Shown piece after piece: positions 1 through 62,052 of a stretch of DNA of 62,052 bases. Source of the stretch: Candidatus Woesearchaeota archaeon (GTDB lineage: Archaea > Nanobdellota > Nanobdellia > Pacearchaeales > GW2011-AR1); the NCBI GenBank assembly GCA_964372375.1, contig CAYJQF010000001.1:1-62052 (forward strand). The letters are read 5' to 3'. Below the pieces are notes generated by a model. That model was not told the DNA's origin. It saw only the letters and a list, made by a program, of their open reading frames with translations, and ran no database searches. Position 1 is the stretch's first letter; each line of letters begins with the position of its first letter. A program made the translations under genes and the position numbers.

Positions 1-486
1 TCTGTCTGCTTCAGGAATTTTTCCTTCAAGATTTTTTATTCTTGCTTGAATAATTATAGCACTTCTTTTTGCTTCTGCTGCCTGTTCTGGAGGCAGTTCT
101 TTTTCTGCTTCGCTGGCATATCGTTCATACCTTTTCAGAGATTTTCGTGCGGCATCCACATTTCCCTCTTGAATGCTCGACTCAAGTTCTGCAAATTTCT
201 TTTTTCTATTTTCCTCAGGGTTTCTAAATTTCTCCAAGATTCCTTTTTCAATTCCATAGAACGCGCTGTCAGGCTTGATGCCTACACCAACACCTAAATC
301 TTGCTCAGCAGCATTAGAATCGACGGAGCTTCCATCTGTTTTCACTTCTCCTGGACTGCTTGCATCTGCTGTTGAGGCAGATGTTGAACTATCAGTTGGT
401 GTTGTTTGCTCCTCTGCAAACGCAAAGCTGCTAAGAATAATAGAGAAAATAAACAAAAAGCTGAAAAAAATCAAACCTCTCTTCAT
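1..486 (-). CDS. secreted hypothetical protein, N-terminal 162 codons (gene continues past the left edge)
   Basis: ATG at 486-484 and the frame stays open to nt 1. It is absent from the ORF track because no stop lies in the window. MKRGLIFFSFLFIFSIILSSFAFA is a signal peptide, followed by an S/T/D-rich linker and a charged helical segment. Confidence 0.55.
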   Translation of the reverse strand, partial: MKRGLIFFSFLFIFSIILSSFAFAEEQTTPTDSSTSASTADASSPGEVKTDGSSVDSNAAEQDLGVGVGIKPDSAFYGIEKGILEKFRNPEENRKKKFAELESSIQEGNVDAARKSLKRYERYASEAEKELPPEQAAEAKRSAIIIQARIKNLEGKIPEADR

Positions 487-510
487 TTATCTTCAAATAG
501 ATAATAGTAT

Positions 511-700
511 TTAAGCTTTCTCTTCACCTTCTTCCATGCCTAGTACTCCTTGCTCAAATCCGGGAATGACGGTATGTTTTCCTACCTCAAATGCAAGAGG
601 GTGCGAATGATCGTCATGAGTCGAAGAATCAAATACTTCTCCTGTTTCAAGCCGTCCTTTCATACTCCACTTTAATTTTACTGCCCGGCGTAACTTTCAT
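511..700 (-). pseudogene. FKBP-type peptidyl-prolyl isomerase remnant (frameshifted, C-terminally truncated)
   Basis: The ATG at 700 (TATA-like GTTTATATATG about 27 nt upstream) reads MKVTPGSKIKVEYE and then hits a stop. Shifting +1 at the A-run near 656-661 gives GRLETGEVFDSSTHDDHSHPLAFEVGKHTVIPGFEQGVLGMEEGEEKA*. That is the N-terminal half of an FKBP/SlyD domain, ending where the IPPE..YG strand should follow. 190 nt from ATG to stop is not a multiple of 3. Confidence 0.45.
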
Positions 701-756
701 GCTTTCTCTTCTGAGAGAGCATATATAAACGTTTCCTAGATGCTCGCAAAACTAAA

Positions 757-942
757 TCATATCCAGAACATCCAGATAAACATAAAACAAGTAATAACGA
801 CCAGCCCTGCACGGAAGAGAATAGTTAAAGCAGGGTGTGTTAAGCCGAGGAGCATGCTAGCAAGCGCAAGTATAAAGAGTAAGGCTGCGGGGTCAATGCG
901 TGAACGGATACTCCCTGCACTAAAAGGCCGCATGCGGTACAA
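757..942 (-). CDS. small hydrophobic hypothetical protein (about 2 TM)
   Basis: 61-aa ORF with hydrophobic stretches (LLFILALASMLLGL, LVVITCFMFIWMFWI). A TATA-like TTTAAAAACC sits about 38 nt upstream. The overlapping plus-strand ORF 740-982 looks less protein-like. Confidence 0.3.
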   Translation of the reverse strand: MYRMRPFSAGSIRSRIDPAALLFILALASMLLGLTHPALTILFRAGLVVITCFMFIWMFWI

Positions 943-1006
943 TGCTTTTCTTATATTCTCTGCTGCACAAAACGGTTTTTAAACCCTTTCCACCAGGTAA
1001 GGATAT

Positions 1007-1079
1007 GCCTCTATAGCTCAGTTGGCAGAGTACCGGTTTCGTAAACCGGGGGTCGCGGGTTCAACTCCCGCTAGAGGCT
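1007..1079 (+). tRNA. tRNA-Thr (anticodon CGU)
   Basis: The cloverleaf can be read by eye. Acceptor GCCTCTA/TAGAGGC, D-arm AGCTCAGTTGGCAGAGT, anticodon stem CCGGT/ACCGG with loop TTCGTAA, T-arm GCGGGTTCAACTCCCGC. There is no encoded CCA, which fits the cca gene in this window. Confidence 0.9.
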
Positions 1080-1087
1080 TGTAAATC

Positions 1088-1447
1088 TTAGCTACCCATA
1101 TCATAAACTCCGCTTGTTCCAGTCCTAGAGTTATAAACAAACACCAGTCTACTCTCCTGAGAAAATCTACTCTCCTGAGAAAAACGAGTTTCTTCAGGAG
1201 TAAAGGGTCTACCCGTACACCCTTCATAAAGCTTGCCGAGCTGTGCTACGCTTAAACATTGCGTTCTTAAGCTATATTCTTCATCTCTGCTCATGCGTAC
1301 ACGACGCAGACATGAAATCTTTTTTGTTGAGGGGTGATTATGGGTGTCAGATTCCAGCAATAAGGCCTCAAGTAGATCAATATTAACGTCTCCATTAGGA
1401 AAGAATAAAATCCTCTCGTTTTCTTCTTCAATGATTGCATTGATCAT
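1088..1447 (-). CDS. hypothetical protein (possible HTH segment CLSVAQLGKLY)
   Basis: 119-aa ORF with no recognised family. Its C-terminal part contains the duplicated SRFSQE encoded by the 18-nt tandem repeat. Confidence 0.4.
   Translation of the reverse strand: MINAIIEEENERILFFPNGDVNIDLLEALLLESDTHNHPSTKKISCLRRVRMSRDEEYSLRTQCLSVAQLGKLYEGCTGRPFTPEETRFSQESRFSQESRLVFVYNSRTGTSGVYDMGS
1148..1183. repeat. perfect 18-nt tandem duplication (TCTACTCTCCTGAGAAAA x2)
   Basis: Read directly: 1148-1165 is identical to 1166-1183. It lies 69 nt downstream of the tRNA-Thr 3' end, inside the 3' part of ORF 1088-1447. Confidence 0.95.
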
Positions 1448-1603
1448 TTTCTCAGATATTACATCGAATATAAATAGATGATGGTGTTACATAGTTCTCT
1501 CAATTATCTACTTTACCAGAGGTAAATTTTACAAAGAAGACATTACAGCAATCTTTATAAAAACCAATTACACCTATCCAGCTAACTGTATAAAGAGGAA
1601 ATT

Positions 1604-1891
1604 ATGGGAAGCAATATAGACTTACGAAAATACCAGGATCCTTCATCTATACAGGAGGCGTTTTCAAAAGTGGTTTCAGGCAGATCAGGGTATAAAGCAG
1701 TCATTGAACGTAAGAAAATTCCTCCTACATGCAGTACCTGCGGCAAAGGAGGAGATGATGGACAGAAATTCTGCCCGCACTGTGGCGGCAAAATGGCGAT
1801 TCCTTTAACCAATTGCCCTGGTTGCAAAAAGCCGATTGACGAAGGGGCGAAGTTTTGTACTGAGTGTGGTCATCAGCTGCGTCAGGCATAA
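1604..1891 (+). CDS. double zinc-ribbon protein
   Basis: 95 aa with CSTCG..FCPHCG and CPGCK..FCTECG, i.e. two CxxC..CxxC knuckle pairs. A TATA-like CTTTATAAAAA lies upstream. Confidence 0.7.
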   Translation: MGSNIDLRKYQDPSSIQEAFSKVVSGRSGYKAVIERKKIPPTCSTCGKGGDDGQKFCPHCGGKMAIPLTNCPGCKKPIDEGAKFCTECGHQLRQA

Positions 1892-1952
1892 CGTATTATG
1901 CCTCTATCCTTCACAGGCATAGTTTTATTAACATTTTTTTTCTTATACTCAC

Positions 1953-3626
1953 ATGAAAGAGATTATTGCAAAAATGCTTGCTGAAGCAACAGGTCTTGCT
2001 CCAGGAAACATCATCGCTTTGCTGGAAGTGCCTAAAGATACTTCTCACGGCGATTATTCATTGCCTTGTTTCATGCTCTCAAAGATCTATCGGAAAAATC
2101 CCAAAGAGATTGCTTCAGAATTAGCGGAGAAAGTAGAACTGTCAAAAGAAATTACTAAAGTAGAAGCAGCCGGCCCCTACCTCAATTTTACTCTTAATAA
2201 GGCTCTTTTTACAGAGCAGGTGCTCAAGCAGATTGTAAAGCAAAAAGAGAAATATGGTTCGTCAAAAGAGGGGAAAGGGAAAACGATAGTTATAGAATTC
2301 TCTTCTCCTAATATAGCAAAGCCCTTTGGTATTGGCCATCTGCGTTCAACAATTATAGGCAATGCGCTGGCACGGCTTGCTTCTTTCCAAGGCTATAAAG
2401 TAAAAAAAATTAATTACCTTGGCGATTGGGGCACTCAATTTGGCAAGTTGTTGCTAGGGTATAGAAAGTGGGGAAATGAGAAAAAATTACAGGCAAATCC
2501 CACTAAACATCTGCTTGATTTATATGTAAAAGTAAGCGCAGACAAATCCCTAGAAGAGGAAGCGCGTCTCGAATTTCAGAAGCTAGAAAAAGGAGAGGCC
2601 TCTGCTTTGCGTTTATGGAGCAAGTTCAGGAAACTCAGCTTGCACGCTTTCAAAGAGATCTATCAGCAGCTAGGAGTTTCGTTTGATGTCTGGACGGGCG
2701 AGTCTGAGTACCAAAAAAGGGAAATATCTAAAGTCATGCATCTACTGAAAGAAAAAGACCTGCTTAAGGAAAGCGAAGGGGCATTGATAGTTGATCTAGA
2801 ATCACACGGTTTAGGCGTATGCTTGATTGAAAAAAGTGATGGCTCTACTCTCTATGCCACCAGAGACATTGCAGCAGCCCTTGACAGACACACAAAATAT
2901 GCTTTTGACACTATGCTCTATGAAGTAGGAGCAGAACAGAAGTTGCACTTTAAGCAAGTGTTTAAAGTTCTTACTTTGCTCGGCTTTCCCTGGGCATCTA
3001 CCTGTAGACACATTGAGCACGGATTATATTTAGACGTTGATGGAAAAAAATTTGCAACACGAAAAGGAAAAACAATGTTTATGGAAAATATTCTTGCTGA
3101 AACAAGAAGATTAGCAGAGAAAGAGATTTTGAAGAGGGAAAAAGTTAGTAGAAAAGAGCTGGAAAAAAGAGCAGCAGCAATTGCTCGCGCTGCTATTCTA
3201 TTTGGAGACTTGAAAAACTACCGAGCGCATGATATGGTTTTTGACCTGGATAGGTTCGTGCTTTTTGAAGGGGATACTGGCCCGTACCTACTCTATACCT
3301 ATGCTCGAGCTCAGAGCATACTGAAAAAAGCAAAAAAGAGTGCAAGTACAGGTACCTCAGGCATACTCTCTCAAGTTGAGCAGGCTCTTCTTGTTCAGCT
3401 TGCTCAATTTCCAGGAATAATGGAAAAAGCGCACAGAGAGCATGCGCCTAATTATATTGCACACTATGCTCTTACTTTGGCACAGTCTTTCAATTCCTTC
3501 TACCATTCAGAGCAAGTAATTGGAAGCAAACAAGAATCATTTAAAGTAGGAGTGGTAAAGGCAACAGCTCAAGTGCTTAAGAATGCTCTGAGTTTGTTGG
3601 GCATTCCCGTGCTTGAACGCATGTAA
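1953..3626 (+). CDS. argS: arginyl-tRNA synthetase
   Basis: 557 aa. Class I HIGH-region variant (PFGIGHLRS), an N-terminal Arg-tRNA-binding-like domain and a C-terminal DALR-type anticodon-binding pattern. Confidence 0.93.
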   Translation: MKEIIAKMLAEATGLAPGNIIALLEVPKDTSHGDYSLPCFMLSKIYRKNPKEIASELAEKVELSKEITKVEAAGPYLNFTLNKALFTEQVLKQIVKQKEKYGSSKEGKGKTIVIEFSSPNIAKPFGIGHLRSTIIGNALARLASFQGYKVKKINYLGDWGTQFGKLLLGYRKWGNEKKLQANPTKHLLDLYVKVSADKSLEEEARLEFQKLEKGEASALRLWSKFRKLSLHAFKEIYQQLGVSFDVWTGESEYQKREISKVMHLLKEKDLLKESEGALIVDLESHGLGVCLIEKSDGSTLYATRDIAAALDRHTKYAFDTMLYEVGAEQKLHFKQVFKVLTLLGFPWASTCRHIEHGLYLDVDGKKFATRKGKTMFMENILAETRRLAEKEILKREKVSRKELEKRAAAIARAAILFGDLKNYRAHDMVFDLDRFVLFEGDTGPYLLYTYARAQSILKKAKKSASTGTSGILSQVEQALLVQLAQFPGIMEKAHREHAPNYIAHYALTLAQSFNSFYHSEQVIGSKQESFKVGVVKATAQVLKNALSLLGIPVLERM

Positions 3627-3660
3627 TAAGATTTAAATAACTCTTATTCTCACTAAAAGT

Positions 3661-3828
3661 GTGAGTATCACTCTTGTACTTCTCAGTATGACTCTGCTGC
3701 TAATAGTAGTATTAGCGGTACTTCTCGTGCTGACTGCTTCAAACCGGCAGTCAAAGTTAAAACAGATGAAGGGTAAGCACGATTTGGTAAAGATTAAATC
3801 GCATATTACTGATTCAGAAGACTTTTGA
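3661..3828 (+). CDS. possible small single-pass membrane protein (55 aa)
   Basis: GTG at 3661 lies about 25 nt after the TATA-like ATTTAAATAA (3631-3640); an in-frame ATG is at 3688. The product reads ..MTLLLIVVLAVLLVLTASNRQSKLKQMKGKHD... It falls below the ORF-track size cutoff. Confidence 0.3.
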   Translation: MSITLVLLSMTLLLIVVLAVLLVLTASNRQSKLKQMKGKHDLVKIKSHITDSEDF

Positions 3829-3837
3829 AAACGATAC

Positions 3838-3848
3838 TCTTAAATACC
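3838..3848 (+). promoter_or_regulatory. TATA-like box for SRP RNA
   Basis: TCTTAAATACC is centred about 26 nt upstream of the predicted SRP RNA 5' end. The same motif class recurs upstream of many genes in the window. Confidence 0.55.
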
Positions 3849-3868
3849 TTACATAAACTCATTTTGTG

Positions 3869-4127
3869 GTAGACGAGTCGGCACGCTTGCCCCGTGCCAT
3901 CACACAAACGGGCATCATGGTGGACTTAAAGGAGCGCGTGACGCAGCGGCACGTCAGTCTTATGCCAGACGTTGACGTTTTGTCCTGTTCGATCGTGCTC
4001 CTGCGAATCGGGTCAGGTCAGGAATGAAGCAGCCCTAAACAGGACGCATGGTGCTTGCAGGGAAGCAAAACCGAGGAAGGTATGAGGGTTCTGTCGTACT
4101 CAAGCGAGGCAAACTCCCCGTCTACAA
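3869..4127 (+). ncRNA. ffs: signal recognition particle RNA (archaeal 7S/SRP RNA)
   Basis: The universal helix-8 signature GGTCAGGTCAGGAATGAAGCAGCC is at 4011-4034, including the GGAA tetraloop. 5' GTAGACG (3869-3875) pairs with 3' CGTCTAC (4119-4125). The region is GC-rich and has no ORF. The exact ends are uncertain by about 10 nt. Confidence 0.8.
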
Positions 4128-4143
4128 ACTCTAAAAGAGTTTG
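4125..4143 (+). other. perfect 8-bp hairpin at the SRP RNA 3' end
   Basis: CAAACTCT-AAA-AGAGTTTG. A second hairpin, CTTGAG..CTCAAG, follows. This may be a 3' end or processing structure. Confidence 0.4.
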
Positions 4144-4229
4144 TATGGCTTGAGCTTCAAAGAAACTCAAGGTCTACACTTTATTTATTTCTTAGCAACC
4201 TATAAAAACATCCAATCTCTCTTTTGTTC

Positions 4230-4766
4230 ATGAACAAAAGAGCCCAGTTTTTTCTCATTGCAGCACTGATTATTGCAATGGTTATTCTAGCGCTTGGTCA
4301 GGTATATACAAAGAGCACCATCACACAGTATCAAGAAGTAGTCTACGATCTCTCAAACGAAGTTTATTATGAAACTTCACAAGTTATTGATAATGGCATT
4401 CTCCATGAACGGCCTCATGAAAAGATTGTTGCAGACATTAAGAATTTAACTTCATATTATGCCCGTCTTAATCCAGATAGCGATATTGTGCTTTTGTATG
4501 GCGATGATACACAAGTGACTGAAATAGCATACGATGGAGCTCAGAGAGCCCTTAAAAGTAATCCAGTGCTCACGAATAGGAATTCTGGAGAAAGTGATGA
4601 AAAAAAAGTAAAGATAGATATCATTCCCATTAATACCAAGGAGGCAGATAACAGCAAAGGAAAACTAGAGCGCATCACTCGGGAGTTCACTATTAAGAAA
4701 GGCCAGAATTTCTATGTGGTTATTAGAAAAAAGATTCATAATGAACAGTTTGTGGTTACACGATAA
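4230..4766 (+). CDS. type IV pilin-like protein (class III signal peptide)
   Basis: MNKRAQFFLIAALIIAMVILALGQVY has a short basic leader, then A/Q, then a hydrophobic helix. The ATG at 4230 lies 26 nt after TATAAAAA (4201-4208). The ORF-track start at 4224 is a TTG. Confidence 0.6.
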   Translation: MNKRAQFFLIAALIIAMVILALGQVYTKSTITQYQEVVYDLSNEVYYETSQVIDNGILHERPHEKIVADIKNLTSYYARLNPDSDIVLLYGDDTQVTEIAYDGAQRALKSNPVLTNRNSGESDEKKVKIDIIPINTKEADNSKGKLERITREFTIKKGQNFYVVIRKKIHNEQFVVTR

Positions 4767-5289
4767 AAAAGCAGTAAGCGAGATGGTAAGCTACGCAGTA
4801 CTCATAATAATTGCTATTGGCTTAAGCGTTCTGGTCTATGCGTATCTACAAGTATATGTTCCTAAAGAAAAAGCAACGTGTCCAAGCGATGTTGCGCTCA
4901 TTGTACAGGAATACACGTGTACGGCAAGCAAAACAATAGGACAGGCAAATCTTACTCTTACACTGCTCAACAAGGGGTTTTTTACTCTCGATACAGTCTA
5001 TCTTCGTGTTGGTCCAGAAGAGCGACGTATTAAAGAGTTGATAAATGATCCAAATAGTGCGGTGAGTAGCTCTGCAATCGCTTATGACAATTTTTATTTG
5101 TTCTGGATTGATGAGAATAATACAAAGCGCCAAGGGCTTCCTCCAGGAAAAACATATCAGAGAACGTACCATCCAAAGCTTAATCAATCAGGCACGTACG
5201 GTCTCGAAGTCCAGCCAGCTCTGTTGAGGAAGGGCAAGCTGGTGTTGTGTGAACGGGCAGTTACGACGCAAACACTTAGCTGCTCCTGA
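4741..5289 (+). CDS. archaeal pilin N-terminal-domain protein
   Basis: MNSLWLHDKKAVSEMVSYAVLIIIAIGLSVLVY resembles the archaeal pilin/archaellin N-terminal motif (K-[GA]-VS..hydrophobic). It overlaps the preceding pilin-like gene by 26 nt. Confidence 0.6.
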   Translation: MNSLWLHDKKAVSEMVSYAVLIIIAIGLSVLVYAYLQVYVPKEKATCPSDVALIVQEYTCTASKTIGQANLTLTLLNKGFFTLDTVYLRVGPEERRIKELINDPNSAVSSSAIAYDNFYLFWIDENNTKRQGLPPGKTYQRTYHPKLNQSGTYGLEVQPALLRKGKLVLCERAVTTQTLSCS

Positions 5290-5327
5290 GCAATAATCTA
5301 TATATAACGCGCACACTCCGAGTTTCT

Positions 5328-6476
5328 ATGAAATTTGCACACATGGGAGATTGTCATTTGGGAGGCTGGAGGCAACCAGAACTAAGAGAACTAAACTTTA
5401 AATCGTTTCAGTATGCTGTAGCTGCCTGCATTCGAGAGCAGGTTGACTTTATTTTGGTTACCGGCGATCTCTTTGATTCAGCATATCCCTCTATTGACAC
5501 CTTAAAAGAAACGTTCAATGAATTCAGGAAATTAAAAGAAGTAAAGATTCCGGTATTTCTCATTGCAGGCAGTCATGATTATTCTGCTTCAGGAAAAACC
5601 TTTCTTGACGTTCTGGAACATGCCGGTTTTTGTAAAAATGTAGCTGTTTTTGAGGAGCACAAGGGAACTCTTATGTTGCATCCAACTTTGTATAAAAACA
5701 TAGCAATCTATGGCTATCCAGGCAAGAAGTCTGGACTTGAGGTTGAGGAGATTGCTCGAATAAAATTGCACGATGCTCCTGGCATGTTTAAAATCTTAAT
5801 GTTGCATACAGCTCTGCGGGACGCAGTAGGCAGTTTGCCTATTCCTGCGGTTGATGAGCAAAAGTTGCCGAAGGTCGACTACTTGGCACTTTCACATCTT
5901 CATGTGACCTATCAGAGGGAAAACAGAGTGTATTCAGGTCCTCTGTTTCCAAACAATCTCCTTGAACTTGAAGAGCTGCAAGGAGGTTCTTTCTACATTA
6001 TTGACAACGGCCGGATTAGAAGAGAAACAATAAAGCTTAAAGAGATAGTATCAGTTCACGTAGAAATAACAGATGCTTTAACTGCTGTCTCACAGATTCT
6101 CTCTGTTTTAGAGAAGCAGGCGTTTAAAGATAAAATCGTTATTCTTCACATTTCCGGAATTCTCGCAAAGGGAAGATTGGCAGATATTGATTTTTCAAAG
6201 ATAGAACAAGCGATCAGAAAAAAGGGAGCGTTTTCATTTATTAAGAGCACTACAAAGCTTCATCATTCGGATGCAGTTATAGAATTTGAGGCATCTGATA
6301 CGGGAAACCTCGAGATAGAGATTATCAATAAATTTACTAGTACGTATCCAAGCAAATACAATGTTCTTATTCCCGAGCTTCTGAAAGCGCTACAACTTGA
6401 GCAAATGGTCGAAGAAAAGGCCACGACCTTTGAAGAACGCTTATATGGAGAAGTAAAGAGGACGCTCGAACTATGA
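5328..6476 (+). CDS. mre11: DNA double-strand break repair nuclease Mre11
   Basis: Calcineurin-like phosphoesterase motifs GDCHLG, VTGDLFD, GSHD and HLH. It is followed by rad50 with a 4-nt overlap. TATA TATATATAA lies 25 nt upstream. Confidence 0.9.
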   Translation: MKFAHMGDCHLGGWRQPELRELNFKSFQYAVAACIREQVDFILVTGDLFDSAYPSIDTLKETFNEFRKLKEVKIPVFLIAGSHDYSASGKTFLDVLEHAGFCKNVAVFEEHKGTLMLHPTLYKNIAIYGYPGKKSGLEVEEIARIKLHDAPGMFKILMLHTALRDAVGSLPIPAVDEQKLPKVDYLALSHLHVTYQRENRVYSGPLFPNNLLELEELQGGSFYIIDNGRIRRETIKLKEIVSVHVEITDALTAVSQILSVLEKQAFKDKIVILHISGILAKGRLADIDFSKIEQAIRKKGAFSFIKSTTKLHHSDAVIEFEASDTGNLEIEIINKFTSTYPSKYNVLIPELLKALQLEQMVEEKATTFEERLYGEVKRTLEL

Positions 6477-8542
6477 AAATAAAAAAGATTATCCTTAAGA
6501 ATATTCGTAGTTATGAGGACCAGGAAGTGACATTTCCGGAAGGAACAGTATTACTCTCAGGCACAGTGGGTTCAGGAAAAACTTCGCTCTTGCTGGCAGT
6601 AGAGTACGCTTTGTTTGGTTTGCAAGCAGGACAGAAGGGATCCGCACTCATAAGAAATGAGGCTGAAGATGCTGCAGTTACGCTTGAGTGCGAAATTGAA
6701 GGTCAGGAAATAATCGTTGAAAGAGGTTTGAAAAGAGATGTAAAATCAGTTACAAGCGACTTTGCAGCAATTACTCACAAGGGGAAACGAATTGAATGTT
6801 CTACTACAGAATTGAAAACACGCATATTAGATATTCTCGGGTATCCTTCAGAGTTTGTTAAAAGAAACAATCTACTCTATAAATATACAGTATATACACC
6901 ACAAGAGCAGATGAAACAGATTATCTTGGAAGACAGCGACACGCGATTTTCAGTATTAAGGCATATCTTCGGGATTGATAAATATAAAGTCATTCATGAG
7001 AATGCTCTGCGCATTAGCGCGCAGCTGAAAGATGAAATAAAGACAGTACAAGCAGAAGTACGACTTATTGAACAGGATAAAGCGCTTTATGAATCGGTAC
7101 AGCAGCGAATAAAGATAGTTGCTGAAAGCAAAATAATAACTGAGAAGAAGCTAGAGGAGAAAATGCTTATACGAAAAAAGCTTGAGCAGGAGGCAAAAGA
7201 GATAGAAAAGCAGATTCGTGAAAAAGAGAGACTTGAAAAAGAGATAGAAAAGACAAAGATTCTTACTTCTTCGAAAAGAGAAGCACTTGCCATACTCGAG
7301 AAAGAAGAGTATGAGCTCAAAAAGAATCTTTCAGAAGCAAACGTTTCTTTCGATGAAAAAAAGCACACTTCTTTGCTTGACGCTCTTAAAGAAAGAAAGC
7401 ACACGCTTGAGATACTCAATGAAGACTACATTAAAATGGTAAGTTCTTTGCACACGCTTGATTCTTTCTTTAATGAGCTGGTAGATAAGAAAGAACGTAT
7501 TTTTATGATTCAAATCTGTCCAACGTGTTTGCAGGATGTACCGCCAGCACACAAGCATAACATACTCAACGATACGGAGAAAAGACTCGCTGAACTCAAG
7601 AAGCAGCACACAGTTTTAGAAGCAAAGCGTACAAAGATTCAGGCAGAGCTCTCAAAAGAGAGAGACCTGCTCAGTAAGCTTGAGCAAGAGAGCACGGCCT
7701 ATGAGATTATACGCTCGAAGCAGACTTTTCTTATGCAGACAAGCAAGAAAATTGAGGAAGTTATGAAGCTACAGAAGACTCTTACCCAGGATCTTGATCT
7801 TTTACAAAAACACTTGCTTTCTTTGAAGGAACAAATATTCAAGCTTGCTCCTTTTGACATTCGCTATAAGCGTAAAGCTGAGGAACTCAAGAAATCATTC
7901 GTGGAAGAGAAACATGCAGAAATCGAACGTGCTGAGCTTAATACAGAGGTTATGCTGTTACAGCAGGAAGCGGTGAGACTTCAGGAACTTCTCAGGACGA
8001 GAGAAGAAGCACGGAAACAGCTTACTAAACTTACTGATTTGAATGACTGGCTTTCAAATCAGTTTCTTGTCTTAGTTAGTTTTATAGAGAAGCAAGTTAT
8101 GTTAAAGCTAAGGGTAGAGTTCTCTCGTCTTTTTAGCACGTGGTTTACCATGATTGGAGGAGATGCATTCATAGTTCAGTTAGATGAGAATTTTACGCCG
8201 ATTATCATTCAAGGGGGTGTTGAAATGGAGTATGCCTTTCTCTCAGGAGGTGAGCGCACCGCAGTTGCGTTGGCGTATAGACTTGCCTTAAACCAAACGA
8301 TCAATTCTGTTCATAGTAGTATAAGGACAAAAGATATTATCATTCTCGATGAACCGACGGAAGGTTTTTCCGAAGCACAAATTGACAAGATGCGAGACAT
8401 TCTAGAGCAATTAAAAGTCAAACAGCTCATCCTCGTCAGCCATGAGCCAAAAATAGAAAGCTTTGTTGATCATATCTTACGCGTTAAGAAGGAAGGAAAT
8501 ACTTCACATATTGAGCTCATACAAGCAAACCACAAACCTTAA
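6473..8542 (+). CDS. rad50: DNA repair ATPase Rad50 (short coiled-coil form, 689 aa)
   Basis: Walker A GTVGSGKTS, central CPTC zinc hook, signature LSGGERTAVALAYRLAL, Walker B IIILDEPT. The middle is a long K/E-rich coiled coil. Confidence 0.9.
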   Translation: MKIKKIILKNIRSYEDQEVTFPEGTVLLSGTVGSGKTSLLLAVEYALFGLQAGQKGSALIRNEAEDAAVTLECEIEGQEIIVERGLKRDVKSVTSDFAAITHKGKRIECSTTELKTRILDILGYPSEFVKRNNLLYKYTVYTPQEQMKQIILEDSDTRFSVLRHIFGIDKYKVIHENALRISAQLKDEIKTVQAEVRLIEQDKALYESVQQRIKIVAESKIITEKKLEEKMLIRKKLEQEAKEIEKQIREKERLEKEIEKTKILTSSKREALAILEKEEYELKKNLSEANVSFDEKKHTSLLDALKERKHTLEILNEDYIKMVSSLHTLDSFFNELVDKKERIFMIQICPTCLQDVPPAHKHNILNDTEKRLAELKKQHTVLEAKRTKIQAELSKERDLLSKLEQESTAYEIIRSKQTFLMQTSKKIEEVMKLQKTLTQDLDLLQKHLLSLKEQIFKLAPFDIRYKRKAEELKKSFVEEKHAEIERAELNTEVMLLQQEAVRLQELLRTREEARKQLTKLTDLNDWLSNQFLVLVSFIEKQVMLKLRVEFSRLFSTWFTMIGGDAFIVQLDENFTPIIIQGGVEMEYAFLSGGERTAVALAYRLALNQTINSVHSSIRTKDIIILDEPTEGFSEAQIDKMRDILEQLKVKQLILVSHEPKIESFVDHILRVKKEGNTSHIELIQANHKP

Positions 8543-8587
8543 ATACTTCTCTTCTAGCTGTATTACGTACTAGAGGCTTTCTCTTCT

Positions 8588-9241
8588 ATGCATCCTGAAA
8601 TTCAACAAAATATTCTGAAGTCAAATACAAGCATAGTAGGCATTGTATGTAAAGATGGAATTGTCATGGCAGCAGACCGGAGGGCAACTGCAGGCACTTT
8701 AATCATGAACAAAGACGCATTAAAGGTGCACAAGGTAAATGACTATCTTCTTGCTTCTTGGACAGGAGGAGTTGCAGATGCACAATTAACTCATAAAATA
8801 TTAGCTGCAGAGCTGAAACTTAAAGAGCTCAAAGCAAAAGTGCGTCCTACTATAAAAGAAGCAGCAAACTTGCTTGCGAACTTAATTTTTAGAAATATAC
8901 GAACACCATCAATGATTCCAAGTATCGTTGGAATGATTGTAGGCGGAGTAAATGAAGATGGAACAGCAGAATTATTCTCAATTGAGCCGGCGGGTAGCGT
9001 CATGAAAGTCAAGGATTATGATGCAAACTTCTCTTCAGGCATGCCCTATATCCTTGGTTTGCTTGAAAGAACATATAAGAAAGACCTCTCAGTAAAGGAA
9101 GGTGTTGAACTTGCAAAAGAATGTATCAAAGCTTCAACACAGCGCGATGTTGGTTCTGGCAATGGCATTGATGTATTTTCAATTACCAAAGAGGGCATTA
9201 AGCATGTCATCTCTGAAGAAATTGTAGCCGAATACAAGTAA
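8588..9241 (+). CDS. psmB: proteasome beta subunit
   Basis: A propeptide is followed by TSIVGIVCKDGIVMAADRRATAG (Ntn-hydrolase Thr1 context). Confidence 0.9.
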   Translation: MHPEIQQNILKSNTSIVGIVCKDGIVMAADRRATAGTLIMNKDALKVHKVNDYLLASWTGGVADAQLTHKILAAELKLKELKAKVRPTIKEAANLLANLIFRNIRTPSMIPSIVGMIVGGVNEDGTAELFSIEPAGSVMKVKDYDANFSSGMPYILGLLERTYKKDLSVKEGVELAKECIKASTQRDVGSGNGIDVFSITKEGIKHVISEEIVAEYK

Positions 9242-9257
9242 ATAGTTTATTGCAACA

Positions 9258-11138
9258 ATGGCAGATATTTTAAAAAGTATTAAAGAAGAATTACCTAAAA
9301 GTATAAGCGATGCTATGTTTGAAGGAGCAAATATCGTCCTTTACACTAGCGATAAAGAATTCTTTAAGACAGGAGAGCCAAAAGTCAAGCAAATTGTTGA
9401 TAAGATAAAGAAACGTATTGAATTACGGGCTGATAAAGAGGTACTTGCTTCAGAGGAAGAAACTGAGAAAACAGTTCGCGCTCTTGTTCCAGAAGAGGCA
9501 GGCATCACCAATATTATCTTTGATGTGCAACGCAGTACAGTGATTGTTGAAGCAAAGAAACCAGGGATAGTAATAGGAAAGCAAGGAGCGGTACTGTCAG
9601 ATATTAAGCGGGCGACATTATGGTCTCCAGTAGTCCAACGCAGCCCTGCTATTCCAAGCAAGATTACTGAGAAGATTCGTTCAGTGCTCTATGCGAATAA
9701 TAATTATCGAAGAAAATTCTTGAATGATATTGGCAAGAAGATTTACAACGATTGGAGCCCTGAAAAGATGGATATGTGGGTGCGGCTTACCTATCTTGGT
9801 GGAGGAAGGCAAGTGGGAAGATCTTGTTTACTCTTGCATACTCCAAACTCGAAAGTGCTCTTAGACTGTGGTATTAATCCGGCGTATGCAGAAGGCCAGG
9901 AACGTTTTCCCTACTTGAACGTATGCGAAATTGGAGATTTAAATTCAGTTGATGCAATTATTCTCTCGCATGCTCATCTTGACCATTCAGGCCTTATTCC
10001 TTATTTGTACAAAATGGGCTATAAAGGGCCGGTATATTTAACAGCGCCAACAAGGGATATTGCAGCCCTCCTTACTTTAGACTTTGTTGGTGTAGCGTAT
10101 AAGCAAGCAGCTTCTCCTCTCTATCGTGCAGAAGATATTAAGGAAATGGTACGACACTCAATTTGCCTTGAATATGGAGAAGTGACAGATATAACACCCG
10201 ATATTCGTATCACGCTCTATAATGCCGGCCATGTTCTGGGCTCAGCACAGGTGCACGTTAATATAGGTAATGGACTGCATAATTTTGTCTACGGAGCAGA
10301 TACGAACTATCGAAAAACAAGGCTCTTAGATCCTGCCGCAAATCATTTTCCGAGAGTAGAAACGCTTACTATCGAAGCAACATACGGTGGGAAAGAAAAT
10401 ACAATTCCACCGCGTCAAGAGTCAGAACAGCGCTTTCTGGAGTTGGTCAAAAAAACAATTGCACGTAACGGAAAGATTTTACTGCCTGAACTTGGATTAG
10501 GGCACGCACAGGAAACTCTCTTGCGTGTTGAAGAAGCAATTCGGTTTGGAGAACTGCCGCCAGTGCCCGTCTATCTTGACGGCATGCTTTGGGATATCAA
10601 CGCAATTCATACCGTTTATCCCGATTTTCTTTCCGCAAGCGTACGGAATCAAATTTTTCAGGATAATAACCCCTTTGTTTCCGATGTCTGCAAACGTGTG
10701 GGAAGTCCGGCAGAACGCAAAGAGGTGATTGAAGGAGGTCCCTGTATTATCATTGCGACATCAGGCATGTTAGTAGGCGGAGCGTCTGTTGAATATTTCA
10801 AAAATCTTGCAGGTAGTCAAGCAAACCTCATTGTCTTTGGTTGTTATCAGGCGCTCGGTTCATTAGGAAGACAGGTGCAAGAGGGAGGCAGGGACTTTTT
10901 TATTGATGGAGAGAAAGTGCAGGTTGCTATGGAAGTAGAAACCATCAGCGGATTCTCAGCACACTCAGGTCGCAATGAACTACTCCAATACGTGAGCAGA
11001 ATGCTGCCCAAACCTAAGAAAATTGTCGTGAATCATGGAGAAGTTTCCAGATGCCTTGACCTCGCTTCAAGCCTCTATAAACTCAACCGTGTAGAAACAC
11101 TAGTGCCGAGAAACCTGGAAACCATCAGGTTAAAGTAA
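9258..11138 (+). CDS. aCPSF1-type KH / metallo-beta-lactamase / beta-CASP ribonuclease
   Basis: 626 aa with an N-terminal KH-like region (VIVEAKKPGIVIGKQGA), the HAHLDHSG motif and a beta-CASP C-terminal region. Confidence 0.9.
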   Translation: MADILKSIKEELPKSISDAMFEGANIVLYTSDKEFFKTGEPKVKQIVDKIKKRIELRADKEVLASEEETEKTVRALVPEEAGITNIIFDVQRSTVIVEAKKPGIVIGKQGAVLSDIKRATLWSPVVQRSPAIPSKITEKIRSVLYANNNYRRKFLNDIGKKIYNDWSPEKMDMWVRLTYLGGGRQVGRSCLLLHTPNSKVLLDCGINPAYAEGQERFPYLNVCEIGDLNSVDAIILSHAHLDHSGLIPYLYKMGYKGPVYLTAPTRDIAALLTLDFVGVAYKQAASPLYRAEDIKEMVRHSICLEYGEVTDITPDIRITLYNAGHVLGSAQVHVNIGNGLHNFVYGADTNYRKTRLLDPAANHFPRVETLTIEATYGGKENTIPPRQESEQRFLELVKKTIARNGKILLPELGLGHAQETLLRVEEAIRFGELPPVPVYLDGMLWDINAIHTVYPDFLSASVRNQIFQDNNPFVSDVCKRVGSPAERKEVIEGGPCIIIATSGMLVGGASVEYFKNLAGSQANLIVFGCYQALGSLGRQVQEGGRDFFIDGEKVQVAMEVETISGFSAHSGRNELLQYVSRMLPKPKKIVVNHGEVSRCLDLASSLYKLNRVETLVPRNLETIRLK

Positions 11139-11170
11139 AGAGTTAAAAACCTCTTTGGCATTTGAAAAGT

Positions 11171-12091
11171 ATGAAACATTCTTGGAAAATAATAGCCCTT
11201 TTGCTGGGCATGTTCTTGCTTGCACAACTCATAGGCCTTGGCGTTATTCATGCATATAAACCGATCTTACAGAGCACTATTGTAAACGGAACACAGGTTA
11301 ATACTACTCTCTATCATTTACCCTATGGCTTTGAACCGCCACAAAATACGTCGCCTCGGACAAATACGCTTTCTATTATTATTGCATTTGTTATCGCTGT
11401 AGTGTTAATACTTGTTTTAATTACAGTTCGCGCTGAGCTAGTGTTGCGATTCTGGTTCTTTACTGTAGTTGTCATAGCGTTGAGTATTACGTTAAATGCT
11501 TTCTTAAAAGAATATACTCCTTTCTCTGCTCTTGTTTCTTTTATACTTGTACTTCCCTTAGGATTTTTAAAAGTCTTTAAGCGCAATATTCTGATACACA
11601 ATATCACTGAAGTCTTTATCTATCCAGGGTTAGCAGCGGTTTTTGTCCCGCTTCTAAGCGTTTGGACTACCGGTTTGCTCTTAATTTTTATTTCAGTGTA
11701 TGATGTCTATGCGGTCTGGCATGCTACATTTATGTTAAAAATGGCAAAATATCAGATTCAAAAACTGAAGGTATTTTCCGGATTCCTTGTTCCTTACTTG
11801 AGTAAAAAAGAGAGGAGACTCTTTGAGCAGACTAGAAGTCTCAAAGCAAAGAATAAAAAAGTTAAAGTAAGCGTTGCTATCTTAGGAGGAGGAGATGTCG
11901 TCTTTCCTCTTATACTTGCAGGTGTCGTTCTCAATACCTTCTCGCTACTACCTGCATCTATCATTGTTTTAGGGGCAACCATCGCGCTGGGAACACTCTT
12001 TTACTTCTCGGAAAAAGGCAAGGCATACCCTGCCATGCCCTTTATTACTGCGGGATGTTTTATTGCTCTCGGCATTGTATATCTTATTTAA
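11171..12091 (+). CDS. presenilin / signal-peptide-peptidase-like intramembrane aspartyl protease
   Basis: Polytopic membrane protein with YD (SVYDVYAVW), GxGD (LGGGDVVFP) and a PAL-like motif (YPAMPF). The ATG at 11171 is preferred over the TTG at 11162. Confidence 0.8.
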   Translation: MKHSWKIIALLLGMFLLAQLIGLGVIHAYKPILQSTIVNGTQVNTTLYHLPYGFEPPQNTSPRTNTLSIIIAFVIAVVLILVLITVRAELVLRFWFFTVVVIALSITLNAFLKEYTPFSALVSFILVLPLGFLKVFKRNILIHNITEVFIYPGLAAVFVPLLSVWTTGLLLIFISVYDVYAVWHATFMLKMAKYQIQKLKVFSGFLVPYLSKKERRLFEQTRSLKAKNKKVKVSVAILGGGDVVFPLILAGVVLNTFSLLPASIIVLGATIALGTLFYFSEKGKAYPAMPFITAGCFIALGIVYLI

Positions 12092-12243
12092 GAACTTGTT
12101 ACACTAGCAACAATAGAGCCAATCACTTGTTTCTCTGCTTTACCAAGAGTTTCTTTTATTGCAGTGCCGCGCTCCTGCCAGGATTCTCGTGTTCCTGCTA
12201 AGTCAGATGCGAGGACGACTCCAGGCGTACCTTTTTGAGCCAT
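12088..12243 (-). CDS. possible 51-aa protein
   Basis: MAQKGTPGVVLASDLAGTRESWQERGTAIKETLGKAEKQVIGSIVASVTSS, verified codon by codon. A TATA-like ATTTAAAAGG lies about 40 nt upstream. It is below the ORF-track cutoff and no family was recognised. Confidence 0.3.
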   Translation of the reverse strand: MAQKGTPGVVLASDLAGTRESWQERGTAIKETLGKAEKQVIGSIVASVTSS

Positions 12244-12357
12244 TATTCCTATAATCGTAGTTAGTTGCAGGACCCCTTTTAAATCTTATCATTTTGTTGT
12301 AACTATATCATAGCAACAAGGAGAAAGGTTTATATACCCTGTATTTATCACTGGAAC

Positions 12358-13155
12358 ATGATAATTAAACTTGAATTGGTCAAAAGAATCAAGGAATACT
12401 TCAATTTGAATATTTATGAAACCAAAGTCTGGCTGGCTCTGCTTTCAAAAGGCATTGCTTCTGCTGGTGAGGTAGCAGAAATATCAAACGTGCCTCGTTC
12501 ACGAACATATGATGTCCTGGAAAGCTTGGAAAAGCGAGGATTTGCTATCGTTAAGATTGGCAAGCCGGTCAAGTACATTTCAATTAAGCCTACTGAAGTG
12601 ATTGAGAAGATGAAGAGTGAAACCATGCAGGAAGCGCATGAAAAAGTAAAATCACTTACAACGTTAAAGGAAACTTCTGAATATACCGAACTCGAACAAT
12701 TACATACCTCTGGTATTTCCCCGATCAGGTCACAAGAGATTACCGGCTCATTAAAAGGCCGTTCTAATGTGCTCTCAAAAATCCGCGATTTGATTGAAAA
12801 TTCAGAAAAAGAAGTCTTAATCTGTACTTCTGCTTTGGACTTTGAAGATAAGAGCAGAGTGCTGGTACCAGCAATTGAAAAGCTGAACAAGAATAATATT
12901 AGAGTGAAGATTGCTCTTGCAGGCGAGCCTGATAAGATTAAGAAAGTCTGCAACAAATACAATATCAAGGCACGATCAGTAGACGCAAAAGCGCGGTTTT
13001 TCATTGCTGATAAGAAGCAAACCTTGCTGATGATTACTCCAGAACATGCGGAAGAGGAAATAGGTATCTGGCTCAATTCAGAGTTTTTCACTGAGTCTTT
13101 AGCAAGTATTATCGAGAGGACATTAAAGACTACTGCCCTGGAAATTAAGAGTTAG
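12358..13155 (+). CDS. TrmB-family transcriptional regulator
   Basis: N-terminal winged-helix pattern YETKVWLALLSKGIASAGEVAEISNVPRSRTYDVLESLEKRGF, plus a TrmB-type C-terminal domain. Confidence 0.8.
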   Translation: MIIKLELVKRIKEYFNLNIYETKVWLALLSKGIASAGEVAEISNVPRSRTYDVLESLEKRGFAIVKIGKPVKYISIKPTEVIEKMKSETMQEAHEKVKSLTTLKETSEYTELEQLHTSGISPIRSQEITGSLKGRSNVLSKIRDLIENSEKEVLICTSALDFEDKSRVLVPAIEKLNKNNIRVKIALAGEPDKIKKVCNKYNIKARSVDAKARFFIADKKQTLLMITPEHAEEEIGIWLNSEFFTESLASIIERTLKTTALEIKS

Positions 13156-13157
13156 GA

Positions 13158-14432
13158 TTATTCTACTTGCGCGTGCATACAGCCCATCGCTTCTAGTTGT
13201 TTTTTATGTTCGATAAGAAATTGTTTAATAAAAGTACGAGAGGGGAGAAGAAGTACGTGAGCGTATACTCTCCCTCTTTTTACAAATATGTTTTTATTCT
13301 TTTTTTTAAAGAGAGCAGCGTGTTTTTTCATTGAAAGAGGAGGGCCAGTATGCAGAACATTTTTTTTGGGAGTAAGCAAAAGATAGTACAAAGCACTTTG
13401 CTTGCCATCATATACAAATACTGATTTAGCAAGGGTATAATTCCGTGTACTTCCCTGTGCTATAAAGTCAGTCGCTTTCTTCAGCTTCGTTCCAGCAATA
13501 TCCCCTTCCTGCCGGTCAGTTTGAAGCCGAAGCATGACAAGATTCGCCTTCCTGCGTTTTGCTTCTTTTTCTAGTTCTTCTTTAGTTACCTCTTGTCTAA
13601 TAAAGAAAGAAAGAGACGGTTTTTTCAAATATGCTTGTATTGTCCTTTGCAGCTTCTGAAAGGTTTCTTGAGAGAGGGCACTTGCTACATTTCGATCCTT
13701 GCAGGTAGGATCAACCAGGACAAGCGGTCCTTGTATTTTACTTTCATTTAATTCCAAGAGCGCTGCATGTGGTGAAGTATAGTGCTTGTTAGGGTCTATA
13801 ACAAGTTTTTCTTTTGTCTGTGCAAGCGTCCGTACAAGTGCAGCAAAATTTTTATACTTAATGATAAGACATTCGAGCGCATATCCTGAAAGACCCTGAA
13901 TCCAGCTTTCTGCCCCATATGCTCCCTGTGCTTCGCAAAACGCTTTCGCGAGCACTACTTCCCTCGCTAATGCTTGAGTAAGCAGCTTTTTTACATATCG
14001 TACATGAAAATAGCTCAAGTCAGTTACATTTTCTGCTTTATCAGGCCGAGTAATATTAAGCACCGGAATAAGCTCAAATATAAGATTTTGATTCTGAATA
14101 AGCTGAAAATAGTCTCTGCTTCCATGAATACGTTTGCTCGGGATATGTAGTCGCTTTGAAACTTTCTGGACGAGGCGAGCGCATTGTTCAGTCAGAAAGT
14201 GTCCGGTGCGGAACCTGAGATAAATATCAATATCATACTGCTTCTTTTTCATCATTGTTCGTTTTGCGAAGCTTCCTCCTACAAAGACCTTTGCAGGTAT
14301 TTTTGTTTTTTTCAGCTCTTTGTTAAAGGCGTTTACAAGACGAGCAGTTTCCTGCGCAAGGTACTGATATTCCTGATGAGAGGGAGCGAGCGCTAACTTC
14401 TCAACTATGTTTATTCTTTCTACCATATACAA
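13158..14432 (-). CDS. cca: archaeal (class I) CCA-adding tRNA nucleotidyltransferase
   Basis: VGGSFAKRTMMKKKQYDIDIYLRF is the G-S..DxD nucleotidyltransferase motif. Size about 420 aa. The TATA ATTTAAATA at about 14454 favours a start at 14432 or 14426. Confidence 0.75.
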   Translation of the reverse strand: MYMVERINIVEKLALAPSHQEYQYLAQETARLVNAFNKELKKTKIPAKVFVGGSFAKRTMMKKKQYDIDIYLRFRTGHFLTEQCARLVQKVSKRLHIPSKRIHGSRDYFQLIQNQNLIFELIPVLNITRPDKAENVTDLSYFHVRYVKKLLTQALAREVVLAKAFCEAQGAYGAESWIQGLSGYALECLIIKYKNFAALVRTLAQTKEKLVIDPNKHYTSPHAALLELNESKIQGPLVLVDPTCKDRNVASALSQETFQKLQRTIQAYLKKPSLSFFIRQEVTKEELEKEAKRRKANLVMLRLQTDRQEGDIAGTKLKKATDFIAQGSTRNYTLAKSVFVYDGKQSALYYLLLTPKKNVLHTGPPLSMKKHAALFKKKNKNIFVKRGRVYAHVLLLPSRTFIKQFLIEHKKQLEAMGCMHAQVE

Positions 14433-14462
14433 GTAAAGCAGAAACGCTATTTAAATTAATCT

Positions 14463-14834
14463 TTAAGCATCGGGTATCTGTATATCAACAATATATTTAC
14501 CATCTTCAAGCTGGTAGATTTTTGGTTTTGCTTTTGAAAACAATTTAGGCAGGTCAATGGCATACTTTCCTGGCTTCATGACACGGACACTTTCAAAATC
14601 AAGGAATACCGGAGTCTCCTCGTCTTCAATGCCGGTAAGCTCTCGCACTTCTTCTTCGATCTGGACTTTCTCAGCTTCGCTTAAAGGAACTTCGTGCTGC
14701 ATTTGTTGCAGAATTTCCTTTACCTTCTCTTCTTTCATATAAAAGAAGAACTTGCTGCCGCATCTGCAGCCATCAAGGACTTGCTGGGCCTCATCAGCAT
14801 ACAAAGCGGAGCAATGGACACAACGGTAGGGCAT
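14463..14834 (-). CDS. Zn-ribbon protein of the archaeal GTPase-associated trio
   Basis: MPYRCVHCSALY..CRCGSKFF (CxxC..CxC), followed by an acidic region. It is co-directional with the two genes upstream of it. Confidence 0.6.
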   Translation of the reverse strand: MPYRCVHCSALYADEAQQVLDGCRCGSKFFFYMKEEKVKEILQQMQHEVPLSEAEKVQIEEEVRELTGIEDEETPVFLDFESVRVMKPGKYAIDLPKLFSKAKPKIYQLEDGKYIVDIQIPDA

Positions 14835-14874
14835 GCTTTAAAGAGAGGAGAGGGCTTAATAAACTTTTATTTAC

Positions 14875-15261
14875 TCAACTTAGCAATAATTCAATTTTCT
14901 TAGGATCTCGCTTAATATCTTTAATGACTGCAGCAGGGCCGATTACAGTAATAGCATTGCTGTCTCCGACTAGTCGTTTCGCAATCCTATATTTCATTTT
15001 ACCAAGCAAAGACTCATGCTTCATATCAGGTTCAATAACGGCCAGCTCAATACCTTTAAACTTCTTTACATGATCAACCAGCGCCATGGTATCTTCAATC
15101 AATCTGGCTTCCTCTTCCGCCCGCAACCTTCCATGTAAAATCACAATTTTGTTGCTTAAGATGAGGTTAAGAATTTTTTTTACACGTTCTGAGATGCCGA
15201 GCTCTTTAACTTCGGAAAAAGGGATTACCTGTAGACTCAATCCTTTAATTTTTTTTGTCAT
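14875..15261 (-). CDS. conserved archaeal protein (DUF2073-like, by recall)
   Basis: 128 aa with HGRLRAEEEARLIEDTMALVD..FKGIE. There is a 1-nt gap to the GTPase gene upstream. Confidence 0.5.
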   Translation of the reverse strand: MTKKIKGLSLQVIPFSEVKELGISERVKKILNLILSNKIVILHGRLRAEEEARLIEDTMALVDHVKKFKGIELAVIEPDMKHESLLGKMKYRIAKRLVGDSNAITVIGPAAVIKDIKRDPKKIELLLS

Positions 15262-15262
15262 G

Positions 15263-15901
15263 TTATACTTTTTTTGCGAGTCTAAATAGTGACTCGTAAA
15301 AATCTGCCATATACAGTCCTTCTTTAGCTGAGATTCCTATAACTTCATATTCAGGAAATGCAGTCTCGACTTTCTTCACATCTGCTTTTCTCAGGTCAAT
15401 CTTATTGGCAGCAATAAGCACAGGTATACTCCGTGCTACTAAATTGCCGATAATAGTGATATTTACCTGCGAATATGGATTTTCAGTTGCATCAAGCACA
15501 ATGACCACTGCATCCATATCATCGAGCCACTGGATAGACTCAATAATCCCTTGTGTCGCTTCTTTGGCGCGTTTTTTAGCTTCTCCTTTTTTAACTCCAT
15601 ACTTGAGAAAATCTTCATAGTCAATTTTAGTGGCAATACCTGGTGTATCTACCATCTTGAAAACAAGCGTTTTTCCTTTGTGCTTGATTTCTACTCGTTC
15701 TTTAAACTGCACATGTCTTGTTTCATGGGGAATCCTGCTTACAACACCAATTTCCTCCCCAGTCCAGTCTTTACAGATTCTATTTGCAAGACTTGTCTTT
15801 CCTGCATTTGGCGGTCCATAGAAACCAATCTTAATTGCCTGCTTGCGGCCAAATATTCTGGCGAGCATGCGCCTTGAGAAATTCTTGATTATTTTAAACA
15901 T
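15263..15901 (-). CDS. small GTP-binding protein
   Basis: G1 GPPNAGKTS, G3 DTPG, G4 NKID, G5 SAK. 212 aa. Confidence 0.85.
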   Translation of the reverse strand: MFKIIKNFSRRMLARIFGRKQAIKIGFYGPPNAGKTSLANRICKDWTGEEIGVVSRIPHETRHVQFKERVEIKHKGKTLVFKMVDTPGIATKIDYEDFLKYGVKKGEAKKRAKEATQGIIESIQWLDDMDAVVIVLDATENPYSQVNITIIGNLVARSIPVLIAANKIDLRKADVKKVETAFPEYEVIGISAKEGLYMADFYESLFRLAKKV

Positions 15902-15906
15902 AGGTG

Positions 15907-18576
15907 TTAGACTCCTGGTCTTTTAATAAATCTTCCGTCGCCCCCTTTTTGCTGCCTTTTTGCAATTTCTGCCTGAATTTTTTCTTGTTCTCTCTTCCTA
16001 AAGAGGGGAATTTCATACATTCCTGTCCGCTTTCCGTCAAGCTTATTGAAAGCATATATTATTTGTTCACTTCTCCATCCTGTTTCGCTCAGCTTTCTGC
16101 GTATTACAGCATCCGATAAGGTTGCAATTCTTGAATTATGTATAAACGTGATGCTATTATACAAATCATCTGGATTTTTGAATAAGTATGCTTCATAATG
16201 TTTCTTGTACCATTCTTGTAATACAATATATAACGTAAAAATAAGGATAAGTGCAAGGGAACTCCATAAAAGAATCCATTCAAGAGGCAAGCGAGGGTTA
16301 GTAGTTTCTTGCGTGCTGTATGTTCCTAGGACTGGAATGAGTGGAGAAAGGTACATCCCTAACTGCGTAATGTCTTGTTCTCCAGCAATGAAGAAGCTGA
16401 CACTGCTTTCATTCGTTAAAAGAGCAGTGCCAGACGAAGAGTCTCCCGCAAGTGCTCGTTGTCCATAGTTTTTCATAAAAGTAATCTCATCTGCAGGATA
16501 ATCAATGATGAAATATGCCTCGCTTGTATTTTGCGCCTGTTTGTTGAAAGTAACAGTAAAAAAAGTGAGTAAGGGAGTATCTTGACTAAGAGCATCTCTA
16601 AGGGTAATGACTTCGAAATCAATACGAGGAGCATAATTTTGCTGTATCCAGTAAATGATGTTCGACTTGAGTTCATCGCGTTTATTATTAGAAATATTGT
16701 ATTGAGAAAGTGCTTCTATATATGATATATCAATTCCTTCAAGGCCAAGTGCCAAAGGAAGGGTACCCTTTCGCTCGCTCGCTAATCCTTCAGGAATCCG
16801 TAACGCGAGCAAAGAGGTTATCAGTTCACTGTATTGAGCATCGCTTGCGTTGCTTGCAACAGTAAGAGTAGCAAGTTCGGCATGTAATTGAGAACTATTA
16901 ATATTCTGTTTGAGGAGCGGCTGTATCCAACGAGGGTAACTTTCAATTTGAAAGCTGAGATTAGCGACGCGCGTGTTTAAAAGTGCAAGCAGTCGCTCTG
17001 CTGACTCGCGTGCATTTCCAGCATAGAGTGTAAACTTTTGTGTGATACTTAAACCTCTATCACTAGTAAGCGTAACTTCTATCGTATAGTTGCTCGTGTT
17101 TGTATACGTATGGCTTACTATCTTTCCTTGTGTAACTAGTTGAGAGCCATCGCCAAACTTCCAGATAGCAGCGGTAATGTTTTCATTGGTTAGCGCAACA
17201 AATGTGGTTGGAGTGCCTAAGAACGCGAATCGCGGTGTAATCGTGAAATTAAATCCAGGGGAAATGGTTAATGCTAAAGAGGTGTTAAAAATACGTTTGC
17301 CTTGCAAATACAGGTCAAACTTTTTTTGTGAGGTAGTCAAAGGAATAGTAAACTGTGCTGGTGCAAGGTCTATAGTTACACGCGGTGCAGAAATACTTGC
17401 ATTGGTTACATAGATCTTGTTGAGCTTCCGGTAGGTTTTTACGTTGCCCGGAGTTGCTTCATATACAATCGACGCATTAGTAAAAGTGAGCGTCTGGTGG
17501 ATTCCGGTAAAAGTAAAGGGCAGTATGCAGCCACCAGTACAATTGCGTCCGTAGGTTTGTTCTATATAGTCATCAAGATAGGATCCGAAATCTTCATGTT
17601 CAATATTTTGATACGCTTGCTTGATACTTAAGTCGTGGAGAGTACTGTACGGCAACGGGCGGGTAAAGAGCTCATAGTCAAAAACGGCTTCCTGTGATCC
17701 GAGCAGATTTGCTGTTCCACAGATTGCTCCTGACTCTTCAGCGCGAATTTGATACGTTGCACTATTTGAACTTGAAGAGAGACAAACAAAGTAATTTCCT
17801 GAATGAGTCACGGATCGATTTACAACACAGCTTACTTCTTGCATTTCCTGTTGTAACAGCGGCAAGGTACAATCGCCTACATAGGCAGTTTCATTATCAT
17901 AGAGCTCCATTTTCAGGACGGCGAGGTTTGTGGTAGTATTTTTTACCAGTGCACCAAGTTCATATGCAGGCGCTGGTTCAAGATGAACGCGTTCACATAA
18001 ACCTTGTTCGGTTACTTTCAGGGAAGAATAGCTATTTTCTGGTAAGGAAGGACTGAAACAACCATAGTTTTTTGCTTTGGTGCAAAGGTAGCCAGCACTA
18101 AACTGTGTATTCTGAACGTAGGTCTTTCCTTGGTCAAGCAAATCAATGAGTAGTTGTCGAGTACAAGAAACACCGCTATCACTGTTAATGAGAAAATCAG
18201 CATCCTGAATGTATACTTCTCTTCCGGTGATATTGAAACCAATAAGCTGCGCATTATCGATGCTCGTGCTTGTGATTTCTCCTTCCCGCATCCCATAGGT
18301 ACGTTGGCAGCCAGGTACACTACAGGTATAATCACTCCCTTCTACAAGGTTATTGCGTTTCAAGAGTTCCAATAACGTTATAGAGCCATTAAAGGTGCTC
18401 GTGAGTACTGAAGAAGCGGGTTCATGGTTTAATTGTAACTCTAGAGAACCCTTGATACTGCTTCCTCCCCCATAATCACGATCTATATGCTCATCAAGAA
18501 AAGTAAATGTTGCAGCTACCTCAGGCAGTAAGAAAAGACAGCAAACTAAGAAACAGAGCACACTTGCTTTTTTCAT
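15907..18576 (-). CDS. large membrane-anchored surface protein with PKD-like domain
   Basis: Signal peptide MKKASVLCFLVCCLFLLPEVAA. PKD-like WKFGDGSQLVTQGKIVSHTYTNTSNYTIEVTLTSD (about 17020-17180). Many NxS/T sequons. C-terminal TM LLWSSLALILIFTLYIVL followed by a cytoplasmic tail. The TATA lies about 24 nt upstream. Confidence 0.75.
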   Translation of the reverse strand: MKKASVLCFLVCCLFLLPEVAATFTFLDEHIDRDYGGGSSIKGSLELQLNHEPASSVLTSTFNGSITLLELLKRNNLVEGSDYTCSVPGCQRTYGMREGEITSTSIDNAQLIGFNITGREVYIQDADFLINSDSGVSCTRQLLIDLLDQGKTYVQNTQFSAGYLCTKAKNYGCFSPSLPENSYSSLKVTEQGLCERVHLEPAPAYELGALVKNTTTNLAVLKMELYDNETAYVGDCTLPLLQQEMQEVSCVVNRSVTHSGNYFVCLSSSSNSATYQIRAEESGAICGTANLLGSQEAVFDYELFTRPLPYSTLHDLSIKQAYQNIEHEDFGSYLDDYIEQTYGRNCTGGCILPFTFTGIHQTLTFTNASIVYEATPGNVKTYRKLNKIYVTNASISAPRVTIDLAPAQFTIPLTTSQKKFDLYLQGKRIFNTSLALTISPGFNFTITPRFAFLGTPTTFVALTNENITAAIWKFGDGSQLVTQGKIVSHTYTNTSNYTIEVTLTSDRGLSITQKFTLYAGNARESAERLLALLNTRVANLSFQIESYPRWIQPLLKQNINSSQLHAELATLTVASNASDAQYSELITSLLALRIPEGLASERKGTLPLALGLEGIDISYIEALSQYNISNNKRDELKSNIIYWIQQNYAPRIDFEVITLRDALSQDTPLLTFFTVTFNKQAQNTSEAYFIIDYPADEITFMKNYGQRALAGDSSSGTALLTNESSVSFFIAGEQDITQLGMYLSPLIPVLGTYSTQETTNPRLPLEWILLWSSLALILIFTLYIVLQEWYKKHYEAYLFKNPDDLYNSITFIHNSRIATLSDAVIRRKLSETGWRSEQIIYAFNKLDGKRTGMYEIPLFRKREQEKIQAEIAKRQQKGGDGRFIKRPGV

Positions 18577-18614
18577 ACTTCCTTGAATAACCAGTTCTTT
18601 AAAAAGATACCGTA

Positions 18615-21600
18615 CTAGCTGGCACTGCTTCTCCGGGTAGCAAAGAAGTAAAACAAGGCAAGTATTCCTAGTGCTGCTATAAACTGTACTGAGCCAAAGA
18701 ACGGCAGTTCAAATGCAGGTCGCCCACAAGGTATGGGATACTCTCCAGGAGTGCAGCTGAAGCAGGCTAAAGAACCTTCAGGAGATGCATCTACATGAAC
18801 GCGATAATATCCATTCACACATGAACTGATATTGGTAGCATGTTCATAGCAGCTTCCCATACTAACGCCAGCACTCGTCTGGATAGTCGTGTTTAAGACA
18901 CATTGAGCGTCTTTCCAGGCGCAGCTTGCAACAACAATGCCAGCACTACAACTATTTTCCTGGGAACTTTGTTGGTATTGCCATAATCCGTACGCATCAC
19001 GCTCACACTCAGACTTTGTCCCATAGTTTTCACAGCGTATTGGTGCGTTGTCTGGCTTGGGCACACAACCAGAGGTTTCACTGCATACATAGTTTGCTGG
19101 ACAGCACTCATCACTGGTGCCCGCATTCCCATCTCTTCCTTTACAGGCATTGCTGTTATAGTTTTGTATCGAGCTTGAATAATTAGTAGTCCCCTGAATA
19201 GCGACGATACCTCCTTGGTTATTTATTACGGTGAAGTTATAGCCGCGATTGATACATTCTCCAAGAGTAAAGTTGCGGGTAAAGCTTCCCTGCAAGTTCA
19301 TACTTCCTGAAGTATAAGTAGCAACAACCTTGAAGGCTTTATCGAATAAAATGGAAGAATGTTCACTTCTGCTAAAAGTTCTGCTTCCTTGTACTTCGCC
19401 AAGACCAGAGAGAAAAGCAGGAAGTTCAGTTCCCTGATTGAACGTGCTCCAGGTAAAGTTGATAGCTGCAAAGCCAGGACTGGGATTTGCATTACTCACA
19501 CTGACATTATTGGAACAGCCAGGAGGCGCATTTGCCGTTTGTCCAGGACAAGTACCTGCAAGACAGGTAATGGTTCCCGAACAGCTTGCATTGTAACTGC
19601 TGTTAATAATATAAGTATCTTGAGCGCTGAAAGGCACGCTTACTGAGCTGAGGTTAGCAAGAGGAATGCTCTCATCTTGTTTAGGCTTATCAATAAATAC
19701 AGAGAGATCAGCATTCATACTTATAACAAGCAGCGCAATCTGTGCTTCTACTGATACACAACCAGGAATAGTTGCTTGTAAGGTAATCGTTTTCTGCCCA
19801 GAAGTAGCAAGGAGATACGTGAAGGTATCTTCATTTCGTATAATGGCATCTTCAGCAATGCTCCAGCGCACGCTGCTTCCTGAGGGGAGTGCAGTGTGTG
19901 CAAAGATAACGGAGGTATTTGCAAAGTAAATGCCTTTATGGACTGGCGAAGCAATACTCACTTCACAGCCGCTGCCAGCAATAACTCCCGCAGTTTTACT
20001 AGTAGTTAAAATACCAGAGCCAATTGCTTTGCCTGAGACGCTCGCGTTGAAATAAAATTCAAGATACTGATCGCTTGAACCGTAGTCTTCATCAAAGAAT
20101 CCCTGTCCAACGCCCGCAGCAATATCACTGTCAGTAATGGTCCAATTGGCACGCGCAATACCCTGCACATCAACTACTCCAGTCAAGTTTGCATTTCCTG
20201 TTCGTATAGGATCATCAACTGATGCATCTTTCTCCCAAATCTCAAAGGTGACTGCTGTACCTGGAGTAAAATTGGTTTCTGCATACAAAACAACTGAGGA
20301 ATACCTGCTTGCACTGCTTACAGAAAGTGCGGTAGTTCTATCGCGCCAACTTGCTCCATTGAATCCCAGAACTCTAAATCCCTGGGCAAGACAGCACACT
20401 TTTTGAGGGTAAGAATAAGAAGCAACAGCAAGATGCGCATTTGTCTGCGAGGAGAGAGTAAGAATCGCTTGTTCACCAGCGCTACAAGTGCTCTTGAGAG
20501 TGCAAGAAAGAACACCATAACACACCGTTATAGGGTAATGTGATAAAGTAGCATCTTCAGCATGCGCATTGCTTACTGATGAGAGTTTCACAATGCTATT
20601 GCTCCCCGTACACGTCCAAGGATTGTTGCTGCCAGTATAGTTACTTCCAAAAATCTTGTCATAACATATTGAATATTGTGCATTTACATCTTTATTAGTT
20701 ACATTAAAGACTGCCGTATGAGAATTATTTTGGCTGTATAAAGAAAGTATTGTTTGATTCTCTGCTGAGCACATGTTTGTTCCTGATTGTGAAACAGATT
20801 GTGCAATTGTATAATTGATGATGACTAGACCATTAGCTCCTGCAGCTCCACCGGTTGTAGTAGGAACTCCAAACTGACTAGACCTATGCATCCCACCTCC
20901 CCCTCCTCCTCCAGGAGCCTTACCCTGATTAGCAGGTGTTGGTACATTACTTATCGTGCAATCTAGACCATTACCGCCGTCCCCAACTCTTGAACCAACG
21001 AGGAATGTAAGCACTCCATTAGCAAAAATAGCTCCGCCTCCACTTACACCTCCCCCTCCTCCGCTATTCATACTACCATCACCGCCACGAATAGATGTAT
21101 AATTACCTCCAATTCCTCCAATTCCACATCCATCTGGACGTCCCGCACTCCAGAATCCATATCCTCCAATTCCCGCCCATCCTCCAGGGATAGACCTCTG
21201 AACCGCATTACTTGTTCCTCCATTTCCAGCAAAAGCACCACCTATTTGATAGCTTCCTTCTCCCCCTCCCCCACCGCCAGTTGCATTAAGTGCCACACCA
21301 TTTCCTGAAAATGTAGTTGTTCCTCCATTCAATCCTTTCGAGGCACCAACACTTCCTCCATTACCTCCACTACCCACCACGATAGTATAAGTAGTGCCCG
21401 GTAGTACATTTATTGTTTGGAGACCATAGCCTCCTCCCCCACCTCCTCCCCCACCACTAGTAAAGAAATCTCGAATACCTGGTTCCACATAATATTTTGC
21501 AGCACCAGGACCGCCACCTCCTCCCCCACCCCAAAGTTCAACACTAATTGAGTAAACATTAGCAGGAACAGTCCACGTAGATGGATTAAAAGAGCTATCA

Positions 21601-21686
21601 AAAACAACTTGCTCAGCGCGCGCATATCCAAGAAAAAGGATAAAAAAAATTATTGAGAATACTACCAGGAAATGAAATCGCCTCAT
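18615..21686 (-). CDS. giant surface protein with N-terminal glycine-rich domain, Cys-rich repeats and C-terminal TM anchor
   Basis: The start is moved to MRRFHFLVVFSIIFFILFLGYARA (ATG 21686), which lies 26 nt after TTTATAAATA. It carries TVPANVYSISVELWGGGGGGGPG..GGGGGGGGGYG and several further poly-G blocks (about 20830-21560). There are three C..ILxLSSxxNAH repeats (about 20400-20780). The C-terminal anchor is FIAALGILALFYFFATRR. Confidence 0.8.
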   Translation of the reverse strand: MRRFHFLVVFSIIFFILFLGYARAEQVVFDSSFNPSTWTVPANVYSISVELWGGGGGGGPGAAKYYVEPGIRDFFTSGGGGGGGGGYGLQTINVLPGTTYTIVVGSGGNGGSVGASKGLNGGTTTFSGNGVALNATGGGGGGEGSYQIGGAFAGNGGTSNAVQRSIPGGWAGIGGYGFWSAGRPDGCGIGGIGGNYTSIRGGDGSMNSGGGGGVSGGGAIFANGVLTFLVGSRVGDGGNGLDCTISNVPTPANQGKAPGGGGGGGMHRSSQFGVPTTTGGAAGANGLVIINYTIAQSVSQSGTNMCSAENQTILSLYSQNNSHTAVFNVTNKDVNAQYSICYDKIFGSNYTGSNNPWTCTGSNSIVKLSSVSNAHAEDATLSHYPITVCYGVLSCTLKSTCSAGEQAILTLSSQTNAHLAVASYSYPQKVCCLAQGFRVLGFNGASWRDRTTALSVSSASRYSSVVLYAETNFTPGTAVTFEIWEKDASVDDPIRTGNANLTGVVDVQGIARANWTITDSDIAAGVGQGFFDEDYGSSDQYLEFYFNASVSGKAIGSGILTTSKTAGVIAGSGCEVSIASPVHKGIYFANTSVIFAHTALPSGSSVRWSIAEDAIIRNEDTFTYLLATSGQKTITLQATIPGCVSVEAQIALLVISMNADLSVFIDKPKQDESIPLANLSSVSVPFSAQDTYIINSSYNASCSGTITCLAGTCPGQTANAPPGCSNNVSVSNANPSPGFAAINFTWSTFNQGTELPAFLSGLGEVQGSRTFSRSEHSSILFDKAFKVVATYTSGSMNLQGSFTRNFTLGECINRGYNFTVINNQGGIVAIQGTTNYSSSIQNYNSNACKGRDGNAGTSDECCPANYVCSETSGCVPKPDNAPIRCENYGTKSECERDAYGLWQYQQSSQENSCSAGIVVASCAWKDAQCVLNTTIQTSAGVSMGSCYEHATNISSCVNGYYRVHVDASPEGSLACFSCTPGEYPIPCGRPAFELPFFGSVQFIAALGILALFYFFATRRSSAS

Positions 21687-21707
21687 AGCTCCTGAAGCTT
21701 CTTTCTC

Positions 21708-21717
21708 TTTATAAATA
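21708..21717 (-). promoter_or_regulatory. TATA-like box for the glycine-rich protein gene
   Basis: TATTTATAAA on the minus strand is centred 26 nt upstream of ATG 21686. It lies at the upstream edge of the 31-nt spacer before ATG 21686, abutting the stop codon of the preceding pilin-like gene (21718-21720). Confidence 0.5.
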
Positions 21718-22140
21718 TTATCGGGCTTGCGCACGGAACAAGAACACCTTTACCCGCTGAGGATTGATCGTTTCCTGAGCAGGAAGGGCACTAATAAGGC
21801 GCTCACCGGCGCAAATATCAAGGTTATCAAGCCCGCTTTCATTCAAAGCACAGCCAATCTCATCTACAGGGCCGCAAACACTAACCCTCGATGCGATACC
21901 TGGATTGGCAATCCGTGCATCAACAAATATCTTAATCACGGTGGTCTGATGAGAGAGGGCGTTTTCACGCAATGAATTATTCTTTGCAATCTCATCTAAC
22001 AAACCAGGAATGAGCGAGCAGAGACTATTTATAGGCGATTCTGCTTGACGGTATGAAAGTACAACTAATACTGCTCCAATAATGATGAGAATAGACACCA
22101 GCGCTTCAACGATTCTAAGCCATCCTTGTTTATTTACCAT
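21718..22140 (-). CDS. pilin-like protein (class III signal peptide)
   Basis: MVNKQGWLRIVEALVSILIIIGAVLVVLSY has a basic leader, Gly, then a hydrophobic helix with Glu near +6. It overlaps the upstream gene by 7 nt. Confidence 0.55.
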   Translation of the reverse strand: MVNKQGWLRIVEALVSILIIIGAVLVVLSYRQAESPINSLCSLIPGLLDEIAKNNSLRENALSHQTTVIKIFVDARIANPGIASRVSVCGPVDEIGCALNESGLDNLDICAGERLISALPAQETINPQRVKVFLFRAQAR

Positions 22141-22874
22141 ATTTTTACCTCTACATCGCCAAAGACAAACCGCCCATCTGTTCTAAGAATTTCAACTCGT
22201 TTTGTCTTTGCATACACGGTGGTTTTGAGAAGCAGAGGCTTTTCCATGAGTATCCTGTCTCCTTCTGAGAAACTGACAGCGATACCGAGCTCATAGCCGG
22301 CGCCAAGACCAAGGGCTGCTTTTGTCTGTTCGTACTCTTTCGTATAGGTAGTATTCAGAGCAAGCAGCCGCTGCTCTGAAAGTAACGTTATGTTTGTCTT
22401 TGAGGCAAGAGCATACAAGTGCTCTTGAACCTGCCCCTTTGAATGTACGGTCCCATATGCAGTACGTAAGTCAGGACTGACTCTCACAAATACCAGTTTC
22501 TCATTTCCTTGGCGCTCAAAGTAGATGATATCGTGCTCCAGGGACGAAGGTAATATCGCTCCCGTATAGTTGACTACTTGGACACCAACGCCTGCAAAGG
22601 TTCGAGAAAGATTAACTGCAAGAAAGGTAGTGCTCTCTGGTGCGCTTAGGGCAAGGCTATACTGCTCTACTCCAACACTGGTATTTCTACTAAGTTGTTC
22701 TAGTAGGTATGGAGTGAAGCTTGGGTCCTCAGAAGTATGTTTTGTAGTAAAAAAGTATAAAGCGAAAAGCACTGCCCCTATGAAGAGGACGGAAGCAAGG
22801 ATTATTTCTACATGACTCATTCCTCTTTGGTACATACACATGCCACTCTCGAATCTTTTATATACTTTCTGCAT
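22134..22874 (-). CDS. pilin-like protein (class III signal peptide, Glu+5)
   Basis: ..MYQRG/MSHVEIILASVLFIGAVLFALYFF has Glu at +5 after the putative cleavage Gly. The true start may be the internal ATG at 22841 or 22835. Confidence 0.55.
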   Translation of the reverse strand: MQKVYKRFESGMCMYQRGMSHVEIILASVLFIGAVLFALYFFTTKHTSEDPSFTPYLLEQLSRNTSVGVEQYSLALSAPESTTFLAVNLSRTFAGVGVQVVNYTGAILPSSLEHDIIYFERQGNEKLVFVRVSPDLRTAYGTVHSKGQVQEHLYALASKTNITLLSEQRLLALNTTYTKEYEQTKAALGLGAGYELGIAVSFSEGDRILMEKPLLLKTTVYAKTKRVEILRTDGRFVFGDVEVKIW

Positions 22875-22912
22875 GCAAACAGCTTTTTATAATCGTCTTT
22901 GTTCAATACTAA

Positions 22913-23689
22913 GTGACGCTCTTACAGGAATTGACTACGTTGCTGAAGCAGAAGCGAGAACTTCAGGATATTGCAGAGAGCGTAGTGCAAACAACACTTG
23001 AAGAGCAGTTACGAAAAAACAAGCTCTCGACAACAGCGAATCTAACTGCCAAGGAGAAAAAAATACTGGTAAAGGAAGCGCGCGCAGTACTGAGACAGTC
23101 AGCTGGCCAGTATCATGCTCCCTTATCAAAAGCAGCAACTGTACCGGAATTGCTCAAAAGCCACACCTCTACAAGGGAGAGACAGGCACTATATCCCTTG
23201 CTTAAGCGGAAAATACACGAGCTTAAGGTTACTTCTGTTCTTGACCTTGGCTGTGGGTTGAATCCTCTTGCATTAGCGGAGCCCTCTGTGAGATATTATG
23301 CAGCAGATATTCGCCAGGATGATCTTGCACGAGTGGATGCTTTCTTCAAGAAACACAATATCAAAGGCAAAGCATTTGTGTATGATGCTAAAAGGATAGA
23401 TACTTCATTGCCACCTGTTGATCTTTGTCTTTTGATGCAACTAGTCGACGTTCTGGAAAAGCGAGGACACAAACTTGCAGAAAAGATTCTCACTACGGTA
23501 TCTGCCCGTTATTTTTGTATTAGTTTTGCAACAAAAACGATTTCAGGGAGACCTATGAATCATCCGCAGCGAGGGTGGATTGAGCGCCTCTTACTCCGTC
23601 TCGGGTATCCCTTTGAATGCATAAAGACCAAAAAGGAGATTTTCTACTTTGCTGAGAAGCCTAAAGTAATTTCACCCCAGTCGCGATGA
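22913..23689 (+). CDS. Arm/Rmt (FmrO)-family 16S rRNA methyltransferase homolog
   Basis: 258 aa with SHTSTRERQ, VLDLGCGLNPLAL (SAM motif I), QLVDVLEKR and ISFATKTISGR. By eye these align with the conserved blocks of RmtB/ArmA-type m7G1405 methyltransferases. The GTG start lies about 24 nt after TTTTTATAA. Confidence 0.65.
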   Translation: MTLLQELTTLLKQKRELQDIAESVVQTTLEEQLRKNKLSTTANLTAKEKKILVKEARAVLRQSAGQYHAPLSKAATVPELLKSHTSTRERQALYPLLKRKIHELKVTSVLDLGCGLNPLALAEPSVRYYAADIRQDDLARVDAFFKKHNIKGKAFVYDAKRIDTSLPPVDLCLLMQLVDVLEKRGHKLAEKILTTVSARYFCISFATKTISGRPMNHPQRGWIERLLLRLGYPFECIKTKKEIFYFAEKPKVISPQSR

Positions 23690-24518
23690 GATATGCCGAT
23701 ACCACAAGGAAGAATGAATGTTTAATGCCTGCTTTAAGTGATCCTTCAGTGAGTTTTCCAATTGCAAAACCAGTAAAGAATCCCTGTGCCATGAGCAGAT
23801 ATAAAAAAAGATTAGTAAGCTCATCTACTGTAAAAACAGGGGTATTTGTGCTTACTGCTTCAAGGGCTGATGCGCTTGCTCCAACTCCTTTAAAGGAAGT
23901 AATCTGGACCGCAAGCGGCAGAATTTTAAACTCCATAACAAGCATAATGCCAATAAAAATAAAGAAGATAATGTATCCCTGTACAACTAAATTCGATATT
24001 GCTGCTTTGCGTTCTTTCTTCAGCTTTTCAACTTCGGAAATAGACTTGGCAACTGAATCAAGAATGTAGTCAATCTCTCCACCTGCTCGCTCAGCTTCGC
24101 TAATAAGTCCTACCGCTCGGGTGATTACTGGATTGTCAACATCTCGGGCAAAGTTCTGAAGCGCCTGATTTACTGGAATTCCCAGAGCTATTTGATTCGC
24201 TAACTTACTAACTGAGGGGCTCAGCGGTCCATAATTCTTCTTGCTAATGTTTACTATACTCTTGCTAATGGGTGTCCCGGTAATAACGCTTTCTGCGAGA
24301 TTCCTAGAAAATTCAAGAAACAGAGCATTAATTTCTTCTTCACGCTTGCTTTCACTCACAAGGCTTACGATAAAAGGCAATGCGATAACAACTATTCCTA
24401 TGCCTGCTATAAAGTAGAAAAGGTTCTTCTGCTCCTGTACAAAAAAGAAGATACTTCCAATTACTATAAGAACAATACCAGCAACAATGCCTATCCAATG
24501 TGTCTTTTTAAGTTTCAT
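23661..24518 (-). CDS. type IV pilus platform protein, single T2SSF domain (FlaJ/TadC-like)
   Basis: 285 aa. N-terminal TMs, then a T2SSF-like cytoplasmic domain (LFLEFSRNLAESVITGTPISKSI..GIPVNQALQNFARDV), then C-terminal TMs. Confidence 0.8.
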   Translation of the reverse strand: MKLKKTHWIGIVAGIVLIVIGSIFFFVQEQKNLFYFIAGIGIVVIALPFIVSLVSESKREEEINALFLEFSRNLAESVITGTPISKSIVNISKKNYGPLSPSVSKLANQIALGIPVNQALQNFARDVDNPVITRAVGLISEAERAGGEIDYILDSVAKSISEVEKLKKERKAAISNLVVQGYIIFFIFIGIMLVMEFKILPLAVQITSFKGVGASASALEAVSTNTPVFTVDELTNLFLYLLMAQGFFTGFAIGKLTEGSLKAGIKHSFFLVVSAYLIATGVKLL

Positions 24519-25795
24519 TAGTATGAAGGTTGTTTTATATGGAGAATAGTAAGAAAGATAAGATTGATAATGGCAATGAGCGCAATAATAGCCGCAGTCA
24601 TGCTCGCAGGAGTGATACCTACATTAAAGTCGCCAATAGAAAGCAGGATAAAGAGTAAGAGGAGGATCATGGGCGCAGCAATTACTACCGTAATATAAAT
24701 ATCCATAAAGGTCTCTGCAATCTTAGTGAATTGCTCTCGCTCCAACCGGTAGCTGACGAGTAACGTCTCAGCACGCTTTTCAAAGAAACTTTGAAGGCTG
24801 CCTCCTGAAGTGATAGTTGTTGAGAGGCCAAGAAAGAGCTCAGCCAGCTTCGGGCTTGATGAATTCTGTGCCGCATTGTTGAGTGCAGTTACTAAGTCAT
24901 AACCATAGAGATTAATTTGGTTGAGAAGCTTTCTGATCTCTTTTCGTAAAAACGGATATTCAGTGCTTAAAACAATAATTTTAAAGATATTTGTCGGCTC
25001 AAGGCCCGCTCCAGAAATTGCATTCATATGAATAACTGCAAAAGGTAATTCACGATCAATTCTCTTTGCAAGCGATCCAATTTCTGTTGAAGGGTAGGCA
25101 TATAAAATAAGATAAGAAGCAAGCGCAAAAAAAGGAGGAATCCAAATGCTCCAGGCAATTTTTAGTAGAATACTTCCTTGGATCAAGAAGAAAACACCTA
25201 AGGCAAGTATAGTTCCTGCAATCAAACCGATAAACGAAGTGAAAAACATGAGTGAAATATAGCTTTCAGGCAGGATAGAAAGGTTTGCTTTTCGTAAGTC
25301 AGTGCGCAATTTAGCAAAATGTCCTGCTTGTAACAGGCGCTGTGCAGGCGAAAAGAAGAAACGATTTGAGAGTTTGACATATCCACGCGAGTGCTGAAAC
25401 GAGTCTTCCATTTCTTTTATTTTTCCATAGTGTTGTTTCTTGATAGCAGCGAGCGCTTTCTCACTAATCTGGAGCTCATGTAGGAACTTTTCTTTGTCTT
25501 TTGCATGCACAGTAACACTCATACTCTCCCCTGATGGCTTGGAAAAGGAGAAGCGTTCAAGTGAAGTGCGTCGTTCTTGCTGTTTTCCCGGAAGCCGCTG
25601 TGAGATGCTTATTCCAGCGACCAGCGCAGGAACAGAAGCATTTAAGAGTTTCATCTGCGCTTGTAGGGCAAGCAGCGCCTCACGAAGCATCTTCTCTTCG
25701 GTAGGTGTTGCTAAAGCAAGGCGCTGGCTATAGCTTGCAATTTCACGCAACATGCTAACTTCACTGTCTACGTTTTTAGTTAGCTCTTGTATCAT
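24518..25795 (-). CDS. type IV pilus platform protein, single T2SSF domain (FlaJ/TadB-like)
   Basis: 425 aa with a T2SSF-like region ELPFAVIHMNAISGAGLEPTNIFKII..GYDLVTALNNAA flanked by TMs. Its stop shares 1 nt with the next start. Confidence 0.8.
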   Translation of the reverse strand: MIQELTKNVDSEVSMLREIASYSQRLALATPTEEKMLREALLALQAQMKLLNASVPALVAGISISQRLPGKQQERRTSLERFSFSKPSGESMSVTVHAKDKEKFLHELQISEKALAAIKKQHYGKIKEMEDSFQHSRGYVKLSNRFFFSPAQRLLQAGHFAKLRTDLRKANLSILPESYISLMFFTSFIGLIAGTILALGVFFLIQGSILLKIAWSIWIPPFFALASYLILYAYPSTEIGSLAKRIDRELPFAVIHMNAISGAGLEPTNIFKIIVLSTEYPFLRKEIRKLLNQINLYGYDLVTALNNAAQNSSSPKLAELFLGLSTTITSGGSLQSFFEKRAETLLVSYRLEREQFTKIAETFMDIYITVVIAAPMILLLLFILLSIGDFNVGITPASMTAAIIALIAIINLIFLTILHIKQPSY

Positions 25796-25953
25796 ACTAG
25801 CTCGTTGATTTGCATGTGCAAATGCAGAATTTCCTTTTTAGCGAGGGCAACTTGTTCACTATCTTTATGTTTAACTGCCGTATCTAGTTTCTGTACCACT
25901 TCTTTCATGGTAGCAAGAAGATGGGCAAGTGCAGTTACCGCCTCTTTGTCCAT
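25792..25953 (-). CDS. 53-aa helical miniprotein coupled to the platform gene
   Basis: MDKEAVTALAHLLATMKEVVQKLDTAVKHKDSEQVALAKKEILHLHMQINELV, verified codon by codon. Its TGA overlaps the ATG of the 425-aa gene (ATGA). It is below the ORF-track cutoff. Confidence 0.45.
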   Translation of the reverse strand: MDKEAVTALAHLLATMKEVVQKLDTAVKHKDSEQVALAKKEILHLHMQINELV

Positions 25954-25989
25954 AGCGGGAAAAACAGAGCCTTGTTTAAATATCTTTCA

Positions 25990-27513
25990 TTACTCGCTAA
26001 TATCGAATCTATTCAGTACCGCGATAGGATTCTTATGGTATTCATTAATAATATTGCCCACTTCGTGGAAACCGAAAATGCCTCGCTTGAACAGTTCATA
26101 CAGGAGTTTAGAGCGAGTGGCGAACTCTTTTTGGAGTTGTTCAAGCGAGAGACCTTGTCGCGTTGCTATTTTTTCGAAGACTTTACTCTGTTTCTTAAAG
26201 TAAAAGTTGTCGGTTGAAGGATTCCAGATTAAAGGCGTATTAATTAAAGCAGTGCCATCTTTGTTTACATTTATAATTTCTACAACTTCACGGACGCGCC
26301 TTGTCTCATGCTGTTGAATAGTGGCATGGGTCGCAATAACAACACAGTCTAATGAATTGACAAGACTTGGCGAGAGCTCAATGGGCGGTGTCTGCAGTCT
26401 TCGGATGAGCGTATCAACCGAGTCTGCATGCATCGTGCTGAGAGAAGGGTGTCCAGAAGCCATTCCCTGGAAAAGCACAAATGCCTCTTTGCCTCGTACT
26501 TCTCCCACAATCAAATAGTCAGGCATTTGTCTGAACGAGCTTTTAAGAAGGGCGAATAAATCGACTTCACCAACTTTTCCGATTCCAATAGACGGGCGGG
26601 CTACTGCCGGGAGCCAGTTTTCTCTAGGCAGGTTAATTTCTCTGGTATCTTCAATGCTCACCACTCTCGCTTCAGGAGGGATAAAAAAAGCAAGCGCATT
26701 TAAGAGAGTGGTTTTGCCTGAGCCCGTTCCTCCCGAGATAAGGATATTTGACTTATACTGAATCAGGATCCAAAAGTAAGCAAGCATTTCTGGGCTGAGG
26801 GTATTAAAGGCGATAAGCTGTGTCGGAGTCCAAGGAGTCTTAGTAAATTTACGTATGGTGAACGTGGGTCCATTTGAGGTTACATCTTTAGTATAAGAAG
26901 CATTGACTCTGCTCCCGTCAGGCAGGCTTCCATCAAGCAAGGGCTGCGCATAAGAGATATAGCGGCCAGTGCGCTGTGCGAGTTTCTCAACAAAGCTTGC
27001 GAGCACATCAATATCTTTGAACAGTAAGTTAGTCCTCATATTTCTGTACGTGCGATGGATGATATACAAGGGAGTCTCTATACCATTACACTCAATATCT
27101 TCGATGAAATAGTCGCGCATAAGCGGATCAATGGAGCTTAAACCGATAAAATCGCGAAAGAGATAGTAAAAAAGTTTATTGTAGGTCTCATCAGAAAGGG
27201 CCATATTCAGCTCTTCAATAAGCAGCCGCGCTGTTTTATCGATGTAGGTTGTCGTAGCTTCTAATGTTCTGTCAACGGCCACATTAACATTAATGAGTTC
27301 GAACATTGCCTGTTCAAGTCTCTCTAAAACAACGCGCTCATCATCGCTTAGCATAGGCTCCTCTATGTCATATACTAACTCATTTGCTTGTGTATCCCAA
27401 TAAATATGAGCAGAAGCATACGGGGGAATGAGCATATAGCGCACATCAACTTTTGTTTTATCGTCAATCTTAGGGAGCACCGGTATAGTGGGATTGAGAT
27501 TAAGTGCTTGCAT
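25990..27513 (-). CDS. FlaI/PilB-type (type II/IV secretion family) assembly ATPase
   Basis: 507 aa. Archaeal FlaI-like N-terminus (YMLIPPYASAHIYWD..LVYDIEEP), Walker A SGGTGSGKTTLLNAL, Asp/His boxes. TATA TTTTATATA lies 23 nt upstream. Confidence 0.9.
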   Translation of the reverse strand: MQALNLNPTIPVLPKIDDKTKVDVRYMLIPPYASAHIYWDTQANELVYDIEEPMLSDDERVVLERLEQAMFELINVNVAVDRTLEATTTYIDKTARLLIEELNMALSDETYNKLFYYLFRDFIGLSSIDPLMRDYFIEDIECNGIETPLYIIHRTYRNMRTNLLFKDIDVLASFVEKLAQRTGRYISYAQPLLDGSLPDGSRVNASYTKDVTSNGPTFTIRKFTKTPWTPTQLIAFNTLSPEMLAYFWILIQYKSNILISGGTGSGKTTLLNALAFFIPPEARVVSIEDTREINLPRENWLPAVARPSIGIGKVGEVDLFALLKSSFRQMPDYLIVGEVRGKEAFVLFQGMASGHPSLSTMHADSVDTLIRRLQTPPIELSPSLVNSLDCVVIATHATIQQHETRRVREVVEIINVNKDGTALINTPLIWNPSTDNFYFKKQSKVFEKIATRQGLSLEQLQKEFATRSKLLYELFKRGIFGFHEVGNIINEYHKNPIAVLNRFDISE

Positions 27514-27559
27514 AGGGTAAAAACTCCTCTGAGCTATATAAAACTATCTCGAATTCTAT

Positions 27560-28096
27560 TTAAGAACCAATTCGTATATCTATTACTGGAAGATTTCCAT
27601 TTGCACCTTGATTGCTTACAAAGAAGTGATAGGGAGTAGGCGTCTGAGAGAGTTTCTGTACCGTATCCTTACCCATAGAGGTAATGTTCGCATAGTCTTT
27701 GTATGAAATACTTAAAGCAACTCCCGGTCCGGTGGTATCAGTAAATGAGAGTATCTCAACTCTCCCGTCTGTAACAGGATAGCCGGGCTCCGAGTAGTTC
27801 TCTTGTAAACCGGTGATTTTAAATCGTATTCTATCTTCTGTTCCATTAATGTATAGTTCACCGCGCTTAAAGGCGAGGTCATATGAACGGATATTATCAG
27901 GTCCTAGTTCGACTACTGAAGTGATTGTCTGATCGAGCACTTTAAGTGCACTAATACTCTGCTGAATTAATGCCTGTTCCTGCGCATTGGTAATCTTAGG
28001 GAGGGCATATCCTAAAACTAAGCCGATCAGTGCTAATCCCATTAAAGTATACAGTACTGTTTCTATCCATATTTGTGCTGTTTTATTTAAGTACAT
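27560..28096 (-). CDS. pilin-like protein (class III signal peptide, Glu+5)
   Basis: MYLNKTA/QIWIETVLYTLMGLALIGLVLGY. Confidence 0.6.
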   Translation of the reverse strand: MYLNKTAQIWIETVLYTLMGLALIGLVLGYALPKITNAQEQALIQQSISALKVLDQTITSVVELGPDNIRSYDLAFKRGELYINGTEDRIRFKITGLQENYSEPGYPVTDGRVEILSFTDTTGPGVALSISYKDYANITSMGKDTVQKLSQTPTPYHFFVSNQGANGNLPVIDIRIGS

Positions 28097-28599
28097 AGTG
28101 AGAGGGTATGTGTATCTGTGCGTTGGTCGCAGATTCTTTCAGCTGGTCCCGAAGCAATGATTGTGTATACATCAACGCTTGAATACAGTTCGGGAGAAGT
28201 ATAGGTATACGTGCGTGTTTCTCCTGGTTCAGGAAGGTGAACAACAGGTTGGGAGCTGTTGAACGGAGCTAGTTTTCCGGAGCTGGTATTTTCATGTACT
28301 GCAAAAGTAGTCGAATTTCCCGAGCTTTTAAAGACCAGCTGAAATCCTTTTACCTTCCCTGCACCCTCATTGTTATTTGTTTGTATTGATAAAATATAGA
28401 GCCCTGAAGGAGTGCGGCAGTTATAGGAGAAACGATCATCAAAGCTAAAATGCGTTTGGTACGGGGTACATTCAGTGCTTCTTTGCAAACTAGTCTTTAC
28501 AAAAGGTATAAGTATCTGTGCAACGATACTTGCAGCAACCAAGGTAAGTAAAATGAGCGCAATTGTCGCAACGGCGGTAGAGACCCCTTTTTTGTTCAT
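28087..28599 (-). CDS. archaeal type IV pilin (pilin N-terminal motif)
   Basis: MNKKG/VSTAVATIALILLTLVAASIVAQIL. Confidence 0.7.
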   Translation of the reverse strand: MNKKGVSTAVATIALILLTLVAASIVAQILIPFVKTSLQRSTECTPYQTHFSFDDRFSYNCRTPSGLYILSIQTNNNEGAGKVKGFQLVFKSSGNSTTFAVHENTSSGKLAPFNSSQPVVHLPEPGETRTYTYTSPELYSSVDVYTIIASGPAERICDQRTDTHTLSLCT

Positions 28600-28601
28600 G
28601 A

Positions 28602-29057
28602 TTACATTTCAACCGTGATTGTTTTGCTCATTCCATCACAAAAATACTGTTTACTCTCGCTTCCAATGCTTCCTAAAATAATAGGCGTAACAATGATCTC
28701 TTCACTAGTCTGTATACTAGTGCCAATAAGAGAGATGCTTCCTGTTTCACCATTTCGGATCGTAGAGCCTTCAGAACCGCCAACAGTTTCAACTTTTTCG
28801 ATAGTGCCTGAACTTTTCTTTTTAATCTCGAAGCTGTAGAGAGGTACATTGCCGCGGTTGACAATGTGTACTTCAGCACCGTATGCTTCCGCTTCGAACT
28901 GAATACTTCCACACGAATTTTCAGCAGGTTCACCTTCTTTTTGTGCTTTTTCTATGAGAAAACTTCGTGCCCAAAGAAAGATGATAGATGCAAGGATAAG
29001 CGCCAAAACAATGAGGAGAACGGTTGCAATTACTGGTGAGAGGCCCTTTCGCTCCAT
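28602..29057 (-). CDS. archaeal type IV pilin (pilin N-terminal motif)
   Basis: The start is moved to MERKG/LSPVIATVLLIVLALILASIIF (ATG 29057), 26 nt after the TATA. The ORF-track start at 29159 would overlap the VKOR gene. Confidence 0.75.
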   Translation of the reverse strand: MERKGLSPVIATVLLIVLALILASIIFLWARSFLIEKAQKEGEPAENSCGSIQFEAEAYGAEVHIVNRGNVPLYSFEIKKKSSGTIEKVETVGGSEGSTIRNGETGSISLIGTSIQTSEEIIVTPIILGSIGSESKQYFCDGMSKTITVEM

Positions 29058-29076
29058 TCTGCTCAGAACACTTACT

Positions 29077-29088
29077 CCTTTAAAAATC
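29077..29088 (-). promoter_or_regulatory. TATA-like box for the three-gene pilin operon
   Basis: GATTTTTAAAGG on the minus strand is centred 26 nt upstream of ATG 29057. Confidence 0.5.
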
Positions 29089-29098
29089 TTCGTAGCTT

Positions 29099-29485
29099 TC
29101 AGATCATCTTCCAGGAAAAAAAGAACAGAAGGAGGTTTATGATGTAGATGCAAGTGCATATGATGCAGAAATTGCGTAGACGGACATACGAAATATATCC
29201 AAGATAGAAAGAGAATAACACACCAAGCGAGCTGAGGAGAAATACTGCGCGATATGCCTCTGTTTGTATCAGATAGATAAGAACAAGATAAGCCACAATA
29301 CCAATAAGAGGATTTGGAAATCCAAAGAGACGGCCATACGGGCTTAAGAAGGCCTTACTACATGAAACGAGTTCTGAAATATCACAAAGCGGCGTATATT
29401 CTTTATTTTTTAACCGCAGCTCAACAATCAATGCATATAAAGAGAGAAATACCCCTAAAATTGTCAGCAGCAAGAGTATACTCAT
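29099..29485 (-). CDS. vitamin K epoxide reductase (VKOR) family membrane oxidoreductase
   Basis: 128 aa, 4 TM. The loop Cys pair is CDISELVSC and the CxxC (CIIC) sits in the last TM. Confidence 0.75.
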   Translation of the reverse strand: MSILLLLTILGVFLSLYALIVELRLKNKEYTPLCDISELVSCSKAFLSPYGRLFGFPNPLIGIVAYLVLIYLIQTEAYRAVFLLSSLGVLFSFYLGYISYVRLRNFCIICTCIYIINLLLFFFSWKMI

Positions 29486-29486
29486 G

Positions 29487-30455
29487 TTAGGTAGGTACGA
29501 TCTTTTGTTTGGTTAGGTATTCATACGCTGAGTACGCGGCAGTACATCCTTCTGCAACGCCCGTTATTGCCTGCTTGAATGGCTTGTCAGCTACATCACC
29601 TGAAGCAAATACTCCTGGAACATTAGTTTCCGAGGTCTTATGATTTAGTACAATTTCTTTCTTTTCGTTTACTTGCACTCCTAGACCTTGAGCAACTTCT
29701 GAGAGCACCAGATGTCCGATAGCAACAAAAACACCTTGTACAACAAGCTCCTTGTTTCCCTGGTATGCTCGATCAAGCAGTACACTGGTAACTACCTGAT
29801 TGCCTTTGACTGCAATGACATTTGTCTTGTTAATAACTTCAATCTTTTTTTGCGCTTGTACTCGTTTCAGATTAATAGGCTCAGGATGAATCTGCTCTCC
29901 CCTATAAATAAAATATACTTTCTTTGCATGTTCTGCCAGTACAAGCGCGTCTTTTGCCGCAGAGTCAGAACCTCCTACAATGCAAACAACTTTATTCTTG
30001 AAGAGAGGAGCATCGCAAAGTGCACAGTAAGCTACTCCTTTGTTCTCAAACTCTTTTGAACCAGGAACATCTAAAGTCTTCCATTTGGTTCCTGTTGCAA
30101 ACAATATCGTCTTTGCAAGATACCTGCTGTTATGCGTATCAACTTCAAACAGGGTTTCTTTTTTTCGCACATGTTCAACTTTCTCTTCTTTAATAGTAAC
30201 TAAATCGTACGATTCTGCATGCGTGCGTATTGCTTCCGCAAGTTCGGTGCCGGTCACCCTGATAAATCCAGGATAGTTTTCAACCACATTTGTTGTGGTA
30301 ATAACACCGCCAATAGGCAACTCGGCGCTTGACATGACTCCTAAACAAAGCGTCTTCATTCCCAATCGAGCACCATACATAGCAGCAGCCAAACCGCTCA
30401 CCCCTGCGCCTATGATGAGAAAGTCATATGCATTTTTATTTGATTCTTTAGGCAT
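29487..30455 (-). CDS. trxB: thioredoxin reductase-like flavoprotein
   Basis: FAD motif IIGAGVSGLAAA. The redox CxxC is YCALCDAPLF (canonical CATC/CAVC). NADPH motif IVGGSDSA and C-terminal GDV. Confidence 0.88.
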   Translation of the reverse strand: MPKESNKNAYDFLIIGAGVSGLAAAMYGARLGMKTLCLGVMSSAELPIGGVITTTNVVENYPGFIRVTGTELAEAIRTHAESYDLVTIKEEKVEHVRKKETLFEVDTHNSRYLAKTILFATGTKWKTLDVPGSKEFENKGVAYCALCDAPLFKNKVVCIVGGSDSAAKDALVLAEHAKKVYFIYRGEQIHPEPINLKRVQAQKKIEVINKTNVIAVKGNQVVTSVLLDRAYQGNKELVVQGVFVAIGHLVLSEVAQGLGVQVNEKKEIVLNHKTSETNVPGVFASGDVADKPFKQAITGVAEGCTAAYSAYEYLTKQKIVPT

Positions 30456-30528
30456 ATCTGTAGTTCGTATAATTATTTATAAATGATTCGTTTAGTTAAT
30501 TATATTAAGTAAGGAGAAAAATAAAGCT
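30456..30528. promoter_or_regulatory. divergent promoter region (trxB / ybaK-like)
   Basis: The AT-rich spacer has TATTTATAAAT about 23 nt from the trxB ATG and TTATATTAAG about 25 nt from the 30529 ATG. Confidence 0.5.
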
Positions 30529-31005
30529 ATGGACTCGGCGCTTGAGAGATATCTTAAAAAAAAGGGAATTGCATACGCTTTATACAATCACCTCCCCGTC
30601 TTTACAGTCGCGCAGGCGTCAAAGCTTAAAACCGTTATCCCAGGCATGCGTACCAAAAGTCTTTTCTTAAAGGATGACCAGGAAAGGCTGTATCTTGTTT
30701 GCATGCGTGGAGAGAAGCGCTTGGACATGAAAGCTTTAGCGAGCTATTTAAGCGTTAAACACTTAGAATTTGCCTCTTCAGAGGAATTGAAAAAAGAATT
30801 ACACGTCACTCCAGGCTCTGTTTCTCTTTTCTGTATGATTCACGCGAAACAAACAAAGCTTATTCTAGATAAAGAAGTGTGGGATGCTGCAGAAGCAGGC
30901 TTTCATCCAAACATAAACACTGCAACCCTCGTTGTTCCACACGAATCTCTTGCTCGTTTGTACACTTCTCTACAATGTAAAAAGGAGATCAAGGACCTTG
31001 CGTAA
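30529..31005 (+). CDS. YbaK/ProX-type aminoacyl-tRNA trans-editing deacylase
   Basis: 158 aa with TKSLFLKD..LYLVCMRGEKRLDMKALA..PGSVSLF, the YbaK/EbsC family pattern. Confidence 0.8.
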   Translation: MDSALERYLKKKGIAYALYNHLPVFTVAQASKLKTVIPGMRTKSLFLKDDQERLYLVCMRGEKRLDMKALASYLSVKHLEFASSEELKKELHVTPGSVSLFCMIHAKQTKLILDKEVWDAAEAGFHPNINTATLVVPHESLARLYTSLQCKKEIKDLA

Positions 31006-31735
31006 AAAAATCGCTTTTATTTTTGCCCTGCTTATGACGGGACTCATTGCAAATACAGTATATCTCTTCTCTCAGAGTCAGGAACAAACAAAGCAAGAGA
31101 TTCTAGTAGCGAGAGTAATAGACGGCGATACCCTCGTGGACGCTGAAGGAAGGATTATTCGTCTTGCTAATATCAATGCCCCCGAGAAGGGGACTCCAGC
31201 AGCAGCATACGCAAAAGAGTTTCTCAGTGCATATACTAATAAAACCATAGGCTTGGAAATTCTAGGCACTGAGAAGTATGGCAGATTGCTTGGTAAACTC
31301 TATGCTGAAAGGTATATCAATCTTGAGATTGTTGAGAAAGGATTTGCTTCAAAATTCTTAGTTGCTGATGCGGAAAAGAAAGTTTTTGCAGACGCTGAAG
31401 AAGAAGCAATCTCCACTGAGCAGGGCATATGGAAGCAATCCTCTCACGCTTCTTGCCTTGCACTCCTTGTTGATTCCAAGAAAGAGCAGGCAGTACTCAC
31501 CAATACGTGTGAGGCAATTAACCTTACTGGTTGGATACTGAAAGATGAGAGTAGAAAACAATATAAGTTTCATACACTTCTCAAACATGAGCTCACCATA
31601 GAGAGCACATCAGGAAATGATAATGAAACGCAGGTCTTCTGGAATGCAGGAAATGTCTGGAATGATGATAGAGATACAGCCTATCTCTTTGATGCCGACA
31701 ACAGGCTTGCAGCGCACTATAGGTATGGTTATTAA
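30998..31735 (+). CDS. membrane-anchored thermonuclease (SNase) fused to a lamin-tail domain
   Basis: A TTG start at 30998 follows AAAGGAG. It has an N-terminal TM and an SNase pattern, ARVIDGDTLVD..IRLANINAPEKG..EKYGRLLGKLY..EIVEKGFA. The C-terminal LTD-like segment reads INLTGWILKDESRKQYKF. Confidence 0.8.
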   Translation: MRKKIAFIFALLMTGLIANTVYLFSQSQEQTKQEILVARVIDGDTLVDAEGRIIRLANINAPEKGTPAAAYAKEFLSAYTNKTIGLEILGTEKYGRLLGKLYAERYINLEIVEKGFASKFLVADAEKKVFADAEEEAISTEQGIWKQSSHASCLALLVDSKKEQAVLTNTCEAINLTGWILKDESRKQYKFHTLLKHELTIESTSGNDNETQVFWNAGNVWNDDRDTAYLFDADNRLAAHYRYGY

Positions 31736-32438
31736 TCTGCTTGCTTGTATTTTCTTGCTTATCCCCCTTACCCACGCTTTCGAGATTACCGAAGTTGAGC
31801 TCAATCCATTAGGAAATGATGCCGGTGCAGAATGGATAGAGCTGTATGCCAATCAGGAAACAGCACTCAATGATCTTACCTTTGAGAATGGAGATAATGA
31901 AACATACCAAGTGAACGGAAGTTTTAACGGATATCATGTCCTTCAGTTTGCAAAGCAATGGCTTGATAATACGAACGAGACAATCAAAGTTAAACGAGGG
32001 TCTTTACTTTTGACCAGTGTAGGTCCATTTAAAGATGACAAGAACTCCTTGCTTTCGTGGAGTATTTGTAATGATGTCTGGAAATTCAGTGCTGCAACAA
32101 AAGGGGCAGCAAACACCTGTGAACCGCCTACTCAGCAAACTTCTTCAATATCAGAAAACAACAATAAAACGCCGGTACTTGCAAGTAAACAAGAGAACAA
32201 GAAAAGCGGAGCAAACAAAAGCAGGGACGAACGTATAAATTCATCAGAGCATGCTCTCTCTGCTGGAAAAGAAGAAAACTCACAGGAAAACACAGTTATT
32301 AGGCTTACCAATCATGCAACGCAGACACCAATCACATTCACTTCAAAAGAAGGGAACATACGGCTTTGGATTTCTTACACTTTTACTTTTCTTTGTATCG
32401 GTATTATCTTTTTCCTTCTGAGTACACGGAATCTTTAA
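31725..32438 (+). CDS. lamin-tail-domain surface protein with C-terminal TM
   Basis: The start is moved to MVINLLACIFLLIPLTHA (signal peptide). LTD pattern ITEVELNPLGNDAGAEWIELYAN, then a polar low-complexity linker and TM WISYTFTFLCIGIIFFLL. It overlaps the nuclease gene by 11 nt. Confidence 0.65.
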   Translation: MVINLLACIFLLIPLTHAFEITEVELNPLGNDAGAEWIELYANQETALNDLTFENGDNETYQVNGSFNGYHVLQFAKQWLDNTNETIKVKRGSLLLTSVGPFKDDKNSLLSWSICNDVWKFSAATKGAANTCEPPTQQTSSISENNNKTPVLASKQENKKSGANKSRDERINSSEHALSAGKEENSQENTVIRLTNHATQTPITFTSKEGNIRLWISYTFTFLCIGIIFFLLSTRNL

Positions 32439-32462
32439 AAACGGCTCTTTCTCAGTACACCT

Positions 32463-32948
32463 ATGGAGAAGCTGCAGGTACGCATGATTCTTGAAATTCT
32501 AGGCAGGCCGCCTGAAAACGTTGTTCAGGCACTTGTAATGTTGGTTACTAATTTACAACACGAGCCCGGTGCAAAAGTAGTCGAGAGTACGCAACATAAG
32601 CCTCTTCCTGTCAAAGAATCGCAGAGCTTGTACACTGCATTCGTCGAATTAAGTCTTGAAGTTGACTCTCTATACCATCTTTTTACGATACTCTATAAAT
32701 ATATGCCTGCAAATATTGAAATAAGCTACCCAGAAACCAGCGAGTTAAAGAGCCAGGACTTAAACGTTGCTTTAAATCAGTTGCTACAGCGACTGCATAA
32801 TTATGATGCGATTACAAAACGTGCGTTGGCCGAACGAGACTTGATACTGGAACAGCTTAAAGTAGAAGCGCCCCAAGCCTATAAGAAACTCATTCAAGTA
32901 CCTCAGGCATCAAAGCAAGCAAAGAAAAAGAAGCCGAAGAAGCGTTAA
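32463..32948 (+). CDS. hypothetical protein with Lys-rich tail
   Basis: 161-aa ORF with no recognised family. It ends in KQAKKKKPKKR. Confidence 0.5.
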   Translation: MEKLQVRMILEILGRPPENVVQALVMLVTNLQHEPGAKVVESTQHKPLPVKESQSLYTAFVELSLEVDSLYHLFTILYKYMPANIEISYPETSELKSQDLNVALNQLLQRLHNYDAITKRALAERDLILEQLKVEAPQAYKKLIQVPQASKQAKKKKPKKR

Positions 32949-34138
32949 GGAATTCGCCTTTTCTCTTTACTCTCACTCTCTTTTACTACGAGCCCTTCAG
33001 GTTTCGTTCGTTTATAGCGAATAAAGACAAAGCCGATAATAAGGAGCGCAATAAGTCCTAAGGCATATCCTATCCAGGCGTTGCTGCTGTTTTTTTCTAC
33101 ATCTGTCTTACATACTCCAATACAACATGTTCCATCTAAGGCAGACTTGAGTTGTCCAGAACAGGTCATACTTCCATTGCATGCGCTGCCTCCTAACTCA
33201 GCACAGTAATACTGAAAGACCGCGCTCTGATTAGAAACATTTCCATTTTCAGTACTGCTCAGTTCTATCGGAAGAGTAATGCTCTGATCACCAATAGTAA
33301 GACTAAGATGCTCTTCTAATGAAGTGCCAAACAGTTTTCTAAGGGTTACGTTCACTATATGTACGCCACCCGGCAGTAAAGCGAAGGGAGTATCAGGCTC
33401 AATCACAAAAACAGTTTCATCAAAAGCAAATACCAGGTCACGATACGTCTGATTTGTTGGGTTTCTAACACTAATGCGGTAGGTAGCGAGCTGGTTATGA
33501 GCAATAGTTCTGCTGATGTGTGCAGGCTCAAAGTATACAAAAGTTGTTATTTCGGGAGAAGCATTTCCCGTCAAATGAGCAGGTACACGATAGACGCCAA
33601 ACGGCAGCGTGGTAACTATATTTCCTCGAACACTAGTAACGGGGAACGTGAAGACATTTTTGCCAGGTTTTAAGAGCAGGTTCTGCTCATACGGGAAAGT
33701 AGTAGAGATGATTATATCTTGATCAGCGAACGAAGTAATCTCTATGTTGAAGGGAGCGCGTGCGCTGATCACTCCTGGTTTGAGGTTATACACAGTATGG
33801 TTGCCTGCTACACTAAAATTCTGTTCATAGCGAAGGGTTTCTTGTACGCCTTCTCTAGTGGTTGCGACATCTTTGAGTACCAGAGTGTAATTATCTTGAT
33901 GAGCAGGCGCGAGTGCCCAGATAAAATACTGGTTGTTAATCTGCTTAACTTCATACTCAACAGGAATGAGCACGTTGGCTCTTCTAAATTCAACATTCGC
34001 TGCTTGGATTGGCTCAAGTATGTTTCCCTGCAGAGCAATAATCATGGTTTCTTGCGGGGCATATTGTTGCTTTAAATCAGTAGAAAAAGAATTCACCAAG
34101 GGTAGGAGAAAGAGAAAGATAAGGAATAATCGCTTCAT
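32945..34138 (-). CDS. anchored surface protein with Cys-rich juxtamembrane module
   Basis: Signal peptide MKRLFLIFLFLLPLVNS, beta-rich body, CNGSMTCSGQLKSALDGTCCIGVC, then TM IGYALGLIALLIIGFVFI. The TATA lies 25 nt upstream. Confidence 0.6.
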   Translation of the reverse strand: MKRLFLIFLFLLPLVNSFSTDLKQQYAPQETMIIALQGNILEPIQAANVEFRRANVLIPVEYEVKQINNQYFIWALAPAHQDNYTLVLKDVATTREGVQETLRYEQNFSVAGNHTVYNLKPGVISARAPFNIEITSFADQDIIISTTFPYEQNLLLKPGKNVFTFPVTSVRGNIVTTLPFGVYRVPAHLTGNASPEITTFVYFEPAHISRTIAHNQLATYRISVRNPTNQTYRDLVFAFDETVFVIEPDTPFALLPGGVHIVNVTLRKLFGTSLEEHLSLTIGDQSITLPIELSSTENGNVSNQSAVFQYYCAELGGSACNGSMTCSGQLKSALDGTCCIGVCKTDVEKNSSNAWIGYALGLIALLIIGFVFIRYKRTKPEGLVVKESESKEKRRIP

Positions 34139-34172
34139 ACACTAAGCTAGACTGTAGATTATTTAAATTGTA

Positions 34173-36047
34173 TTATTTGCTCATGTCTCGTAATTTTTTG
34201 AGCGTCTCTTCTATTTCACGGTCTTTCGCCTGGACAGGTCTCTGGGTTCCAGGTCGCATCATTCGCTGCGTGAAGGGTTGGCGAAGGGCAGGTCGTTGTA
34301 GTGCAACTCGTCCTGCGCTCGGAGGAGAACCCGGTCGAGTTATCGGAGTACTTTTCACATTGCCTCGAAGGCTAAACCACCAGAGTTGAAGCTTGTGCCT
34401 AAAGAAGATAGCGAGAAGTACTATAAGGATTAAGATAACTAAAAGTATGATGCCCCATGAGCTACTTCCTGTTGAAGCAGTACGAGCACAACATATTCCA
34501 CTCTTGGTACCACAACGAGCGCTTGTTTGCGTTTCTCCACTGTCGCAGCTTGTCTTACAGGTAGCATCAGGTGCTTGCTCACACACATTCGTTGCGGGAA
34601 TAGGAATACATGAGCCAAGGCAGCAGGCACCTTCTGCCGTTTCAACACTCTCCCCACTACATTGTGTTTGTAATGAACAGAGTTTGCCTTGTTTTTGTTC
34701 GCAGCTAGGCTGTGCTACTTTAACTGAGCAGCAAATACCAACTCCTTGACATTCAAATCCCTCTTTCACGAGGCCGCCCGCCGTTTTACAGTCGCTTAGT
34801 CGCTCGCATGAAAATCCTGCTTCTTCACAGAATGTGCTTCCAGCACCGATACCGCCGCCGCTTAAGCTCGCAGCACCTCGGCGTTCCCAGCCAGCATATA
34901 AAATAAAAGCAGTATCAAAAATACGATTATTATTCCAACATCCTTCCTTCGTGCGAATGCCCATCAAATATTCTTGGGTGGGAGTTAGTTCTGTCTTTCC
35001 AGCAGGACTGCTTCCTAACGCCAACATTCCAAGGCTTGTATCATAATAGCGGTTGTAAGGGCTGTTTCTAAGCTCCCAGAACTGACTCTGTTGTCGTAAT
35101 TGAATAAGTCTTGAATATTGATCATCATCGCTTGTTAAGAGATACAGGAATGCCTCTGGAAAGTAGCGTGCATAGTCTTCTGCTAAGGCAAGCACATAGG
35201 GAATACTGCTAGAGACATTGCTGTTTGCACCAAGCTTAGTTAATGCAAGGCTTGCCCAAAGGCTCCCCTCATAGTCGCAGGTGCTTCCTGATTTAAAGCA
35301 GCGCGCATTTACTTTTTCCTGCGTGGTGCCTAAAGAAGAAGCAGAATGAGTATCTGCTGAAACATAACAAGTCACATTATTCTGATCGAGGCAGTCCCCT
35401 GTGCTTCTGCTTTTTTGATACACGAGTGTCGAAACAAAACTTTGGTTACAGCTAATTTCAAATGTCCTTTCAAGACAGCTGTCTCTAATTTTTAAGAGAT
35501 AACCAGAACTAGAAATGTCTAAACAGGGTCCTGTAGTACCAGAAAGTTGCATAGCTTCCTTGATATCCATACGATACTCTCTGCCATCATACCGAATCGT
35601 GCACGAGCTTGGCTGATGGTTCTCGATATCAGTTTCTATATACCACGCTAAGTCTGATGTGGTTCCGGTCTTAGAGAGTAGCCAGCGCTTAATCCCCTCA
35701 GTATTTCTACCCATCTTTTGATAAGCCAATCCAACTTGTGCGGTTTCTTTTACCTTGCATCCTGCACGAGGCCAGCAGTCTTCTTGCGCGCTTTTCTCTC
35801 TATCAAGCACATCAGTCGCATTTTTGGTACTGCCCAAAGCAAGAGAAGTGAAAATAGCTTCTTGCAATGAAAGGCTTCCTTTCCTTGCTTGCTTTTCTAG
35901 GCACTGATATGATTTGCTTACTTCATCATCAGTAACAGAAGTGCCTGAAGCTTTAGTGAGTGGTGCACTCTCATTAAGAGCAGCTACTGAAGCAGCAGAT
36001 AAACATAAAAGAAGGAGAATAAAAAAGACAGCTACTCTTTGTTTCAT
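34173..36047 (-). CDS. anchored surface protein, possible alpha/alpha-toroid (prenyltransferase/terpene-cyclase-like) repeats plus four Cys-rich modules
   Basis: Signal peptide, then repeated helical motifs (AIFTSLALGS, GSLWASLALTKLG, DTSLGMLALGS, KEGCWNN). Cys-rich modules lie before TM WGIILLVILILIVLLAIFF, and the cytoplasmic tail is P/R-rich. The fold call is weak. Confidence 0.55.
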   Translation of the reverse strand: MKQRVAVFFILLLLCLSAASVAALNESAPLTKASGTSVTDDEVSKSYQCLEKQARKGSLSLQEAIFTSLALGSTKNATDVLDREKSAQEDCWPRAGCKVKETAQVGLAYQKMGRNTEGIKRWLLSKTGTTSDLAWYIETDIENHQPSSCTIRYDGREYRMDIKEAMQLSGTTGPCLDISSSGYLLKIRDSCLERTFEISCNQSFVSTLVYQKSRSTGDCLDQNNVTCYVSADTHSASSLGTTQEKVNARCFKSGSTCDYEGSLWASLALTKLGANSNVSSSIPYVLALAEDYARYFPEAFLYLLTSDDDQYSRLIQLRQQSQFWELRNSPYNRYYDTSLGMLALGSSPAGKTELTPTQEYLMGIRTKEGCWNNNRIFDTAFILYAGWERRGAASLSGGGIGAGSTFCEEAGFSCERLSDCKTAGGLVKEGFECQGVGICCSVKVAQPSCEQKQGKLCSLQTQCSGESVETAEGACCLGSCIPIPATNVCEQAPDATCKTSCDSGETQTSARCGTKSGICCARTASTGSSSWGIILLVILILIVLLAIFFRHKLQLWWFSLRGNVKSTPITRPGSPPSAGRVALQRPALRQPFTQRMMRPGTQRPVQAKDREIEETLKKLRDMSK

Positions 36048-36101
36048 GCAAAAAGAATGTATTACTTATTTAAAAATGTTCGTTCACCGACAAAAAAGAG
36101 A

Positions 36102-37631
36102 CTATTTTTTTAACTTTCGCATTACTTCAACAAGAGGATTTTTTGCTTCCGGCTTCTTGCTGAGCAAATTGAGGTCTTTATAGAAACTCTGGTTATCATA
36201 GTTAGGTGGGAGAATCTTTTTCTTCTGTCGTAAGTGCCAAGTTAGCTGACTTTTGATATACCCTTCTTTTAAGGGTGGCTCGTTTTTTGTATTCCACTCA
36301 TATACGGCTTGTTCGATATACGCTGGGGAGAACTGAAGGCTTTTTAGGAAAGTGATGAGAATAAACAATCCTCGCTTCTTTCCATCTTTCAGTCCTTGTA
36401 AGAGTTTCTTAATTGATTCAGGAAACATCACTTCAGTTACTCCCGTGAGAGGCACATCATAGTGTTCATATGTTTTCTTTTCATATTTTTGTTCATACTT
36501 TTCTTGTGCTTTCTTCCATTCAAGTGCTTCACTAAGTAAACGCCTTGCTTCTCCTTGCACTTCTTCAGGCAAATAGGGTTTAATCTGGACAGTTAAAGGG
36601 TGTGCGTCCCTTGGAGAAAATGATTCCAATTCGCTTTTGGTAAGAACAACACTTGCCAATGCAGTCTTCTCGTGTAATGAATAAGGCATGCGAAAGAGAT
36701 GGCGCGGTGCGACTAACACAAGATCGAGGGAAGCAATCTTTGATGCACTTACTGCTGCCTTCTTATCAAAGTTTTCAGGGTGTTTTTCAGAGCTCAAAGG
36801 TAATTTTTCATTTTCAGGGTCTGTATCATTTTCACAATAATAGTATTCTCGCTCTTCTACTAATTCAGGGATACCTGAACACTGTTCGCGTAAGCAGCGC
36901 AGTTTTCTTTGTATCACGGTGCTGTCTCTGCGCTCCAAGCTGCTTGAGCACACGGGACAAGTAAAAACGCGGATGGTTCCTTTTTTGGCTGGTGTGTTAC
37001 AGATGAGGCAATATCGTTCGGTGAGTTCTTCTTGGGAAACGCTTGTTCGTTGCTCAATAGCGTCTGTGTTAGCGAGAATTGCTGCTGCTCGTACATTATA
37101 CTCCTGTCGAATGTAATGCATTAAATATGCCACCATGGCGCGAGGCCATTCAGGAAACATTTCTTTCATTGTTTTTCCATCATACATCTCAGGAAATGCA
37201 TTGCCTGGAACGAGGATATGAAAGCCTTTACTTCCTGAGAATTTAATGCCGTAATGCTTTACACCATGTTGTTCTAATGCTTTGATAATGAGCTCAGCTG
37301 CAATTTTTGAGCAATCCAAGAAAGGAGAGTCAATATCCAGCAAGAGATCCCAGGATTTTCTCTGCTGTGAAAGTTCTTCAGGACTCATCTCAGCATTAAT
37401 AGCTAAAGGATCATGCCATATCTCTTCTGAGGCATGGAAGCTCGTTGCTCCCCTATTGACCAATCCACTAATATCAGATACATATTGGAGCGTATCAGGA
37501 CGTTTGCCAAATCCCTCAAAATACCGGGGAACAACTTCCCTCTCTTTGGAGAAGGCGAGCAGCGCTTCTTGCACTTTCGGGTTTGCATAATACAGTTTTG
37601 TAATGGCGCGGACCCGTTCCTCTTTTCCCAT
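36102..37631 (-). CDS. priS: DNA primase catalytic subunit (PriS) with C-terminal helical extension
   Basis: AEP motifs LLLDIDSPF (DxD), SGSKGFHILVP and RMPYSLHEKT. Zn knuckles CLICN..CPVCSS. The start is moved to MGKEERV (ATG 37631), about 25 nt after ATATAAAAT. The last 130 aa or so form a Cys-free helical module. Confidence 0.8.
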   Translation of the reverse strand: MGKEERVRAITKLYYANPKVQEALLAFSKEREVVPRYFEGFGKRPDTLQYVSDISGLVNRGATSFHASEEIWHDPLAINAEMSPEELSQQRKSWDLLLDIDSPFLDCSKIAAELIIKALEQHGVKHYGIKFSGSKGFHILVPGNAFPEMYDGKTMKEMFPEWPRAMVAYLMHYIRQEYNVRAAAILANTDAIEQRTSVSQEELTERYCLICNTPAKKGTIRVFTCPVCSSSLERRDSTVIQRKLRCLREQCSGIPELVEEREYYYCENDTDPENEKLPLSSEKHPENFDKKAAVSASKIASLDLVLVAPRHLFRMPYSLHEKTALASVVLTKSELESFSPRDAHPLTVQIKPYLPEEVQGEARRLLSEALEWKKAQEKYEQKYEKKTYEHYDVPLTGVTEVMFPESIKKLLQGLKDGKKRGLFILITFLKSLQFSPAYIEQAVYEWNTKNEPPLKEGYIKSQLTWHLRQKKKILPPNYDNQSFYKDLNLLSKKPEAKNPLVEVMRKLKK

Positions 37632-37669
37632 ACTTTTACCATACCCTCTCATTTTATATGGTTTGTTAT

Positions 37670-37684
37670 GTCAAGGAACTTGAC
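37670..37684. repeat. inverted repeat / hairpin GTCAAG-GAA-CTTGAC
   Basis: Read directly in the primase-PCNA spacer. Confidence 0.8.
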
Positions 37685-37689
37685 AGAAA

Positions 37690-37711
37690 ACAGCACCTTT
37701 TAAGGTGCTGT
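37690..37711. repeat. perfect 22-nt palindrome ACAGCACCTT-TT-AAGGTGCTGT
   Basis: Read directly. It has 10-bp arms and a TATA-like centre (CTTTTAAG). Confidence 0.9.
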
Positions 37712-37727
37712 AGTTCTTTGAACATCC

Positions 37728-37766
37728 AAAGCACGGCTTAAAAGCCGTGGTGGCACATCGTGCTTT
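37728..37766. repeat. nested / mutually exclusive inverted repeats
   Basis: The inner palindrome is CACGGCTT-AA-AAGCCGTG (37732-37749). The outer arms AAAGCACG (37728-37735) and CGTGCTTT (37759-37766) share 4 nt with the inner 5' arm. Confidence 0.85.
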
Positions 37767-37817
37767 TGATACTTAGAGTACAACAAAACTTAAAAGCCCT
37801 TGTATACCTCTCTGAGC

Positions 37818-38543
37818 ATGCATCTTAAACTGGAAAATCCACGCTTATTCTCTGATTTGATAAGCATTATCTCCGAGCTGGTAACTGAGGTGAAGCTTAA
37901 AGTGAGCAAAGAAGGTCTTTCATTAACAGCGATTGATCCGGCAAATGTGGCCATGGTCTATTTTAAAATGCCTGCCGAGCTCTTTGCCCAATTTGAGCTC
38001 GATAAGGAGCATATACTTGGTCTTAATTTGGAGAATGTGAAGGCAGTCTTACGCAGATGTAAGCCTGGCGCGTCACTTACACTTTCCAAGGAAGATAATT
38101 TGCTTAAGCTCGGCATTCAGGATAAGATTAAGCGCGATTTTACCCTAGCCTTGCTGGACATTGACACGGAAGATAAAACGATGCCGCAATGGGAGTTCAA
38201 ATCAGTTATCAAAATGGATGCAAATGCTTTTGCAGAAGTAGTTGAAGATTGCTTAGTAGTCTCAGATGCCTGCACATTTTATGCAGAGCCCAATCGGTTT
38301 ACCGTTGAGGCTTCAGGCCTTAACTCAGCACGGGCGGAATTTTCTGCTGAGGAAATCGAAATATACTCGGATGCAAGCAAAGCCCGCTTCTCCCTGGAAT
38401 ACTTAAATAAATTTACAAAAGGATGCAAGATAGCAGACAGAGTCACTTTGAGCTTCTCAGATAATCATCCGATGCGTATTGATTTTCCATCAGGCAATGT
38501 CATGCTCTCATTTGTCCTAGCTCCCCGAATTGAACAGGAGTAA
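37818..38543 (+). CDS. pcn: DNA polymerase sliding clamp PCNA
   Basis: MHLKLENPRLFSDLISIISELVTEVKLKVSKEGLSLTAIDPANVAMV, about 242 aa. The ATG at 37818 lies about 25 nt after CTTAAAAGCC. Confidence 0.9.
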   Translation: MHLKLENPRLFSDLISIISELVTEVKLKVSKEGLSLTAIDPANVAMVYFKMPAELFAQFELDKEHILGLNLENVKAVLRRCKPGASLTLSKEDNLLKLGIQDKIKRDFTLALLDIDTEDKTMPQWEFKSVIKMDANAFAEVVEDCLVVSDACTFYAEPNRFTVEASGLNSARAEFSAEEIEIYSDASKARFSLEYLNKFTKGCKIADRVTLSFSDNHPMRIDFPSGNVMLSFVLAPRIEQE

Positions 38544-38624
38544 AGCATGTGGTCTATTCTTGGAGAAGGAGTAAAGAAAGCGGCTCCTGCGCTAGGGATT
38601 GCACAGACGCCTGAGTGAGGATAA

Positions 38625-38636
38625 CCTTTAAATACC
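38625..38636 (+). promoter_or_regulatory. TATA-like box of the ribosomal protein superoperon
   Basis: CCTTTAAATACC belongs to the same motif class as the SRP RNA promoter. It lies 100 nt upstream of the rpl3 ATG, which implies an unusual leader of about 75-80 nt. Confidence 0.5.
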
Positions 38637-38735
38637 TTCTTTTCTAGCAGAATAGAGAATCTGCTTGGTCTGCTGCTGATAACACAGGCTGAGTGAGTTG
38701 AGTTGGACTCTTTATGAAATTACACGCTTTAGCAA

Positions 38736-39680
38736 ATGGCAAAATTGTCAAAACCGCGAGAAGGAAGCCTGCAATTCTGGCCGCGTAGTCGTGCTTCCAA
38801 AGTTCTGCCAAGAGTTAACTGGTCTCCCATTAAAACAGACCCCAAACAGGAGAGCATCCTTGGATTCATTACTTACAAAGTAGGCATGGCTACTGTATTA
38901 GTGAAAGACGTGACTGATAAGTCCATGACCGCAGGAAAGAAAATATTTCTTCCGGTAACTATTCTTGAAGCGCCGAACATGAAAGTCTACGCCATCCGCT
39001 TTTATCAGGCAGGAGTGCCCGTGAAGGATGTTGTTGTCTCTTCCGATAAAGAACTGAAGAAACTGGTGCATCTGCCCAAAGAACCGCAGAAACTGGAACC
39101 ACCAGCAGCATATGACGATATACGGATTCTAGTTTATTCTTTAGTTAAACAGACAAATATCAAGAAAACACCCGATATGACTGAACTTGCTATTAATGCA
39201 GCAGACAAGCTTGCATTTGCTAAGAGTTTGCTGGGCAGAGAGCTTTCTCTTGCTGACTTTCTTAAATCCTCCTTAGTAGATGTGCGTGGCCTTACGTCTG
39301 GAAAAGGTTTCTCCGGTGCAGTAAAGAGGTACGGCATTTCATTAAAGCAACACAAGTCTGAGAAAGGAAGAAGGAGACCGGGTAGCCTTGGTCCTTGGCA
39401 TCCGGCACGAGTTACGTTCCGCGTCCCTATGGCAGGACAGCTGGGCATGTTTACGAGAGTGCACTATAATCAGAAAGTTATTACCTCTGCTACTATCGCT
39501 GAAAAGAATATCAACAAGAGCGGTGGCTTTATGCACTATGGGTTAGTCAAAAGCGCGTATCTGCTCGTGCACGGAAGTGTGCAGGGACCAGCAAAGCGGC
39601 AGCTCTTGCTTACTCATCCGCTGCGTCCAACAAAGAAACAATCAAAGCGCAAATACGAATTCCAGGAGATTGTAGCATGA
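38736..39680 (+). CDS. rpl3: 50S ribosomal protein uL3
   Basis: MAKLSKPREGSLQFWPRSRA.., first gene of the canonical block. Confidence 0.93.
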   Translation: MAKLSKPREGSLQFWPRSRASKVLPRVNWSPIKTDPKQESILGFITYKVGMATVLVKDVTDKSMTAGKKIFLPVTILEAPNMKVYAIRFYQAGVPVKDVVVSSDKELKKLVHLPKEPQKLEPPAAYDDIRILVYSLVKQTNIKKTPDMTELAINAADKLAFAKSLLGRELSLADFLKSSLVDVRGLTSGKGFSGAVKRYGISLKQHKSEKGRRRPGSLGPWHPARVTFRVPMAGQLGMFTRVHYNQKVITSATIAEKNINKSGGFMHYGLVKSAYLLVHGSVQGPAKRQLLLTHPLRPTKKQSKRKYEFQEIVA

Positions 39681-40438
39681 AAGCAGCACTATTTGACAGC
39701 AAAGGAGCAAGCACTGCAGACATTGAATTGCCTGCTTTGTTTGCCAGACCAATTCGTGAAGATCTCGTTGCAAAATACGTTGAAGCAACAAAGTTTGCTT
39801 CACGCCAGCCGTATGCCACCTATAAAGAGGCGGGCAAGCGGCATTCAGCTTCCGGGACGATTAGTCATAAGCGCCATGAGTGGAAAGGCCATTATGGTAA
39901 AGGGATTGCCCGGCTTCCTAGAAAATCAATGTGGCGCCGTGGCACGCAGTTTTACTGGGTGGGTGCTGAAGTTTCAAATACGCGTGGCGGCAGAGTTGCG
40001 CATCCTCCTTCGGGTCTAACTGCTTTCAGAAAGATAAACAAGAAAGAGCAGGAACAAGCATTTCATGGTGCACTGGCTGCGACTATGTCATCTTTATATA
40101 TTAAAAAAAGATATGCTACGCTTACAACTCCACGCATGTCTGCCGTTATTGAGTCTTTGCCGGGAAAAACAAAGGAACTTTTTGCTACACTTAAAAACAT
40201 TTTCGGGAATGCTTTTTCTCTGGTTATCAAGCAAAAAGCAGTGCGGGCAGGAAAGGGTAAACGCAGAGGTAGAAAATACAAGGCAAATGCTGGACTTTTA
40301 CTCGTGACAGGCACTAATGAGAGTAAGCCCTTTAAGGGAATAGATTTAGTACAAGCAAAAGAACTTGCCATTACTGATCTCTCTCCCTTGGGCAGGCTCA
40401 CCTTATTCACCAAGCAAGCCTTGAAGGAGTTAGCATGA
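39677..40438 (+). CDS. rpl4: 50S ribosomal protein uL4
   Basis: Archaeal L4 pattern plus position; 4-nt overlap with rpl3. Confidence 0.9.
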   Translation: MKAALFDSKGASTADIELPALFARPIREDLVAKYVEATKFASRQPYATYKEAGKRHSASGTISHKRHEWKGHYGKGIARLPRKSMWRRGTQFYWVGAEVSNTRGGRVAHPPSGLTAFRKINKKEQEQAFHGALAATMSSLYIKKRYATLTTPRMSAVIESLPGKTKELFATLKNIFGNAFSLVIKQKAVRAGKGKRRGRKYKANAGLLLVTGTNESKPFKGIDLVQAKELAITDLSPLGRLTLFTKQALKELA

Positions 40439-40677
40439 TACTAAAGCCAGTCACCTCAGAAAAAGCAGTAAAACTGATTGATACACAGAACACGCTCTTA
40501 TTCCAAGTTGAAAGACAAAATACCAAGGCAGAGATTCAGAAGGAAGTAGAAACCATCTTCAGCGTGAAAGTACGCGGAGTGAGAACTCTTGTCCACCAGA
40601 ATAAAAAGTTCGCCTATGTCAAACTCGATACGAAATATCCCGCTATTGACATAGCTACTAAGGTAGGGATGATGTAA
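40435..40677 (+). CDS. rpl23: 50S ribosomal protein uL23
   Basis: 80 aa, ILKPVTSEKAVKLID..NTLLFQV. Confidence 0.9.
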   Translation: MILKPVTSEKAVKLIDTQNTLLFQVERQNTKAEIQKEVETIFSVKVRGVRTLVHQNKKFAYVKLDTKYPAIDIATKVGMM

Positions 40678-40678
40678 T

Positions 40679-41068
40679 ATGAAAAGAACAATGTTTATCC
40701 GATGGCAAATATATGAATTGGATTTTCCAAGCAGAGTAGCAGGGCTTAATGAGTTAGTAACTTACTTCGGTGTTTCCCCAGAAGATGTCCAAACACATGT
40801 TTTTTTTAGATTGCCAGGTTTTCAAGACGGGACATACCAAATCGGTTTACAGAAACTTGAGTTACGTCAAGAACAATGTTTATCCGATGGAACCAAGATA
40901 GCAATGATTGGAACACACAAGCCAAAAGTATCGCTTATACCTATCAAAACGCCTGAAGCAGAAGAAATTTATGAAAAAATAGCAAGATTATCTTTAGATT
41001 ATATGCTTGGTTTTGTAGAAGGACCACCTATTCCTGAATTTACAAGGATGGCTGGACAGCATGGGTAA
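40679..41068 (+). CDS. hypothetical protein inserted between rpl23 and rpl2
   Basis: 129-aa ORF, 1 nt after the rpl23 stop and overlapping the rpl2 start by 8 nt. It is not r-protein-like, is AT-richer than its flanks and contains a 22-nt direct repeat read in two frames. Confidence 0.55.
   Translation: MKRTMFIRWQIYELDFPSRVAGLNELVTYFGVSPEDVQTHVFFRLPGFQDGTYQIGLQKLELRQEQCLSDGTKIAMIGTHKPKVSLIPIKTPEAEEIYEKIARLSLDYMLGFVEGPPIPEFTRMAGQHG
40684..40705. repeat. 22-nt direct repeat, copy 1 (AAGAACAATGTTTATCCGATGG)
   Basis: Exact match to 40869-40890. Confidence 0.95.
40869..40890. repeat. 22-nt direct repeat, copy 2
   Basis: Exact match to 40684-40705. The 185-nt offset puts the copies in different reading frames. 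Confidence 0.95.
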
Positions 41069-41759
41069 GCGTATCATTTCCCAGGCACGAGGTCATGGTT
41101 CTCTCTCATATCAGGCAAAGAAGCGCGCGTTTATCTACAAAGTAAAGTATCCAATGCATCAAGGTGCTGCTGAGGTGCTTACCGTATTCCATTCTGCAGC
41201 ACATTCAGCACCACTCCTCAAGGTCAGAGCAGGAAAAGAAATCTTCTACAACCCCGCATTCAATGGTGCAGTTTCTGGGCAGACTATTCTCATTTTAGGG
41301 ACGCAGGCACAGCCAGGAAACATTCTTATGCTCAAAGATATTCCGGCAGGTTCAGCAGTCTACAATATAGAAAACAATCCGGGTGATGGTGGAAAAATGA
41401 TTCGTGCAGCAGGTTCATCTGCACTATTGGTAAAGAAACACGAGCACAATAAAGTATCTCTGCTCATGCCTCATAAGAAGGAGATTATTGTCTCAGGTGA
41501 TTGCAGGGCAACCATGGGAGTAATTGCAGGTGCCGGCCGTATTCTCAAACCATTTATAAAGGCGGGGCCGAAGTGGTATAAAATGAAAGCACGTAATAAA
41601 CTCTGGCCTCGGACATCTGCAGTTAAGATGAACGCAGTAGATCATCCGTTCGGCTCTGGTCGGGGAAAGAGAATCAAGTCAAAGATTGCAAAGCGCAATG
41701 CACCACCAGGAACACGAGTAGGTCATATTCGCCCGAGCAGAACAGGGAGGAGAAGATAA
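41061..41759 (+). CDS. rpl2: 50S ribosomal protein uL2
   Basis: MGKRIISQARGHGS.., C-terminal VDHPFGSGRG. Confidence 0.93.
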   Translation: MGKRIISQARGHGSLSYQAKKRAFIYKVKYPMHQGAAEVLTVFHSAAHSAPLLKVRAGKEIFYNPAFNGAVSGQTILILGTQAQPGNILMLKDIPAGSAVYNIENNPGDGGKMIRAAGSSALLVKKHEHNKVSLLMPHKKEIIVSGDCRATMGVIAGAGRILKPFIKAGPKWYKMKARNKLWPRTSAVKMNAVDHPFGSGRGKRIKSKIAKRNAPPGTRVGHIRPSRTGRRR

Positions 41760-42163
41760 TGGTAGAAGAAGTGCTTGTCAGGTCAAAGGAAGTATTTTAC
41801 CGGGGTAAGAACCTGAATGAATTGAAAAATCTTGATGTTCGTGAAGTTGCGAAATACCTGCCCTCTCGAAGCCGTCGTTCAGTATTACGAAATTTCCAGG
41901 TCATAGAAAAGTTTGTAAAGCGCTGTGAGACGGCACTTGCAAACAATAAACGGATTCGAACTCATTTGCGTGACTTAGTGATTGTGCCTAAGCTGGTAGG
42001 TATGCACATTGCAGTCCATAGTGGCAAGGCGTTCAATGAAGTACAAATTAAACACACGATGATAGGTCATCGTCTGGGCGAATTTGCCTTAACGCGGGGC
42101 AGAGTCACTCATGGTAAACCAGGTCTGGGAGCAACGAAGAGCTCCTCGACGGAGAAGAAGTAA
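41759..42163 (+). CDS. rps19: 30S ribosomal protein uS19
   Basis: Archaeal S19 pattern (HSGKAFNEVQIKHTMIGHRLGEFALTR). Confidence 0.9.
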   Translation: MVEEVLVRSKEVFYRGKNLNELKNLDVREVAKYLPSRSRRSVLRNFQVIEKFVKRCETALANNKRIRTHLRDLVIVPKLVGMHIAVHSGKAFNEVQIKHTMIGHRLGEFALTRGRVTHGKPGLGATKSSSTEKK

Positions 42164-42164
42164 C

Positions 42165-42791
42165 ATGGAAAAGCAATATGCGCCAACAAATGCAGAGAAG
42201 AAGCAGCCACAGAAGATTAAGCAGAGCCAGCAATTGTCAAAGCAAAATACAAATGTCAAGTCAGAGAGAGGAGAGGAAAAACAGGAAGAAAAAAAGATAG
42301 ATGTTGTACCAGATACTACGAAAGGTCCAGAGATAAGAGAAACAAAAGAGAAAGAACAGAAACAAGAGACGAAGCAGGAAGCAAAGCCTCAGAAGGTCAA
42401 GAAAGAAGAAGCGATAGCTCGCGGAGATTCACTCTCCATGTCAAAGAAACACGGCATGTACTTGTGTTCATTCATCAAGCAGAAGAGTGTGGATACAGCA
42501 CTTGCAGAACTGGAGGAAGTGATAAAATTGAAGAGAGCCATACCCTTTAAGGGAGAGATCCCGCATCGCCATAATCCAGGCATGATGTCAGGAAGGTATC
42601 CGGTAAATGCTTCAAAATGCATGATTCAGGTTCTGAAAGGCTTGCGGGGAAATATACTTGCAAATGGACTTTCCGTGGATAAGGCAAAGATTTATTGGGC
42701 ATCAGCTTCCTGGGCATCACGCCCTGCACGACGAGGTGGCACGAGGTTTAAAAGAGCACACATCATCCTCAAAGCTAAGGAGTTTACCTAA
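42165..42791 (+). CDS. rpl22: 50S ribosomal protein uL22 with an N-terminal K/E/Q-rich extension of about 95 aa
   Basis: The core starts near ARGDSLSMSKKHGMYLCSFIKQKSVDTALAELEEVI. ATG 42165 lies just after the rps19 stop, so the ORF-track start at 42111 was rejected. Confidence 0.88.
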   Translation: MEKQYAPTNAEKKQPQKIKQSQQLSKQNTNVKSERGEEKQEEKKIDVVPDTTKGPEIRETKEKEQKQETKQEAKPQKVKKEEAIARGDSLSMSKKHGMYLCSFIKQKSVDTALAELEEVIKLKRAIPFKGEIPHRHNPGMMSGRYPVNASKCMIQVLKGLRGNILANGLSVDKAKIYWASASWASRPARRGGTRFKRAHIILKAKEFT

Positions 42792-43462
42792 TGGAAGAGA
42801 AAAAATTTGTCATCTTTAAGAAAGAAGAACTGGGCGTAAAAGAATATATAAAGAAAGAGTTGGGCAAAGGGCGTATTAGCGCAGTTACCATCGAGTACAC
42901 ACCCATTGGAGAAAAGATAGTGATTGCGACAAGCAAGCCGGGCCTGGTTATTGGAAGGAGGGGAGAGAAAATTGATGAGCTCACTCGTGTATTGAAGAAG
43001 CGCTTTAAGCTTGACAATCCTCATATTGAAATTCGTGAGATTTTGGAGCCGCGATTGGATGCGCAGCTTGTTGCTGATGAAATTGCTTTAAGCTTGGAAC
43101 GCCAAGGCTCACTCAAATTCAAAGTGGTTGCATATAAAATGCTTCAGGAAATTATGCGTGCCAGCGCCCTAGGAGCAGAAATTGTACTATCAGGCAGATT
43201 ACCGAGTGAGCGGGCAAAGTCTTGGCGGTTTGCGCAAGGGTATCTAAAGAAAACAGGCGATCCGGCAAAAGTAGTGGACAAGGCAACAGCGCAGGCAATT
43301 AATATAGCCGGGGTTACTGGTATTAAAGTAAGCATTCTGCCGCCACATGCACTCATTCATGACCGGATTGTTGTTGATGATGCATTCAAAGCAAAGCTCA
43401 CACAGCATTCGTTGGTTGTTGAAGAACCAGCCGTAAAGAAAAAGCGGGGAGGCAAGAAGTAA
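42791..43462 (+). CDS. rps3: 30S ribosomal protein uS3
   Basis: KH domain (KPGLVIGRRGEKIDEL) and position. Confidence 0.92.
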   Translation: MEEKKFVIFKKEELGVKEYIKKELGKGRISAVTIEYTPIGEKIVIATSKPGLVIGRRGEKIDELTRVLKKRFKLDNPHIEIREILEPRLDAQLVADEIALSLERQGSLKFKVVAYKMLQEIMRASALGAEIVLSGRLPSERAKSWRFAQGYLKKTGDPAKVVDKATAQAINIAGVTGIKVSILPPHALIHDRIVVDDAFKAKLTQHSLVVEEPAVKKKRGGKK

Positions 43463-43663
43463 ATGGCCTTAATAAAAGCAAAAGATGCAGCAAAAATGAA
43501 CAAGGAAGAGCTGGAAGCAAAGATGAAAGATGTGCGCTTTGAGTTGGTAAAGGCGAATGTTACCGCACATAAAGCTTCAGCAAAGACTAAAGAAATAAAA
43601 AAAACAATTGCCCGTCTATTCACGTTCCAAAAAATGAAAACGGAGGTGTCGGCAAAGAATTGA
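43463..43663 (+). CDS. rpl29: 50S ribosomal protein uL29
   Basis: 66 aa, MNKEELEAKMKDVRFELVKA. Confidence 0.9.
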   Translation: MALIKAKDAAKMNKEELEAKMKDVRFELVKANVTAHKASAKTKEIKKTIARLFTFQKMKTEVSAKN

Positions 43664-43664
43664 T

Positions 43665-43973
43665 ATGGAAAGCGATCCTGATCCACGGCTCGGACTACCA
43701 ACGGGCGCTGATATATTCGAGGAGATTGCCAAGAGCGAGCAGAAAATAAGCATCACTACCGTTTCACGGCGATACGGCAAGATTACTACGCTTGTTCAAG
43801 GATTTGAGAAGACAGTTGATATCAAAGGCACTGCAAAAAAGCTTAAAGAGCGGCTTGCATGTGGGGGAACAGTCAAAGAAAATATTATTGAACTTCAGGG
43901 AAATCACAAGAAACAAGTCAAACCAATTTTGGTCAAGCTTGGATTCCCTGAGGCATCCATAACCGACTCATAA
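43665..43973 (+). CDS. sui1: translation initiation factor aSUI1/eIF1
   Basis: RRYGKITTLVQGFE..LKERLACGGTVKENIIELQGNHK. Confidence 0.88.
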   Translation: MESDPDPRLGLPTGADIFEEIAKSEQKISITTVSRRYGKITTLVQGFEKTVDIKGTAKKLKERLACGGTVKENIIELQGNHKKQVKPILVKLGFPEASITDS

Positions 43974-43974
43974 C

Positions 43975-44319
43975 ATGGCACCAAAAACAAAGGAAACAAA
44001 CAGCAAGAAAACGCAAGAAAGGAAGGAAGTAGCAGTGCCTACACGTGGGAGAATCTTCGAAGGCACGATTACAAAGAAATTCGCCACCCGCGCAGTCCTT
44101 GAATTTGAGCGCACGATATATATGAAAAAGTTTGAGCGTTTCTACAAGAAGAAAACAAGGATTCATGCGCGCATTCCTGCAGGCATGCAGGTTGAGGTAG
44201 GAGAGTACGTACGTGTTCAGGAATGCAGGCCGTTAAGCAAGATTATTCATCATGTAGTTATTGAGAAACTAAGGTCAGTTGAGCAAAAAAGTAAGCAGGA
44301 AACGGGAGATAAAAAATGA
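43975..44319 (+). CDS. rps17: 30S ribosomal protein uS17
   Basis: GRIFEGTITKKFATRAVLEFER..VRVQECRPLSK. Confidence 0.9.
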   Translation: MAPKTKETNSKKTQERKEVAVPTRGRIFEGTITKKFATRAVLEFERTIYMKKFERFYKKKTRIHARIPAGMQVEVGEYVRVQECRPLSKIIHHVVIEKLRSVEQKSKQETGDKK

Positions 44320-44600
44320 GTACTATAACTATTTATGATGTTGATAGAAAATACTGGCAGGCATTAGAGGGAATTAATGCATGTATGGAGATTGTAGAAG
44401 GAAATGGTTCAAGTCAAGAATTTTTAAGAGAATTTAGATCTGTTGCCGAGGAATACCCATCTGCAGAACTTCTGAGGGGTAATAGCAATATCTTCGTCTG
44501 GGACAAGGTTCTTTCAGAAAAGGTTTCTTCTTTCAGGGATAAATTAGTAGAAGTATTTGGGACTAAGGATGCACTATTAGCAGAGGCACTGACGCAATGA
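44316..44600 (+). CDS. hypothetical acidic protein inserted between rps17 and rpl14
   Basis: 94-aa ORF with ATGA overlaps at both ends. About 16 acidic against 10 basic residues, AT-richer than its flanks, no recognised family. It is not the Rpp29 expected near here in many archaea. Confidence 0.55.
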   Translation: MSTITIYDVDRKYWQALEGINACMEIVEGNGSSQEFLREFRSVAEEYPSAELLRGNSNIFVWDKVLSEKVSSFRDKLVEVFGTKDALLAEALTQ

Positions 44601-44998
44601 AAGCAGTATCTGCTCTCGTTACTCGAGGCCTGAACATAGGAAGTAAAGTCGTTGCCGCTGACAATTCAGGAGCCCGCATTGTTAGAATTACTTCAGTCGT
44701 TCATGGCAAATCCAGGAAAGGCAGGCAGCAGTTTGCAAAAGTAGCGGATTGGGTAAAGGTATCAGTGCGTGCAGGTAAGCCGGAGATGAAAGGGCAGGTC
44801 TTTGATGCAGTGATTATCAGGCAACGTATGCCCTATCGGAGAAGGACGGGAGAGCGAGTTTGCTTTGAAGATAATGCGGTTGCCCTGCTCAAGGATGAAA
44901 AAGGCAATCCCAAAGGCACGTTCATTAAAGGACCGGTAGCCAGGGAAATACATGAACGTTGGAAGGAGGTCGCCAAACTGGCGCAATATGTGCTATGA
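44597..44998 (+). CDS. rpl14: 50S ribosomal protein uL14
   Basis: ADNSGARIVRITSV..; 133 aa. Confidence 0.93.
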   Translation: MKAVSALVTRGLNIGSKVVAADNSGARIVRITSVVHGKSRKGRQQFAKVADWVKVSVRAGKPEMKGQVFDAVIIRQRMPYRRRTGERVCFEDNAVALLKDEKGNPKGTFIKGPVAREIHERWKEVAKLAQYVL

Positions 44999-45357
44999 GT
45001 AATTCAAAAATTTCTGATGAGAGAAGAGTAGAACTTTTGAGAGAAATTGCAGCAGGAAATGAAAATTTGCTTGAATTTATAGCATGCGAGAAAGATGCAA
45101 AAGATTTTCAAGAATTTCTAGAGTTTGTACACAATGTTGAAGTAGGGTCTTTGGAGGCAGCTCGTAAAATAGCCGATAAATATCAACCTATAGTCGTAAA
45201 CTTACTTGTCATGCCTTCTGCAGATTATCAATGTCCAAGACAGGAATACCGACAATTGAATAGATTTGCAGTAGAGAGGGCCCAGATAAAAGTTCAAGAG
45301 TATCTCGCAGCAAGGCAGATAATAGCGCATATTGGAATGGTAGGAGGCGAGCAATGA
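44995..45357 (+). CDS. hypothetical acidic protein inserted between rpl14 and rpl24
   Basis: 120 aa from ATG 44995, with ATGA overlaps at the rpl14 stop and the rpl24 start. Sampled GC is about 32 %. No recognised family. Confidence 0.55.
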   Translation: MSNSKISDERRVELLREIAAGNENLLEFIACEKDAKDFQEFLEFVHNVEVGSLEAARKIADKYQPIVVNLLVMPSADYQCPRQEYRQLNRFAVERAQIKVQEYLAARQIIAHIGMVGGEQ

Positions 45358-45746
45358 AATCCTCATTTTCCTCTTCTTGGAATGCGAGCAGGCAGCGCAG
45401 GAAGCAGCATAAATACCGCTTGCAAGCGCCCTTACATACAAAGCATAAGTTTTTAAGCGCTCATCTTTCTAAAGAATTACGAAAGAAGTATGGCAAGAGA
45501 AGTCTTCCCCTCCGGAAAGGGGATGAGGTGCTTGTCATGCGCGGCAGCTTCACTAAGAAGCGCGCCAAAGTCGTTTCTGTTAATCTCACTGCAGGCATAG
45601 TTGCGTTGGAAGGGATCCAGCGTACAAAACGTGACGGTACAAAAGTGCAAGTACCATTTAATCCGCGTGCACTTCAGATCAGCACGCTCTTTTTAGAAGA
45701 TAAGGAACGACTTGCAATTTTTACAAGGAAACAAGGAAGAACATAA
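45354..45746 (+). CDS. rpl24: 50S ribosomal protein uL24
   Basis: SRQRRKQHKYRLQAPLHTKHKFLSAHLSKELRKKYGKRSLPLRKGDEVLVMRG. Confidence 0.92.
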   Translation: MKSSFSSSWNASRQRRKQHKYRLQAPLHTKHKFLSAHLSKELRKKYGKRSLPLRKGDEVLVMRGSFTKKRAKVVSVNLTAGIVALEGIQRTKRDGTKVQVPFNPRALQISTLFLEDKERLAIFTRKQGRT

Positions 45747-46363
45747 TGCATCTTACCAGAAAAGAAACATCAGTACTCCTCCCAATACGGCGGAAGGGGA
45801 CAAAATACATAGCGCGAGCTGCATCTCATGTCTTTACAGCAGTGCCGGTGCTGATCGCGGTACGTGACATGTTAAAGATAGCACGCACTGCTGCTGAAGT
45901 GAAACACCTTATTCATAATAAGCTGCTCAAGATTAATGGGAAGCTGGTTCGAGATATGCATGAAAGCATCAAGTTATTCAATCTTTTCGAGGCCGATAAG
46001 AACTATCTGCTCACTCTTTCCTCTACAGGTAGATTTATTTTTAAGGAGACCAAGCTGCATGAACGGCTCTGTAAGGTAGTGAATCGTAGGTTGATTGAAC
46101 AAGGAAAGACACAATTAAATTTGCATGATGGTTCAAATCTAATAACGAAAGGAGATATAGCAATTGGAGACTCGGTATATCTTGACTTTGCTGGTAAGAT
46201 GGTAAAACACAAAGCGCTGGCAAAGGGCGCTTCCGTGTTTGTTATCGCCGGCAAGTATGCCGGCCTTGATTCAAAACTCATTGATGTGGTAGCCAAGAAA
46301 GTAACGATTAAACAAGAAGGAGGGACTGCCGTGCTTAATCAAAGAGCAGTTATTGCAGTATGA
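45746..46363 (+). CDS. rps4e: 30S ribosomal protein eS4
   Basis: Archaeal S4e pattern and position. Confidence 0.9.
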   Translation: MHLTRKETSVLLPIRRKGTKYIARAASHVFTAVPVLIAVRDMLKIARTAAEVKHLIHNKLLKINGKLVRDMHESIKLFNLFEADKNYLLTLSSTGRFIFKETKLHERLCKVVNRRLIEQGKTQLNLHDGSNLITKGDIAIGDSVYLDFAGKMVKHKALAKGASVFVIAGKYAGLDSKLIDVVAKKVTIKQEGGTAVLNQRAVIAV

Positions 46364-46860
46364 GTAACAGTATGCGTACGGTAAAGATTGAAAAAGTTAT
46401 TTTGAGCGCCGGCAGTACAGCAGATAATTTAGCAAAAGCAAAAAAACTGCTTGAGTTTGTTACCAAGAAGAAAGCGCAGATTGTTGCCTCGAGAAAACGT
46501 ATCCCTGATTTTGGAGTACGTCCCGGGCTTGAAGTAGGAACACGGGTTACTCTAAGAGGAAAAGAGGCAATTGCTTTACTAAGGAGATTGCTTGGAGCAA
46601 TAGATAATACACTCACCAAGAAGCAGGTTACTGATAATCACTTTTCTTTTGGAATTAAAGAATATATCGAAATACCAGAGATAGAATATCAACGCGATAT
46701 AGGCATTCGTGGATTTAATACAACCGTAGTATTTGCACGAGCAGGTTTACGCGTACAAAGGAAGAAGATCAAGGCAGGCCAGATCCCCAGACGGCAGCAT
46801 GTTTCCCAGGAAGAAATCATCAAGTATATGGAGGACGTCTTTAAGACGAACATTAAATGA
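46360..46860 (+). CDS. rpl5: 50S ribosomal protein uL5
   Basis: Pattern and position. Confidence 0.9.
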   Translation: MSNSMRTVKIEKVILSAGSTADNLAKAKKLLEFVTKKKAQIVASRKRIPDFGVRPGLEVGTRVTLRGKEAIALLRRLLGAIDNTLTKKQVTDNHFSFGIKEYIEIPEIEYQRDIGIRGFNTTVVFARAGLRVQRKKIKAGQIPRRQHVSQEEIIKYMEDVFKTNIK

Positions 46861-47087
46861 CAGCGAGCGATTGGAGCAAGTCTCTAACCCAGCTGAAGAT
46901 GAAGCCAGCAGTCATGCAGAAATTCATTAAACATTGCAAGCCAAAAGAGCGTAAAACAGGCATTGCGTCAAAGAAGTGTGAACGTTGTGGCCGTTTTGGC
47001 GCCCATCTTAGTCAATATAATCTAAACCTTTGCCGACAGTGCTTCCGCGAAATTGCGGAACAAATCGGTTTTCACAAATACAACTAA
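46857..47087 (+). CDS. rps14: 30S ribosomal protein uS14 (zinc type)
   Basis: CERCGR..LCRQCFRE. The N-terminus is about 20 aa longer than usual, so the start is uncertain. Confidence 0.85.
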   Translation: MTASDWSKSLTQLKMKPAVMQKFIKHCKPKERKTGIASKKCERCGRFGAHLSQYNLNLCRQCFREIAEQIGFHKYN

Positions 47088-47088
47088 C

Positions 47089-47463
47089 ATGAGCCAGGAT
47101 ATTGTAGCAGACGCGTTAAATCAGATCATGAATGCAAAGCGTGCGCGCCACACATCAGTAAAAGTAAAGCATCATTCAAAGCTTTTACTTTCTATCTTAG
47201 CAATTGCTAAGCTTAAAGGATATGTTAAAGCATATATACAGGATCAGGAAGGGCTGCGTATAGAATTCGCAAAACTAAATGGGTGTAATGCCATCAAACC
47301 AAGGTTCATAGTACAGGCAGGTGACTACGAGGTCTATGTGAAGAGATACCTGCCAGCAAAACACATCGGTGTTTTAGTTGTTTCAACCCCGGAAGGAATT
47401 ATGACTCATCAAACTGCACAAGAAAAGAACAAAGGAGGGAGCCTTTTGGCGTATTTCTACTAA
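47089..47463 (+). CDS. rps8: 30S ribosomal protein uS8
   Basis: MSQDIVADALNQIMNAKRA; ATG 47089 follows the rps14 stop. Confidence 0.9.
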   Translation: MSQDIVADALNQIMNAKRARHTSVKVKHHSKLLLSILAIAKLKGYVKAYIQDQEGLRIEFAKLNGCNAIKPRFIVQAGDYEVYVKRYLPAKHIGVLVVSTPEGIMTHQTAQEKNKGGSLLAYFY

Positions 47464-47464
47464 T

Positions 47465-48010
47465 ATGAAAAAGAATATGACTGAAACTATCACAATTCCG
47501 GAGGACATAACTTGCACATTGGAAGGTACACAGCTCCACTGTACCAAGGGTGCTGGAAAGCTGACAAAACAGCTTGCAGAACCTTCGATTATAATGCAGC
47601 ATGATGCAAAAAATATAACGCTTTCTTGTAAGAAGGGAAACAAACACCAGTTTAAGATTCTCAAATCGTACGCAGCACACATCAGAAACATGATTCGTGG
47701 TTTGAACAAGGAATATGAGTATGTGTTGGAAGCATGCAATGTGCACTTCCCCATGACGCTTAAGGTAGATAAAGATAAACTCATGATTGCCAATTTTTTG
47801 GGAGAGAAAGAGCCGCGCATAGCTAAGATTGTGCCTGGTGTCAAAGTTGAGATAAAAGGTCAGCGTATTACTATAACTTCAAGTAACAAAGACGCTGCAG
47901 GCCAGACTGTTTCTTATATTGAACGTGCAACAAAGATACGGAATCGGGATCGCCGAGTTTTTCAGGATGGTATTTTTCTGGTTGAGCGTCCAGGAAGGGA
48001 GCAAGCATGA
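47465..48010 (+). CDS. rpl6: 50S ribosomal protein uL6
   Basis: Pattern and position. Confidence 0.9.
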   Translation: MKKNMTETITIPEDITCTLEGTQLHCTKGAGKLTKQLAEPSIIMQHDAKNITLSCKKGNKHQFKILKSYAAHIRNMIRGLNKEYEYVLEACNVHFPMTLKVDKDKLMIANFLGEKEPRIAKIVPGVKVEIKGQRITITSSNKDAAGQTVSYIERATKIRNRDRRVFQDGIFLVERPGREQA

Positions 48011-48351
48011 CTTCATTTTTGAGATCTGATACGCGCAGGCATCTCCGCCTCGGTAAGCGCCGCAGGAAGCTGCAAAAATGGAGACGGCCGCGTGGGCGTC
48101 ATAGCAAGATTAGGAGAAAGCGGTTTGGTTATCCAAAAAAGCCCGAGAGAGGGTATGGAACACCGAGAAAAGAATCAGGCTTACTGCACGGCCTTAAGCC
48201 TGTGCTCGTTCATAATATGAAAGAATTAGAATTAGTGCCTAAAGAAAGTATTGCTTGTATTGCACGTGTGGGAGCAAAAAAGAAGATCGCTCTGTTAAAA
48301 TATGCCCAAGAGCACAGCACTAAGATTATGAATGTAGGGAGGATACTATGA
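48007..48351 (+). CDS. rpl32e: 50S ribosomal protein eL32
   Basis: RRKLQKWRRPRGRHSKIRRK. Confidence 0.88.
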   Translation: MTSFLRSDTRRHLRLGKRRRKLQKWRRPRGRHSKIRRKRFGYPKKPERGYGTPRKESGLLHGLKPVLVHNMKELELVPKESIACIARVGAKKKIALLKYAQEHSTKIMNVGRIL

Positions 48352-48758
48352 ATCTTGCAAAAAAGAAAGCTTTAGCAGTAGCAACTCTTGGTGTGGGCAA
48401 AGCAAGAATTGTTTTTAATACGCAACGCCTTGATGAGCTTAAAGAGGCAATTACTAAGCAGGATATTCGTGACTTAGTTGCTTCGGGTGCTATTTCTATT
48501 CGGGAGATCATAGGAAAAAAGAAAGTAGAGAGGCGCAAAACAAGGCGGCGCGCAGGGAGTATAAAGCAGAGAGTGAAGCCAGGCAAGCGAGGGTATATTA
48601 TTCTAACAAGAAAATTGAGGAACTATCTTGCAGAGATGAGAATGCAGAATAAACTGGCACGAGAGCACCATCTTAAGCTGAGGAAGGAAATCAGAGCACA
48701 TACATTCAAAAGCAAGGCACATCTGAAGGAGCGGATGGCGCACCTGCAGGCGCAATGA
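48348..48758 (+). CDS. rpl19e: 50S ribosomal protein eL19
   Basis: Pattern (KRRAGSIKQRVKPGKRGY) and position. Confidence 0.88.
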   Translation: MNLAKKKALAVATLGVGKARIVFNTQRLDELKEAITKQDIRDLVASGAISIREIIGKKKVERRKTRRRAGSIKQRVKPGKRGYIILTRKLRNYLAEMRMQNKLAREHHLKLRKEIRAHTFKSKAHLKERMAHLQAQ

Positions 48759-49222
48759 GAACAGTACGGAGACGCAGGCATGAAGCAAAAACAGATTATA
48801 AAGCACGACTTACTTTATTGAAAGCAGGCAGGCCTCGCTTGGTTGTCAGAAAGACGAATAGGTATATAATTGCTCAATTTGTGGTAAGTGAACAAGCGCA
48901 AGATACCGTGATAGTTGGTGTTTTCTCTAAATTATTATTGCAGAAAGGATGGCCTGAAGCGCATGCAGGCAGCCTCAAAAGTCTTCCTGCTGCGTATCTC
49001 ACCGGACTCTTGCTTGGCAAGCTCGCGAAAGGCAAAGTTACTAATGCAATTCTTGACTTGGGCATGTACCGCAATGTGCATAAGTCACGAGTGTATGCTG
49101 TGCTGAAAGGAGTACTTGATGCAGGCATTCTTATTACTCATGATCCTGCAGCACTTCCCGGAGAGCAGGAATTTGCAAAGAATAAAGAATTAAACGCGCT
49201 GATAACCAAGGTAAAACTATAA
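48755..49222 (+). CDS. rpl18: 50S ribosomal protein uL18
   Basis: RRRRHEAKTDYKARLTLLKAGRPRLVVRKTNRYIIAQ. Confidence 0.9.
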   Translation: MRTVRRRRHEAKTDYKARLTLLKAGRPRLVVRKTNRYIIAQFVVSEQAQDTVIVGVFSKLLLQKGWPEAHAGSLKSLPAAYLTGLLLGKLAKGKVTNAILDLGMYRNVHKSRVYAVLKGVLDAGILITHDPAALPGEQEFAKNKELNALITKVKL

Positions 49223-50022
49223 TGGCAGAGAAAGAATCAATTAACAAGCCTAAGGATATGATCGAAGCAACGCCAGAAGAATTGGTAAAGCTTGAGCAGG
49301 AAGCACAAGCTACCGTAGCAGAGGCAGTCGTCCTAACAAGAGCTGAGCAGACAGCAGCACGCGAGAAAGAAGCGGAGCGGCAGGCCTTGGATTCTTGGGT
49401 GCCTAAGACGGCATTAGGTAGAAGAGTCAAGGCAAAAGAGAATACTGATATTGATGCTGTTCTTTCTTCGGGCAAGAAGATTCTTGAGCCGCAGATTATT
49501 GATTCACTCTTGAAAGTAGAGTATGATCTTTTATTAATAGGTCAGGCTAAGGGTAAGTTTGGTGGTGGGAAGCGCAGGGCCTGGCGACAAACCCAGAAAA
49601 AGACTATGGAGGGGAACGTGGTTACCTTTTCCTGTATGGCGGTCGTTGGTGACAAGAAAGGCCACGTGGGTGTTGGCTATGGCAGAGCAAAAGAAACCCT
49701 GCCTTCGCGGGCAAAAGCGATTCGTAAGGCAAAGCTTAATCTATTTAAGATTACCCGAGGGTTCGAATCTCCTACTGATACGATTCGTGAGCCCCACACC
49801 GTTCCATTCGTTGTTCAAGGCAAGTGTGGTTCTATTAGGATTAAATTAATTCCAGCACCGCGAGGGACTGGTTTGGTTATTGGTGACCAAGGCAAGAAGA
49901 TTTTACGGCTTGCAGGAATTCATGACGTGTATGCAGTCACTAAAGGGCAAACCAGGACAACTTTCAATGTTGCGAAAGCGCTCATAGATGCGTTACAAAA
50001 AACAAATCTCATACTCTTATGA
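49222..50022 (+). CDS. rps5: 30S ribosomal protein uS5 with an N-terminal charged extension of about 55 aa
   Basis: The core runs from WVPKTALGRRV..; the extension is acidic and helical (ELVKLEQEAQATVAEA..). Confidence 0.9.
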   Translation: MAEKESINKPKDMIEATPEELVKLEQEAQATVAEAVVLTRAEQTAAREKEAERQALDSWVPKTALGRRVKAKENTDIDAVLSSGKKILEPQIIDSLLKVEYDLLLIGQAKGKFGGGKRRAWRQTQKKTMEGNVVTFSCMAVVGDKKGHVGVGYGRAKETLPSRAKAIRKAKLNLFKITRGFESPTDTIREPHTVPFVVQGKCGSIRIKLIPAPRGTGLVIGDQGKKILRLAGIHDVYAVTKGQTRTTFNVAKALIDALQKTNLILL

Positions 50023-50435
50023 TACTTATAATTAGAATAAAAGGATTAGTAGAAATATCTCAGCAGGCGCAAGAAACTTTGTTCAGGCTTCATCTGCAGA
50101 GAAAGTATACTGCCACGCTGATTAAAGAAACTCCAGAAAATCTAAAGCTCCTTCAGAAGATACGGAATTATGTAGCATACGGCACACTTACGAAGGAAGA
50201 TCTTATTCTCCTGCTTGAGCAACGAGGCAAAGCATTCAAAGGCAAGAAAGTTGAGGTAAAAGCAGCGATAGACCAGCTCGACAAAAAGTCTTTAGAGGAT
50301 CTTAATATGAAGCCATTCTTCAGGCTGCATCCTCCTCGTGGCGGCATAGACAGCAGATTGCATTATGGCGTTAAGAAAGGTGTCCTTGGCAATCACAAAG
50401 ATAAAATCAATTTGCTGATGCGGAGGATGCTATGA
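50019..50435 (+). CDS. rpl30: 50S ribosomal protein uL30
   Basis: Pattern and position. Confidence 0.88.
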   Translation: MILIIRIKGLVEISQQAQETLFRLHLQRKYTATLIKETPENLKLLQKIRNYVAYGTLTKEDLILLLEQRGKAFKGKKVEVKAAIDQLDKKSLEDLNMKPFFRLHPPRGGIDSRLHYGVKKGVLGNHKDKINLLMRRML

Positions 50436-50860
50436 AATTCAAGAAGCGTAAAAAGTCAAGCAGAAGGTTTGGCAATCAAACTGCTTTCCGAGGAGCAAAA
50501 GAGCGTACCAGACATTCAGGCAACCGGGGAGGGTATGGCATGGCAGGCACTGGAAAGAGAGCAGATCAGAAGAAAACGCTAGTCATTAAACTTACCGGAG
50601 GCAATAATTATTTTGGGAAATCAAAAACACTCAGGCGGGGCAACAAGCCTGCAAAGTACAAAGTTATGAATCTGCAGGATATACAATTGCAGCACGCTGA
50701 CAAAAAGGAAATAGATTTGACCGGCTATAAAATATTGGGAGCAGGAGAATTAAAAGTAAAAATAAAGATCATTGCTTCTGCTGCCTCTGCCACCGCTAGG
50801 GAAAAAGTGCAGGCAGCAGGCGGGGAATTGATTCTAAAAAAAGCCGGAATAAAAATATAA
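50432..50860 (+). CDS. rpl15: 50S ribosomal protein uL15
   Basis: Pattern (GNRGGYGMAGTGKR) and position. Confidence 0.9.
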   Translation: MKFKKRKKSSRRFGNQTAFRGAKERTRHSGNRGGYGMAGTGKRADQKKTLVIKLTGGNNYFGKSKTLRRGNKPAKYKVMNLQDIQLQHADKKEIDLTGYKILGAGELKVKIKIIASAASATAREKVQAAGGELILKKAGIKI

Positions 50861-50901
50861 GGCAGCAACATCTTTAAAAACTGCTTCTTACACGTAAGGA
50901 A

Positions 50902-52287
50902 ATGAACCTTAAATCTGCATTGTACAATCTTCCTGAGGTGAAGCATCCGCAGGAAAAGAAGCTTTCCTTCAATATTAAATTGAAATGGACGCTTATCATT
51001 TTAGCCGTATTCTTTATTCTTGCCAACATTCCTGTCTATGGTCTTTCTGCAAATTCCTTGCAGCGATTTGAATTTCTGGCTATTATTTTGGGAACTGAAT
51101 TTGGCTCTATCATTAGTTTGGGTATTGGCCCAATTGTGATGGCATCGATTATTTTGCAATTGCTCGTTGGCTCAGGCATTCTAAAAATTGACTTGAATAG
51201 TTCCGAAGGCAAGCGTTATTTTCAAGGCTTGCAGAAGCTCGGAGTCTTCTTTTTCATTCTCTTTGAATCTGCCGTCTACGTACTCATGGGAGGGTTGCAG
51301 GCAGTACCAGGTCTAACAGGCATAGTCATCTTCCAGCTAATTCTTGGCGGCTTAGCTATCATGCTCATGGATGAGGTGACTACGAAATGGGGCTTCGGCT
51401 CAGGCGTGTCCTTATTCATTCTCGCTGGTGTTGCCTGGCGTCTGTTCGCAGGATTATTCCAATTCATCGGCCCGTCAGGAGAGAATTGTTTGATTGACTT
51501 TTCTAATACGCCTTGTGCAGGAAAAGTATTCGTGATTATCCAATCTCTGATCAATGGTGCGCCTAAGGAATTACTCCTTGCAATACTTGCTTTGCTTATT
51601 ACTGCAGGTGTTTTTCTGGCGGTAGTCTGGGCACAGAGTTTGAAAGTAGAGATTCCGTTAAGTTTTGACCGATTGCGTGGCTATACGGTAAAATGGCCGC
51701 TCTCATTTTTCTATGCCTCTGTTATTCCTGTCATTTTAGCCGCGGCCCTTGTTGCTAACATTCAACTATTAGGAGGTCTGCTTGAAAACTATATTGGCAA
51801 GGCAACTCTGCTTGGCGGTTTCTCTCAAGGATCCCCCATATCAGGTCTTGCGTACTGGCTCGGTTTTTCGAATATTGTTGAAGCAGTCGTGCGCGGCAGC
51901 CTCCAAAGTACACAAGTTATCCAGCTCTTTACCCATCTCATCTTTTTCATGGCATTTTCAGCACTCTTTGCAGTATTCTGGGTAAAGACATCAGGCATGG
52001 ATGAGGCAAGCCAAGCAAAAAAGATTATGTCTTCAGGTCTGCAAATTCCTGGTTTTCGGAAAGATCAGCGCGTCCTGGAATCCATTTTGGGAAGATACAT
52101 TCTTCCTTTGACGATTATGGGCGGCCTCGCTGTCGGCCTTTTAGCAGCTCTCACCGATTCTCTCGGAGCGCTCACTTCAGGCACCGCTATCCTGCTTGCT
52201 GTCATGATTGCCTATCAGTTCTATCAAAATATCGCGCAGCAGCACGCCGTAGATATGCATCCAGCGATGCGTAATTTTATGAGGTAG
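50902..52287 (+). CDS. secY: preprotein translocase subunit SecY
   Basis: 461 aa, 10-TM SecY pattern. It has its own TATA (CTTTAAAAA) 26 nt upstream. Confidence 0.93.
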   Translation: MNLKSALYNLPEVKHPQEKKLSFNIKLKWTLIILAVFFILANIPVYGLSANSLQRFEFLAIILGTEFGSIISLGIGPIVMASIILQLLVGSGILKIDLNSSEGKRYFQGLQKLGVFFFILFESAVYVLMGGLQAVPGLTGIVIFQLILGGLAIMLMDEVTTKWGFGSGVSLFILAGVAWRLFAGLFQFIGPSGENCLIDFSNTPCAGKVFVIIQSLINGAPKELLLAILALLITAGVFLAVVWAQSLKVEIPLSFDRLRGYTVKWPLSFFYASVIPVILAAALVANIQLLGGLLENYIGKATLLGGFSQGSPISGLAYWLGFSNIVEAVVRGSLQSTQVIQLFTHLIFFMAFSALFAVFWVKTSGMDEASQAKKIMSSGLQIPGFRKDQRVLESILGRYILPLTIMGGLAVGLLAALTDSLGALTSGTAILLAVMIAYQFYQNIAQQHAVDMHPAMRNFMR

Positions 52288-52336
52288 TAATGGACGAGTG
52301 CACAGGCTTTAAATAGCATTCATCTCTATTTCTTAT

Positions 52337-52738
52337 ATGATTGCAGAATTTATTCAATCCTACCCAAAAGTAGGCATCATGTGTTTCGCCTTACTAGTTT
52401 CTTTTTTCATCTCTTTAGTGAATTATTTTGTCTTAGACAAGGAAAAGATGCGGGAAATTAAGGAAAAGCAGAAAGCTTTGCAGGAAGAAATGAAGAAACA
52501 TAAGGGCAATCCGGAAAAGATGATGGAGCTCAACAAGCAATTGTTTTCACATATGGGGGAGATGATGCGCCATTCATTCAAGCCCATGCTCATTACTTTG
52601 ATTCCGCTCTTGCTTTTTTTCAACTACCTCAGAGAAACCTTTGCCGCAACCGCTCTCGCAAAATCATGGATATGGTACTATATTGGCTCTTCAATTGTAG
52701 GAAGCATTATCTTTAGAAAGATATTCAAGCTACCATAA
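52337..52738 (+). CDS. DUF106 / EMC3-TMCO1-like membrane protein (archaeal YidC/Oxa1-like insertase family)
   Basis: TM, then coiled coil KEKMREIKEKQKALQEEMKK..NPEKMMELNKQ, then TMs. This is the usual position near secY. TATA 26 nt upstream. Confidence 0.75.
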   Translation: MIAEFIQSYPKVGIMCFALLVSFFISLVNYFVLDKEKMREIKEKQKALQEEMKKHKGNPEKMMELNKQLFSHMGEMMRHSFKPMLITLIPLLLFFNYLRETFAATALAKSWIWYYIGSSIVGSIIFRKIFKLP

Positions 52739-52772
52739 TCCTTTTATACATACTGTAAGAGAGATACACAGC

Positions 52773-53402
52773 ATGAGCAAGCGAACGAGACTAATGATGC
52801 TCCTCGATGAGGATGCCGCACAGCGGGAATTGGCAGAAATGAACCGTGGATTTAAAAAGCAAGCACCGTGGAAATCAGTGTCTGATTTTTTGCTTGAACA
52901 ATGCACAGGCCAGTATACAGCGCTCTGGATGGTCGCACGCACCTTGAAAGTAGAAAGGCCGGAAGATTTTGGAAAACATGCTATTTCTGACTTGCAGCAA
53001 GCGGGAGCCAATCGTCAAGCACTCAGCGCGCTTGAAGGAGCACTTGCCTCTCTCGGCGTTCTCTTAAAAGAAAAGTCTAATGTAGAAATTGTTGAAGTAG
53101 AAGGGAGGACATATGAACCATTTAAAACAAGAAGATTTTATCGGTTGCAAGAATTTACGGTTGAGCTTGTGAGGAATAAAGGTGAACCGTATGTTCTTGT
53201 TAATAATACAACAAAAGTACCAGTGTCTCGTACAGGCAATAAGAGATGCACAGCAGATAAACTTTACACCATGTTTTCTATGTTTGCTCGCGGCGAAGAT
53301 ACAGCAGTAATTGCTTTTGATGTTGCTCGCACCGAAGATTCTGTGCGCAGCCATTTAATGAGGGGCGGAGTCCTTAAAAGAGCGGAAGAATTAGACCTGT
53401 AA
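52773..53402 (+). CDS. hypothetical protein, possible C-terminal HTH
   Basis: 209 aa. The C-terminal KLYTMFSMFARGEDTAVIAFDVARTEDSVRSHLMRGG resembles a LuxR/sigma-r4-like HTH (weak). Confidence 0.5.
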   Translation: MSKRTRLMMLLDEDAAQRELAEMNRGFKKQAPWKSVSDFLLEQCTGQYTALWMVARTLKVERPEDFGKHAISDLQQAGANRQALSALEGALASLGVLLKEKSNVEIVEVEGRTYEPFKTRRFYRLQEFTVELVRNKGEPYVLVNNTTKVPVSRTGNKRCTADKLYTMFSMFARGEDTAVIAFDVARTEDSVRSHLMRGGVLKRAEELDL

Positions 53403-53413
53403 AATCTGAAAAG

Positions 53414-53953
53414 TTATAATAATTGGAATTGCGCTGCTTCTCTTTTCTGTAATTCAGCAAAATACGTTTGAGTATGTGCACGCACTTGTTTAAGCAAGCT
53501 CATATGATGTTGTGGAACGTCACCTACTTCATCATATAATCCGGTATGAAAACACATTCCACGGTAAGTTACCTTATGGTCTTCGTCCCTTTCTCCTTCA
53601 AATTTCAATTCAAGTGCGCCATTAACGACACTTTGTGCATAAAGATTTCCACGTACATCAACCAGTACTTCTTTTCTCGGCACTGGTTGTCCTTTGACTA
53701 CTTTATCAACAATGCCATATCCAATAGTTATCTGGTTAGAAACAGCAAGTTCAACACGGCAAGGAATCTCTTGTGCAAGATACGTCAAATAGGTTTCGAG
53801 CTCTTCTCCAGTAAAAGGTCGTGGAAAGGCTATGCTCTCCAATTCAGATAGAGAAGGTTCTTCTCTCCTTGGCAAAATGCTAGTGCCTTCATCTCCACTC
53901 ATGTACCTGCATCCAAGAGGTAGGTTATAAACTTTATGGTGTTTCATTGCCAA
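53414..53953 (-). CDS. hypothetical protein
   Basis: 179-aa ORF with native composition and no recognised family. Confidence 0.5.
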   Translation of the reverse strand: MAMKHHKVYNLPLGCRYMSGDEGTSILPRREEPSLSELESIAFPRPFTGEELETYLTYLAQEIPCRVELAVSNQITIGYGIVDKVVKGQPVPRKEVLVDVRGNLYAQSVVNGALELKFEGERDEDHKVTYRGMCFHTGLYDEVGDVPQHHMSLLKQVRAHTQTYFAELQKREAAQFQLL

Positions 53954-53986
53954 TAAGCATTAATACCTTTCTTTCTCTCAAAGAGT

Positions 53987-54349
53987 ATGGCTCGGAAGAG
54001 CAGAAGAGAAAAGCATCAAAGACAGCAGAAGAGTGAACAGCTAGCCTTGCTTGAAGAAACGCTTACTGACGCAATGCTTACCACCTTGCAAGCAGCAGAA
54101 CGGCACGGAAGGATTGAAGGAATGCTTGTTCTGGGAAGCCTGACTGCACTTGGAAGCGGATTATTCTATCTATCCAGTACACCAAATTTTGTAGACTATA
54201 GCTTTGCATTGGGCACTACCTTGTTAGGTGTAGCAGTAGGCATGTCGCAGGGAGCATCTACTGCACAGAGAGAAATAATACGAATAATGCAAAGAAAACA
54301 TCCTTCCTATGCTGCTGCACTAAGTGCCTATCAAAGTCAAAGAGACTAG
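53987..54349 (+). CDS. hypothetical membrane protein (2 TM)
   Basis: A basic N-terminus, then GMLVLGSLTALGSGLFYL and ALGTTLLGVAVGM. Confidence 0.5.
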   Translation: MARKSRREKHQRQQKSEQLALLEETLTDAMLTTLQAAERHGRIEGMLVLGSLTALGSGLFYLSSTPNFVDYSFALGTTLLGVAVGMSQGASTAQREIIRIMQRKHPSYAAALSAYQSQRD

Positions 54350-54354
54350 AAAAA

Positions 54355-55080
54355 TTACTTTACAAATTTTTTCAATTCATCGCCATGCAGGCGGATAAGC
54401 TTTTCATCCTTGCTGGTGATATATCCAACATCAAATCTGCTCAGATCAAAGTTCTTCTCAAGCAGTTCTTTGAATATCTTAAGTGCAAATCGAATGCCCT
54501 CTTCAATAGTCATGTCATCTTTGAAATCTTTTCGCAGCATTTCTTTGATTTTCTCATCATTTTCTCCAATAGCATTTGCTTTGTAGGCAAAATAATTACC
54601 AGTCACGTCTGACGTATACAAGTGGACCTTGCCTTTTGCCACGCCGGCAATTAAGAAGGCAACTCCATACGGTCGAGCACCTCCATACTGGGTGAACATC
54701 TGCTTTCTGTCAGCAATCATTCGGATAATTAAAATAGGGTCAACAGGACTATCGTATGTGACGCGGTGCTGCTGTGCTAATACCTGAGCCTGATCGATAA
54801 GGATGCGCGCATCGCTCAAAATGCCGGCAGAGCTTGCAATAATATGCTCATCAATCTCATAAATCTTGTTCATGCTTTCCGGAGCAACCAGTTTGTCACG
54901 GATTCTTCGGTCAGCGATAATAACCACGCCATCTTTGCATGCGAGGCCGATGCTCGAGCTGCCTAATCGTACGGTTTTCTCTGCATACTCAACCTGCAGC
55001 AAATGGCCGTCAGGCGAGAACATAGTTGCAGCTCGGTCATAGCCCATTGCCTGATGCTGCATTTCAGTCGGTATTTCCAT
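54355..55080 (-). CDS. psmA: proteasome alpha subunit
   Basis: YDRAATMFSPDGHLLQVEYA. Confidence 0.93.
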   Translation of the reverse strand: MEIPTEMQHQAMGYDRAATMFSPDGHLLQVEYAEKTVRLGSSSIGLACKDGVVIIADRRIRDKLVAPESMNKIYEIDEHIIASSAGILSDARILIDQAQVLAQQHRVTYDSPVDPILIIRMIADRKQMFTQYGGARPYGVAFLIAGVAKGKVHLYTSDVTGNYFAYKANAIGENDEKIKEMLRKDFKDDMTIEEGIRFALKIFKELLEKNFDLSRFDVGYITSKDEKLIRLHGDELKKFVK

Positions 55081-55151
55081 AGAAGTATTATCCTCTCCGG
55101 CTCTGAAAAATCAGCGCTATTTAAGCTTTATGATGCTTGCTCATTACCGAA

Positions 55152-55865
55152 ATGTATTTAATGACCTCTCTTGATGAAGACCATATGGGAGAAAAAGTGA
55201 CTGCGCGCGCTAAAGTAAAAGGTAAACACTATGAGATTCATGTTGACTTAGACGAAGCACTGAAAATAAAAGGAGGGAAGGGCGATATCATGGCTGCTCT
55301 TGACATGCCTAAAGTCTTCTCAGATATGAAGAAAGGGCAGCTTGCTGCGACTGCAGACCTCATGGATGCATTTGGCACTTCCGATGCATATGAAATTGCA
55401 AAGCAGATTATCTTGAAAGGAGAAGTACAAAAGACTCAGGAATTCAGAGATACTGAACGGGAGATGAAAATTAAACAAGTCATTGCATTAATCATTAAGA
55501 ATACAGTGGACCAGCATGGCAGACCGTATACTGAAGAGAGAATTAAGCGCGCCCTAGAAGAGGCTCATGTTTTTTTTGACAGCAAATCCGCTGAGCAGCA
55601 GCTTTCTGCCGCTGTTGAGAAGCTAAAAACAGTTATTCCTATCAAGCTTGAAACGAAGCGCATTAAACTGACTATTCCTGCTCAGTATACCGGGCAAGTC
55701 TATGGTATCGTGAAAGAATTCAAGGAAAGCGAAGAGTGGCTGGCAAACGGCTCTTTGCAAGCGGTAATTCAGATTCCCGCAGGCATGCAGCTTGATTTCT
55801 ATGAAAAGCTGAATCACATCACGCATGGAGCAGTTCATGCTGAAGAATTGCCAGAAAAAACGTAA
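55152..55865 (+). CDS. SBDS-family ribosome maturation protein
   Basis: VTARAKVKGKHYEIHVDLDEALKIK..; the start is uncertain (ATG 55152, 55160 or 55185; the ORF track gives TTG 55137). Confidence 0.85.
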   Translation: MYLMTSLDEDHMGEKVTARAKVKGKHYEIHVDLDEALKIKGGKGDIMAALDMPKVFSDMKKGQLAATADLMDAFGTSDAYEIAKQIILKGEVQKTQEFRDTEREMKIKQVIALIIKNTVDQHGRPYTEERIKRALEEAHVFFDSKSAEQQLSAAVEKLKTVIPIKLETKRIKLTIPAQYTGQVYGIVKEFKESEEWLANGSLQAVIQIPAGMQLDFYEKLNHITHGAVHAEELPEKT

Positions 55866-56007
55866 AGGCGAGTACTTTTGATCTTGCTGGATTTTCAAGA
55901 CCCTCAAGATAAGTGCAAACCGCAATCTTTTTAAACACCTTTCTTTCTTTAATATAAGATAACACGAACAGGAGAACTGTCACAATGTCTTGTTATGATA
56001 ATACGAT

Positions 56008-56751
56008 ATGCGAAAACAAGTAGAACAGGAAAAATCTAAAGAATCTGAACAAACAGGTATGCAGGATGCAACAAAATCTGCTGACGTAGTAAAGAAACGA
56101 AAGGCAGTAGTTCCCGGGGAAGTTATCATTTCAGGTGAAGATTATTTGCCCAGCGAAGGTACTCGCAGGCAGGGCAACGATGTGCTGGCAAGCAGGTTTG
56201 GATTAGCAGAAGAAGCAGGCCGCGTTATCAAAGTAATTCCGATTACGGGAGCATTTATTCCTCATCGGGGCAATTCAGTTGTTGGAAGAGTAACGAATAT
56301 CACTTTGAATGGATGGGTTGTTGACATTGACTGGGCATGTTCTGCTTTCTTGCCCATTGATGAATCTCCTCGCTTTATCAACAAGCACGAAATGGATCAA
56401 TTCCTGGCAATTGGTGATACGGTAGCAGCAAAAATCTGGTCAATCAATCAACGGGGCATCGACTTATCTCTGAATGGTCCAGGAGTAGGTAAGTTAGAAG
56501 GGGGATTTATCTTCAAAGTGAATTCAAACCGGGTGCCTCGAGTTATTGGCAGGGAAGGGAGCATGATCAACCTCATTAAAGAACATACGGGATGCCAAAT
56601 TACGGTCGGTCAAAACGGATGGATTTGGATTAAAGGCCAGAGTATTGACCATGAATTAAAGGCACGCAAGGCGATAGAACTCATTACCGAAAAACCCTAT
56701 GTTGAGGGCTTGACGGAAAAAATGGATGCCTGGTTCCAGGAGAATAGATAA
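56008..56751 (+). CDS. rrp4: exosome RNA-binding subunit Rrp4 (S1 + KH)
   Basis: VVPGEVI..GNSVVGRVTNITLNGWVVDI.. plus KH (VIGREGSMINLIK). Confidence 0.88.
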   Translation: MRKQVEQEKSKESEQTGMQDATKSADVVKKRKAVVPGEVIISGEDYLPSEGTRRQGNDVLASRFGLAEEAGRVIKVIPITGAFIPHRGNSVVGRVTNITLNGWVVDIDWACSAFLPIDESPRFINKHEMDQFLAIGDTVAAKIWSINQRGIDLSLNGPGVGKLEGGFIFKVNSNRVPRVIGREGSMINLIKEHTGCQITVGQNGWIWIKGQSIDHELKARKAIELITEKPYVEGLTEKMDAWFQENR

Positions 56752-57455
56752 TGGTAGCACATAAAAGACCCGATGGCAGGAAAGTAACGCAACTGAGACC
56801 AATGCTAGCAAAAGTGGGAGTGGTGCCGAATGCGGATGGTTCAGCCTTATTTGCCTTTGGCGATACAATTGCAATTGCAGCCGTTTATGGACCAAGGCTG
56901 TTGCATCCACAGCACATGCAAGACCCTGAGCAGGCAGTGTTGCGCGTGAATTATGATTTATTAAGCTTCTCAGTCTACGATCGTAAAAGACCAGGACCTT
57001 CTCGCCGTTCTCAGGAAATTTCCAAGATGACTGAGTACGCGTTATCTCCTGTGTTAGATTTGAAAGATTTTCCTAATACGGTTATCGATGTGCAGATTTA
57101 TATCATTCAAGCAGATGCAGGCACACGCACAGCAGGCATTAATGCTGCTTCTATGGCTTTGGCGCATGCAGGCATTCCTATGAAGAATCTCGTTTGTTCT
57201 GTAGCGATAGGCAAGCAAGATCAAACTCTCGTTGTTGATTTAACGAAAGAGGAAGAAGATTTCAAGGAAGGAGAAGGCGCAACCGACTTTCCTCTCGCGA
57301 AAGTGGCTGGCTCTGATGAGTACACCTTAGTGCAGTTAGATGGCCACATTGACCCCGCTCTCGTGCCTGAGGTGCTTAAGCTCGCTGATGCATCATGTGA
57401 TGAAATCTATGAAGTGCAGAAGAAGGCGCTGAAAGAGGTGGTTAGCAATGAGTAG
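56751..57455 (+). CDS. rrp41: exosome RNase PH subunit Rrp41
   Basis: RPDGRKVTQLRP..ADGSALFAFGDTIAIAAVYGPR. Confidence 0.9.
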   Translation: MVAHKRPDGRKVTQLRPMLAKVGVVPNADGSALFAFGDTIAIAAVYGPRLLHPQHMQDPEQAVLRVNYDLLSFSVYDRKRPGPSRRSQEISKMTEYALSPVLDLKDFPNTVIDVQIYIIQADAGTRTAGINAASMALAHAGIPMKNLVCSVAIGKQDQTLVVDLTKEEEDFKEGEGATDFPLAKVAGSDEYTLVQLDGHIDPALVPEVLKLADASCDEIYEVQKKALKEVVSNE

Positions 57456-58260
57456 CATGGAAGTAGCAGCAAATACGCTTGAGATGTTCAAGAAATGTTT
57501 TACTGCAGGCAAGCGCATCGATGGGCGAGGTCTCGAACAATACCGGGACATAACCTTAGAGTATGACATTTCAAAAGCGGCAGAAGGCTCGGTGCGGGTT
57601 CGTTTAGGAAAGACGGAAGTATTGGTAGGAATAAAATTAACTTTGGACAAACCATATCCAGACTCACTTGATAAAGGCAACTTGATGGTGTCTGGCGATT
57701 TGCTGCCTCTGGCCTCTCCTCGCTTTGAAGCCGGACCGCCTAAATTTGACGCTATTGAGTTACCACGGCTGGTCGATCGGGCTATTCGGGAATCTCATGT
57801 TATTGCATTCGATAAGCTAGTAGTGAAGCCAGGTGAAAAAGTCTGGACAGTTATTATTGATGTCTATCCCATTAATGACGATGGCAATTTAGTTGATGCA
57901 AGCATTATCGGTGCTATCGCTGCCCTTAGAACAGCAGTACTTCCCGGTATTGATGAAGCAGGTAACGTTGATTACAAGCACCGCACCAAGCAGAAACTAC
58001 CGCTTACCGATGCTATTCCTCTCGGGATTACCGCGTACAAGCTTGGTTCAGTTATCTTTTTCGATCCAGTGCGTGAAGAAGAAGAAGCTGCCGAGGTGAA
58101 AATAAACTTTGGTATTACCAAAGCAGGCAAAAAATATGCAATGCATAGCTGCCAGAAGACCGGCGCTACACCGCTTACCAAGAAAGAGTTAGAATATCTA
58201 AGTACACTCATACCTAAAAAATATGACGAGTTGAGAGAAAAGCTTAAAAAGTTTTTATAA
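57448..58260 (+). CDS. rrp42: exosome subunit Rrp42
   Basis: GKRIDGRGLEQYRDITLEY..AEGSVRVRLGKTEVL. Confidence 0.9.
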   Translation: MSSMEVAANTLEMFKKCFTAGKRIDGRGLEQYRDITLEYDISKAAEGSVRVRLGKTEVLVGIKLTLDKPYPDSLDKGNLMVSGDLLPLASPRFEAGPPKFDAIELPRLVDRAIRESHVIAFDKLVVKPGEKVWTVIIDVYPINDDGNLVDASIIGAIAALRTAVLPGIDEAGNVDYKHRTKQKLPLTDAIPLGITAYKLGSVIFFDPVREEEEAAEVKINFGITKAGKKYAMHSCQKTGATPLTKKELEYLSTLIPKKYDELREKLKKFL

Positions 58261-58271
58261 ACTATAGCATC

Positions 58272-58643
58272 ATGAACGAACAATTTACTAAATATGAGAC
58301 TGCACGCATTATCGGAGCGCGTGCACTGCAGATAGCAATGGATGCTCCCATGCTCATTAAGATTTCTAATGAAGAGTTGAAGGCAATGCGTTACGATCCT
58401 TTAAAGATTGCTGAGCATGAGTTCATTGCAGGCGCACTGCCTATTTCTATACACCGACCGTTTCCGAAGCGCCATAAAGACAAGCTTACTGCAATCAAGG
58501 AAGAGCAGATTTCTGACGAGGAACTAGCTGCCAAAGAACAAGAAGTTGAGAAGGAGATTGTTGAAGATGCACACGAGCTTGGCTTGGTAGAGAGTGATGA
58601 GACAGAGGCAGAAATAGAAGCATCAGGAACAGAAGAGCAGTAA
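58272..58643 (+). CDS. rpoK: RNA polymerase subunit Rpo6/RpoK with acidic C-terminal extension
   Basis: FTKYETARIIGARALQIAMDAP; the last 50 aa or so are strongly acidic. Confidence 0.85.
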   Translation: MNEQFTKYETARIIGARALQIAMDAPMLIKISNEELKAMRYDPLKIAEHEFIAGALPISIHRPFPKRHKDKLTAIKEEQISDEELAAKEQEVEKEIVEDAHELGLVESDETEAEIEASGTEEQ

Positions 58644-58682
58644 ACACGAAAGCATTATAAATCTCTCCGCCTCTGGTAACGT

Positions 58683-60146
58683 ATGAAGAAAGGTATTCTC
58701 TGTTTTTTGCTGGTTGCTCTGGTAGTTGCTCTCGTGCCCGGCATACATGCCCAAGCAAATCAAAATGAGTGCCGGTCATTCATATTTGCTTCGCCAGAAA
58801 AAGCAACTGCCAGCGACATTTTAGGCAATTATAAGCCGAGACTCGCCCTTGATAACGATGTGAATACACACTGGTTTGGTGATCCTCGTGCACCGTTCCC
58901 GAAACAGTTTATTGCAGACCTTGGCACAGAAAGGTGTATCAACGCAACTGAACTTACTCTTTTCGTATGGGATGTTCCTGCACTGATTACCTTGGAAGCG
59001 TCTGAAGATGGCGTTACTTGGTATGCCCTGGTTAATGAAACAGAGATTGTTACAGGAGGTGTCTCTCAACTTCTAACGTTTGATCAAACAGTCGGCAGGT
59101 TTATCCGAGTTTCAGAGGTAAGCACCGCTCGTCAGTATGGTTCACTCTCTGAACTACGAGTGCAAAGTGCAGCAAAGGTTCCAAGCAATGCCACTCAGAC
59201 TCTCCTCTTTGAAGTTGTTGATGCGCAAACTCATATGCGATTGACAAACGTTTCATACTCATTGCATGCGCATAACGAACTTCTCGAAGAAGGTATGACT
59301 TCTCAGACAAGCAAAGTTTCATTTACCAAATTAAGTACTGAAGATCATGAACTTACAGTACGTTGTCCGGTTGAAGTCCAAGTACAGTCGAGTGTGCTCG
59401 GTTTCTTAGCGCGCTTATTCTCAGCTCTTACGCTTTTCTCGGATAAGGCGCGCATCAGCGGGTATCAAACAGGCTATTCTCAAACACAAGGGCAAACTAT
59501 CGTACCATCAGGGGCAGGATGCGGCACGTTCTCTTTGCGTTCTCCTCAAAATGCAATAGCTTCCAGTATATTCGAAGATTTTATTGCAAAACGCAGTATT
59601 GATAATAATCCTGAAACAGCATGGTATGGTGATCCGCAGGATGCATATCCGAAATGGGTGTATGGTGATTTAGGTGAAAGCAATTGTGTGAATGCGGTCC
59701 AGCTGCAACTAGCGAGACTTGATGTACCCATGTACCTGAACATTGAAGTTTCTGAGGATGAGGGTACGTGGACACCCGTTGTTTCTCAGGCAGTAGTAAT
59801 CGATGGCGCTGTTCCGGTGAGGTTTGATTTTAATACTACCAGAGCACGGTATGTGCGTGTGTATGAAACAGCCGGAGAACGAACCTACGGAGGGCTTGCG
59901 GAGCTTAAGGTAAACACTGCTTCACTCATTCAAGGACAGTCCGCTCAGCTCTCACAGCATCCAGCCCTCATTCTTCATGCAGAAAGCAGTACGGGAAGAC
60001 CTTTGAAGAGTGTTCGTGCCCTGTTAACTGTTACAGGAGAAGATGCGCGCAGCCTGCGTACCGATGCTTCAGGGAATCTGGTATTTACCCACGCACTTGC
60101 TTCAGATGCCCAGGTAAAAGTGTATTGCCCGAGCAACAACATTTAA
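58683..60146 (+). CDS. secreted protein with two F5/8 type C (discoidin)-like domains
   Basis: Signal peptide LLVALVVALVPGIHA. Two modules, LDNDVNTHWFGDPRAPFPKQFIADLG..FIRVSEV..SLSELRV and IDNNPETAWYGDPQDAYPKWVYGDLG..YVRVYET..GLAELKV. Each is followed by a small beta-domain ending in V(R/Y)CP. Confidence 0.65.
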   Translation: MKKGILCFLLVALVVALVPGIHAQANQNECRSFIFASPEKATASDILGNYKPRLALDNDVNTHWFGDPRAPFPKQFIADLGTERCINATELTLFVWDVPALITLEASEDGVTWYALVNETEIVTGGVSQLLTFDQTVGRFIRVSEVSTARQYGSLSELRVQSAAKVPSNATQTLLFEVVDAQTHMRLTNVSYSLHAHNELLEEGMTSQTSKVSFTKLSTEDHELTVRCPVEVQVQSSVLGFLARLFSALTLFSDKARISGYQTGYSQTQGQTIVPSGAGCGTFSLRSPQNAIASSIFEDFIAKRSIDNNPETAWYGDPQDAYPKWVYGDLGESNCVNAVQLQLARLDVPMYLNIEVSEDEGTWTPVVSQAVVIDGAVPVRFDFNTTRARYVRVYETAGERTYGGLAELKVNTASLIQGQSAQLSQHPALILHAESSTGRPLKSVRALLTVTGEDARSLRTDASGNLVFTHALASDAQVKVYCPSNNI

Positions 60147-60233
60147 AAAGCTCATTCTTTATGCAAGTATCAGATAGCAGGTACCAGCTGCAATAACCCT
60201 GGAAACACCCCTGCGCTCTTTATATACTCTTTT

Positions 60234-61043
60234 ATGGCAAAAACAAAGAAGACAGAAGTATCTGAATCTGTAGAAGAAAAAGAACAGGACGTAAAGACGA
60301 ATAAGATAGTAGACACTGAGGAAGAAAGGAAAGCAAAATTTGCTAAACTACTGGAGAAGGCAAAACAGCTCGAGAAAAGCGTTACTGAAGCAAAGCCCAT
60401 AGACCTCAAGAAAAAAGTCAAGCAGGAAGAAGACAAGAAAGAAGATACCTTAGTTCCCATGGAAGATTATCTAAAGTCCTCAATTCATTTAGGAACCAGA
60501 GTTATTACACCTGATATGCGTTCGTATGTCTACCGCAGACGGGCAGACGGGCTTGCTGTATTTAATACAGCTTTGCTTGATGATAAAGTACGGGAAGGCG
60601 CCGCCTATCTTGCCCAATTTTCGCCTGATCAGTTTATAATTGTCTGCAAGCGAGAAGCAGGCTGGAAAGCAGTCAAAAAATTTGCTGAAACTATCGGTGT
60701 TCGCTCGTTTACGAAGAAATATCCCTCAGGCATTTTAACTAATACGCAGCTATCCAATTTCTTTGAAACTGACATGGTTTTCATCTGTGATCCTTGGCTC
60801 GATAAAAATGCCTTGGAAGATGCAAACAGAATTAACATTCCTGTTCTGTCTGTGTGCGACACCAATAACTTTACCCGCGGGATAGCTAAGATCATTCCCG
60901 GCAATAATAAATCTGCAAAATCGCTTGGCATGATATTCTATCTCTTGACCAAATTGTATGTGGAAGCCCGTGGCCTTAACGTGCAGGTGCCTGACATCAA
61001 GGAATTTGTCGAAGACTGGGATATGCTGGTGCCGCCGAAATAA
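60234..61043 (+). CDS. rps2: 30S ribosomal protein uS2 with an N-terminal K/E-rich extension of about 70 aa
   Basis: The core runs from LVPMEDYLKSSIHLGTRVITPDMRSYVYRRRADGLAVFN. Confidence 0.9.
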   Translation: MAKTKKTEVSESVEEKEQDVKTNKIVDTEEERKAKFAKLLEKAKQLEKSVTEAKPIDLKKKVKQEEDKKEDTLVPMEDYLKSSIHLGTRVITPDMRSYVYRRRADGLAVFNTALLDDKVREGAAYLAQFSPDQFIIVCKREAGWKAVKKFAETIGVRSFTKKYPSGILTNTQLSNFFETDMVFICDPWLDKNALEDANRINIPVLSVCDTNNFTRGIAKIIPGNNKSAKSLGMIFYLLTKLYVEARGLNVQVPDIKEFVEDWDMLVPPK

Positions 61044-61099
61044 TCCGTTTCTATCCTTAAATAGTAATCCATGTTTTTATAGTTTAATTGTATTTTTAT

Positions 61100-61195
61100 A
61101 TGATGAAATTTGAAGGCAATAAAATAATTTCAGAAAAAGTAATAAACAGGCTGGACAGGTTTGTTATAGATTTTATAAATGAATTAAGTATTTAA
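61100..61195 (+). CDS. 31-codon ORF, possibly a gene fragment
   Basis: MMKFEGNKIISEKVINRLDRFVIDFINELSI*, in the AT-rich terminal segment. Very uncertain. Confidence 0.15.
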   Translation: MMKFEGNKIISEKVINRLDRFVIDFINELSI

Positions 61196-61253
61196 ACCTT
61201 TCGGTTAGTAACATAGTAAAACTTATATACTAAAGAGGATATAACTATTCAAT

Positions 61254-61406
61254 ATGGGAAAGATTAAATTAGAAGGCTATGTTTGCGAGCGTTGCAGTCA
61301 TAAATGGGTTCCTCGAGAAACAACAACAGAAGAGCCGAAAGTCTGCCCTAAGTGCAAAAGCCCTTATTGGAATACGCCGAGAAAAAGTAAGGTTAAGAAG
61401 GGATAA
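61254..61406 (+). CDS. zinc-ribbon miniprotein (50 aa)
   Basis: MGKIKLEGYVCERCSHKWVPRETTTEEPKVCPKCKSPYWNTPRKSKVKKG has CxxC..CxxC followed by the SPYWN.PR motif common in small archaeal Zn-ribbon proteins. It is below the ORF-track cutoff. Confidence 0.6.
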   Translation: MGKIKLEGYVCERCSHKWVPRETTTEEPKVCPKCKSPYWNTPRKSKVKKG

Positions 61407-61439
61407 GGTGGTCGTTAAAAAAATTAAGGTGATTAACTA

Positions 61440-62052
61440 ATGATAAACAAAAGAGGCTTGACTTCAAAAGAGACTGCAGAAAAATTAACAGATTATGGAT
61501 ATAATGAAATAAAAGAGCTTCTTCGCATATCACCATTTCAGATTCTTTTAAGGCAAATAAAGAAGAATTTTATAGTATATTTATTACTTGTTGCAGTCTT
61601 ATTGTCCTTTATTGTAGGCAAAACAATAACTGCATATACAATTTTAGGGGTTATTGTTATTGTAATCGCTGTTGGATTTTTTCAGGAATATAAGGCAGAA
61701 AGAGCAATTAAGGCATTAAAACAGATACTTGTTCCTATTTCTATTGTCATAAGGGATGGAAAAGAAGTAGAAGTTTCTTCAAAAGAAATAGTGCCTGATG
61801 ATGTGGTTGTCTTGAGAACAGGAGAAAAGGTTCCAGCTGATTGCCTTGTTTTAGAAGAAAAAGAATTGCAAGTAGACGAGTCAATATTGACTGGAGAATC
61901 TCAAGCAGTAAGAAAGTTTGCAGCAAAAAATGAGAAAAACTATGATAAGAAAAATTTAGTTTATATGGGCACCTATGTTATTAGCGGAAGATGTATCGCT
62001 AAAGTTTTACACACTGGTATGAATACAGAATTTGGCAAAATCGCAGGGATGA
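61440..62052 (+). CDS. cation-transporting P-type ATPase, N-terminal part (continues past the right edge)
   Basis: The ATG at 61440 follows AAGGTGAT. GLTSKETAEKLTDYGYNEI is the cation-ATPase N-terminal motif; two TMs follow, then the actuator-domain motif DESILTGES. There is no stop in the window. Confidence 0.85.
   Translation, partial: MINKRGLTSKETAEKLTDYGYNEIKELLRISPFQILLRQIKKNFIVYLLLVAVLLSFIVGKTITAYTILGVIVIVIAVGFFQEYKAERAIKALKQILVPISIVIRDGKEVEVSSKEIVPDDVVVLRTGEKVPADCLVLEEKELQVDESILTGESQAVRKFAAKNEKNYDKKNLVYMGTYVISGRCIAKVLHTGMNTEFGKIAGM

Follow-up and report, generated by a model that had tools for sequence, protein, structure and literature searches.

A candidate recognition adhesin with an exchangeable glycine-rich head encoded beside a type IV pilus locus of a DPANN archaeon

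The gene, its promoter and its neighbors

The stretch of DNA analyzed here (62,052 nucleotides, hereafter the window) belongs to a Pacearchaeota/Woesearchaeota-type DPANN archaeon that is probably symbiotic. A protein of 1023 aa is encoded between a type IV pilus locus and the gene of a second large membrane protein:

18615..21686, minus strand: coding sequence of the 1023-aa surface protein, from the open reading frame (stop codon at 18615-18617)
21707..21714, minus strand: TATA box TTTATAAA (with G: TTTATAAAG), at -29 to -22 from the ATG
21718..29159, minus strand: upstream type IV pilus locus with an ATPase gene, two T2SSF platform genes, and pilin-like genes
22913-23689, plus strand: FmrO-like methyltransferase gene inside the pilus locus
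15907..18576, minus strand: downstream partner gene for an 889-aa protein with a signal peptide, a PKD domain (Pfam PKD, E 3e-11), a TM segment, and a cytoplasmic tail of about 100 aa

The ATG at 21686 was favored as the start codon on the basis of the ortholog N-termini and the promoter position, and the longer reading from the GTG at 21734 (P0002, 1039 aa) is probably 16 codons too long. The stop codon of the upstream gene is at 21720-21718 and the TATA box sits in the 31-nt spacer just past that stop. The 9-mer TTTATAAAG recurs at the same 20-nt distance from the ATG in five to six other orthologous loci (L001, L002, L003, L004, and L006 listed), among which the flanks of the box differ. 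An earlier note on this DNA had given the gene its own TATA box, embedded in the previous gene; the fixed spacing across orthologous loci upholds the box, but it lies in the spacer and not in the preceding gene. Because of its position at -29 to -22 from the ATG, the transcript is probably leaderless or near-leaderless. No RNA run was found to contain the gene, and codon bias was uninformative, with a CAI against ribosomal-protein genes that was flat at 0.71-0.79 for all genes.

An ortholog occupies the same place in six other loci (from at least five genomes), after type IV pilus genes and before the gene of a PKD protein of about 890 aa. The pilus locus directly precedes the family gene in L001-L003, and a few genes are inserted between the two in L004 and L006 (archease, RtcB, and LAGLIDADG). 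The PKD partner was always the next gene in L004-L007, overlapping the family gene by 4-20 nt. No homology was found between the 1023-aa protein and its 889-aa neighbor. The same gene cluster also contains a VKOR gene and a TrxR-like gene.

Domain layout of the 1023-aa protein

The protein opens with a Sec signal peptide and a glycine-rich head, continues with three LSxxTNAH repeats (the NAH module) and a beta-sandwich stalk, and ends in a Cys-rich base and a TM anchor at the C-terminus:

21615..21686, minus strand: Sec-type signal peptide, aa 1-24 (MRR, hydrophobic core, and ARA|E, read from the sequence)
20811..21581, minus strand: Gly_rich_2 head, aa 36-292 (PF21722), with beta-sandwich strands and 13 glycine-rich segments
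21430..21455, plus strand: perfect tandem of 12 nt x 2.2 (CCTCCTCCCCCA) coding for the 9-Gly run and containing A's
20376..20771, minus strand: NAH module, aa 306-437, with three homologous repeats (aa 306-358, 359-400, and 401-437)
19137..20363, minus strand: stalk of tandem beta-sandwich (Ig/PKD-like) domains, aa 442-850, AF2 pLDDT mostly >90
19716..19964, minus strand: PKD-like domain inside the stalk, aa ~575-657 (family profile positions ~255-375)
18723..19145, minus strand: membrane-proximal Cys-rich domain, aa 848-988; nearly all of its 14 Cys are family-invariant
18693..18728, minus strand: juxtamembrane family signature CGRPAFELPFFG, aa 987-998, from the family alignment
18618..18692, minus strand: TM helix at the C-terminus (aa 999-1017), followed by the short basic tail RRSSAS, from AF2 and hydropathy

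The signal peptide (MRRFHFLVVFSIIFFILFLGYARA, followed by EQ) was modeled by AF2 with a helix at aa 3-18, and a class III (pilin) cleavage motif is absent from the N-terminus. There are 32 Cys at family-invariant positions and 22 N-x-S/T sequons, compared with about 12 expected from composition by a rough estimate. In the AF2 model the body is all-beta and aa 999-1021 form a TM helix, in agreement with the C-terminal anchor, beta-rich regions, and Cys-rich segments described before.

The head was assigned to PF21722 (Gly_rich_2) with an E-value of 9.5e-17 and 62.2 bits against a cutoff of 24.3 bits, covering profile positions 6-225 of 226. Glycine makes up 31% of aa 25-300, distributed over 13 Gly-rich segments, with exactly five runs of at least five Gly (7, 9, 6, 5, and 7 residues at aa 53-59, 78-86, 137-142, 209-213, and 259-265), a count that fits the five or more blocks noted earlier; TVPANVYSISVELWGGGGGGGPG occupies aa 39-61. 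The framing pattern sought opens with WTVPxGV..I.VxxWGGGGGG, closes with GxVxIxY, and encloses several GGxGG segments; the protein has STWTVPANVYSISVELWGGGGGGG at the start, NGLVIINYT at the end, and the 13 Gly-rich segments.

PHROG tail families matched the head (phrog_863, E 2e-15). The single 1023-aa sequence retrieved nothing relevant from the PDB, and the structural matches came from a profile of 16 heads: Bxb1 gp33 (9D93, E 6.6e-8), RemZ residues 2-201 (8GL8, E 1.5e-7), and the Pam3 gp24 fiber (7YFW and 7YPX, E 7e-6 and 9e-6). A word-based search intended to deepen the head alignment returned only 5 matches because glycine words swamp such a search. In Pam3, this type of domain is a TNF-like sandwich in which the glycine loops form a four-layer lattice and variable tips bind the host receptor (PMC9608196). 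The matched phage domains are receptor-binding or PPII-bundle domains, and ALK/LTK and S16 gp38, structural relatives of the Pam3 domain, combine a TNF-like fold with polyglycine-II helices for ligand or receptor binding (PMC9608196, PMC13243192). The AF2 model of the head, made from an alignment that is shallow in this region, had pLDDT 65-83 in the sandwich strands and <50 at aa 136-278; since the glycine loops were thereby left unmodeled, it is homology that suggests a polyglycine-II lattice here. The likeness to glycine domains of phage and bacterial fiber-type proteins drawn in the earlier note is thus well founded. By the refuting condition set in that note the domain is not new, because a catalogued family with solved structures was matched, and the protein gives this sizeable family one further context, archaeal and membrane-anchored. 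A literature search found nothing on PF21722 or the TNAH repeat.

The Cys-framed NAH motifs start at aa 306, 359, and 401 and follow the consensus C-x5-[IV][LV]xLSxxTNAH-x8-12-Y-x3-[IV]C[YC]. The repeats are homologous to each other (hhalign probability 94-97%, E 5e-10 to 3e-8), and the motifs are kept in >100 homologs and are therefore not due to chance, so that the three copies of the earlier note are genuine repeats. N321, N373, H375, C395, and C432 are invariant, and conservation is 90% or higher for H323, N416, and H418. The module was modeled with high confidence (pLDDT 93.3, pTM 0.87) and had no match in Pfam and none in the PDB by sequence or by fold. A beta-trefoil lectin was considered for the three-repeat module and rejected, as superposition on beta-trefoil folds failed. 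The NAH module below the tip is undescribed and, being a confident model without a solved structural relative, is a good target for structure determination.

The stalk carries the family motifs HRGIYF, GQKTITL, CLAGxCP, and RxFTLGQC (consensus forms). The full AF2 model retrieved only generic multi-Ig/MG chains in Foldseek (TM ≤ 0.2), and the family profile matched PKD domains of ColH/ColG (E 1e-16 to 1e-9), Hoc, and the Methanosarcina surface-layer protein. PKD was sub-threshold in Pfam for the single 1023-aa sequence, and PKD_4 was matched in half of the family members searched (24/48). The weak Pfam matches DarA_C and aBig_2 were below cutoff and were disregarded. The conserved Cys of the membrane-proximal domain are C848, C861, C862, C868, C874, C885, C894, C922, C929, C946, C956, C978, and C987; AF2 predicted a beta-rich fold (pLDDT ~65-90, and <50 in the short segment aa 905-912). 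The juxtamembrane signature has the consensus PCGRxxxEL[PGS]FF[GDS] across the family. Over the ~190 kb covered by the window plus seven related loci, ELPFFG is limited to the stalk/NAH family and is missing from other C-terminally anchored proteins. Neither the whole protein nor ten family C-termini matched an NCBIfam model (E ≤ 10), and a known CTERM sorting signal was rejected for ELPFFG. A conserved, syntenic, Ig-like, and anchored gene with its own promoter also fits a structural envelope (S-layer-like) protein.

The stalk/NAH family and its heads

Residues ~300-1023 define a large family that has no Pfam model; it numbers 1582 representatives if E ≤ 1e-3 is required and 162 if the limit is E ≤ 1e-30. 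Its base architecture is about 750 aa long and begins at the NAH module. All named sources were Pacearchaeota, Woesearchaeota, or Nanoarchaeota MAGs, and the GTDB loci were DPANN in 11/11 cases. About a third of the representatives (54/156) have >120 aa ahead of the family region, and Pfam searches of 48 head-bearing members identified Gly_rich_2 (10), Laminin_G_3 (5), DUF4215 (4), NHL (3), F5/8-C, Glug, pentaxin, and DUF5648, most of which are ligand-binding folds. What is conserved across this lineage-wide DPANN family is thus a core of base, stalk, and NAH module, on which the glycine head is one of several interchangeable heads. This core and the interchangeable heads lay outside the focus of the earlier note and were overlooked there.

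Heads were also found to differ between close relatives. The family members P0003 and P0004 are 96% identical in the NAH module and 73% in the stalk, compared with 36% in the head. Compared as DNA, L001 and L002 agree at 94-95% of positions upstream and at 96-100% within the NAH module, and across the head the identity drops at a sharp boundary to an unalignable, random level (35-47%, with many gaps). Since the flanks are ~95% and the NAH modules 96-100% identical and yet the heads cannot be aligned, the head has been replaced between these close relatives, which points to cassette exchange; the evidence comes from the relatives L001/L002, and the population of the window itself looked nearly clonal across four metagenomes. 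Paralogs with the same stalk occur within one genome (P0003 and P0007 on one contig, L012 and L018, and L011 and L015).

Putative function and comparison with known systems

We consider it fairly probable that the 1023-aa protein is a recognition adhesin with an exchangeable head on the surface of this archaeon, the most likely reading because the head is the glycine-lattice domain that phages use as receptor-binding tips. The protein would be exported by Sec as a type I surface protein, rich in disulfides and probably N-glycosylated, and would stay attached to the membrane by its single C-terminal TM helix. From the membrane outward, a Cys-rich base would carry a rigid Ig/PKD-like stalk, the conserved three-repeat NAH module, and the distal head, with base, stalk, and NAH module forming a vertically inherited, lineage-specific scaffold and the head a swappable ligand-binding cassette. 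The head present here would be a TNF-like beta-sandwich with glycine loops packed as a polyglycine-II lattice and with variable distal tips. Such a tip, held tens of nanometers off the cell, may bind a ligand on the surface of a host cell, a partner cell, or a particle, probably in concert with the co-transcribed PKD membrane protein of ~890 aa and the neighboring type IV pilus. We infer that the protein is displayed on the surface, that it binds a ligand, and that it may take part in attachment to a host.

The same gene could encode the main structural cell-envelope (S-layer-type) protein, alone or as one of two with the PKD partner, in which case the head would decorate the lattice, e.g., to evade viruses. 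This reading, which we regard as rather unlikely, accommodates the fixed locus of a core gene that is inherited vertically and whose strong consensus TATA box recurs in the orthologous loci, as well as the signal peptide, the 22 sequons, the Ig/PKD-like array, and the C-terminal anchor, which is preceded by a conserved motif. The S-layer glycoprotein of Haloferax resembles this layout in outline, Foldseek and profile matches include the S-layer proteins SbsB, SbsC, and 1L0Q, and the pairing with a second large surface protein recalls two-component S-layers. However, these matches are only to generic Ig/PKD domains (TM ≤ 0.2), several same-stalk paralogs can occur in one genome, and ligand-binding heads swapped between close strains are typical of adhesins and receptor-binding proteins rather than of lattice subunits. 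That the protein is instead a component or cargo of the adjacent pilus (tip adhesin or pilus-associated anchor) and not an independent membrane adhesin appears improbable: it is encoded on the same strand directly after pilin-like genes in the window and three relatives, and after few inserted genes in two more, but its signal peptide is of the Sec type and not class III (pilin), Pilin_N was not matched, the C-terminal TM anchor is incompatible with incorporation into a pilus fiber, the gene has its own promoter, and archease, RtcB, and LAGLIDADG genes separate it from the pilins in L004 and L006. A tail-fiber gene of an integrated virus, suggested by the PHROG tail families and phage structures that are the best matches of the head, is hardly credible, as the neighbors are cellular housekeeping and pilus genes in synteny conserved across genomes, capsid, terminase, and integrase genes are absent nearby, and the rest of the protein belongs to a DPANN-specific cellular family with a TM anchor; this candidate already fails on genomic context.

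The earlier note had further proposed that the glycine runs are C/T-only tracts that could slip, which would make this a contingency gene whose GGN tracts slip in replication and give phase or length variation. Pure C/T tracts of at least 14 nt lie at 20896-20912, 21049-21062, and 21253-21272, whereas the proposed tract at 21430-21455 contains A's. In favor of slippage are these pyrimidine-only tracts of 14-20 nt within Gly runs, the perfect 12-nt x 2.2 tandem (the only plausible substrate), and a break in the X1 assembly graph at 21522-21551 with two low-depth variant contigs. Against it, the Gly codons are mixed (GGT/GGG/GGA/GGC) and form no long homopolymer or pure trinucleotide array, and pyrimidine or purine tracts this long number 29 in the window. 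Whole-unit slippage would moreover leave the gene on because the tracts are in-frame multiples of 3. Contigs from four metagenomes crossed the tracts with 0 gaps and showed no indel in the 21430..21455 tandem, although rare variants could escape this check, which used assembler contigs and not reads. Slippage is unsupported because none of these contigs shows a change in tract length, and we consider it very improbable.

The locus is a concrete, testable candidate for partner recognition in ultrasmall archaea, and head typing could predict or track host specificity in metagenomes. To our knowledge, no Pacearchaeota or Woesearchaeota have been cultured. More tentatively, and as a possibility in which we place limited confidence, the family may constitute a lineage-wide, pilus-locus-linked host-recognition system of Pacearchaeota/Woesearchaeota-type DPANN. 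The NAH module would then be a new fold with three N-x-H sites serving as a metal- or glycan-binding or docking platform, and inter-strain recombination would swap the heads, among them the glycine lattice, ConA-like lectin, NHL propeller, and discoidin, as in phage receptor-binding cassettes; the identity of the head would then decide which partner or host is recognized. In Nanoarchaeota populations, the genes that diversify fastest are those for hypothetical surface proteins and the pilus (PMC6142677).

Among known systems, Pam3 gp24 (7YFW/7YPX) and the Bxb1 gp33 "tail wing brush" (9D93) share with the head the W-T-V-P-x-x-V...V-E-L-W-G-G-G-G-G-G start, ~12-13 glycine-rich segments, and the G-x-V-x-I-x-Y end. 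In these phages the domain sits on a trimeric virion fiber with a chaperone, whereas the archaeal cellular protein looks monomeric, is anchored in the membrane, and has the domain as its N-terminal head; trimerization and the lattice fold would be conjectural for this head, in the loops of which AF2 confidence was low. The relation to the glycine-rich domain of ALK/LTK (7LIR, 7N00, 7NX1) and to gp38 of Salmonella phage S16 (6F45) is second-hand via Pam3, with no sequence-level match to the head. RemZ/RemA-type gliding adhesins of Flavobacterium johnsoniae (8GL8 chain D) likewise have a long beta-rich body after the head and a C-terminal surface-attachment signal. However, RemZ (a homolog of the adhesin RemA) is a substrate of the bacterial T9SS and bears a CTD signal, in contrast to Sec export and a TM anchor here, its body is unrelated to that of the 1023-aa protein, and its Gly-rich part is unresolved in 8GL8. 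Modular, C-terminally anchored surface proteins of archaea with Ig/PKD arrays, such as the Haloferax S-layer glycoprotein (PGF-CTERM) and Methanosarcina 1L0Q, resemble the protein in the signal peptide, the sequons, the tandem beta-sandwich/PKD domains, and a motif before the terminal TM helix and basic tail; they differ from it in that ELPFFG fits no curated sorting-signal model and that paralogs and exchangeable heads characterize the present family.

Gene model and putative promoter

The minus-strand open reading frame at 18615-21686 encodes a product of 1023 aa with 32 cysteines, in which all of the features listed in the earlier note (signal peptide, poly-glycine blocks, Cys-framed motifs, terminal hydrophobic helix) were found:

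Positions -29 to -21 from the ATG at 21686, minus strand: putative TATA box TTTATAAAG, in a 31-nt spacer directly after the TAA stop codon of the upstream pilin-like gene
N-terminus, minus strand: Sec-type signal peptide (MRR, hydrophobic core, ARA/EQ)
aa 39-61, minus strand: TVPANVYSISVELWGGGGGGGPG, in the glycine-rich head
Starts at aa 306, 359 and 401, minus strand: three Cys-framed LSxxNAH motifs
C-terminus, minus strand: CGRPAFELPFFG, followed by the terminal hydrophobic (transmembrane) helix and then RRSSAS

The TTTATAAAG 9-mer and its 20-nt spacing to the ATG recur upstream of orthologues in five other loci, and since both were retained despite differing flanks, TTTATAAAG is judged by this conservation to be a conserved archaeal TATA box. 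The mRNA of the gene is probably leaderless. The gene thus has a TATA box of its own, as had been proposed, but the box lies in the spacer and is not embedded in the previous gene. An alternative start at GTG 21734, used in a public gene call of 1039 aa (P0002), runs into the upstream gene and would take the TATA box into the open reading frame; it is unlikely, and the ATG at 21686 is to be preferred. The downstream gene for an 889-aa PKD protein has a TATA-like box of its own (CTTTTTAAAG, within 18577-18614), and the distance from this box to the ATG, precisely 20 nt, equals that in the studied gene.

Glycine-rich head and its variation

Five runs of 5-9 Gly (aa 53-59, 78-86, 137-142, 209-213, and 259-265) lie within a region of 31% Gly, and the glycine-rich segments total 13. 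The Pfam model PF21722 (Gly_rich_2) matched aa 36-292 across its whole length (62.2 bits, cutoff 24.3, E 9.5e-17), and the head also matched PHROG tail families (phrog_863, E 2e-15). A PDB search with the single sequence returned no relevant match; PDB matches required a profile built from an alignment of 16 heads, and were to the mycobacteriophage Bxb1 gp33 "tail wing brush" (9D93, E 6.6e-8), residues 2-201 of Flavobacterium RemZ (8GL8, E 1.5e-7), and the cyanophage Pam3 fibre (7YFW/7YPX, E ~7e-6). The suggested resemblance to glycine-rich domains of phage and bacterial fibre-like proteins was confirmed by these matches. The glycine domain itself is not novel in kind, being a new member of a catalogued family. 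The Pam3 domain is a TNF-like sandwich with six loops (12 glycine-rich motifs) stacked as a lattice; it resembles ALK (7LIR) and S16 gp38, and host binding was proposed for its variable distal tips (PMC9608196). The polyproline II (PPII)-helix bundles listed in PMC13243192 include gp33 and 7YFW. In the AF2 model of the full protein the framing strands of the head were of moderate confidence (pLDDT mostly 65-83) and the loops poor (pLDDT below 50 for aa 136-278), and we therefore only infer a lattice fold for the studied head.

Head variation between relatives was seen in the related proteins P0003 and P0004, which share 96% identity in the NAH module (the three Cys-framed repeats that follow the head), 73% in the stalk, and 36% in the head. 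Their loci (L001 and L002) are 94-95% identical in DNA along 9 kb upstream. Across the ~800-nt head identity is at random level (35-47%, many gaps), and the head-coding segment at L001 10083-11014 shows no detectable nucleotide similarity to L002; once the NAH module begins, identity rises abruptly to 100% and 96%. This sharp mosaic boundary in the DNA sequence indicates cassette replacement, or extreme diversification limited to the head. A second variable patch (L001 12551-12831, 56-59% identity) lies in the Cys-rich membrane-proximal region.

The glycine runs give rise to the following tracts on the DNA:

20896-20912, 21049-21062 and 21253-21272, plus strand: C/T-only tracts of 14-20 nt
21430-21455, plus strand: perfect 12-nt x 2.2 tandem

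Comparable tracts are hardly unusual: the window contains 29 that reach 14 nt or more. The gene was recovered at ≥99% identity in four metagenomes, whose assembler contigs contained no indel anywhere, tracts included; in these contigs the slippage or length variation suggested for the tracts has no support. One 243-nt minor contig carries five SNPs in NAH repeat 1, including L314F and T324A (ortholog-like residues). In run X1 the deep (27x) assembly graph breaks at 21522-21551, inside the first Gly run. Two variant contigs of low depth (2.3-2.6x) part from it upstream of 21619, within the signal-peptide region, which points to a minor strain whose N-terminus differs.

NAH module, stalk and C-terminus

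Each of the three NAH motifs lies in a repeat unit of its own (aa 306-358, 359-400, and 401-437); the units are homologous to one another (hhalign probability 94-97%, E 5e-10 to 3e-8) and share the consensus C-x5-[IV][LV]xLSxxTNAH-x8-12-Y-x3-[IV]C[YC]. Among 51-103 homologues N321, N373, H375, C395, and C432 are invariant, and conservation is 90% or higher at H323, N416, H418, C341, and F346. The module predicted alone (51 sequences) reached a pLDDT of 93.3 and a pTM of 0.87. No match was obtained by Foldseek of this model against the PDB (best E 1.9, TM ≤ 0.24) or by the NAH profile against PDB sequences, no Pfam family matched the 51 members consistently, and a literature search on the module found nothing. 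The NAH module is an undescribed domain and, as modeled, possibly a new fold when judged against PDB structures.

At E ≤ 1e-3 a HMMER search against 1.84 billion representatives identified 1582 proteins, of which 162 also passed E ≤ 1e-30; most of the proteins are ~700-800 aa long with the NAH module at the very start. All named members are "hypothetical protein" entries from Pacearchaeota or Nanoarchaeota MAGs; likewise, GTDB species genomes yielded 11 loci, every one of them from a Pacearchaeota, Woesearchaeota or Nanoarchaeota MAG, with two copies each in two of these genomes. More than 120 aa precede the family region in 54 of 156 sequences, and Pfam searches of 48 of these 54 identified Gly_rich_2 (10), Laminin_G_3 (5), DUF4215 (4), and NHL (3), besides F5/8 type C, Glug, pentaxin, and DUF5648 heads.

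For aa 442-985 AF2 predicted tandem beta-sandwiches and a Cys-rich beta domain (pLDDT mostly above 90), for which Foldseek returned only generic multi-Ig/MG chains (e.g., C3, PorU, GhpA, SbsB, and PrgB); the family profile matched PKD domains of ColH/ColG, Hoc, and a Methanosarcina surface-layer protein. The CGRPAFELPFFG region corresponds to the family signature PCGRxxxEL[PGS]FF[GDS], which looks like a sorting signal, matched none of the curated CTERM models, and is confined to the studied family within ~190 kb (window and related loci). Two other C-terminally anchored proteins (an LTD protein at 31617-32438 and a 397-aa protein at 32945-34138) are without the ELPFFG motif, which is therefore no general anchor signal in this stretch of the genome.

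Genomic context and putative function

Gene order is conserved in the window and the related loci L001-L007, except for downstream differences in L001, L002, and L003:

Pilus ATPase, 53-aa ORF, two T2SSF genes (FmrO lies here on the other strand), two pilin-like genes
Studied family gene
PKD membrane protein of ~875-905 aa
GTPase, OapB, OapC, CCA enzyme

Among the relatives only L004-L007 run on into the PKD protein and the GTPase/OapB/OapC/CCA genes (the L003 contig stops at the family gene), and the family and PKD genes overlap by 20 nt in L004 and 4 nt in L006. Among the syntenic orthologues, those of the window, L001, and L002 bear a Gly_rich_2 head and those of L003-L007 do not. The junction between the pilin-like and family genes is a variable slot, with insertions (L004 5513-9336, L006 2469-9895) of archease, RtcB, PDDEXK nuclease, and LAGLIDADG endonuclease genes, L006 adding a 1855-aa protein without a Pfam domain. 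In L001 and L002 the family gene is followed by other large surface-protein genes forming a surface-protein island (L001 13534-23129, L002 13409-23012). Its products are a ~1750-aa protein with discoidin, Laminin_G, and PKD, one of 420 aa, and another paralogue of the family (1312-1336 aa), in which a long helical region rich in Ala and an N-terminal region rich in Cys (DUF4215-like) take the place of the NAH module. In the window VKOR and a TrxR-like gene share an operon (29099-30455); in L001 (730-1962) and L002 a 77-aa glutaredoxin precedes the TrxR-like gene and VKOR is absent there, which may reflect a differing supply of disulfide chemistry for these Cys-rich surface proteins.

The best reading of the gene, which we consider probable, is a surface adhesin with an exchangeable head. 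An S-layer-type structural role, with the PKD match to a surface-layer protein on its side and the head variation between L001 and L002 on the other, is a good deal less probable and is not wholly exclusive of the adhesin reading. The neighboring pilus genes bring a pilus component to mind, an unlikely assignment for a protein with a Sec-type signal peptide and C-terminal anchor. Still less likely is a contingency gene, to be weighed on the tracts and the indel-free contigs, and a prophage fibre, despite the PHROG tail matches of the head, is highly improbable at a locus of conserved archaeal gene order. The literature search turned up no description of the scaffold family, of its NAH module, or of head-swapping at a fixed locus linked to pilus genes; among known systems, the studied protein probably belongs with the modular surface adhesins.

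Follow-up and report, generated by a model that had tools for sequence, protein, structure and literature searches.

The minus-strand genes between positions 21718 and 29057 of the window (the whole stretch of DNA analysed, i.e. the 62 kb of source sequence available from this genome) very probably constitute a core assembly module for a type IV filament of the adhesion pilus type, as carried by Pacearchaeota/Woesearchaeota DPANN archaea. The cluster codes, in this order, for three prepilin-like proteins (A, B, C), a FlaI/GspE-family ATPase, a 53-residue protein, two platform proteins with a single T2SSF domain each, and two further prepilin-like proteins (D, E). In an HMM check for T2SSE, T2SSF and pilin N-terminal domains, the ATPase, both platform proteins and prepilin A were matched. 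All elements listed in the original prediction were thus found again at their positions on the minus strand; however, the cluster is not uninterrupted, as a convergent plus-strand gene (22913..23689) splits the platform genes from D. This embedded gene encodes an FmrO/Rmt-family rRNA methyltransferase (Pfam FmrO 53 bits, above cut-off; generic NCBIfam Rmt model 97 bits, under the cut-off of 250). Of 64 related loci, only the 11 closest share this gene; it is an insertion specific to the lineage and no component of the pilus.

The module was found in about 80-85 related Pacearchaeota/Woesearchaeota loci (GTDB species-level), and the gene order is identical in four relatives (L001-L004). C was found upstream in 63 of 71 related loci, and D together with E in 46 of 64. 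A membrane-anchored nuclease with SNase and lamin-tail domains, encoded a few genes upstream, is likewise conserved in L001-L004.

The assembly ATPase (25990..27513, minus strand, 507 residues) belongs to the FlaI/GspE2 (VirB11-like) family; it scores 111 bits with Pfam T2SSE and has the Walker A motif GGTGSGKTT. Among the PDB comparators, GspE of Archaeoglobus fulgidus (2OAP) is closest, with 372 bits and 39% of residues identical along its entire length; FlaI reaches 273 bits and the most distant comparator, Tad CpaF, 165 bits. In 175 of 200 bootstraps, the ATPase clustered with A. fulgidus GspE and DPANN representatives to the exclusion of FlaI, and not with archaellum ArlI, a grouping which, together with archaellin genes elsewhere, the original prediction had named as counting against it. 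A reduced archaellum locus serving motility might nevertheless be suspected, given that the ATPase has archaellum FlaI as its top-scoring NCBIfam model, that the JGI annotation tags its homologues "FlaI", that the platform proteins match ArlJ/FlaJ models, and that prepilin A matches an N-terminal domain shared by archaellins and pilins. These scores are, however, far under the equivalog cut-offs (385 bits versus 550 for FlaI; 74 versus 550). Moreover, no ArlF/G/H/X or ArlCDE family was matched among the proteins of the locus and its flanks that were scanned, no KaiC/FlaH-like Walker A motif occurs in the window, and in the ~85 related loci only the pilin module was seen around the ATPase, in searches made with HMMs of the module genes, not of archaellum families. 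We therefore regard the archaellum as a negligible candidate and retain the earlier assignment to a type IV pilus-like assembly locus.

The platform is encoded by two genes. The product of the first (24518..25795, minus strand, 425 residues) consists of a cytoplasmic N-terminal extension of ~170 residues followed by one T2SSF domain (Pfam, 50 bits) and covers positions 8-248 of the 555-position ArlJ/FlaJ model; that of the second (23661..24518, minus strand, 285 residues; T2SSF 59.5 bits) covers positions 264-536. They thus correspond to an N-half and a C-half, which are paralogues (25% identity over 207 residues, E 6e-6) and whose stop and start codons overlap by 1 nt (TAATG). The predicted split holds throughout the relatives: both halves occur as separate genes in 62 of the 70 related loci with room for them and are fused in none, and in 7 of 70 the platform genes do not adjoin the ATPase gene. 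The platform may be a heterodimer of the two gene products. The best plasmid match of the C-half (E 2e-6) comes from a tad locus of Rhodococcus: it is the first of the T2SSF genes there and immediately follows cpaF, a position by which we take it to be tadB. Between ATPase and platform, a 53-residue protein (25792..25953, minus strand) is encoded that is soluble, probably helical and a putative accessory; its stop codon overlaps the start of the N-half gene (ATGA). It matches no Pfam or NCBIfam family, has the same place and size in L001-L004, and was detected in 45 of the 66 loci holding both the ATPase and the N-half gene.

Five pilin-like genes had been predicted in the locus, and five are there; the window holds seven, as a motif scan revealed an additional pair on the plus strand at 4230-4766 (MNKRA/QFFLIAAL) and 4750-5289 (KKA/VSEMVSYAVL). 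This pair has no Pfam matches, the second gene shows a weak UpsA match (E 9e-4), and both are possible pilins encoded in trans. Within the locus, prepilin A (28602..29057, minus strand; 151 residues counted from Met35 of a longer ORF; signal MERKG/LSPVIATVLL; two cysteines) is the best supported by family models: it scores 32.2 bits with the archaellin/type IV pilin N-terminal domain TIGR02537 (cut-off 20) and 22.7 bits with Pfam Pilin_N, and matches UpsA with an E-value of 1.2e-7. Its 83 orthologues follow the pattern K[KR]G/[VLI]SP.IAT, with glycine or alanine at -1 in all 83, and relatives frequently have 2-3 copies. As a guess, A is the candidate major pilin, of PilA/UpsA type. Prepilin B (28087..28599, minus strand, 170 residues, four cysteines; signal MNKKG/VSTAVATI) is an N-terminal paralogue of A (50% identity in the first 26 residues), and its 56 orthologues share K[KR]G/[LVI]S. 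When the members of the B, D and E families were pooled, 16 of 142 reached Pfam Pilin_N, a count in which the three families were not told apart.

The remaining three proteins are candidate minor pilins with a different signal style. Prepilin C (27560..28096, minus strand, 178 residues; NKTA/QIWIETVLY) carries glutamine at +1 and glutamate at +5, and its 65 orthologues (consensus [KR]G/Q[VI]W[VI]E) conserve Gln +1 in 60, Trp +3 in 65, Glu +5 in 56 and Tyr +9 in 64 cases. According to the AF2 model, which was based on a 78-sequence alignment (pLDDT 93.1), C folds as a pilin, with a helix of 60 residues (5-64) and a beta-sandwich, although it belongs to no Pfam family and Foldseek found no solved pilin that resembles the model (best E 0.04). 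The proteins D (22134..22835, minus strand; 233 residues from MYQRG; QRG/MSHVEIIL with Glu at +5) and E (21718..22140, minus strand; 140 residues, four cysteines; NKQG/WLRIVEA with Glu at +6), whose genes overlap by 7 nt at the end of D, have no Pfam or NCBIfam family and are called pilin-like on the strength of their N-termini. The 51 orthologues of E are uniform (K[KR]G/[WYF].[RK]..E; Glu +6 in 51, Ala +7 in 49), whereas the 48 of D, which is 28-32% identical to its close relatives, fall into the variants G/xSH[VI]E, with Glu or Asp in ~24, and G/SH[VI]G, lacking the acidic residue.

The published criteria for class III signals are Gly, Ala or Ser at -1 and a charged residue at -2 (PMC4371748). 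The conserved signals of all five families agree with them; C and E as encoded in the window lack Lys or Arg at -2 and have the charge at -3 instead (KTA/Q, KQG/W), whereas their orthologues are canonical at -2. Each family comprises 48-83 orthologues at the same position, with conserved Lys/Arg at -3/-2, Gly/Ala at -1 and family-specific residues from +1 to +10. This conservation, together with the modeled pilin fold of C, indicates that the five pilin calls exceed chance. In close relatives, the pilins are 28-56% identical, in contrast to 76-81% for the ATPase; such a difference between motor and pilins is to be expected for exposed subunits. The two predicted signal styles are thus real and conserved across orthologues. 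Glutamate is indeed conserved in C and E, but the label "bacterial-like" does not fit the second style as a whole: Gln +1 with Glu +5, as in C, is the published signature of EppA substrates (PMC4371748), and in D, roughly half of the orthologues lack the acidic residue.

The signature of C raises the question of whether the locus belongs to the true Epd-like lineage (clade 1 of Makarova; "System 1"), the archaeal sister of bacterial Tad, with pilins cut by a dedicated EppA-type peptidase. In favor of this assignment, C gives some support at the pilin level, two single-T2SSF platform genes are a trait ascribed to Epd-like and Tad systems (Denise 2019, PMC6668835), System 1 occurs in DPANN according to a 2026 preprint of Sivabalasarma and Albers, and the C-half of the platform matches the Rhodococcus gene mentioned above. 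However, split platforms are not diagnostic of Epd/Tad, as two tadC genes are present in many clade 2 systems (Makarova 2016, PMC4858521), and the same preprint describes such pairs for subsystems 4A and 4B and, already, for DPANN. The order ATPase, N-half, C-half is also the reverse of the one inferred for Tad with the half-to-TadB/TadC mapping of Denise 2019, Gln +1 is found in only one of the five pilins, and the ATPase resembles Archaeoglobus GspE, not CpaF. Clade 1 has furthermore been described as a fast-evolving outlier that only class I methanogens and Thermococci possess (PMC4858521), and none of the Epd hallmarks sought in the locus and window was found, neither a major pilin of ~70 residues nor EppA, a MinD/TadZ/FlaH-type ATPase or DUF2341 adhesins.

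The peptidase itself bears on this question. As predicted, the window encodes none: its only ORFs with at least four predicted membrane helices are VKOR, SecY and a presenilin/SPP-type protease (11162-12091), none of them an A24 peptidase, and a search of the window with an HMM made from A24 peptidases of DPANN archaea gave no hit (best E 0.78). As a trait of the locus, by contrast, this absence results from the limits of the window. FlaK-like A24 peptidases are commonly encoded in other parts of the relatives' genomes, in one case (locus L082) 9 kb from the ATPase gene; the missing gene is thus probably just unlinked and encoded elsewhere, and we infer an A24 peptidase for this particular genome as well. 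The L082 enzyme has 658 homologues, the source names of which are Woesearchaeota, "Nanoarchaeota" and unclassified archaeal MAGs. With ~290-307 residues, the A24 peptidases of the lineage are nearer in length to the EppA model (334) than to the FlaK model (230), but the L082 enzyme scores higher with FlaK (58.6 bits) than with EppA (27 bits). Of the predicted Epd/Tad-like character, the split platform and one pilin with an EppA-substrate signature therefore stand; membership in the Epd lineage is unlikely, if still worth considering.

Downstream of E, two genes had been described as giant surface-protein genes of a pilus-plus-adhesin apparatus, a candidate for host contact; in such an apparatus, their products would serve as tip or associated adhesins. 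Two large genes are indeed present, but they encode 1039 residues (18615..21734, minus strand; glycine-rich domain, Pfam Gly_rich_2 62 bits; C-terminal hydrophobic anchor) and 889 residues (15907..18576, minus strand; PKD domain, 43.6 bits; a hydrophobic segment close to the C-terminus, after which ~100 residues form a tail). D, E and the 1039-residue gene are closely packed in the same direction, large secreted proteins with PKD, Gly-rich, discoidin or LamG domains follow E in the closest relatives, and many archaeal pilus loci contain S-layer-like or adhesin-like genes (Makarova 2016, PMC4858521; 2026 preprint). In addition, host-attached size fractions show an enrichment of Pacearchaeota, and pili-like appendages were seen on ultrasmall cells (PMC7906910). 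Against a joint apparatus, both proteins have, as read from the translations, a hydrophobic Sec-type N-terminus and no class III signal, and consequently cannot enter the filament as pilins. ORFs of 500 residues or more come after E in just 9 of the 36 related loci, all of close relatives; in most of the others, we read the ORFs next to E, from N-terminal sequence only, as archease/RtcB or a GTPase-OapB-OapC cluster. Orthologues of the 889-residue protein are 31-37% identical in L001, L003 and L004 and absent from most of the distant relatives. Moreover, the genome is compact, with housekeeping genes among its long co-directional runs. The two genes are a lineage-specific neighbouring insertion outside the conserved module; it is doubtful that their products belong to the pilus system, and the combined apparatus is improbable.

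Instead of a long adhesive pilus, the module might build a short pseudopilus for the uptake of DNA or nutrients or for protein secretion (Com/T2SS/bindosome-like). Homologues of C are labelled "pseudopilin PulG" by JGI, C itself has faint GspG and ComGE matches (E about 0.04-0.05), the nuclease described above is conserved, and pilus-mediated DNA import has been hypothesised in DPANN papers (PMC9563170). [quoted passage not shown] A pseudopilus therefore has a low probability.

For the adhesion-type pilus, which we prefer, the following mechanism is proposed. The five prepilins would be inserted in the membrane with the N-terminus inside, and a FlaK/PibD-like A24 peptidase, encoded elsewhere in the genome, would cut their short basic leaders after Gly or Ala. 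[quoted passage not shown] The 53-residue protein would act in the cytoplasm as an accessory whose translation is coupled to that of the platform. The assignment of major and minor pilins is a guess: A, possibly with B, might form the bulk of the filament, both being PilA/UpsA-like and A being often duplicated in relatives, and the single-copy proteins C, D and E, acidic at +5/+6, might be low-abundance minor pilins, probably of an initiation or tip complex. The predicted pilus may serve adhesion or host contact, a candidate function that sequence cannot tell from DNA uptake or secretion. The locus is real and well conserved, but of a kind already catalogued and not a new machine: it represents the usual set of type IV pilus genes that Pacearchaeota/Woesearchaeota-type DPANN archaea inherit vertically.

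Read in transcription order on the minus strand, the locus starts with the prepilin-like genes A (28602-29057), B (28087-28599) and C (27560-28096), followed by the genes of the assembly ATPase (25990-27513; Pfam T2SSE, 111 bits), of a 53-aa protein (25792-25953), and of two platform proteins, designated N-half (425 aa, 24518-25795) and C-half (285 aa, 23661-24518). For A, an internal MERKG was taken as the true start, since the ORF in its longer form runs into the VKOR gene upstream. The two platform genes share one base (TAATG), and the 53-aa gene runs into the N-half gene via ATGA. The prepilin-like genes D (22134-22835) and E (21718-22140) come after a convergent plus-strand gene (22913-23689) and are followed by genes coding for proteins of 1039 and 889 residues. 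The convergent gene, wedged between the platform genes and D, encodes an FmrO/Rmt-family rRNA methyltransferase (Pfam FmrO, 53 bits; NCBIfam Rmt, 97 bits, below 250) of the 16S rRNA m7G1405 type, which is aminoglycoside-resistance-like. It is kept at exactly this position in the 11 closest loci and is missing from more distant relatives.

The split platform of the original prediction was borne out: the two genes code for proteins with one T2SSF domain each, scoring above the Pfam cut-off (50 bits for the N-half, 59.5 bits for the C-half), and both halves of the NCBIfam ArlJ/FlaJ model are covered. On this model of 555 positions, the N-half protein covers positions 8-248 and the C-half protein positions 264-536, and the two therefore correspond to the two parts of an ordinary platform protein. 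They are also paralogues of each other (25% identity, E 6e-6). In a Rhodococcus tad locus, the C-half furthermore has a match (E 2e-6) to the T2SSF gene that comes first and lies directly behind cpaF. Judged by gene order this is presumably tadB, in line with Denise et al. 2019 (PMC6668835), where TadB was aligned to the C-terminal half of the archaeal proteins. If mapped in this way, the order ATPase, N-half, C-half appears to follow that of an unsplit FlaJ and to run counter to tadA-tadB-tadC. A tblastn search of plasmids with the N-half gave no match, and PDB sequence searches with both platform proteins gave nothing useful.

Thousands of ATPase homologues are found at 74-83% identity; among these matches, all of at least 74% identity, the sources name a Pacearchaeota or 'Nanoarchaeota' archaeon. 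According to an exact protein look-up, gene order is identical in four relatives, the opposite-strand methyltransferase gene included. Orthologue identity drops from the motor toward the surface parts: it is 76-81% for the ATPase, 59-64% for the platform C-half and 46-54% for the N-half, 28-56% for the pilins and 30-38% for the large proteins. A scan with a 7-sequence ATPase alignment as query and one genome per GTDB species added 80 loci with ATPase identities of 50-77%, and all loci returned belong to Pacearchaeota or Woesearchaeota relatives. Overall, the ATPase is 50-81% identical over about 85 species-level genomes. HMMs built on the five closest loci and run against all ORFs of the related loci revealed a module, [A(-A)-B-C]-ATPase-53aa-N half-C half-D-E, that recurs throughout. 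C lies upstream in 63 of 71 loci, the 53-aa gene was detected in 45 of 66, and D and E were both found in 46 of 64. A fused platform occurs in none of the 70 loci with enough downstream sequence; in 62 the two halves are separate genes (in 49 of these in strict colinearity with the ATPase gene), and seven lack a platform gene within 10 kb. Across the Pacearchaeota/Woesearchaeota clade as a whole, the split is the ancestral state. With respect to more distant ATPase relatives, Nanopusillus has two single-T2SSF platform genes at its locus, and a euryarchaeotal MAG has one such gene, after which the contig ends. A minority of relatives have a rearranged module, either with the platform-D-E block turned around with respect to the ATPase gene (two loci, L021 and L065) or with no platform genes within 10 kb of it (L031, L044, L057, L063 and L069). 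The ATPase-pilin and the platform-minor-pilin halves are therefore separable.

Judged by sequence, the closest solved ATPase is A. fulgidus GspE (afGspE, PDB 2OAP), with an alignment of 372 bits and 39% identity over the full length including the N- and C-terminal domains. S. acidocaldarius FlaI gave 273 bits and Caulobacter CpaF 165 bits, CpaF being the most distant of the ATPases compared (BLOSUM distance 0.67). A neighbour-joining tree of the core region was rooted on CpaF and contained PDB-derived fragments of afGspE, FlaI and CpaF as references. The window ATPase, DPANN representatives and afGspE formed a group excluding FlaI in 175 of 200 bootstraps. An archaellum was rejected on this tree and on further grounds. 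The NCBIfam FlaI equivalog scored 385 bits on the ATPase, below 550, and the ArlJ models reached at most 74 bits on the platform halves, below 400-570; moreover, the archaellum accessory families (ArlF/G/H/X, CDE) had no match among the locus and flanking proteins scanned. The PilB3_C match of the ATPase is weak (17.5 bits, cut-off 27). As to a second P-loop ATPase, Walker A motifs in the long ORFs of the window occur only in Rad50, the pilus ATPase, a GTPase and two non-ATPase ORFs. Many representative ATPase homologues (P0121-P0264) are 1000-2100 aa long and align with the query in 2-4 stretches set apart from one another, as would be expected if they contained one to three inteins; the window ATPase is intein-free.

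Among the five prepilins, A exceeds the cut-off of the NCBIfam archaellin/type IV pilin N-terminal domain TIGR02537 (32 bits, cut-off 20) and resembles the UpsA model (E 1e-7), and B is 50% identical to A over the first 26 residues. C, D and E have no curated family match in Pfam or NCBIfam. The 142 pooled members of the B, D and E families yielded 16 Pilin_N matches and none to TadE or N_methyl (Pfam). Class III signals were scored by our own motif rule. The signals are conserved in 48-83 orthologues per pilin family, and those of all five families fit the archaeal criteria of G/A/S at -1 and a charged residue at -2 (Pohlschroder & Esquivel 2015, PMC4371748), with the exception of the window's own C (KTA/Q) and E (KQG/W), in which the charge is at -3. 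The consensus is K[KR]G/[VLI]SP.IAT for A (83 sequences; G/A at -1 in all), K[KR]G/[LVI]S for B (56 sequences), [KR][RK][GA]/Q[VI]W[VI]ET for C (65 sequences; Q+1 in 60, W+3 in 65, E+5 in 56) and K[KR]G/[WYF].[RK]..EA for E (51 sequences; Glu+6 in all). D occurs in two variants, G/xSH[VI]E and G/SH[VI]G, and only about half of the sequences have the acidic residue.

The two signal styles that had been noticed among these genes are real and conserved across orthologue families. The label 'bacterial-like' for the second style needs refining, as C carries a published archaeal signature: in M. maripaludis, the substrates of EppA conserve Gln at +1 and Glu at +5, and EpdB and EpdC read KG/QV (PMC4371748). 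C fits this signature exactly and is the sole pilin of the five with both residues. D and E have the acidic residue and lack the +1 Gln; the G/xxxxE likeness of such signals to TadE/TadF pilins is positional only. The signals of A and B ([VLI]S, no Glu) look like those of PibD/FlaK substrates, for example UpsB (KG/IS).

C was modelled with AlphaFold2 on the basis of 78 homologues; this model reached a mean pLDDT of 93.1 and superseded a single-sequence model that was poor past the helix (pLDDT 44). Its N-terminal helix of 60 residues leads into a beta-sandwich; the predicted architecture is that of a type IV pilin. A Foldseek search of the PDB with this model returned generic Ig-like noise (best E 0.04, TM below 0.2) and no structural relative. 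JGI labels several C homologues 'pseudopilin PulG'.

When every window ORF of 40 aa or more was scanned for such motifs, two extra pilin-like genes were detected on the plus strand, one at 4230-4766 (MNKRA/QFFLIAAL) and one at 4750-5289 (KKA/VSEMVSYAVL; four Cys; weak UpsA match, E 9e-4). The two overlap and sit just upstream of the Mre11/Rad50 genes; they may be pilin genes that supply the same machine in trans. All pilin-like genes code for 140-233 aa, and a short pilin of about 70 aa was not found among these ORFs. A contains two cysteines, B and E contain four each. Pilin A is directly abutted by the gene of a VKOR-family disulfide-forming membrane protein (29099-29485, minus strand), which is preceded by a thioredoxin reductase gene (29487-30455, minus strand). 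The cysteines beside VKOR suggest that the pilins could be disulfide-stabilised. BLAST did not find VKOR at the matching position in the four closest relatives (L001-L004).

Only three window ORFs have at least four predicted membrane helices, namely VKOR, SecY and a 309-aa protein with nine TM segments. The latter (11162-12091, plus strand) is a presenilin/SPP-type (A22, GxGD) protease (Pfam SPP, 42.7 bits; NCBIfam PSH, 57 bits) and the only intramembrane aspartyl protease of the window. Presenilin/SPP and prepilin peptidases share the GxGD superfamily. As an EppA-like prepilin peptidase this candidate is improbable and was rejected, since it is an A22 homologue with YD, GGGD and PAM motifs and not an A24 enzyme; a PDB sequence search with it gave nothing useful. 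A scan for A24 of ten multi-TM ORFs located close to related ATPases gave no match. An inspection of the multi-TM ORFs in 1.25 Mb of related loci for the GGGD motif, however, located an A24 ORF about 9 kb downstream of the ATPase in a Woesearchaeota locus, L082, whose ATPase is 53% identical to that of the window. This ORF (10797-11633 of L082, minus strand) has VPDW...GGGDSK motifs and Arc_PepC-type C-terminal matches. Its full-length form, P0359 (307 aa), is annotated 'A24 family peptidase' and scores 58.6 bits on the FlaK model versus 27 on the EppA model. The 658 homologues of P0359 are annotated as A24, prepilin peptidase or CpaA and stem, where a source is given, from Woesearchaeota, 'Nanoarchaeota' or unclassified archaeon/archaeal MAGs. 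The A24 peptidases of the lineage have about 285-310 aa (the FlaK model has 230), about seven predicted TM segments, an Arc_PepC_II-type C-terminal domain and the conserved motifs TD.KT.EVPDW and GQWGGGDSK.

A profile built from P0359-type proteins found no A24 peptidase in the 62-kb window (best E 0.78). Within 10 kb of the ATPase such a peptidase is absent from 85 of the 86 related loci, L082 being the one that has it, and EppA was found neither in the window nor in the 86 loci. This distribution indicates that the peptidase is normally unlinked in the lineage, so that its absence from 62 kb says little about the genome. PibD/FlaK are commonly unlinked in archaea. The statement that the locus has no peptidase holds for the window; it probably reflects linkage, and biological absence is not supported, given the A24 enzymes of the relatives.

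The locus shows the generic features of archaeal type IV filaments (TFF), i.e. a FlaI/GspE (VirB11-like) ATPase, a T2SSF platform and class III prepilins, and had been called "Epd/Tad-like". Two observations speak for this label, the split platform and the signature of pilin C, whereas the distance of the ATPase from CpaF and the missing hallmarks of clade 1 and Tad speak against it. Likeness to the Epd pilus of Methanococcus maripaludis consists in the two-gene platform, a pilin with KG/Q...E and several minor pilins. According to Makarova et al. 2016 (PMC4858521), Epd (clade 1) is an outlier that evolves fast and occurs only in class I methanogens and Thermococci, with major pilins of about 70 aa, EppA, a MinD-type ATPase and DUF2341 adhesins as hallmarks. 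None of these (a pilin of about 70 aa, EppA, a MinD/TadZ/FlaH-type ATPase, DUF2341) was found in the window. The Epd major pilin of about 70 aa, which lacks a globular domain, has no counterpart among the window ORFs, and the A24 peptidase of the lineage is more FlaK-like, while Epd has a dedicated large EppA that is usually encoded in the locus. The split platform is not diagnostic of Epd, because two platform genes also occur in Systems 4A (DPANN included) and 4B besides System 1 (Sivabalasarma & Albers, bioRxiv 2026); many clade 2 systems likewise have two tadC genes (PMC4858521). This indirect evidence argues against membership of the DPANN locus in clade 1. The Tad/Flp systems share with it one ATPase, two single-T2SSF genes and then minor pilin-like genes with an acidic residue about five positions after the cleavage Gly, as well as the detectable similarity of the platform C-half to the Rhodococcus gene at the tadB position. 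They differ in the ATPase (165 bits for CpaF versus 372 for afGspE), and neither Flp pilin, TadZ, secretin nor TadE had a match here.

The euryarchaeal PilA-type adhesion pili (clade 2, System 2; H. volcanii PilB3-PilC3/PilA; signature minor pilin arCOG02911) are similar in several respects. They probably include the closest solved ATPase, afGspE, whose place in clade 2 we infer from PMC4858521; further shared traits are a PilA/UpsA-like prepilin (A), the KG/[VLI]S signal, and extra pilin-like genes with S-layer- or adhesin-like neighbours, as in Makarova's model. The DPANN module differs by its own unannotated families C, D and E and the 53-aa protein, and by one pilin with the EppA-type +1 Gln/+5 Glu; System 2 platforms are described as single genes (Sivabalasarma & Albers, bioRxiv 2026). 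Sulfolobus Ups/Aap pili resemble the locus in the UpsA-model matches (A and the 4750-5289 gene) and in signals of the PibD-substrate type (KG/IS), but have a single two-domain platform (UpsF, AapF) and other accessory genes; scores are far below the equivalog cut-offs. 'Tad-like' pilus clusters have been reported for the DPANN Nanohaloarchaeota and Undinarchaeota (PMC9563170). These share the DPANN host, a VirB11-family ATPase, separate TadB- and TadC-like genes and poorly annotated pilins. A TadV peptidase and, in some cases, KaiC are described for them; both are lacking from the module analysed here, which has five recognisable prepilin genes.

The FlaI/GspE2-like ATPase, the colinear N/C split of the platform, and the co-occurrence of PibD/FlaK-type (A, B) with EppA-type or acidic signals (C, D, E) can also be combined into a bolder reading, which we regard as improbable: the module would be a distinct, ancient TFF lineage bridging clade 2 and Epd/Tad, in which a single, unusually large FlaK-like A24 peptidase of dual specificity handles A-E. 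If this were true, the module would reveal the form of the archaeal ancestor of Tad pili, and with it three minor-pilin families and a 53-aa motor accessory would be newly defined, serving host contact in episymbionts that are very widespread.

The proposal of a pilus-plus-adhesin apparatus is doubtful. The 1039-aa protein matches Gly_rich_2 and the 889-aa protein PKD, and neither matches DUF2341. In translation, each begins with a signal of the Sec type and has a hydrophobic segment close to its C-terminus; because of these signals and anchors, both are predicted to be cell-surface proteins, adhesin- or S-layer-like. The large genes follow E in the window and its closest relatives, and an ORF of at least 500 aa follows E in only 9 of 36 related loci, which indicates that they are an insertion into a syntenic core in one sublineage. 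Nothing ties them mechanistically to the filament, and these neighbours should not be taken as pilus parts. The remaining loci have archease- and RtcB-like ORFs after E (named from N-terminal sequences alone) or a cluster of a GTPase and the origin-associated proteins OapB and OapC. In the window this cluster (14463-15901, minus strand) comes immediately after the large surface genes; in distant relatives it directly follows pilin E. Its location beside the module suggests that a replication origin may be close by. A few genes upstream of the module, all close relatives (L001-L004) conserve a gene for a membrane-anchored protein with staphylococcal-nuclease and lamin-tail domains (30932-31735 in the window, plus strand), which may have a part in DNA scavenging. 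For the ORF that follows (31617-32438), Pfam gave no match.

By homology to characterised type IV filament systems, prepilins A-E would be inserted into the membrane, an unlinked FlaK/PibD-like A24 peptidase would cut their basic leader after Gly/Ala, and an ATPase hexamer under a heterodimeric platform would power assembly. As a guess, A, possibly together with B, would be the major subunit, because A is first in the operon, of PilA/UpsA type and often duplicated. C, D and E might be minor pilins of an initiation or tip complex, as they are single-copy, positionally conserved and have an acidic residue at +5/+6. The filament might serve adhesion or host contact, a guess consistent with the enrichment of Pacearchaeota in host-attached size fractions and with pili-like appendages on ultrasmall cells (He et al. 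2021, PMC7906910).

Archaeal TFF systems, split platforms and their occurrence in DPANN have already been catalogued (PMC4858521; PMC9563170; Sivabalasarma & Albers 2026), public annotations already give the ATPase, platform and peptidase their correct family names, and the current picture of archaeal type IV filaments is unchanged by this locus. What is new is modest: the clade-wide description of the module, three unannotated pilin-like families, the 53-aa accessory, and the presence of PibD-type and EppA-type signals together in one locus. The C, D and E families and the 53-aa accessory, now 'hypothetical', can be labelled. Pacearchaeota and Woesearchaeota, which count among the most abundant DPANN of groundwater and sediments, are thought to be host-attached. 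The module is among the most conserved non-housekeeping loci around in these archaea, and the ATPase conservation across some 85 species-level genomes makes it a sensible first target for attachment studies.

Follow-up and report, generated by a model that had tools for sequence, protein, structure and literature searches.

Position and coding character of the junction ORF

The question raised by this locus is what an open reading frame (ORF) of 129 codons is doing between the genes of ribosomal proteins (r-proteins) uL23 and uL2, in the large r-protein operon of a DPANN archaeon of the Pacearchaeota/Woesearchaeota type. It was noticed in a first-pass annotation of the window, that is, the whole stretch of 62,052 nt that was analysed, and is referred to here as ORF129. 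The features of its junction are the following:

40435 to 40677, plus strand: uL23 gene (rpl23), 80 aa, stop codon TAA at 40675-40677; Pfam PF00276, 6.3e-14
40679 to 41068, plus strand: ORF129, 129 aa, pI 5.9, orphan; occupies the whole uL23|uL2 junction
41061 to 41068, plus strand: stop-start overlap ATGGGTAA, with the uL2 ATG 5 nt upstream of the ORF129 TAA
41061 to 41759, plus strand: uL2 gene (rpl2), 232 aa; Pfam PF03947, 1.7e-35

Coordinates and sequence agreed with the initial description of an ORF starting 1 nt past the rpl23 stop and covering the rpl2 ATG with its final 8 nt. The spacer between the uL23 stop and the ATG at 40679 is a single base, the T at 40678, and ORF129 ends with the TAA at 41066-41068, sharing the 8 nt ATGGGTAA with the uL2 gene, whose ATG lies at 41061. 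No minus-strand ORF of more than 39 aa was present in the uL23|uL2 gap. An extension or fragment of one of the two neighbours was considered and rejected: both are complete, with lengths normal for archaea, and match their own Pfam models, so that ORF129 is no extension of either; its frame is separate and has both an ATG and a stop of its own, and neither of the two models matched it at E <= 1.

By a rough hand estimate based on base composition, an open frame of 129 codons would occur by chance with a probability of about 1e-4. GC contents at the three codon positions were.50/.36/.25, and this order (GC1 > GC2 > GC3) is a coding pattern. Judged by this pattern and by a junction-filling geometry recurrent in 171 of 226 gaps of related operons (see below), a chance ORF is excluded, and ORF129 is, as far as its sequence tells, a genuine protein-coding gene.

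Two further insertions had been announced for the same operon and both are present:

44316 to 44600, plus strand: ORF94, in the uS17|uL14 junction, with an ATGA overlap at each end; pI 4.6, GC3 0.28, singleton
44995 to 45357, plus strand: ORF120, in the uL14|uL24 junction, with an ATGA overlap at each end; pI 5.2, GC3 0.26, singleton

The start on record for ORF120 is the ATG at 44995. No family matches were obtained for ORF94 in Pfam, NCBIfam and further profile sets. ORF94 and ORF120 have similar 5' ends and an EIxxGN..EF motif in common, yet their being paralogues was rejected (p = 0.38).

Composition, product and homology searches

Overall GC content was 37.2% for ORF129, 46.5% for uL2 and 40.3% for uL23. 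The earlier claim of a GC content below that of the flanking genes was roughly right, but uL23 itself fell below the 42-48% noted for the flanks. The GC3 value of 0.25 is to be compared with 0.36-0.48 across all r-protein genes of the operon, and ranks among the five lowest of the 78 ORFs in the window. With 14 Lys and Arg against 16 Asp and Glu residues and a pI of 5.9 (uL23, 9.8; uL2, 11.2), the product was rightly described as not basic. It is an acidic, soluble protein of ~15 kDa, probably with a beta-rich part and a C-terminal helix. A single-sequence AF2 model reached a pLDDT of 35 and was not taken into the fold search.

Database searches confirmed that no family is recognised. Pfam, NCBIfam, PHROGs and PADLOC gave no family at E <= 1 to 10, and the PDB gave no chain at E <= 10. 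A word-indexed search of 5.8 billion cluster representatives (~15 billion proteins) returned ORF129 itself as its sole match, ORF129 forms a singleton 90% cluster, and an exhaustive HMMER search of 1.84 billion representatives added two giant proteins with repeat-inflated scores. No match was found by tblastn in 160 related loci, and blastn and six-frame tblastn of the window and the same 160 loci disclosed no source copy elsewhere or in another frame. Viral or phage relatives were absent from IMG/VR, and the best phage tblastn match had an E-value of 0.4. The region 40300-41300 gave no Rfam match at the gathering threshold, the best permissive one being isrI (21 bits, E = 0.62). With no detectable homologue outside its source genome and a coding composition, ORF129 is classed on this evidence as an orphan, or taxonomically restricted, gene.

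Junction slots across related genomes

Junctions were surveyed in 161 related DPANN loci (Pace-, Woese- and Nanoarchaeota) by collecting gaps of at least 150 nt between adjacent r-protein genes. There were 226 such gaps, and in 171 of them a single same-strand ORF covered at least 90% of the gap. Start offsets of these junction ORFs, or cassettes, were chiefly -4, +1 or -1 and end offsets chiefly -1 or +4. The most used slot was uL23|uL2, occupied in 43 of 133 loci; contiguity of these two genes, taken initially as a rule for archaea and bacteria, is thus in need of correction for this DPANN clade. About a dozen further operon junctions also hold small same-strand ORFs, mostly unrelated to one another, and single genomes have up to nine or ten occupied junctions (e.g. 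L002, L015, L033 and L034), filled to the nucleotide by small, fast-evolving and mostly unique genes.

Comparison of the uL23|uL2 junction across relatives, suggested as a check in the first-pass annotation, revealed unrelated ORFs or nothing in the closest ones. Among pairs of related loci, L009 (empty) and L010 (357 nt insert) have flanks that are 87-88% identical at the DNA level and the edges of the indel lie exactly at stop and ATG. The flanks of L005 and L006 are 96% and 91% identical at the protein level, and their junction ORFs (109 and 111 aa) are unrelated. In L125 and L128, for which flank divergence is the same as that of L005 and L006, the junction ORFs are 75% identical. Identification of the L010 junction ORF as Rpp29 was rejected: it clustered with Rpp29 genes by BLAST but had no Pfam Rpp29 match. 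Except for an RNase_T-like gene, no paralogues of junction ORFs were found in the +/-10 kb flanks.

As to composition, GC1 exceeded GC3 in 98% of 147 junction ORFs, and a low GC3 was found in 77-80% of cassettes. Two unsaturated pairs of homologous cassettes gave dN/dS values of 0.23 and 0.52; both pairs are from other loci, ORF129 having no relative for an estimate of its own. Judged by these ratios, homologous cassette pairs are under relaxed purifying selection.

The comparison indicates that r-protein operon junctions are slots of repeated gain, loss and swapping of small, mostly unrelated genes. A literature search, incomplete and hence no proof of absence, retrieved no account of DPANN r-protein operons with orphan ORFs between their genes. 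Of the two origins initially offered for ORF129, recently acquired cargo fits its singleton status among ~15 billion proteins, the unrelated or absent ORFs of its closest relatives and its outlying GC3.

Family X and the uL23|uL2 slot

Family X is a junction family defined in the present analysis and not a published one. Its 25 members are distributed over six different junctions, 14 of them at uL23|uL2 and scattered over the whole tree, and they are conserved among very distant loci. The proteins are ~105-135 aa long and mostly acidic. A model of moderate confidence (pLDDT 70) displayed a core rich in beta strands and, after it, a C-terminal helix, with no fold match in the PDB (best E = 0.09, TM ~0.2), and two profile searches started from family X alignments retrieved little besides the query sequences.

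ORF129 resembles this family in slot, approximate size, acidity and the probable layout of strands and helix, but it lacks the N-terminal M-T-T/E-Q and C-terminal EY...L..AGLW motifs and has no sequence relationship to it. Membership was rejected: the family HMM scored ORF129 at -1.8 bits, a value reached by 69% of its own shuffles (p = 0.69), the hhalign probability was 0.2%, and phmmer comparison of ORF129 with every junction ORF gave E > 1 throughout. The uL23|uL2 slot was probably occupied ancestrally by family X, and ORF129 would then be a non-homologous replacement. Since the nearest loci are only 76-79% identical to the window in uL2 (best identity, 78% in genomes and 77% in metagenomes), such a replacement is not strictly separable from extreme divergence; known homologous cassettes at this level of uL2 identity are already down to 30-36% identity.

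Internal features of ORF129

Four elements were located within ORF129 or just upstream of it:

40662 to 40673, plus strand: purine-rich, weakly Shine-Dalgarno-like GGTAGGGATGAT within the final codons of uL23, 6-17 nt ahead of the ATG of ORF129
40684 to 40705, plus strand: copy 1 of an exact 22-nt direct repeat, AAGAACAATGTTTATCCGATGG, translated KRTMFIRW
40800 to 40807, plus strand: sense-strand T8 tract within codons V-F-F-R; candidate partial archaeal terminator
40869 to 40890, plus strand: copy 2 of the 22-nt repeat, 185 nt downstream and in a different codon phase, translated QEQCLSDG

The Shine-Dalgarno (SD) likeness of GGTAGGGATGAT is limited to an exact core of just 4 nt. The equivalent uL23 ending GG(N)AT(G/C/A)AT(N)TA[A/G] was found in all 24 listed loci, insert present or absent. 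No SD core of at least 5 nt was detected upstream of ORF129 or uL2, and the initiation route is therefore deduced from geometry alone. Over all cassettes, SD cores occurred at 37% of 3' ends, compared with 4% of random internal positions.

No exact repeat in the 62-kb window is longer than the 22-mer, and none of 100 shuffles gave any match. An origin of ORF129 by tandem duplication around it was rejected: beyond the 22-mer itself, positions 185 nt apart were identical at background level only. The repeat could be the mark of a very recent rearrangement or of an assembly problem.

The T8 tract is the only T-run of at least 7 in the 13.6-kb operon. Terminator U-tracts and internal terminators are known to occur in archaeal r-protein operons (PMC10450193). 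The tract at 40800 could terminate some transcripts within the cassette and complicate simple co-expression. T-runs were 2-3.5 times commoner in cassettes than in r-protein genes, with T6 or longer in 21 of 145 cassettes, an excess modest enough for T8 to be no general cassette feature.

A proposed model of translational coupling

On balance, and by a small measure, we favour the reading of ORF129 as a genuine but dispensable orphan cassette, co-transcribed with the operon and probably translated by termination-reinitiation, so that it would carry ribosomes over to uL2. There is no room upstream for a promoter of its own, so ORF129 would be transcribed as part of the r-protein operon mRNA. After termination at the uL23 UAA, ribosomes would restart 1 nt downstream, at the AUG at 40679, and after termination at the ORF129 UAA they would restart at the uL2 AUG, 5 nt upstream. 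Reinitiation at both ends would mean that translation of ORF129 keeps uL2 coupled to uL23 across an insertion of 383 nt. Such a bridging role of translated cassettes would account for the fact that inserts persist only if their frame is open over the entire junction.

For coupling by termination-reinitiation, stop and start must overlap or lie only a few nt apart, and spacers of ~20 nt abolish it (PMC10666635; PMC6728339). The spacer of +1 nt after uL23 and the 8-nt overlap with uL2 both lie within these limits, and the statement that ORF129 is set up for translational coupling was borne out at the level of geometry.

On a wider scale, it is conceivable, although we hold it only tentatively, that orphan genes lacking promoters use the DPANN r-protein operon as a platform for their expression, or as a nursery, and that the operon is a functional counterpart of an integron array, without attC or integrase and set among essential genes. 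New ORFs may enter, replace one another and shift from one stop-start junction to another, their expression depending purely on co-transcription and reinitiation coupling, with selection for coupling forcing frames to stay open. ORF129 may then be a freshly installed cassette and the 22-nt repeat a scar of its installing or remodelling. The presence of family X at six junctions would be an instance of movement between junctions.

Alternative explanations

It is possible, if unlikely, that the insert is open only because an untranslated spacer of 383 nt would uncouple uL2, the polypeptide itself being (nearly) functionless, drifting and young or de novo. ORF129 is indeed a singleton with no traceable source. 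Its GC3 far below that of the window, shared in kind by the 77-80% of cassettes mentioned above, is expected of weak codon selection combined with AT-biased mutation, and, coupling being lost at ~20-nt spacers (PMC10666635), selection would favour inserts in the shape of an ORF. Occurring in two reading frames, the 22-nt repeat would represent a very recent reshuffling beyond protein-level selection. The pLDDT of 35 can be cited in the same sense, but a low single-sequence value is uninformative. Against a functionless polypeptide, stop avoidance alone would not produce the mature coding pattern of GC1.50 and GC3.25, the dN/dS of homologous cassettes elsewhere (0.23-0.52) is not ~1, and family X has been conserved between very distant loci.

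A second origin offered in the first-pass annotation, a lineage-specific ribosome-associated factor, found no support and is rather improbable. ORF129 could in this case act as an acidic escort or chaperone of the very basic uL2, made beside its client by coupled translation. Eukaryotes have dedicated acidic chaperones for r-proteins, and the three cassettes of the window are all acidic (pI 4.6-5.9), as are most cassettes flanking uL2 (23 of 41 at uL23|uL2 and 13 of 16 at uL2|uS19) and 20 of 25 members of family X. However, the cassettes of all junctions taken together are of mixed pI (median 8.0). Sister loci, with uL2 76-79% identical, hold unrelated ORFs or none, which is unexpected for a factor needed by the ribosome, and the acidic ORF129 matches no family, whether ribosomal or of ribosome assembly or translation. 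ORF129 is regarded as dispensable and strain- or species-specific, accessory cargo more than a ribosome component.

An assembly artefact is very improbable. On this view the exact 22-nt repeat would have given rise to a chimera or loop in the contig, and no cell would possess the 129-codon frame. The repeat is the longest of the window, present twice at a distance of 185 nt, and the smallest k-mers of metagenome assemblers are close to 22 nt in length. However, if one copy and the 163 nt between the two were taken out, an ORF of 30 codons and an untranslated spacer of ~100 nt would remain, against the rule observed in 171 of 226 gaps, whereas the end of the present frame coincides exactly with the uL2 start. 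A 129-aa protein of identical sequence is also recorded under both NCBI and Logan, although two listings are not necessarily independent assemblies.

Capture of an Ig-like (Big_13-type) repeat fragment from the gene of a giant surface protein, now a free small protein, is equally improbable: HMMER matched ORF129 to proteins of 5,455 and 6,040 aa (P0002 and P0003; E = 4.5e-8 and 1.1e-8) whose repeats are Big_13, Big_3_3 and Big_7 domains, and a profile of 34 repeat units scored 10.2 bits over residues 31-86 (0 of 2000 shuffles as high), a stretch coincident with predicted beta strands, but the database E-values are inflated because one weak match (just ~10-30 bits per single repeat) is summed over dozens of near-identical repeats, the shuffle test was post hoc on the best of 1.8 billion targets, no Big_* Pfam model matched at E <= 1, and the C-terminal half of the repeat alone aligns.

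Comparison with known systems

The orphan cassette favoured here has points in common with several types of known genes. Like orphan genes and flexible 'islets', ORF129 is short, low in GC3 and fast-evolving, and shows presence or absence among relatives between highly conserved genes; it differs in lying within the most conserved operon known, with a 1-nt spacer and an 8-nt overlap, and in belonging to a clade-wide pattern of many slots. Non-ribosomal genes co-transcribed and tightly spaced with r-protein genes are also familiar, such as those of Rpp29, SUI1/aIF1, SecY and adenylate kinase. SUI1 is present in the window (43665-43973), and Rpp29 was found at SUI1|uS17 in more distant loci. These are, however, conserved families at fixed positions, whereas ORF129 and most junction ORFs are unique and turn over between sisters.

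Integron cassettes are similarly small, promoterless, mostly ORFan, in one orientation, dependent on an upstream promoter and variable in content between relatives. In contrast to these, ORF129-type slots leave no space for attC (0-1 nt or overlaps), and their cassettes alternate with essential genes and do not make up an array behind attI, with expression predicted to proceed via coupling. The operon genes checked included no integrase. ORF129 was rejected as an integron gene cassette, as it ends within the uL2 start and only weak inverted repeats, reaching into uL2, were found.

Phage 'morons' and free-standing homing-endonuclease genes are likewise extra genes of lower GC content and sporadic occurrence between conserved syntenic genes. 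ORF129 differs from them in its location in a cellular operon and in having no promoter or terminator of its own, no nuclease or other recognisable domain and no viral relative. An IS, a MITE or a homing endonuclease gene was rejected for want of a transposase or nuclease domain and of flanking repeats, the exact repeat being internal only. Indel edges in relatives lie at stop and ATG, and no target-site duplications were seen there.

Significance

The gene order of r-protein operons is the textbook example of a frozen arrangement, on which their use as phylogenetic markers is founded, and this rule is broken in the DPANN clade studied here. For marker-gene pipelines and operon-based binning checks, interruptions of this type should not count as misassemblies. 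If the pattern holds, these junctions would constitute a natural system in which to study the entry of new genes into operons that are essential and highly expressed, and would show which limits translational coupling sets on the sequences that can be inserted. It would also bear on the orphan proteins of reduced-genome symbionts, and on whether these take part in ribosome biology or exploit ribosomal expression.

Sequence features of ORF129 and its companions

The gene order of the window (PCNA, uL3, uL4, uL23, uL2, uS19, uL22, uS3, uL29, SUI1, uS17, uL14, uL24, eS4, uL5, uS14, uS8, uL6, eL32, eL19, uL18, uS5, uL30, uL15, SecY) is that of an archaeal r-protein cluster. The ORF under study, ORF129, occupies the junction between uL23 and uL2 (uL23|uL2), and two further inserts, ORF94 and ORF120, lie downstream.

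Features of the inserts and their neighbours
40435-40677, + strand: uL23, Pfam match at normal length, stop codon TAA at 40675-40677
40679-41068, + strand: ORF129, 129 codons, ATG at 40679, 1 base after the uL23 stop, TAA at 41066-41068
41061, + strand: start ATG of uL2, in an 8-nt overlap with the end of ORF129 (ATGGGTAA)
44316-44600, + strand: ORF94, insert at uS17|uL14, ATGA overlap at each end
44995-45357, + strand: ORF120, insert at uL14|uL24, ATGA overlap at each end

The position of ORF129 and its overlap with uL2 agree exactly with the first-pass annotation, which had also counted three such insertions: ORF94 and ORF120 do exist and resemble ORF129 in their properties, both being acidic singleton clusters with GC3 values of.26-.28. 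No significant similarity was found among the three. Because uL23 and uL2 both match their own Pfam models at normal length, ORF129 is not an extension of either. Its product, correctly described as non-basic, has a pI of 5.9 (9.1-11.6 for all r-proteins of the operon) and is predicted to be a soluble, acidic protein of about 15 kDa. The lower GC content claimed for ORF129 (37.2%) stood in relation to uL2 (46.5%), but uL23, at only 40.3%, fell under the 42-48% attributed to the flanks. GC content by codon position (.50/.36/.25) followed a clear coding pattern. All r-protein genes had a higher GC3 (.36-.48), and only a handful of the 78 ORFs of the window came as low, the value for ORF129 being one of the bottom five.

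Other peculiarities of the window were recorded. The Rpp29 gene is missing at SUI1|uS17 (43973-43975; gap of 1 nt) here and in close relatives; in distant Woesearchaeota loci this gap holds a canonical Rpp29 (PF01868) of 80-95 aa. uL22 (42111-42791) seems to be extended at its N terminus by about 75 Lys/Glu-rich residues; it overlaps uS19 by 53 nt, a spacing identical in several relatives. uS5 (49222-50022; 266 aa) has about 120 aa ahead of its first Pfam domain. At 3981-4067, an 87-nt Rfam match to Bacteria_small_SRP (RF00169, 53.6 bits), with no Archaea_SRP match in this archaeal contig, possibly represents an SRP RNA in strongly reduced form.

Search for relatives of ORF129

ORF129 had no match in Pfam, NCBIfam, PHROGs, PADLOC or PDB sequences at permissive thresholds and no relative in IMG/VR or GenBank phages. 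Comparison at the DNA level and in alternative frames found nothing similar, whether in the window itself or among 160 related loci, and the region matched no Rfam family. Comparison with 5.8 billion cluster representatives returned the query alone, as a singleton cluster. An exhaustive HMMER scan (1.84 billion representatives) added two proteins of 5,455 and 6,040 aa, made of dozens of Big_13/Big_3_3/Big_7 Ig-like repeats, whose E-value of 1e-8 arises because a single weak match (about 10-30 bits) is added up across many near-identical repeats. No Big_* Pfam model matched ORF129 itself, and a possible beta-sandwich-like core at residues 31-86 is a weak lead. The single-sequence AF2 model (pLDDT 35) was unusable. 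These searches bear out the earlier statement that no family can be recognised, and ORF129 is, judged by its sequence, an orphan. The nearest uL2 sequences came from MAGs labelled Woesearchaeota, Pacearchaeota or Nanoarchaeota (at most 78% identity) and, among metagenome contigs, reached 77% at most; the species of the window is missing from both collections scanned (genomes and metagenomes).

Distribution of junction ORFs among related loci

Seventeen operon genes were located in 161 DPANN loci and all junctions were measured. Gaps of at least 150 nt were found at 226 junctions; 171 of these gaps were filled to at least 90% by one ORF on the same strand. The usual start offsets were -4, +1 or -1 from the upstream stop, and the usual end offsets -1 or +4 from the downstream ATG. 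The most often occupied junction was uL23|uL2 (43/133); other common sites were uL14|uL24 (23/96), uL4|uL23 (22/126), and uL3|uL4, uL2|uS19 and uS17|uL14 (19 each). Some genomes (L002, L015, L033, L034) carried nine or ten junction ORFs. GC1 exceeded GC3 in 98% of these ORFs. Their GC3 lay below that of the r-protein genes on either side (mean -0.055, p = 2e-15) and also below that of the long ORFs in their locus (mean -0.042, p = 3e-12). TM-like segments were present in only 5 of 172, and Pfam domains in only 8 of the 141 scanned (six RNase_T-like exonucleases at uL4|uL23, one HD, one wHTH).

The RNase_T/Rv2179c-like 3'-5' exonuclease gene (about 200 aa) recurs at uL4|uL23 in several relatives; a 52-aa remnant was found in L007, and the L002 copy lies farther downstream (L002:16745-17368). 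Larger occupants also include an HD-domain phosphohydrolase of 195 aa at uL23|uL2 (L022:2794-3381) and a pair of paralogues, each about 260 aa long, at uL4|uL23 and uL23|uL2 (L051:8096-8878 and 9205-10008).

RNase_T-like genes at uL4|uL23
L008:6178-6816
L084:1275-1904
L085:5827-6426
L118:1030-1611
L120:5737-6387
L140:5776-6399

All-against-all comparison of junction ORFs yielded one larger family, here called family X, whose 25 members are mostly acidic and about 60-165 aa long (L002, L095, L134 and others; alignment A3). Fourteen were at uL23|uL2, the rest at uL3|uL4, uL4|uL23, uL2|uS19, uS19|uL22 and uL22|uS3; two members sometimes share one genome, so cassettes are also relocated or copied from one junction to another. 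The modelled fold (pLDDT 70) comprises a short helix, seven strands and a C-terminal helix; family X matched no Pfam family, and its model no PDB fold. Members at uL23|uL2 were scattered over the whole uL23+uL2 tree, suggesting an ancestral occupant of this junction, lost or replaced many times. The family profile gave twilight signals for about nine further uL23|uL2 ORFs and none for that of the sister locus L084. Membership of ORF129 was rejected (-1.8 bits, p = 0.69), hhalign concurring.

Turnover and selection

On the uL23+uL2 tree, loci with an occupied uL23|uL2 junction alternate with sister loci in which it is empty. Flanking DNA is 87-88% identical between L009 (empty) and L010 (357 nt), and the edges of the indel fall at the uL23 stop and the uL2 ATG. 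Homologous cassettes were 75% identical in L125/L128 (flanking proteins 96% and 91%; dN/dS 0.23) and 72% identical in L032/L149 (dN/dS 0.52); at nonsynonymous sites they had diverged three to five times as far as the neighbouring genes. According to these ratios, such cassettes encode proteins under relaxed purifying selection. Between L005:9671-10000 and L006:297-632, uL23 and uL2 are 96% and 91% identical, and the ORFs (109 and 111 aa) are dissimilar (Smith-Waterman z = 0.7), the inserts being alike solely over the first ~30 nt (MxxQQ...); as read from this comparison, the event is replacement rather than divergence.

Proposed expression and role

The ORF129 cassette would ride the operon transcript, since the 1-nt distance upstream and the overlap downstream leave no room at the edges for separate signals. 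Its spacing also fits what experiments in archaea and bacteria have shown termination-reinitiation coupling to need; spacers of about 20 nt abolish such coupling (PMC10666635; PMC6728339). Neither ORF129 nor uL2 is preceded by a strong SD, which makes reinitiation by terminating ribosomes, at ORF129 and then at uL2, the most plausible route. Among cassettes generally, 37% have an SD core of at least 5 nt immediately before the r-protein gene that follows; the figure for random internal positions is 4%. Translation of ORF129 may thus form a bridge holding uL2 coupled to uL23, a constraint that would explain why every surviving insert stays open from the upstream gene to the downstream one. Because it is not conserved, the ORF129 protein is provisionally regarded as dispensable accessory cargo. 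Of the two readings offered previously, that of recently acquired hitch-hiking cargo is supported by the comparative data on related loci, and that of a lineage-specific ribosome-associated factor found no support.

Two internal features of ORF129 deserve mention. An exact 22-nt direct repeat (40684-40705 and 40869-40890), the longest exact repeat in the 62-kb window, has copies in different reading frames and dissimilar surroundings, and is absent from all 160 related loci. It may reflect a very recent rearrangement or a scar of installation. An assembly loop is also possible. Were one copy deleted together with the spacer, only a 30-codon ORF would remain, along with an untranslated gap, and this speaks mildly in favour of the assembled arrangement. 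The sense strand also contains a T8 run (40800-40807), the sole T-run of at least 7 in the 13.6-kb operon (38.7-52.3 kb). Since U-tracts signal termination in archaea, whose r-protein operons can contain internal terminators (PMC10450193), it could act as a partial terminator attenuating transcription ahead of uL2; T-runs are not a general feature of cassettes. A TATA-like CTTTAGATTATATG was noted upstream of uL2 (40992-41005).

Relation to known systems

Rpp29, SUI1 and SecY, the non-ribosomal genes that reside in the archaeal cluster, belong to conserved families and keep fixed positions. Orphans are common in the intervals separating core genes, yet not within this operon at nucleotide-exact junctions. 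Integron cassettes, promoterless, ORFan-rich and variable, are the closest functional analogue, but attC sites are lacking here, and no integrase was seen among the operon genes that were checked. A literature search of incomplete coverage found no account of orphan ORFs interleaved in DPANN r-protein operons. The comparative context of the related loci is the main result, and ORF129 is of value because it leads to a clade-wide, cassette-like pattern of orphan genes in the r-protein operon that is apparently undescribed.
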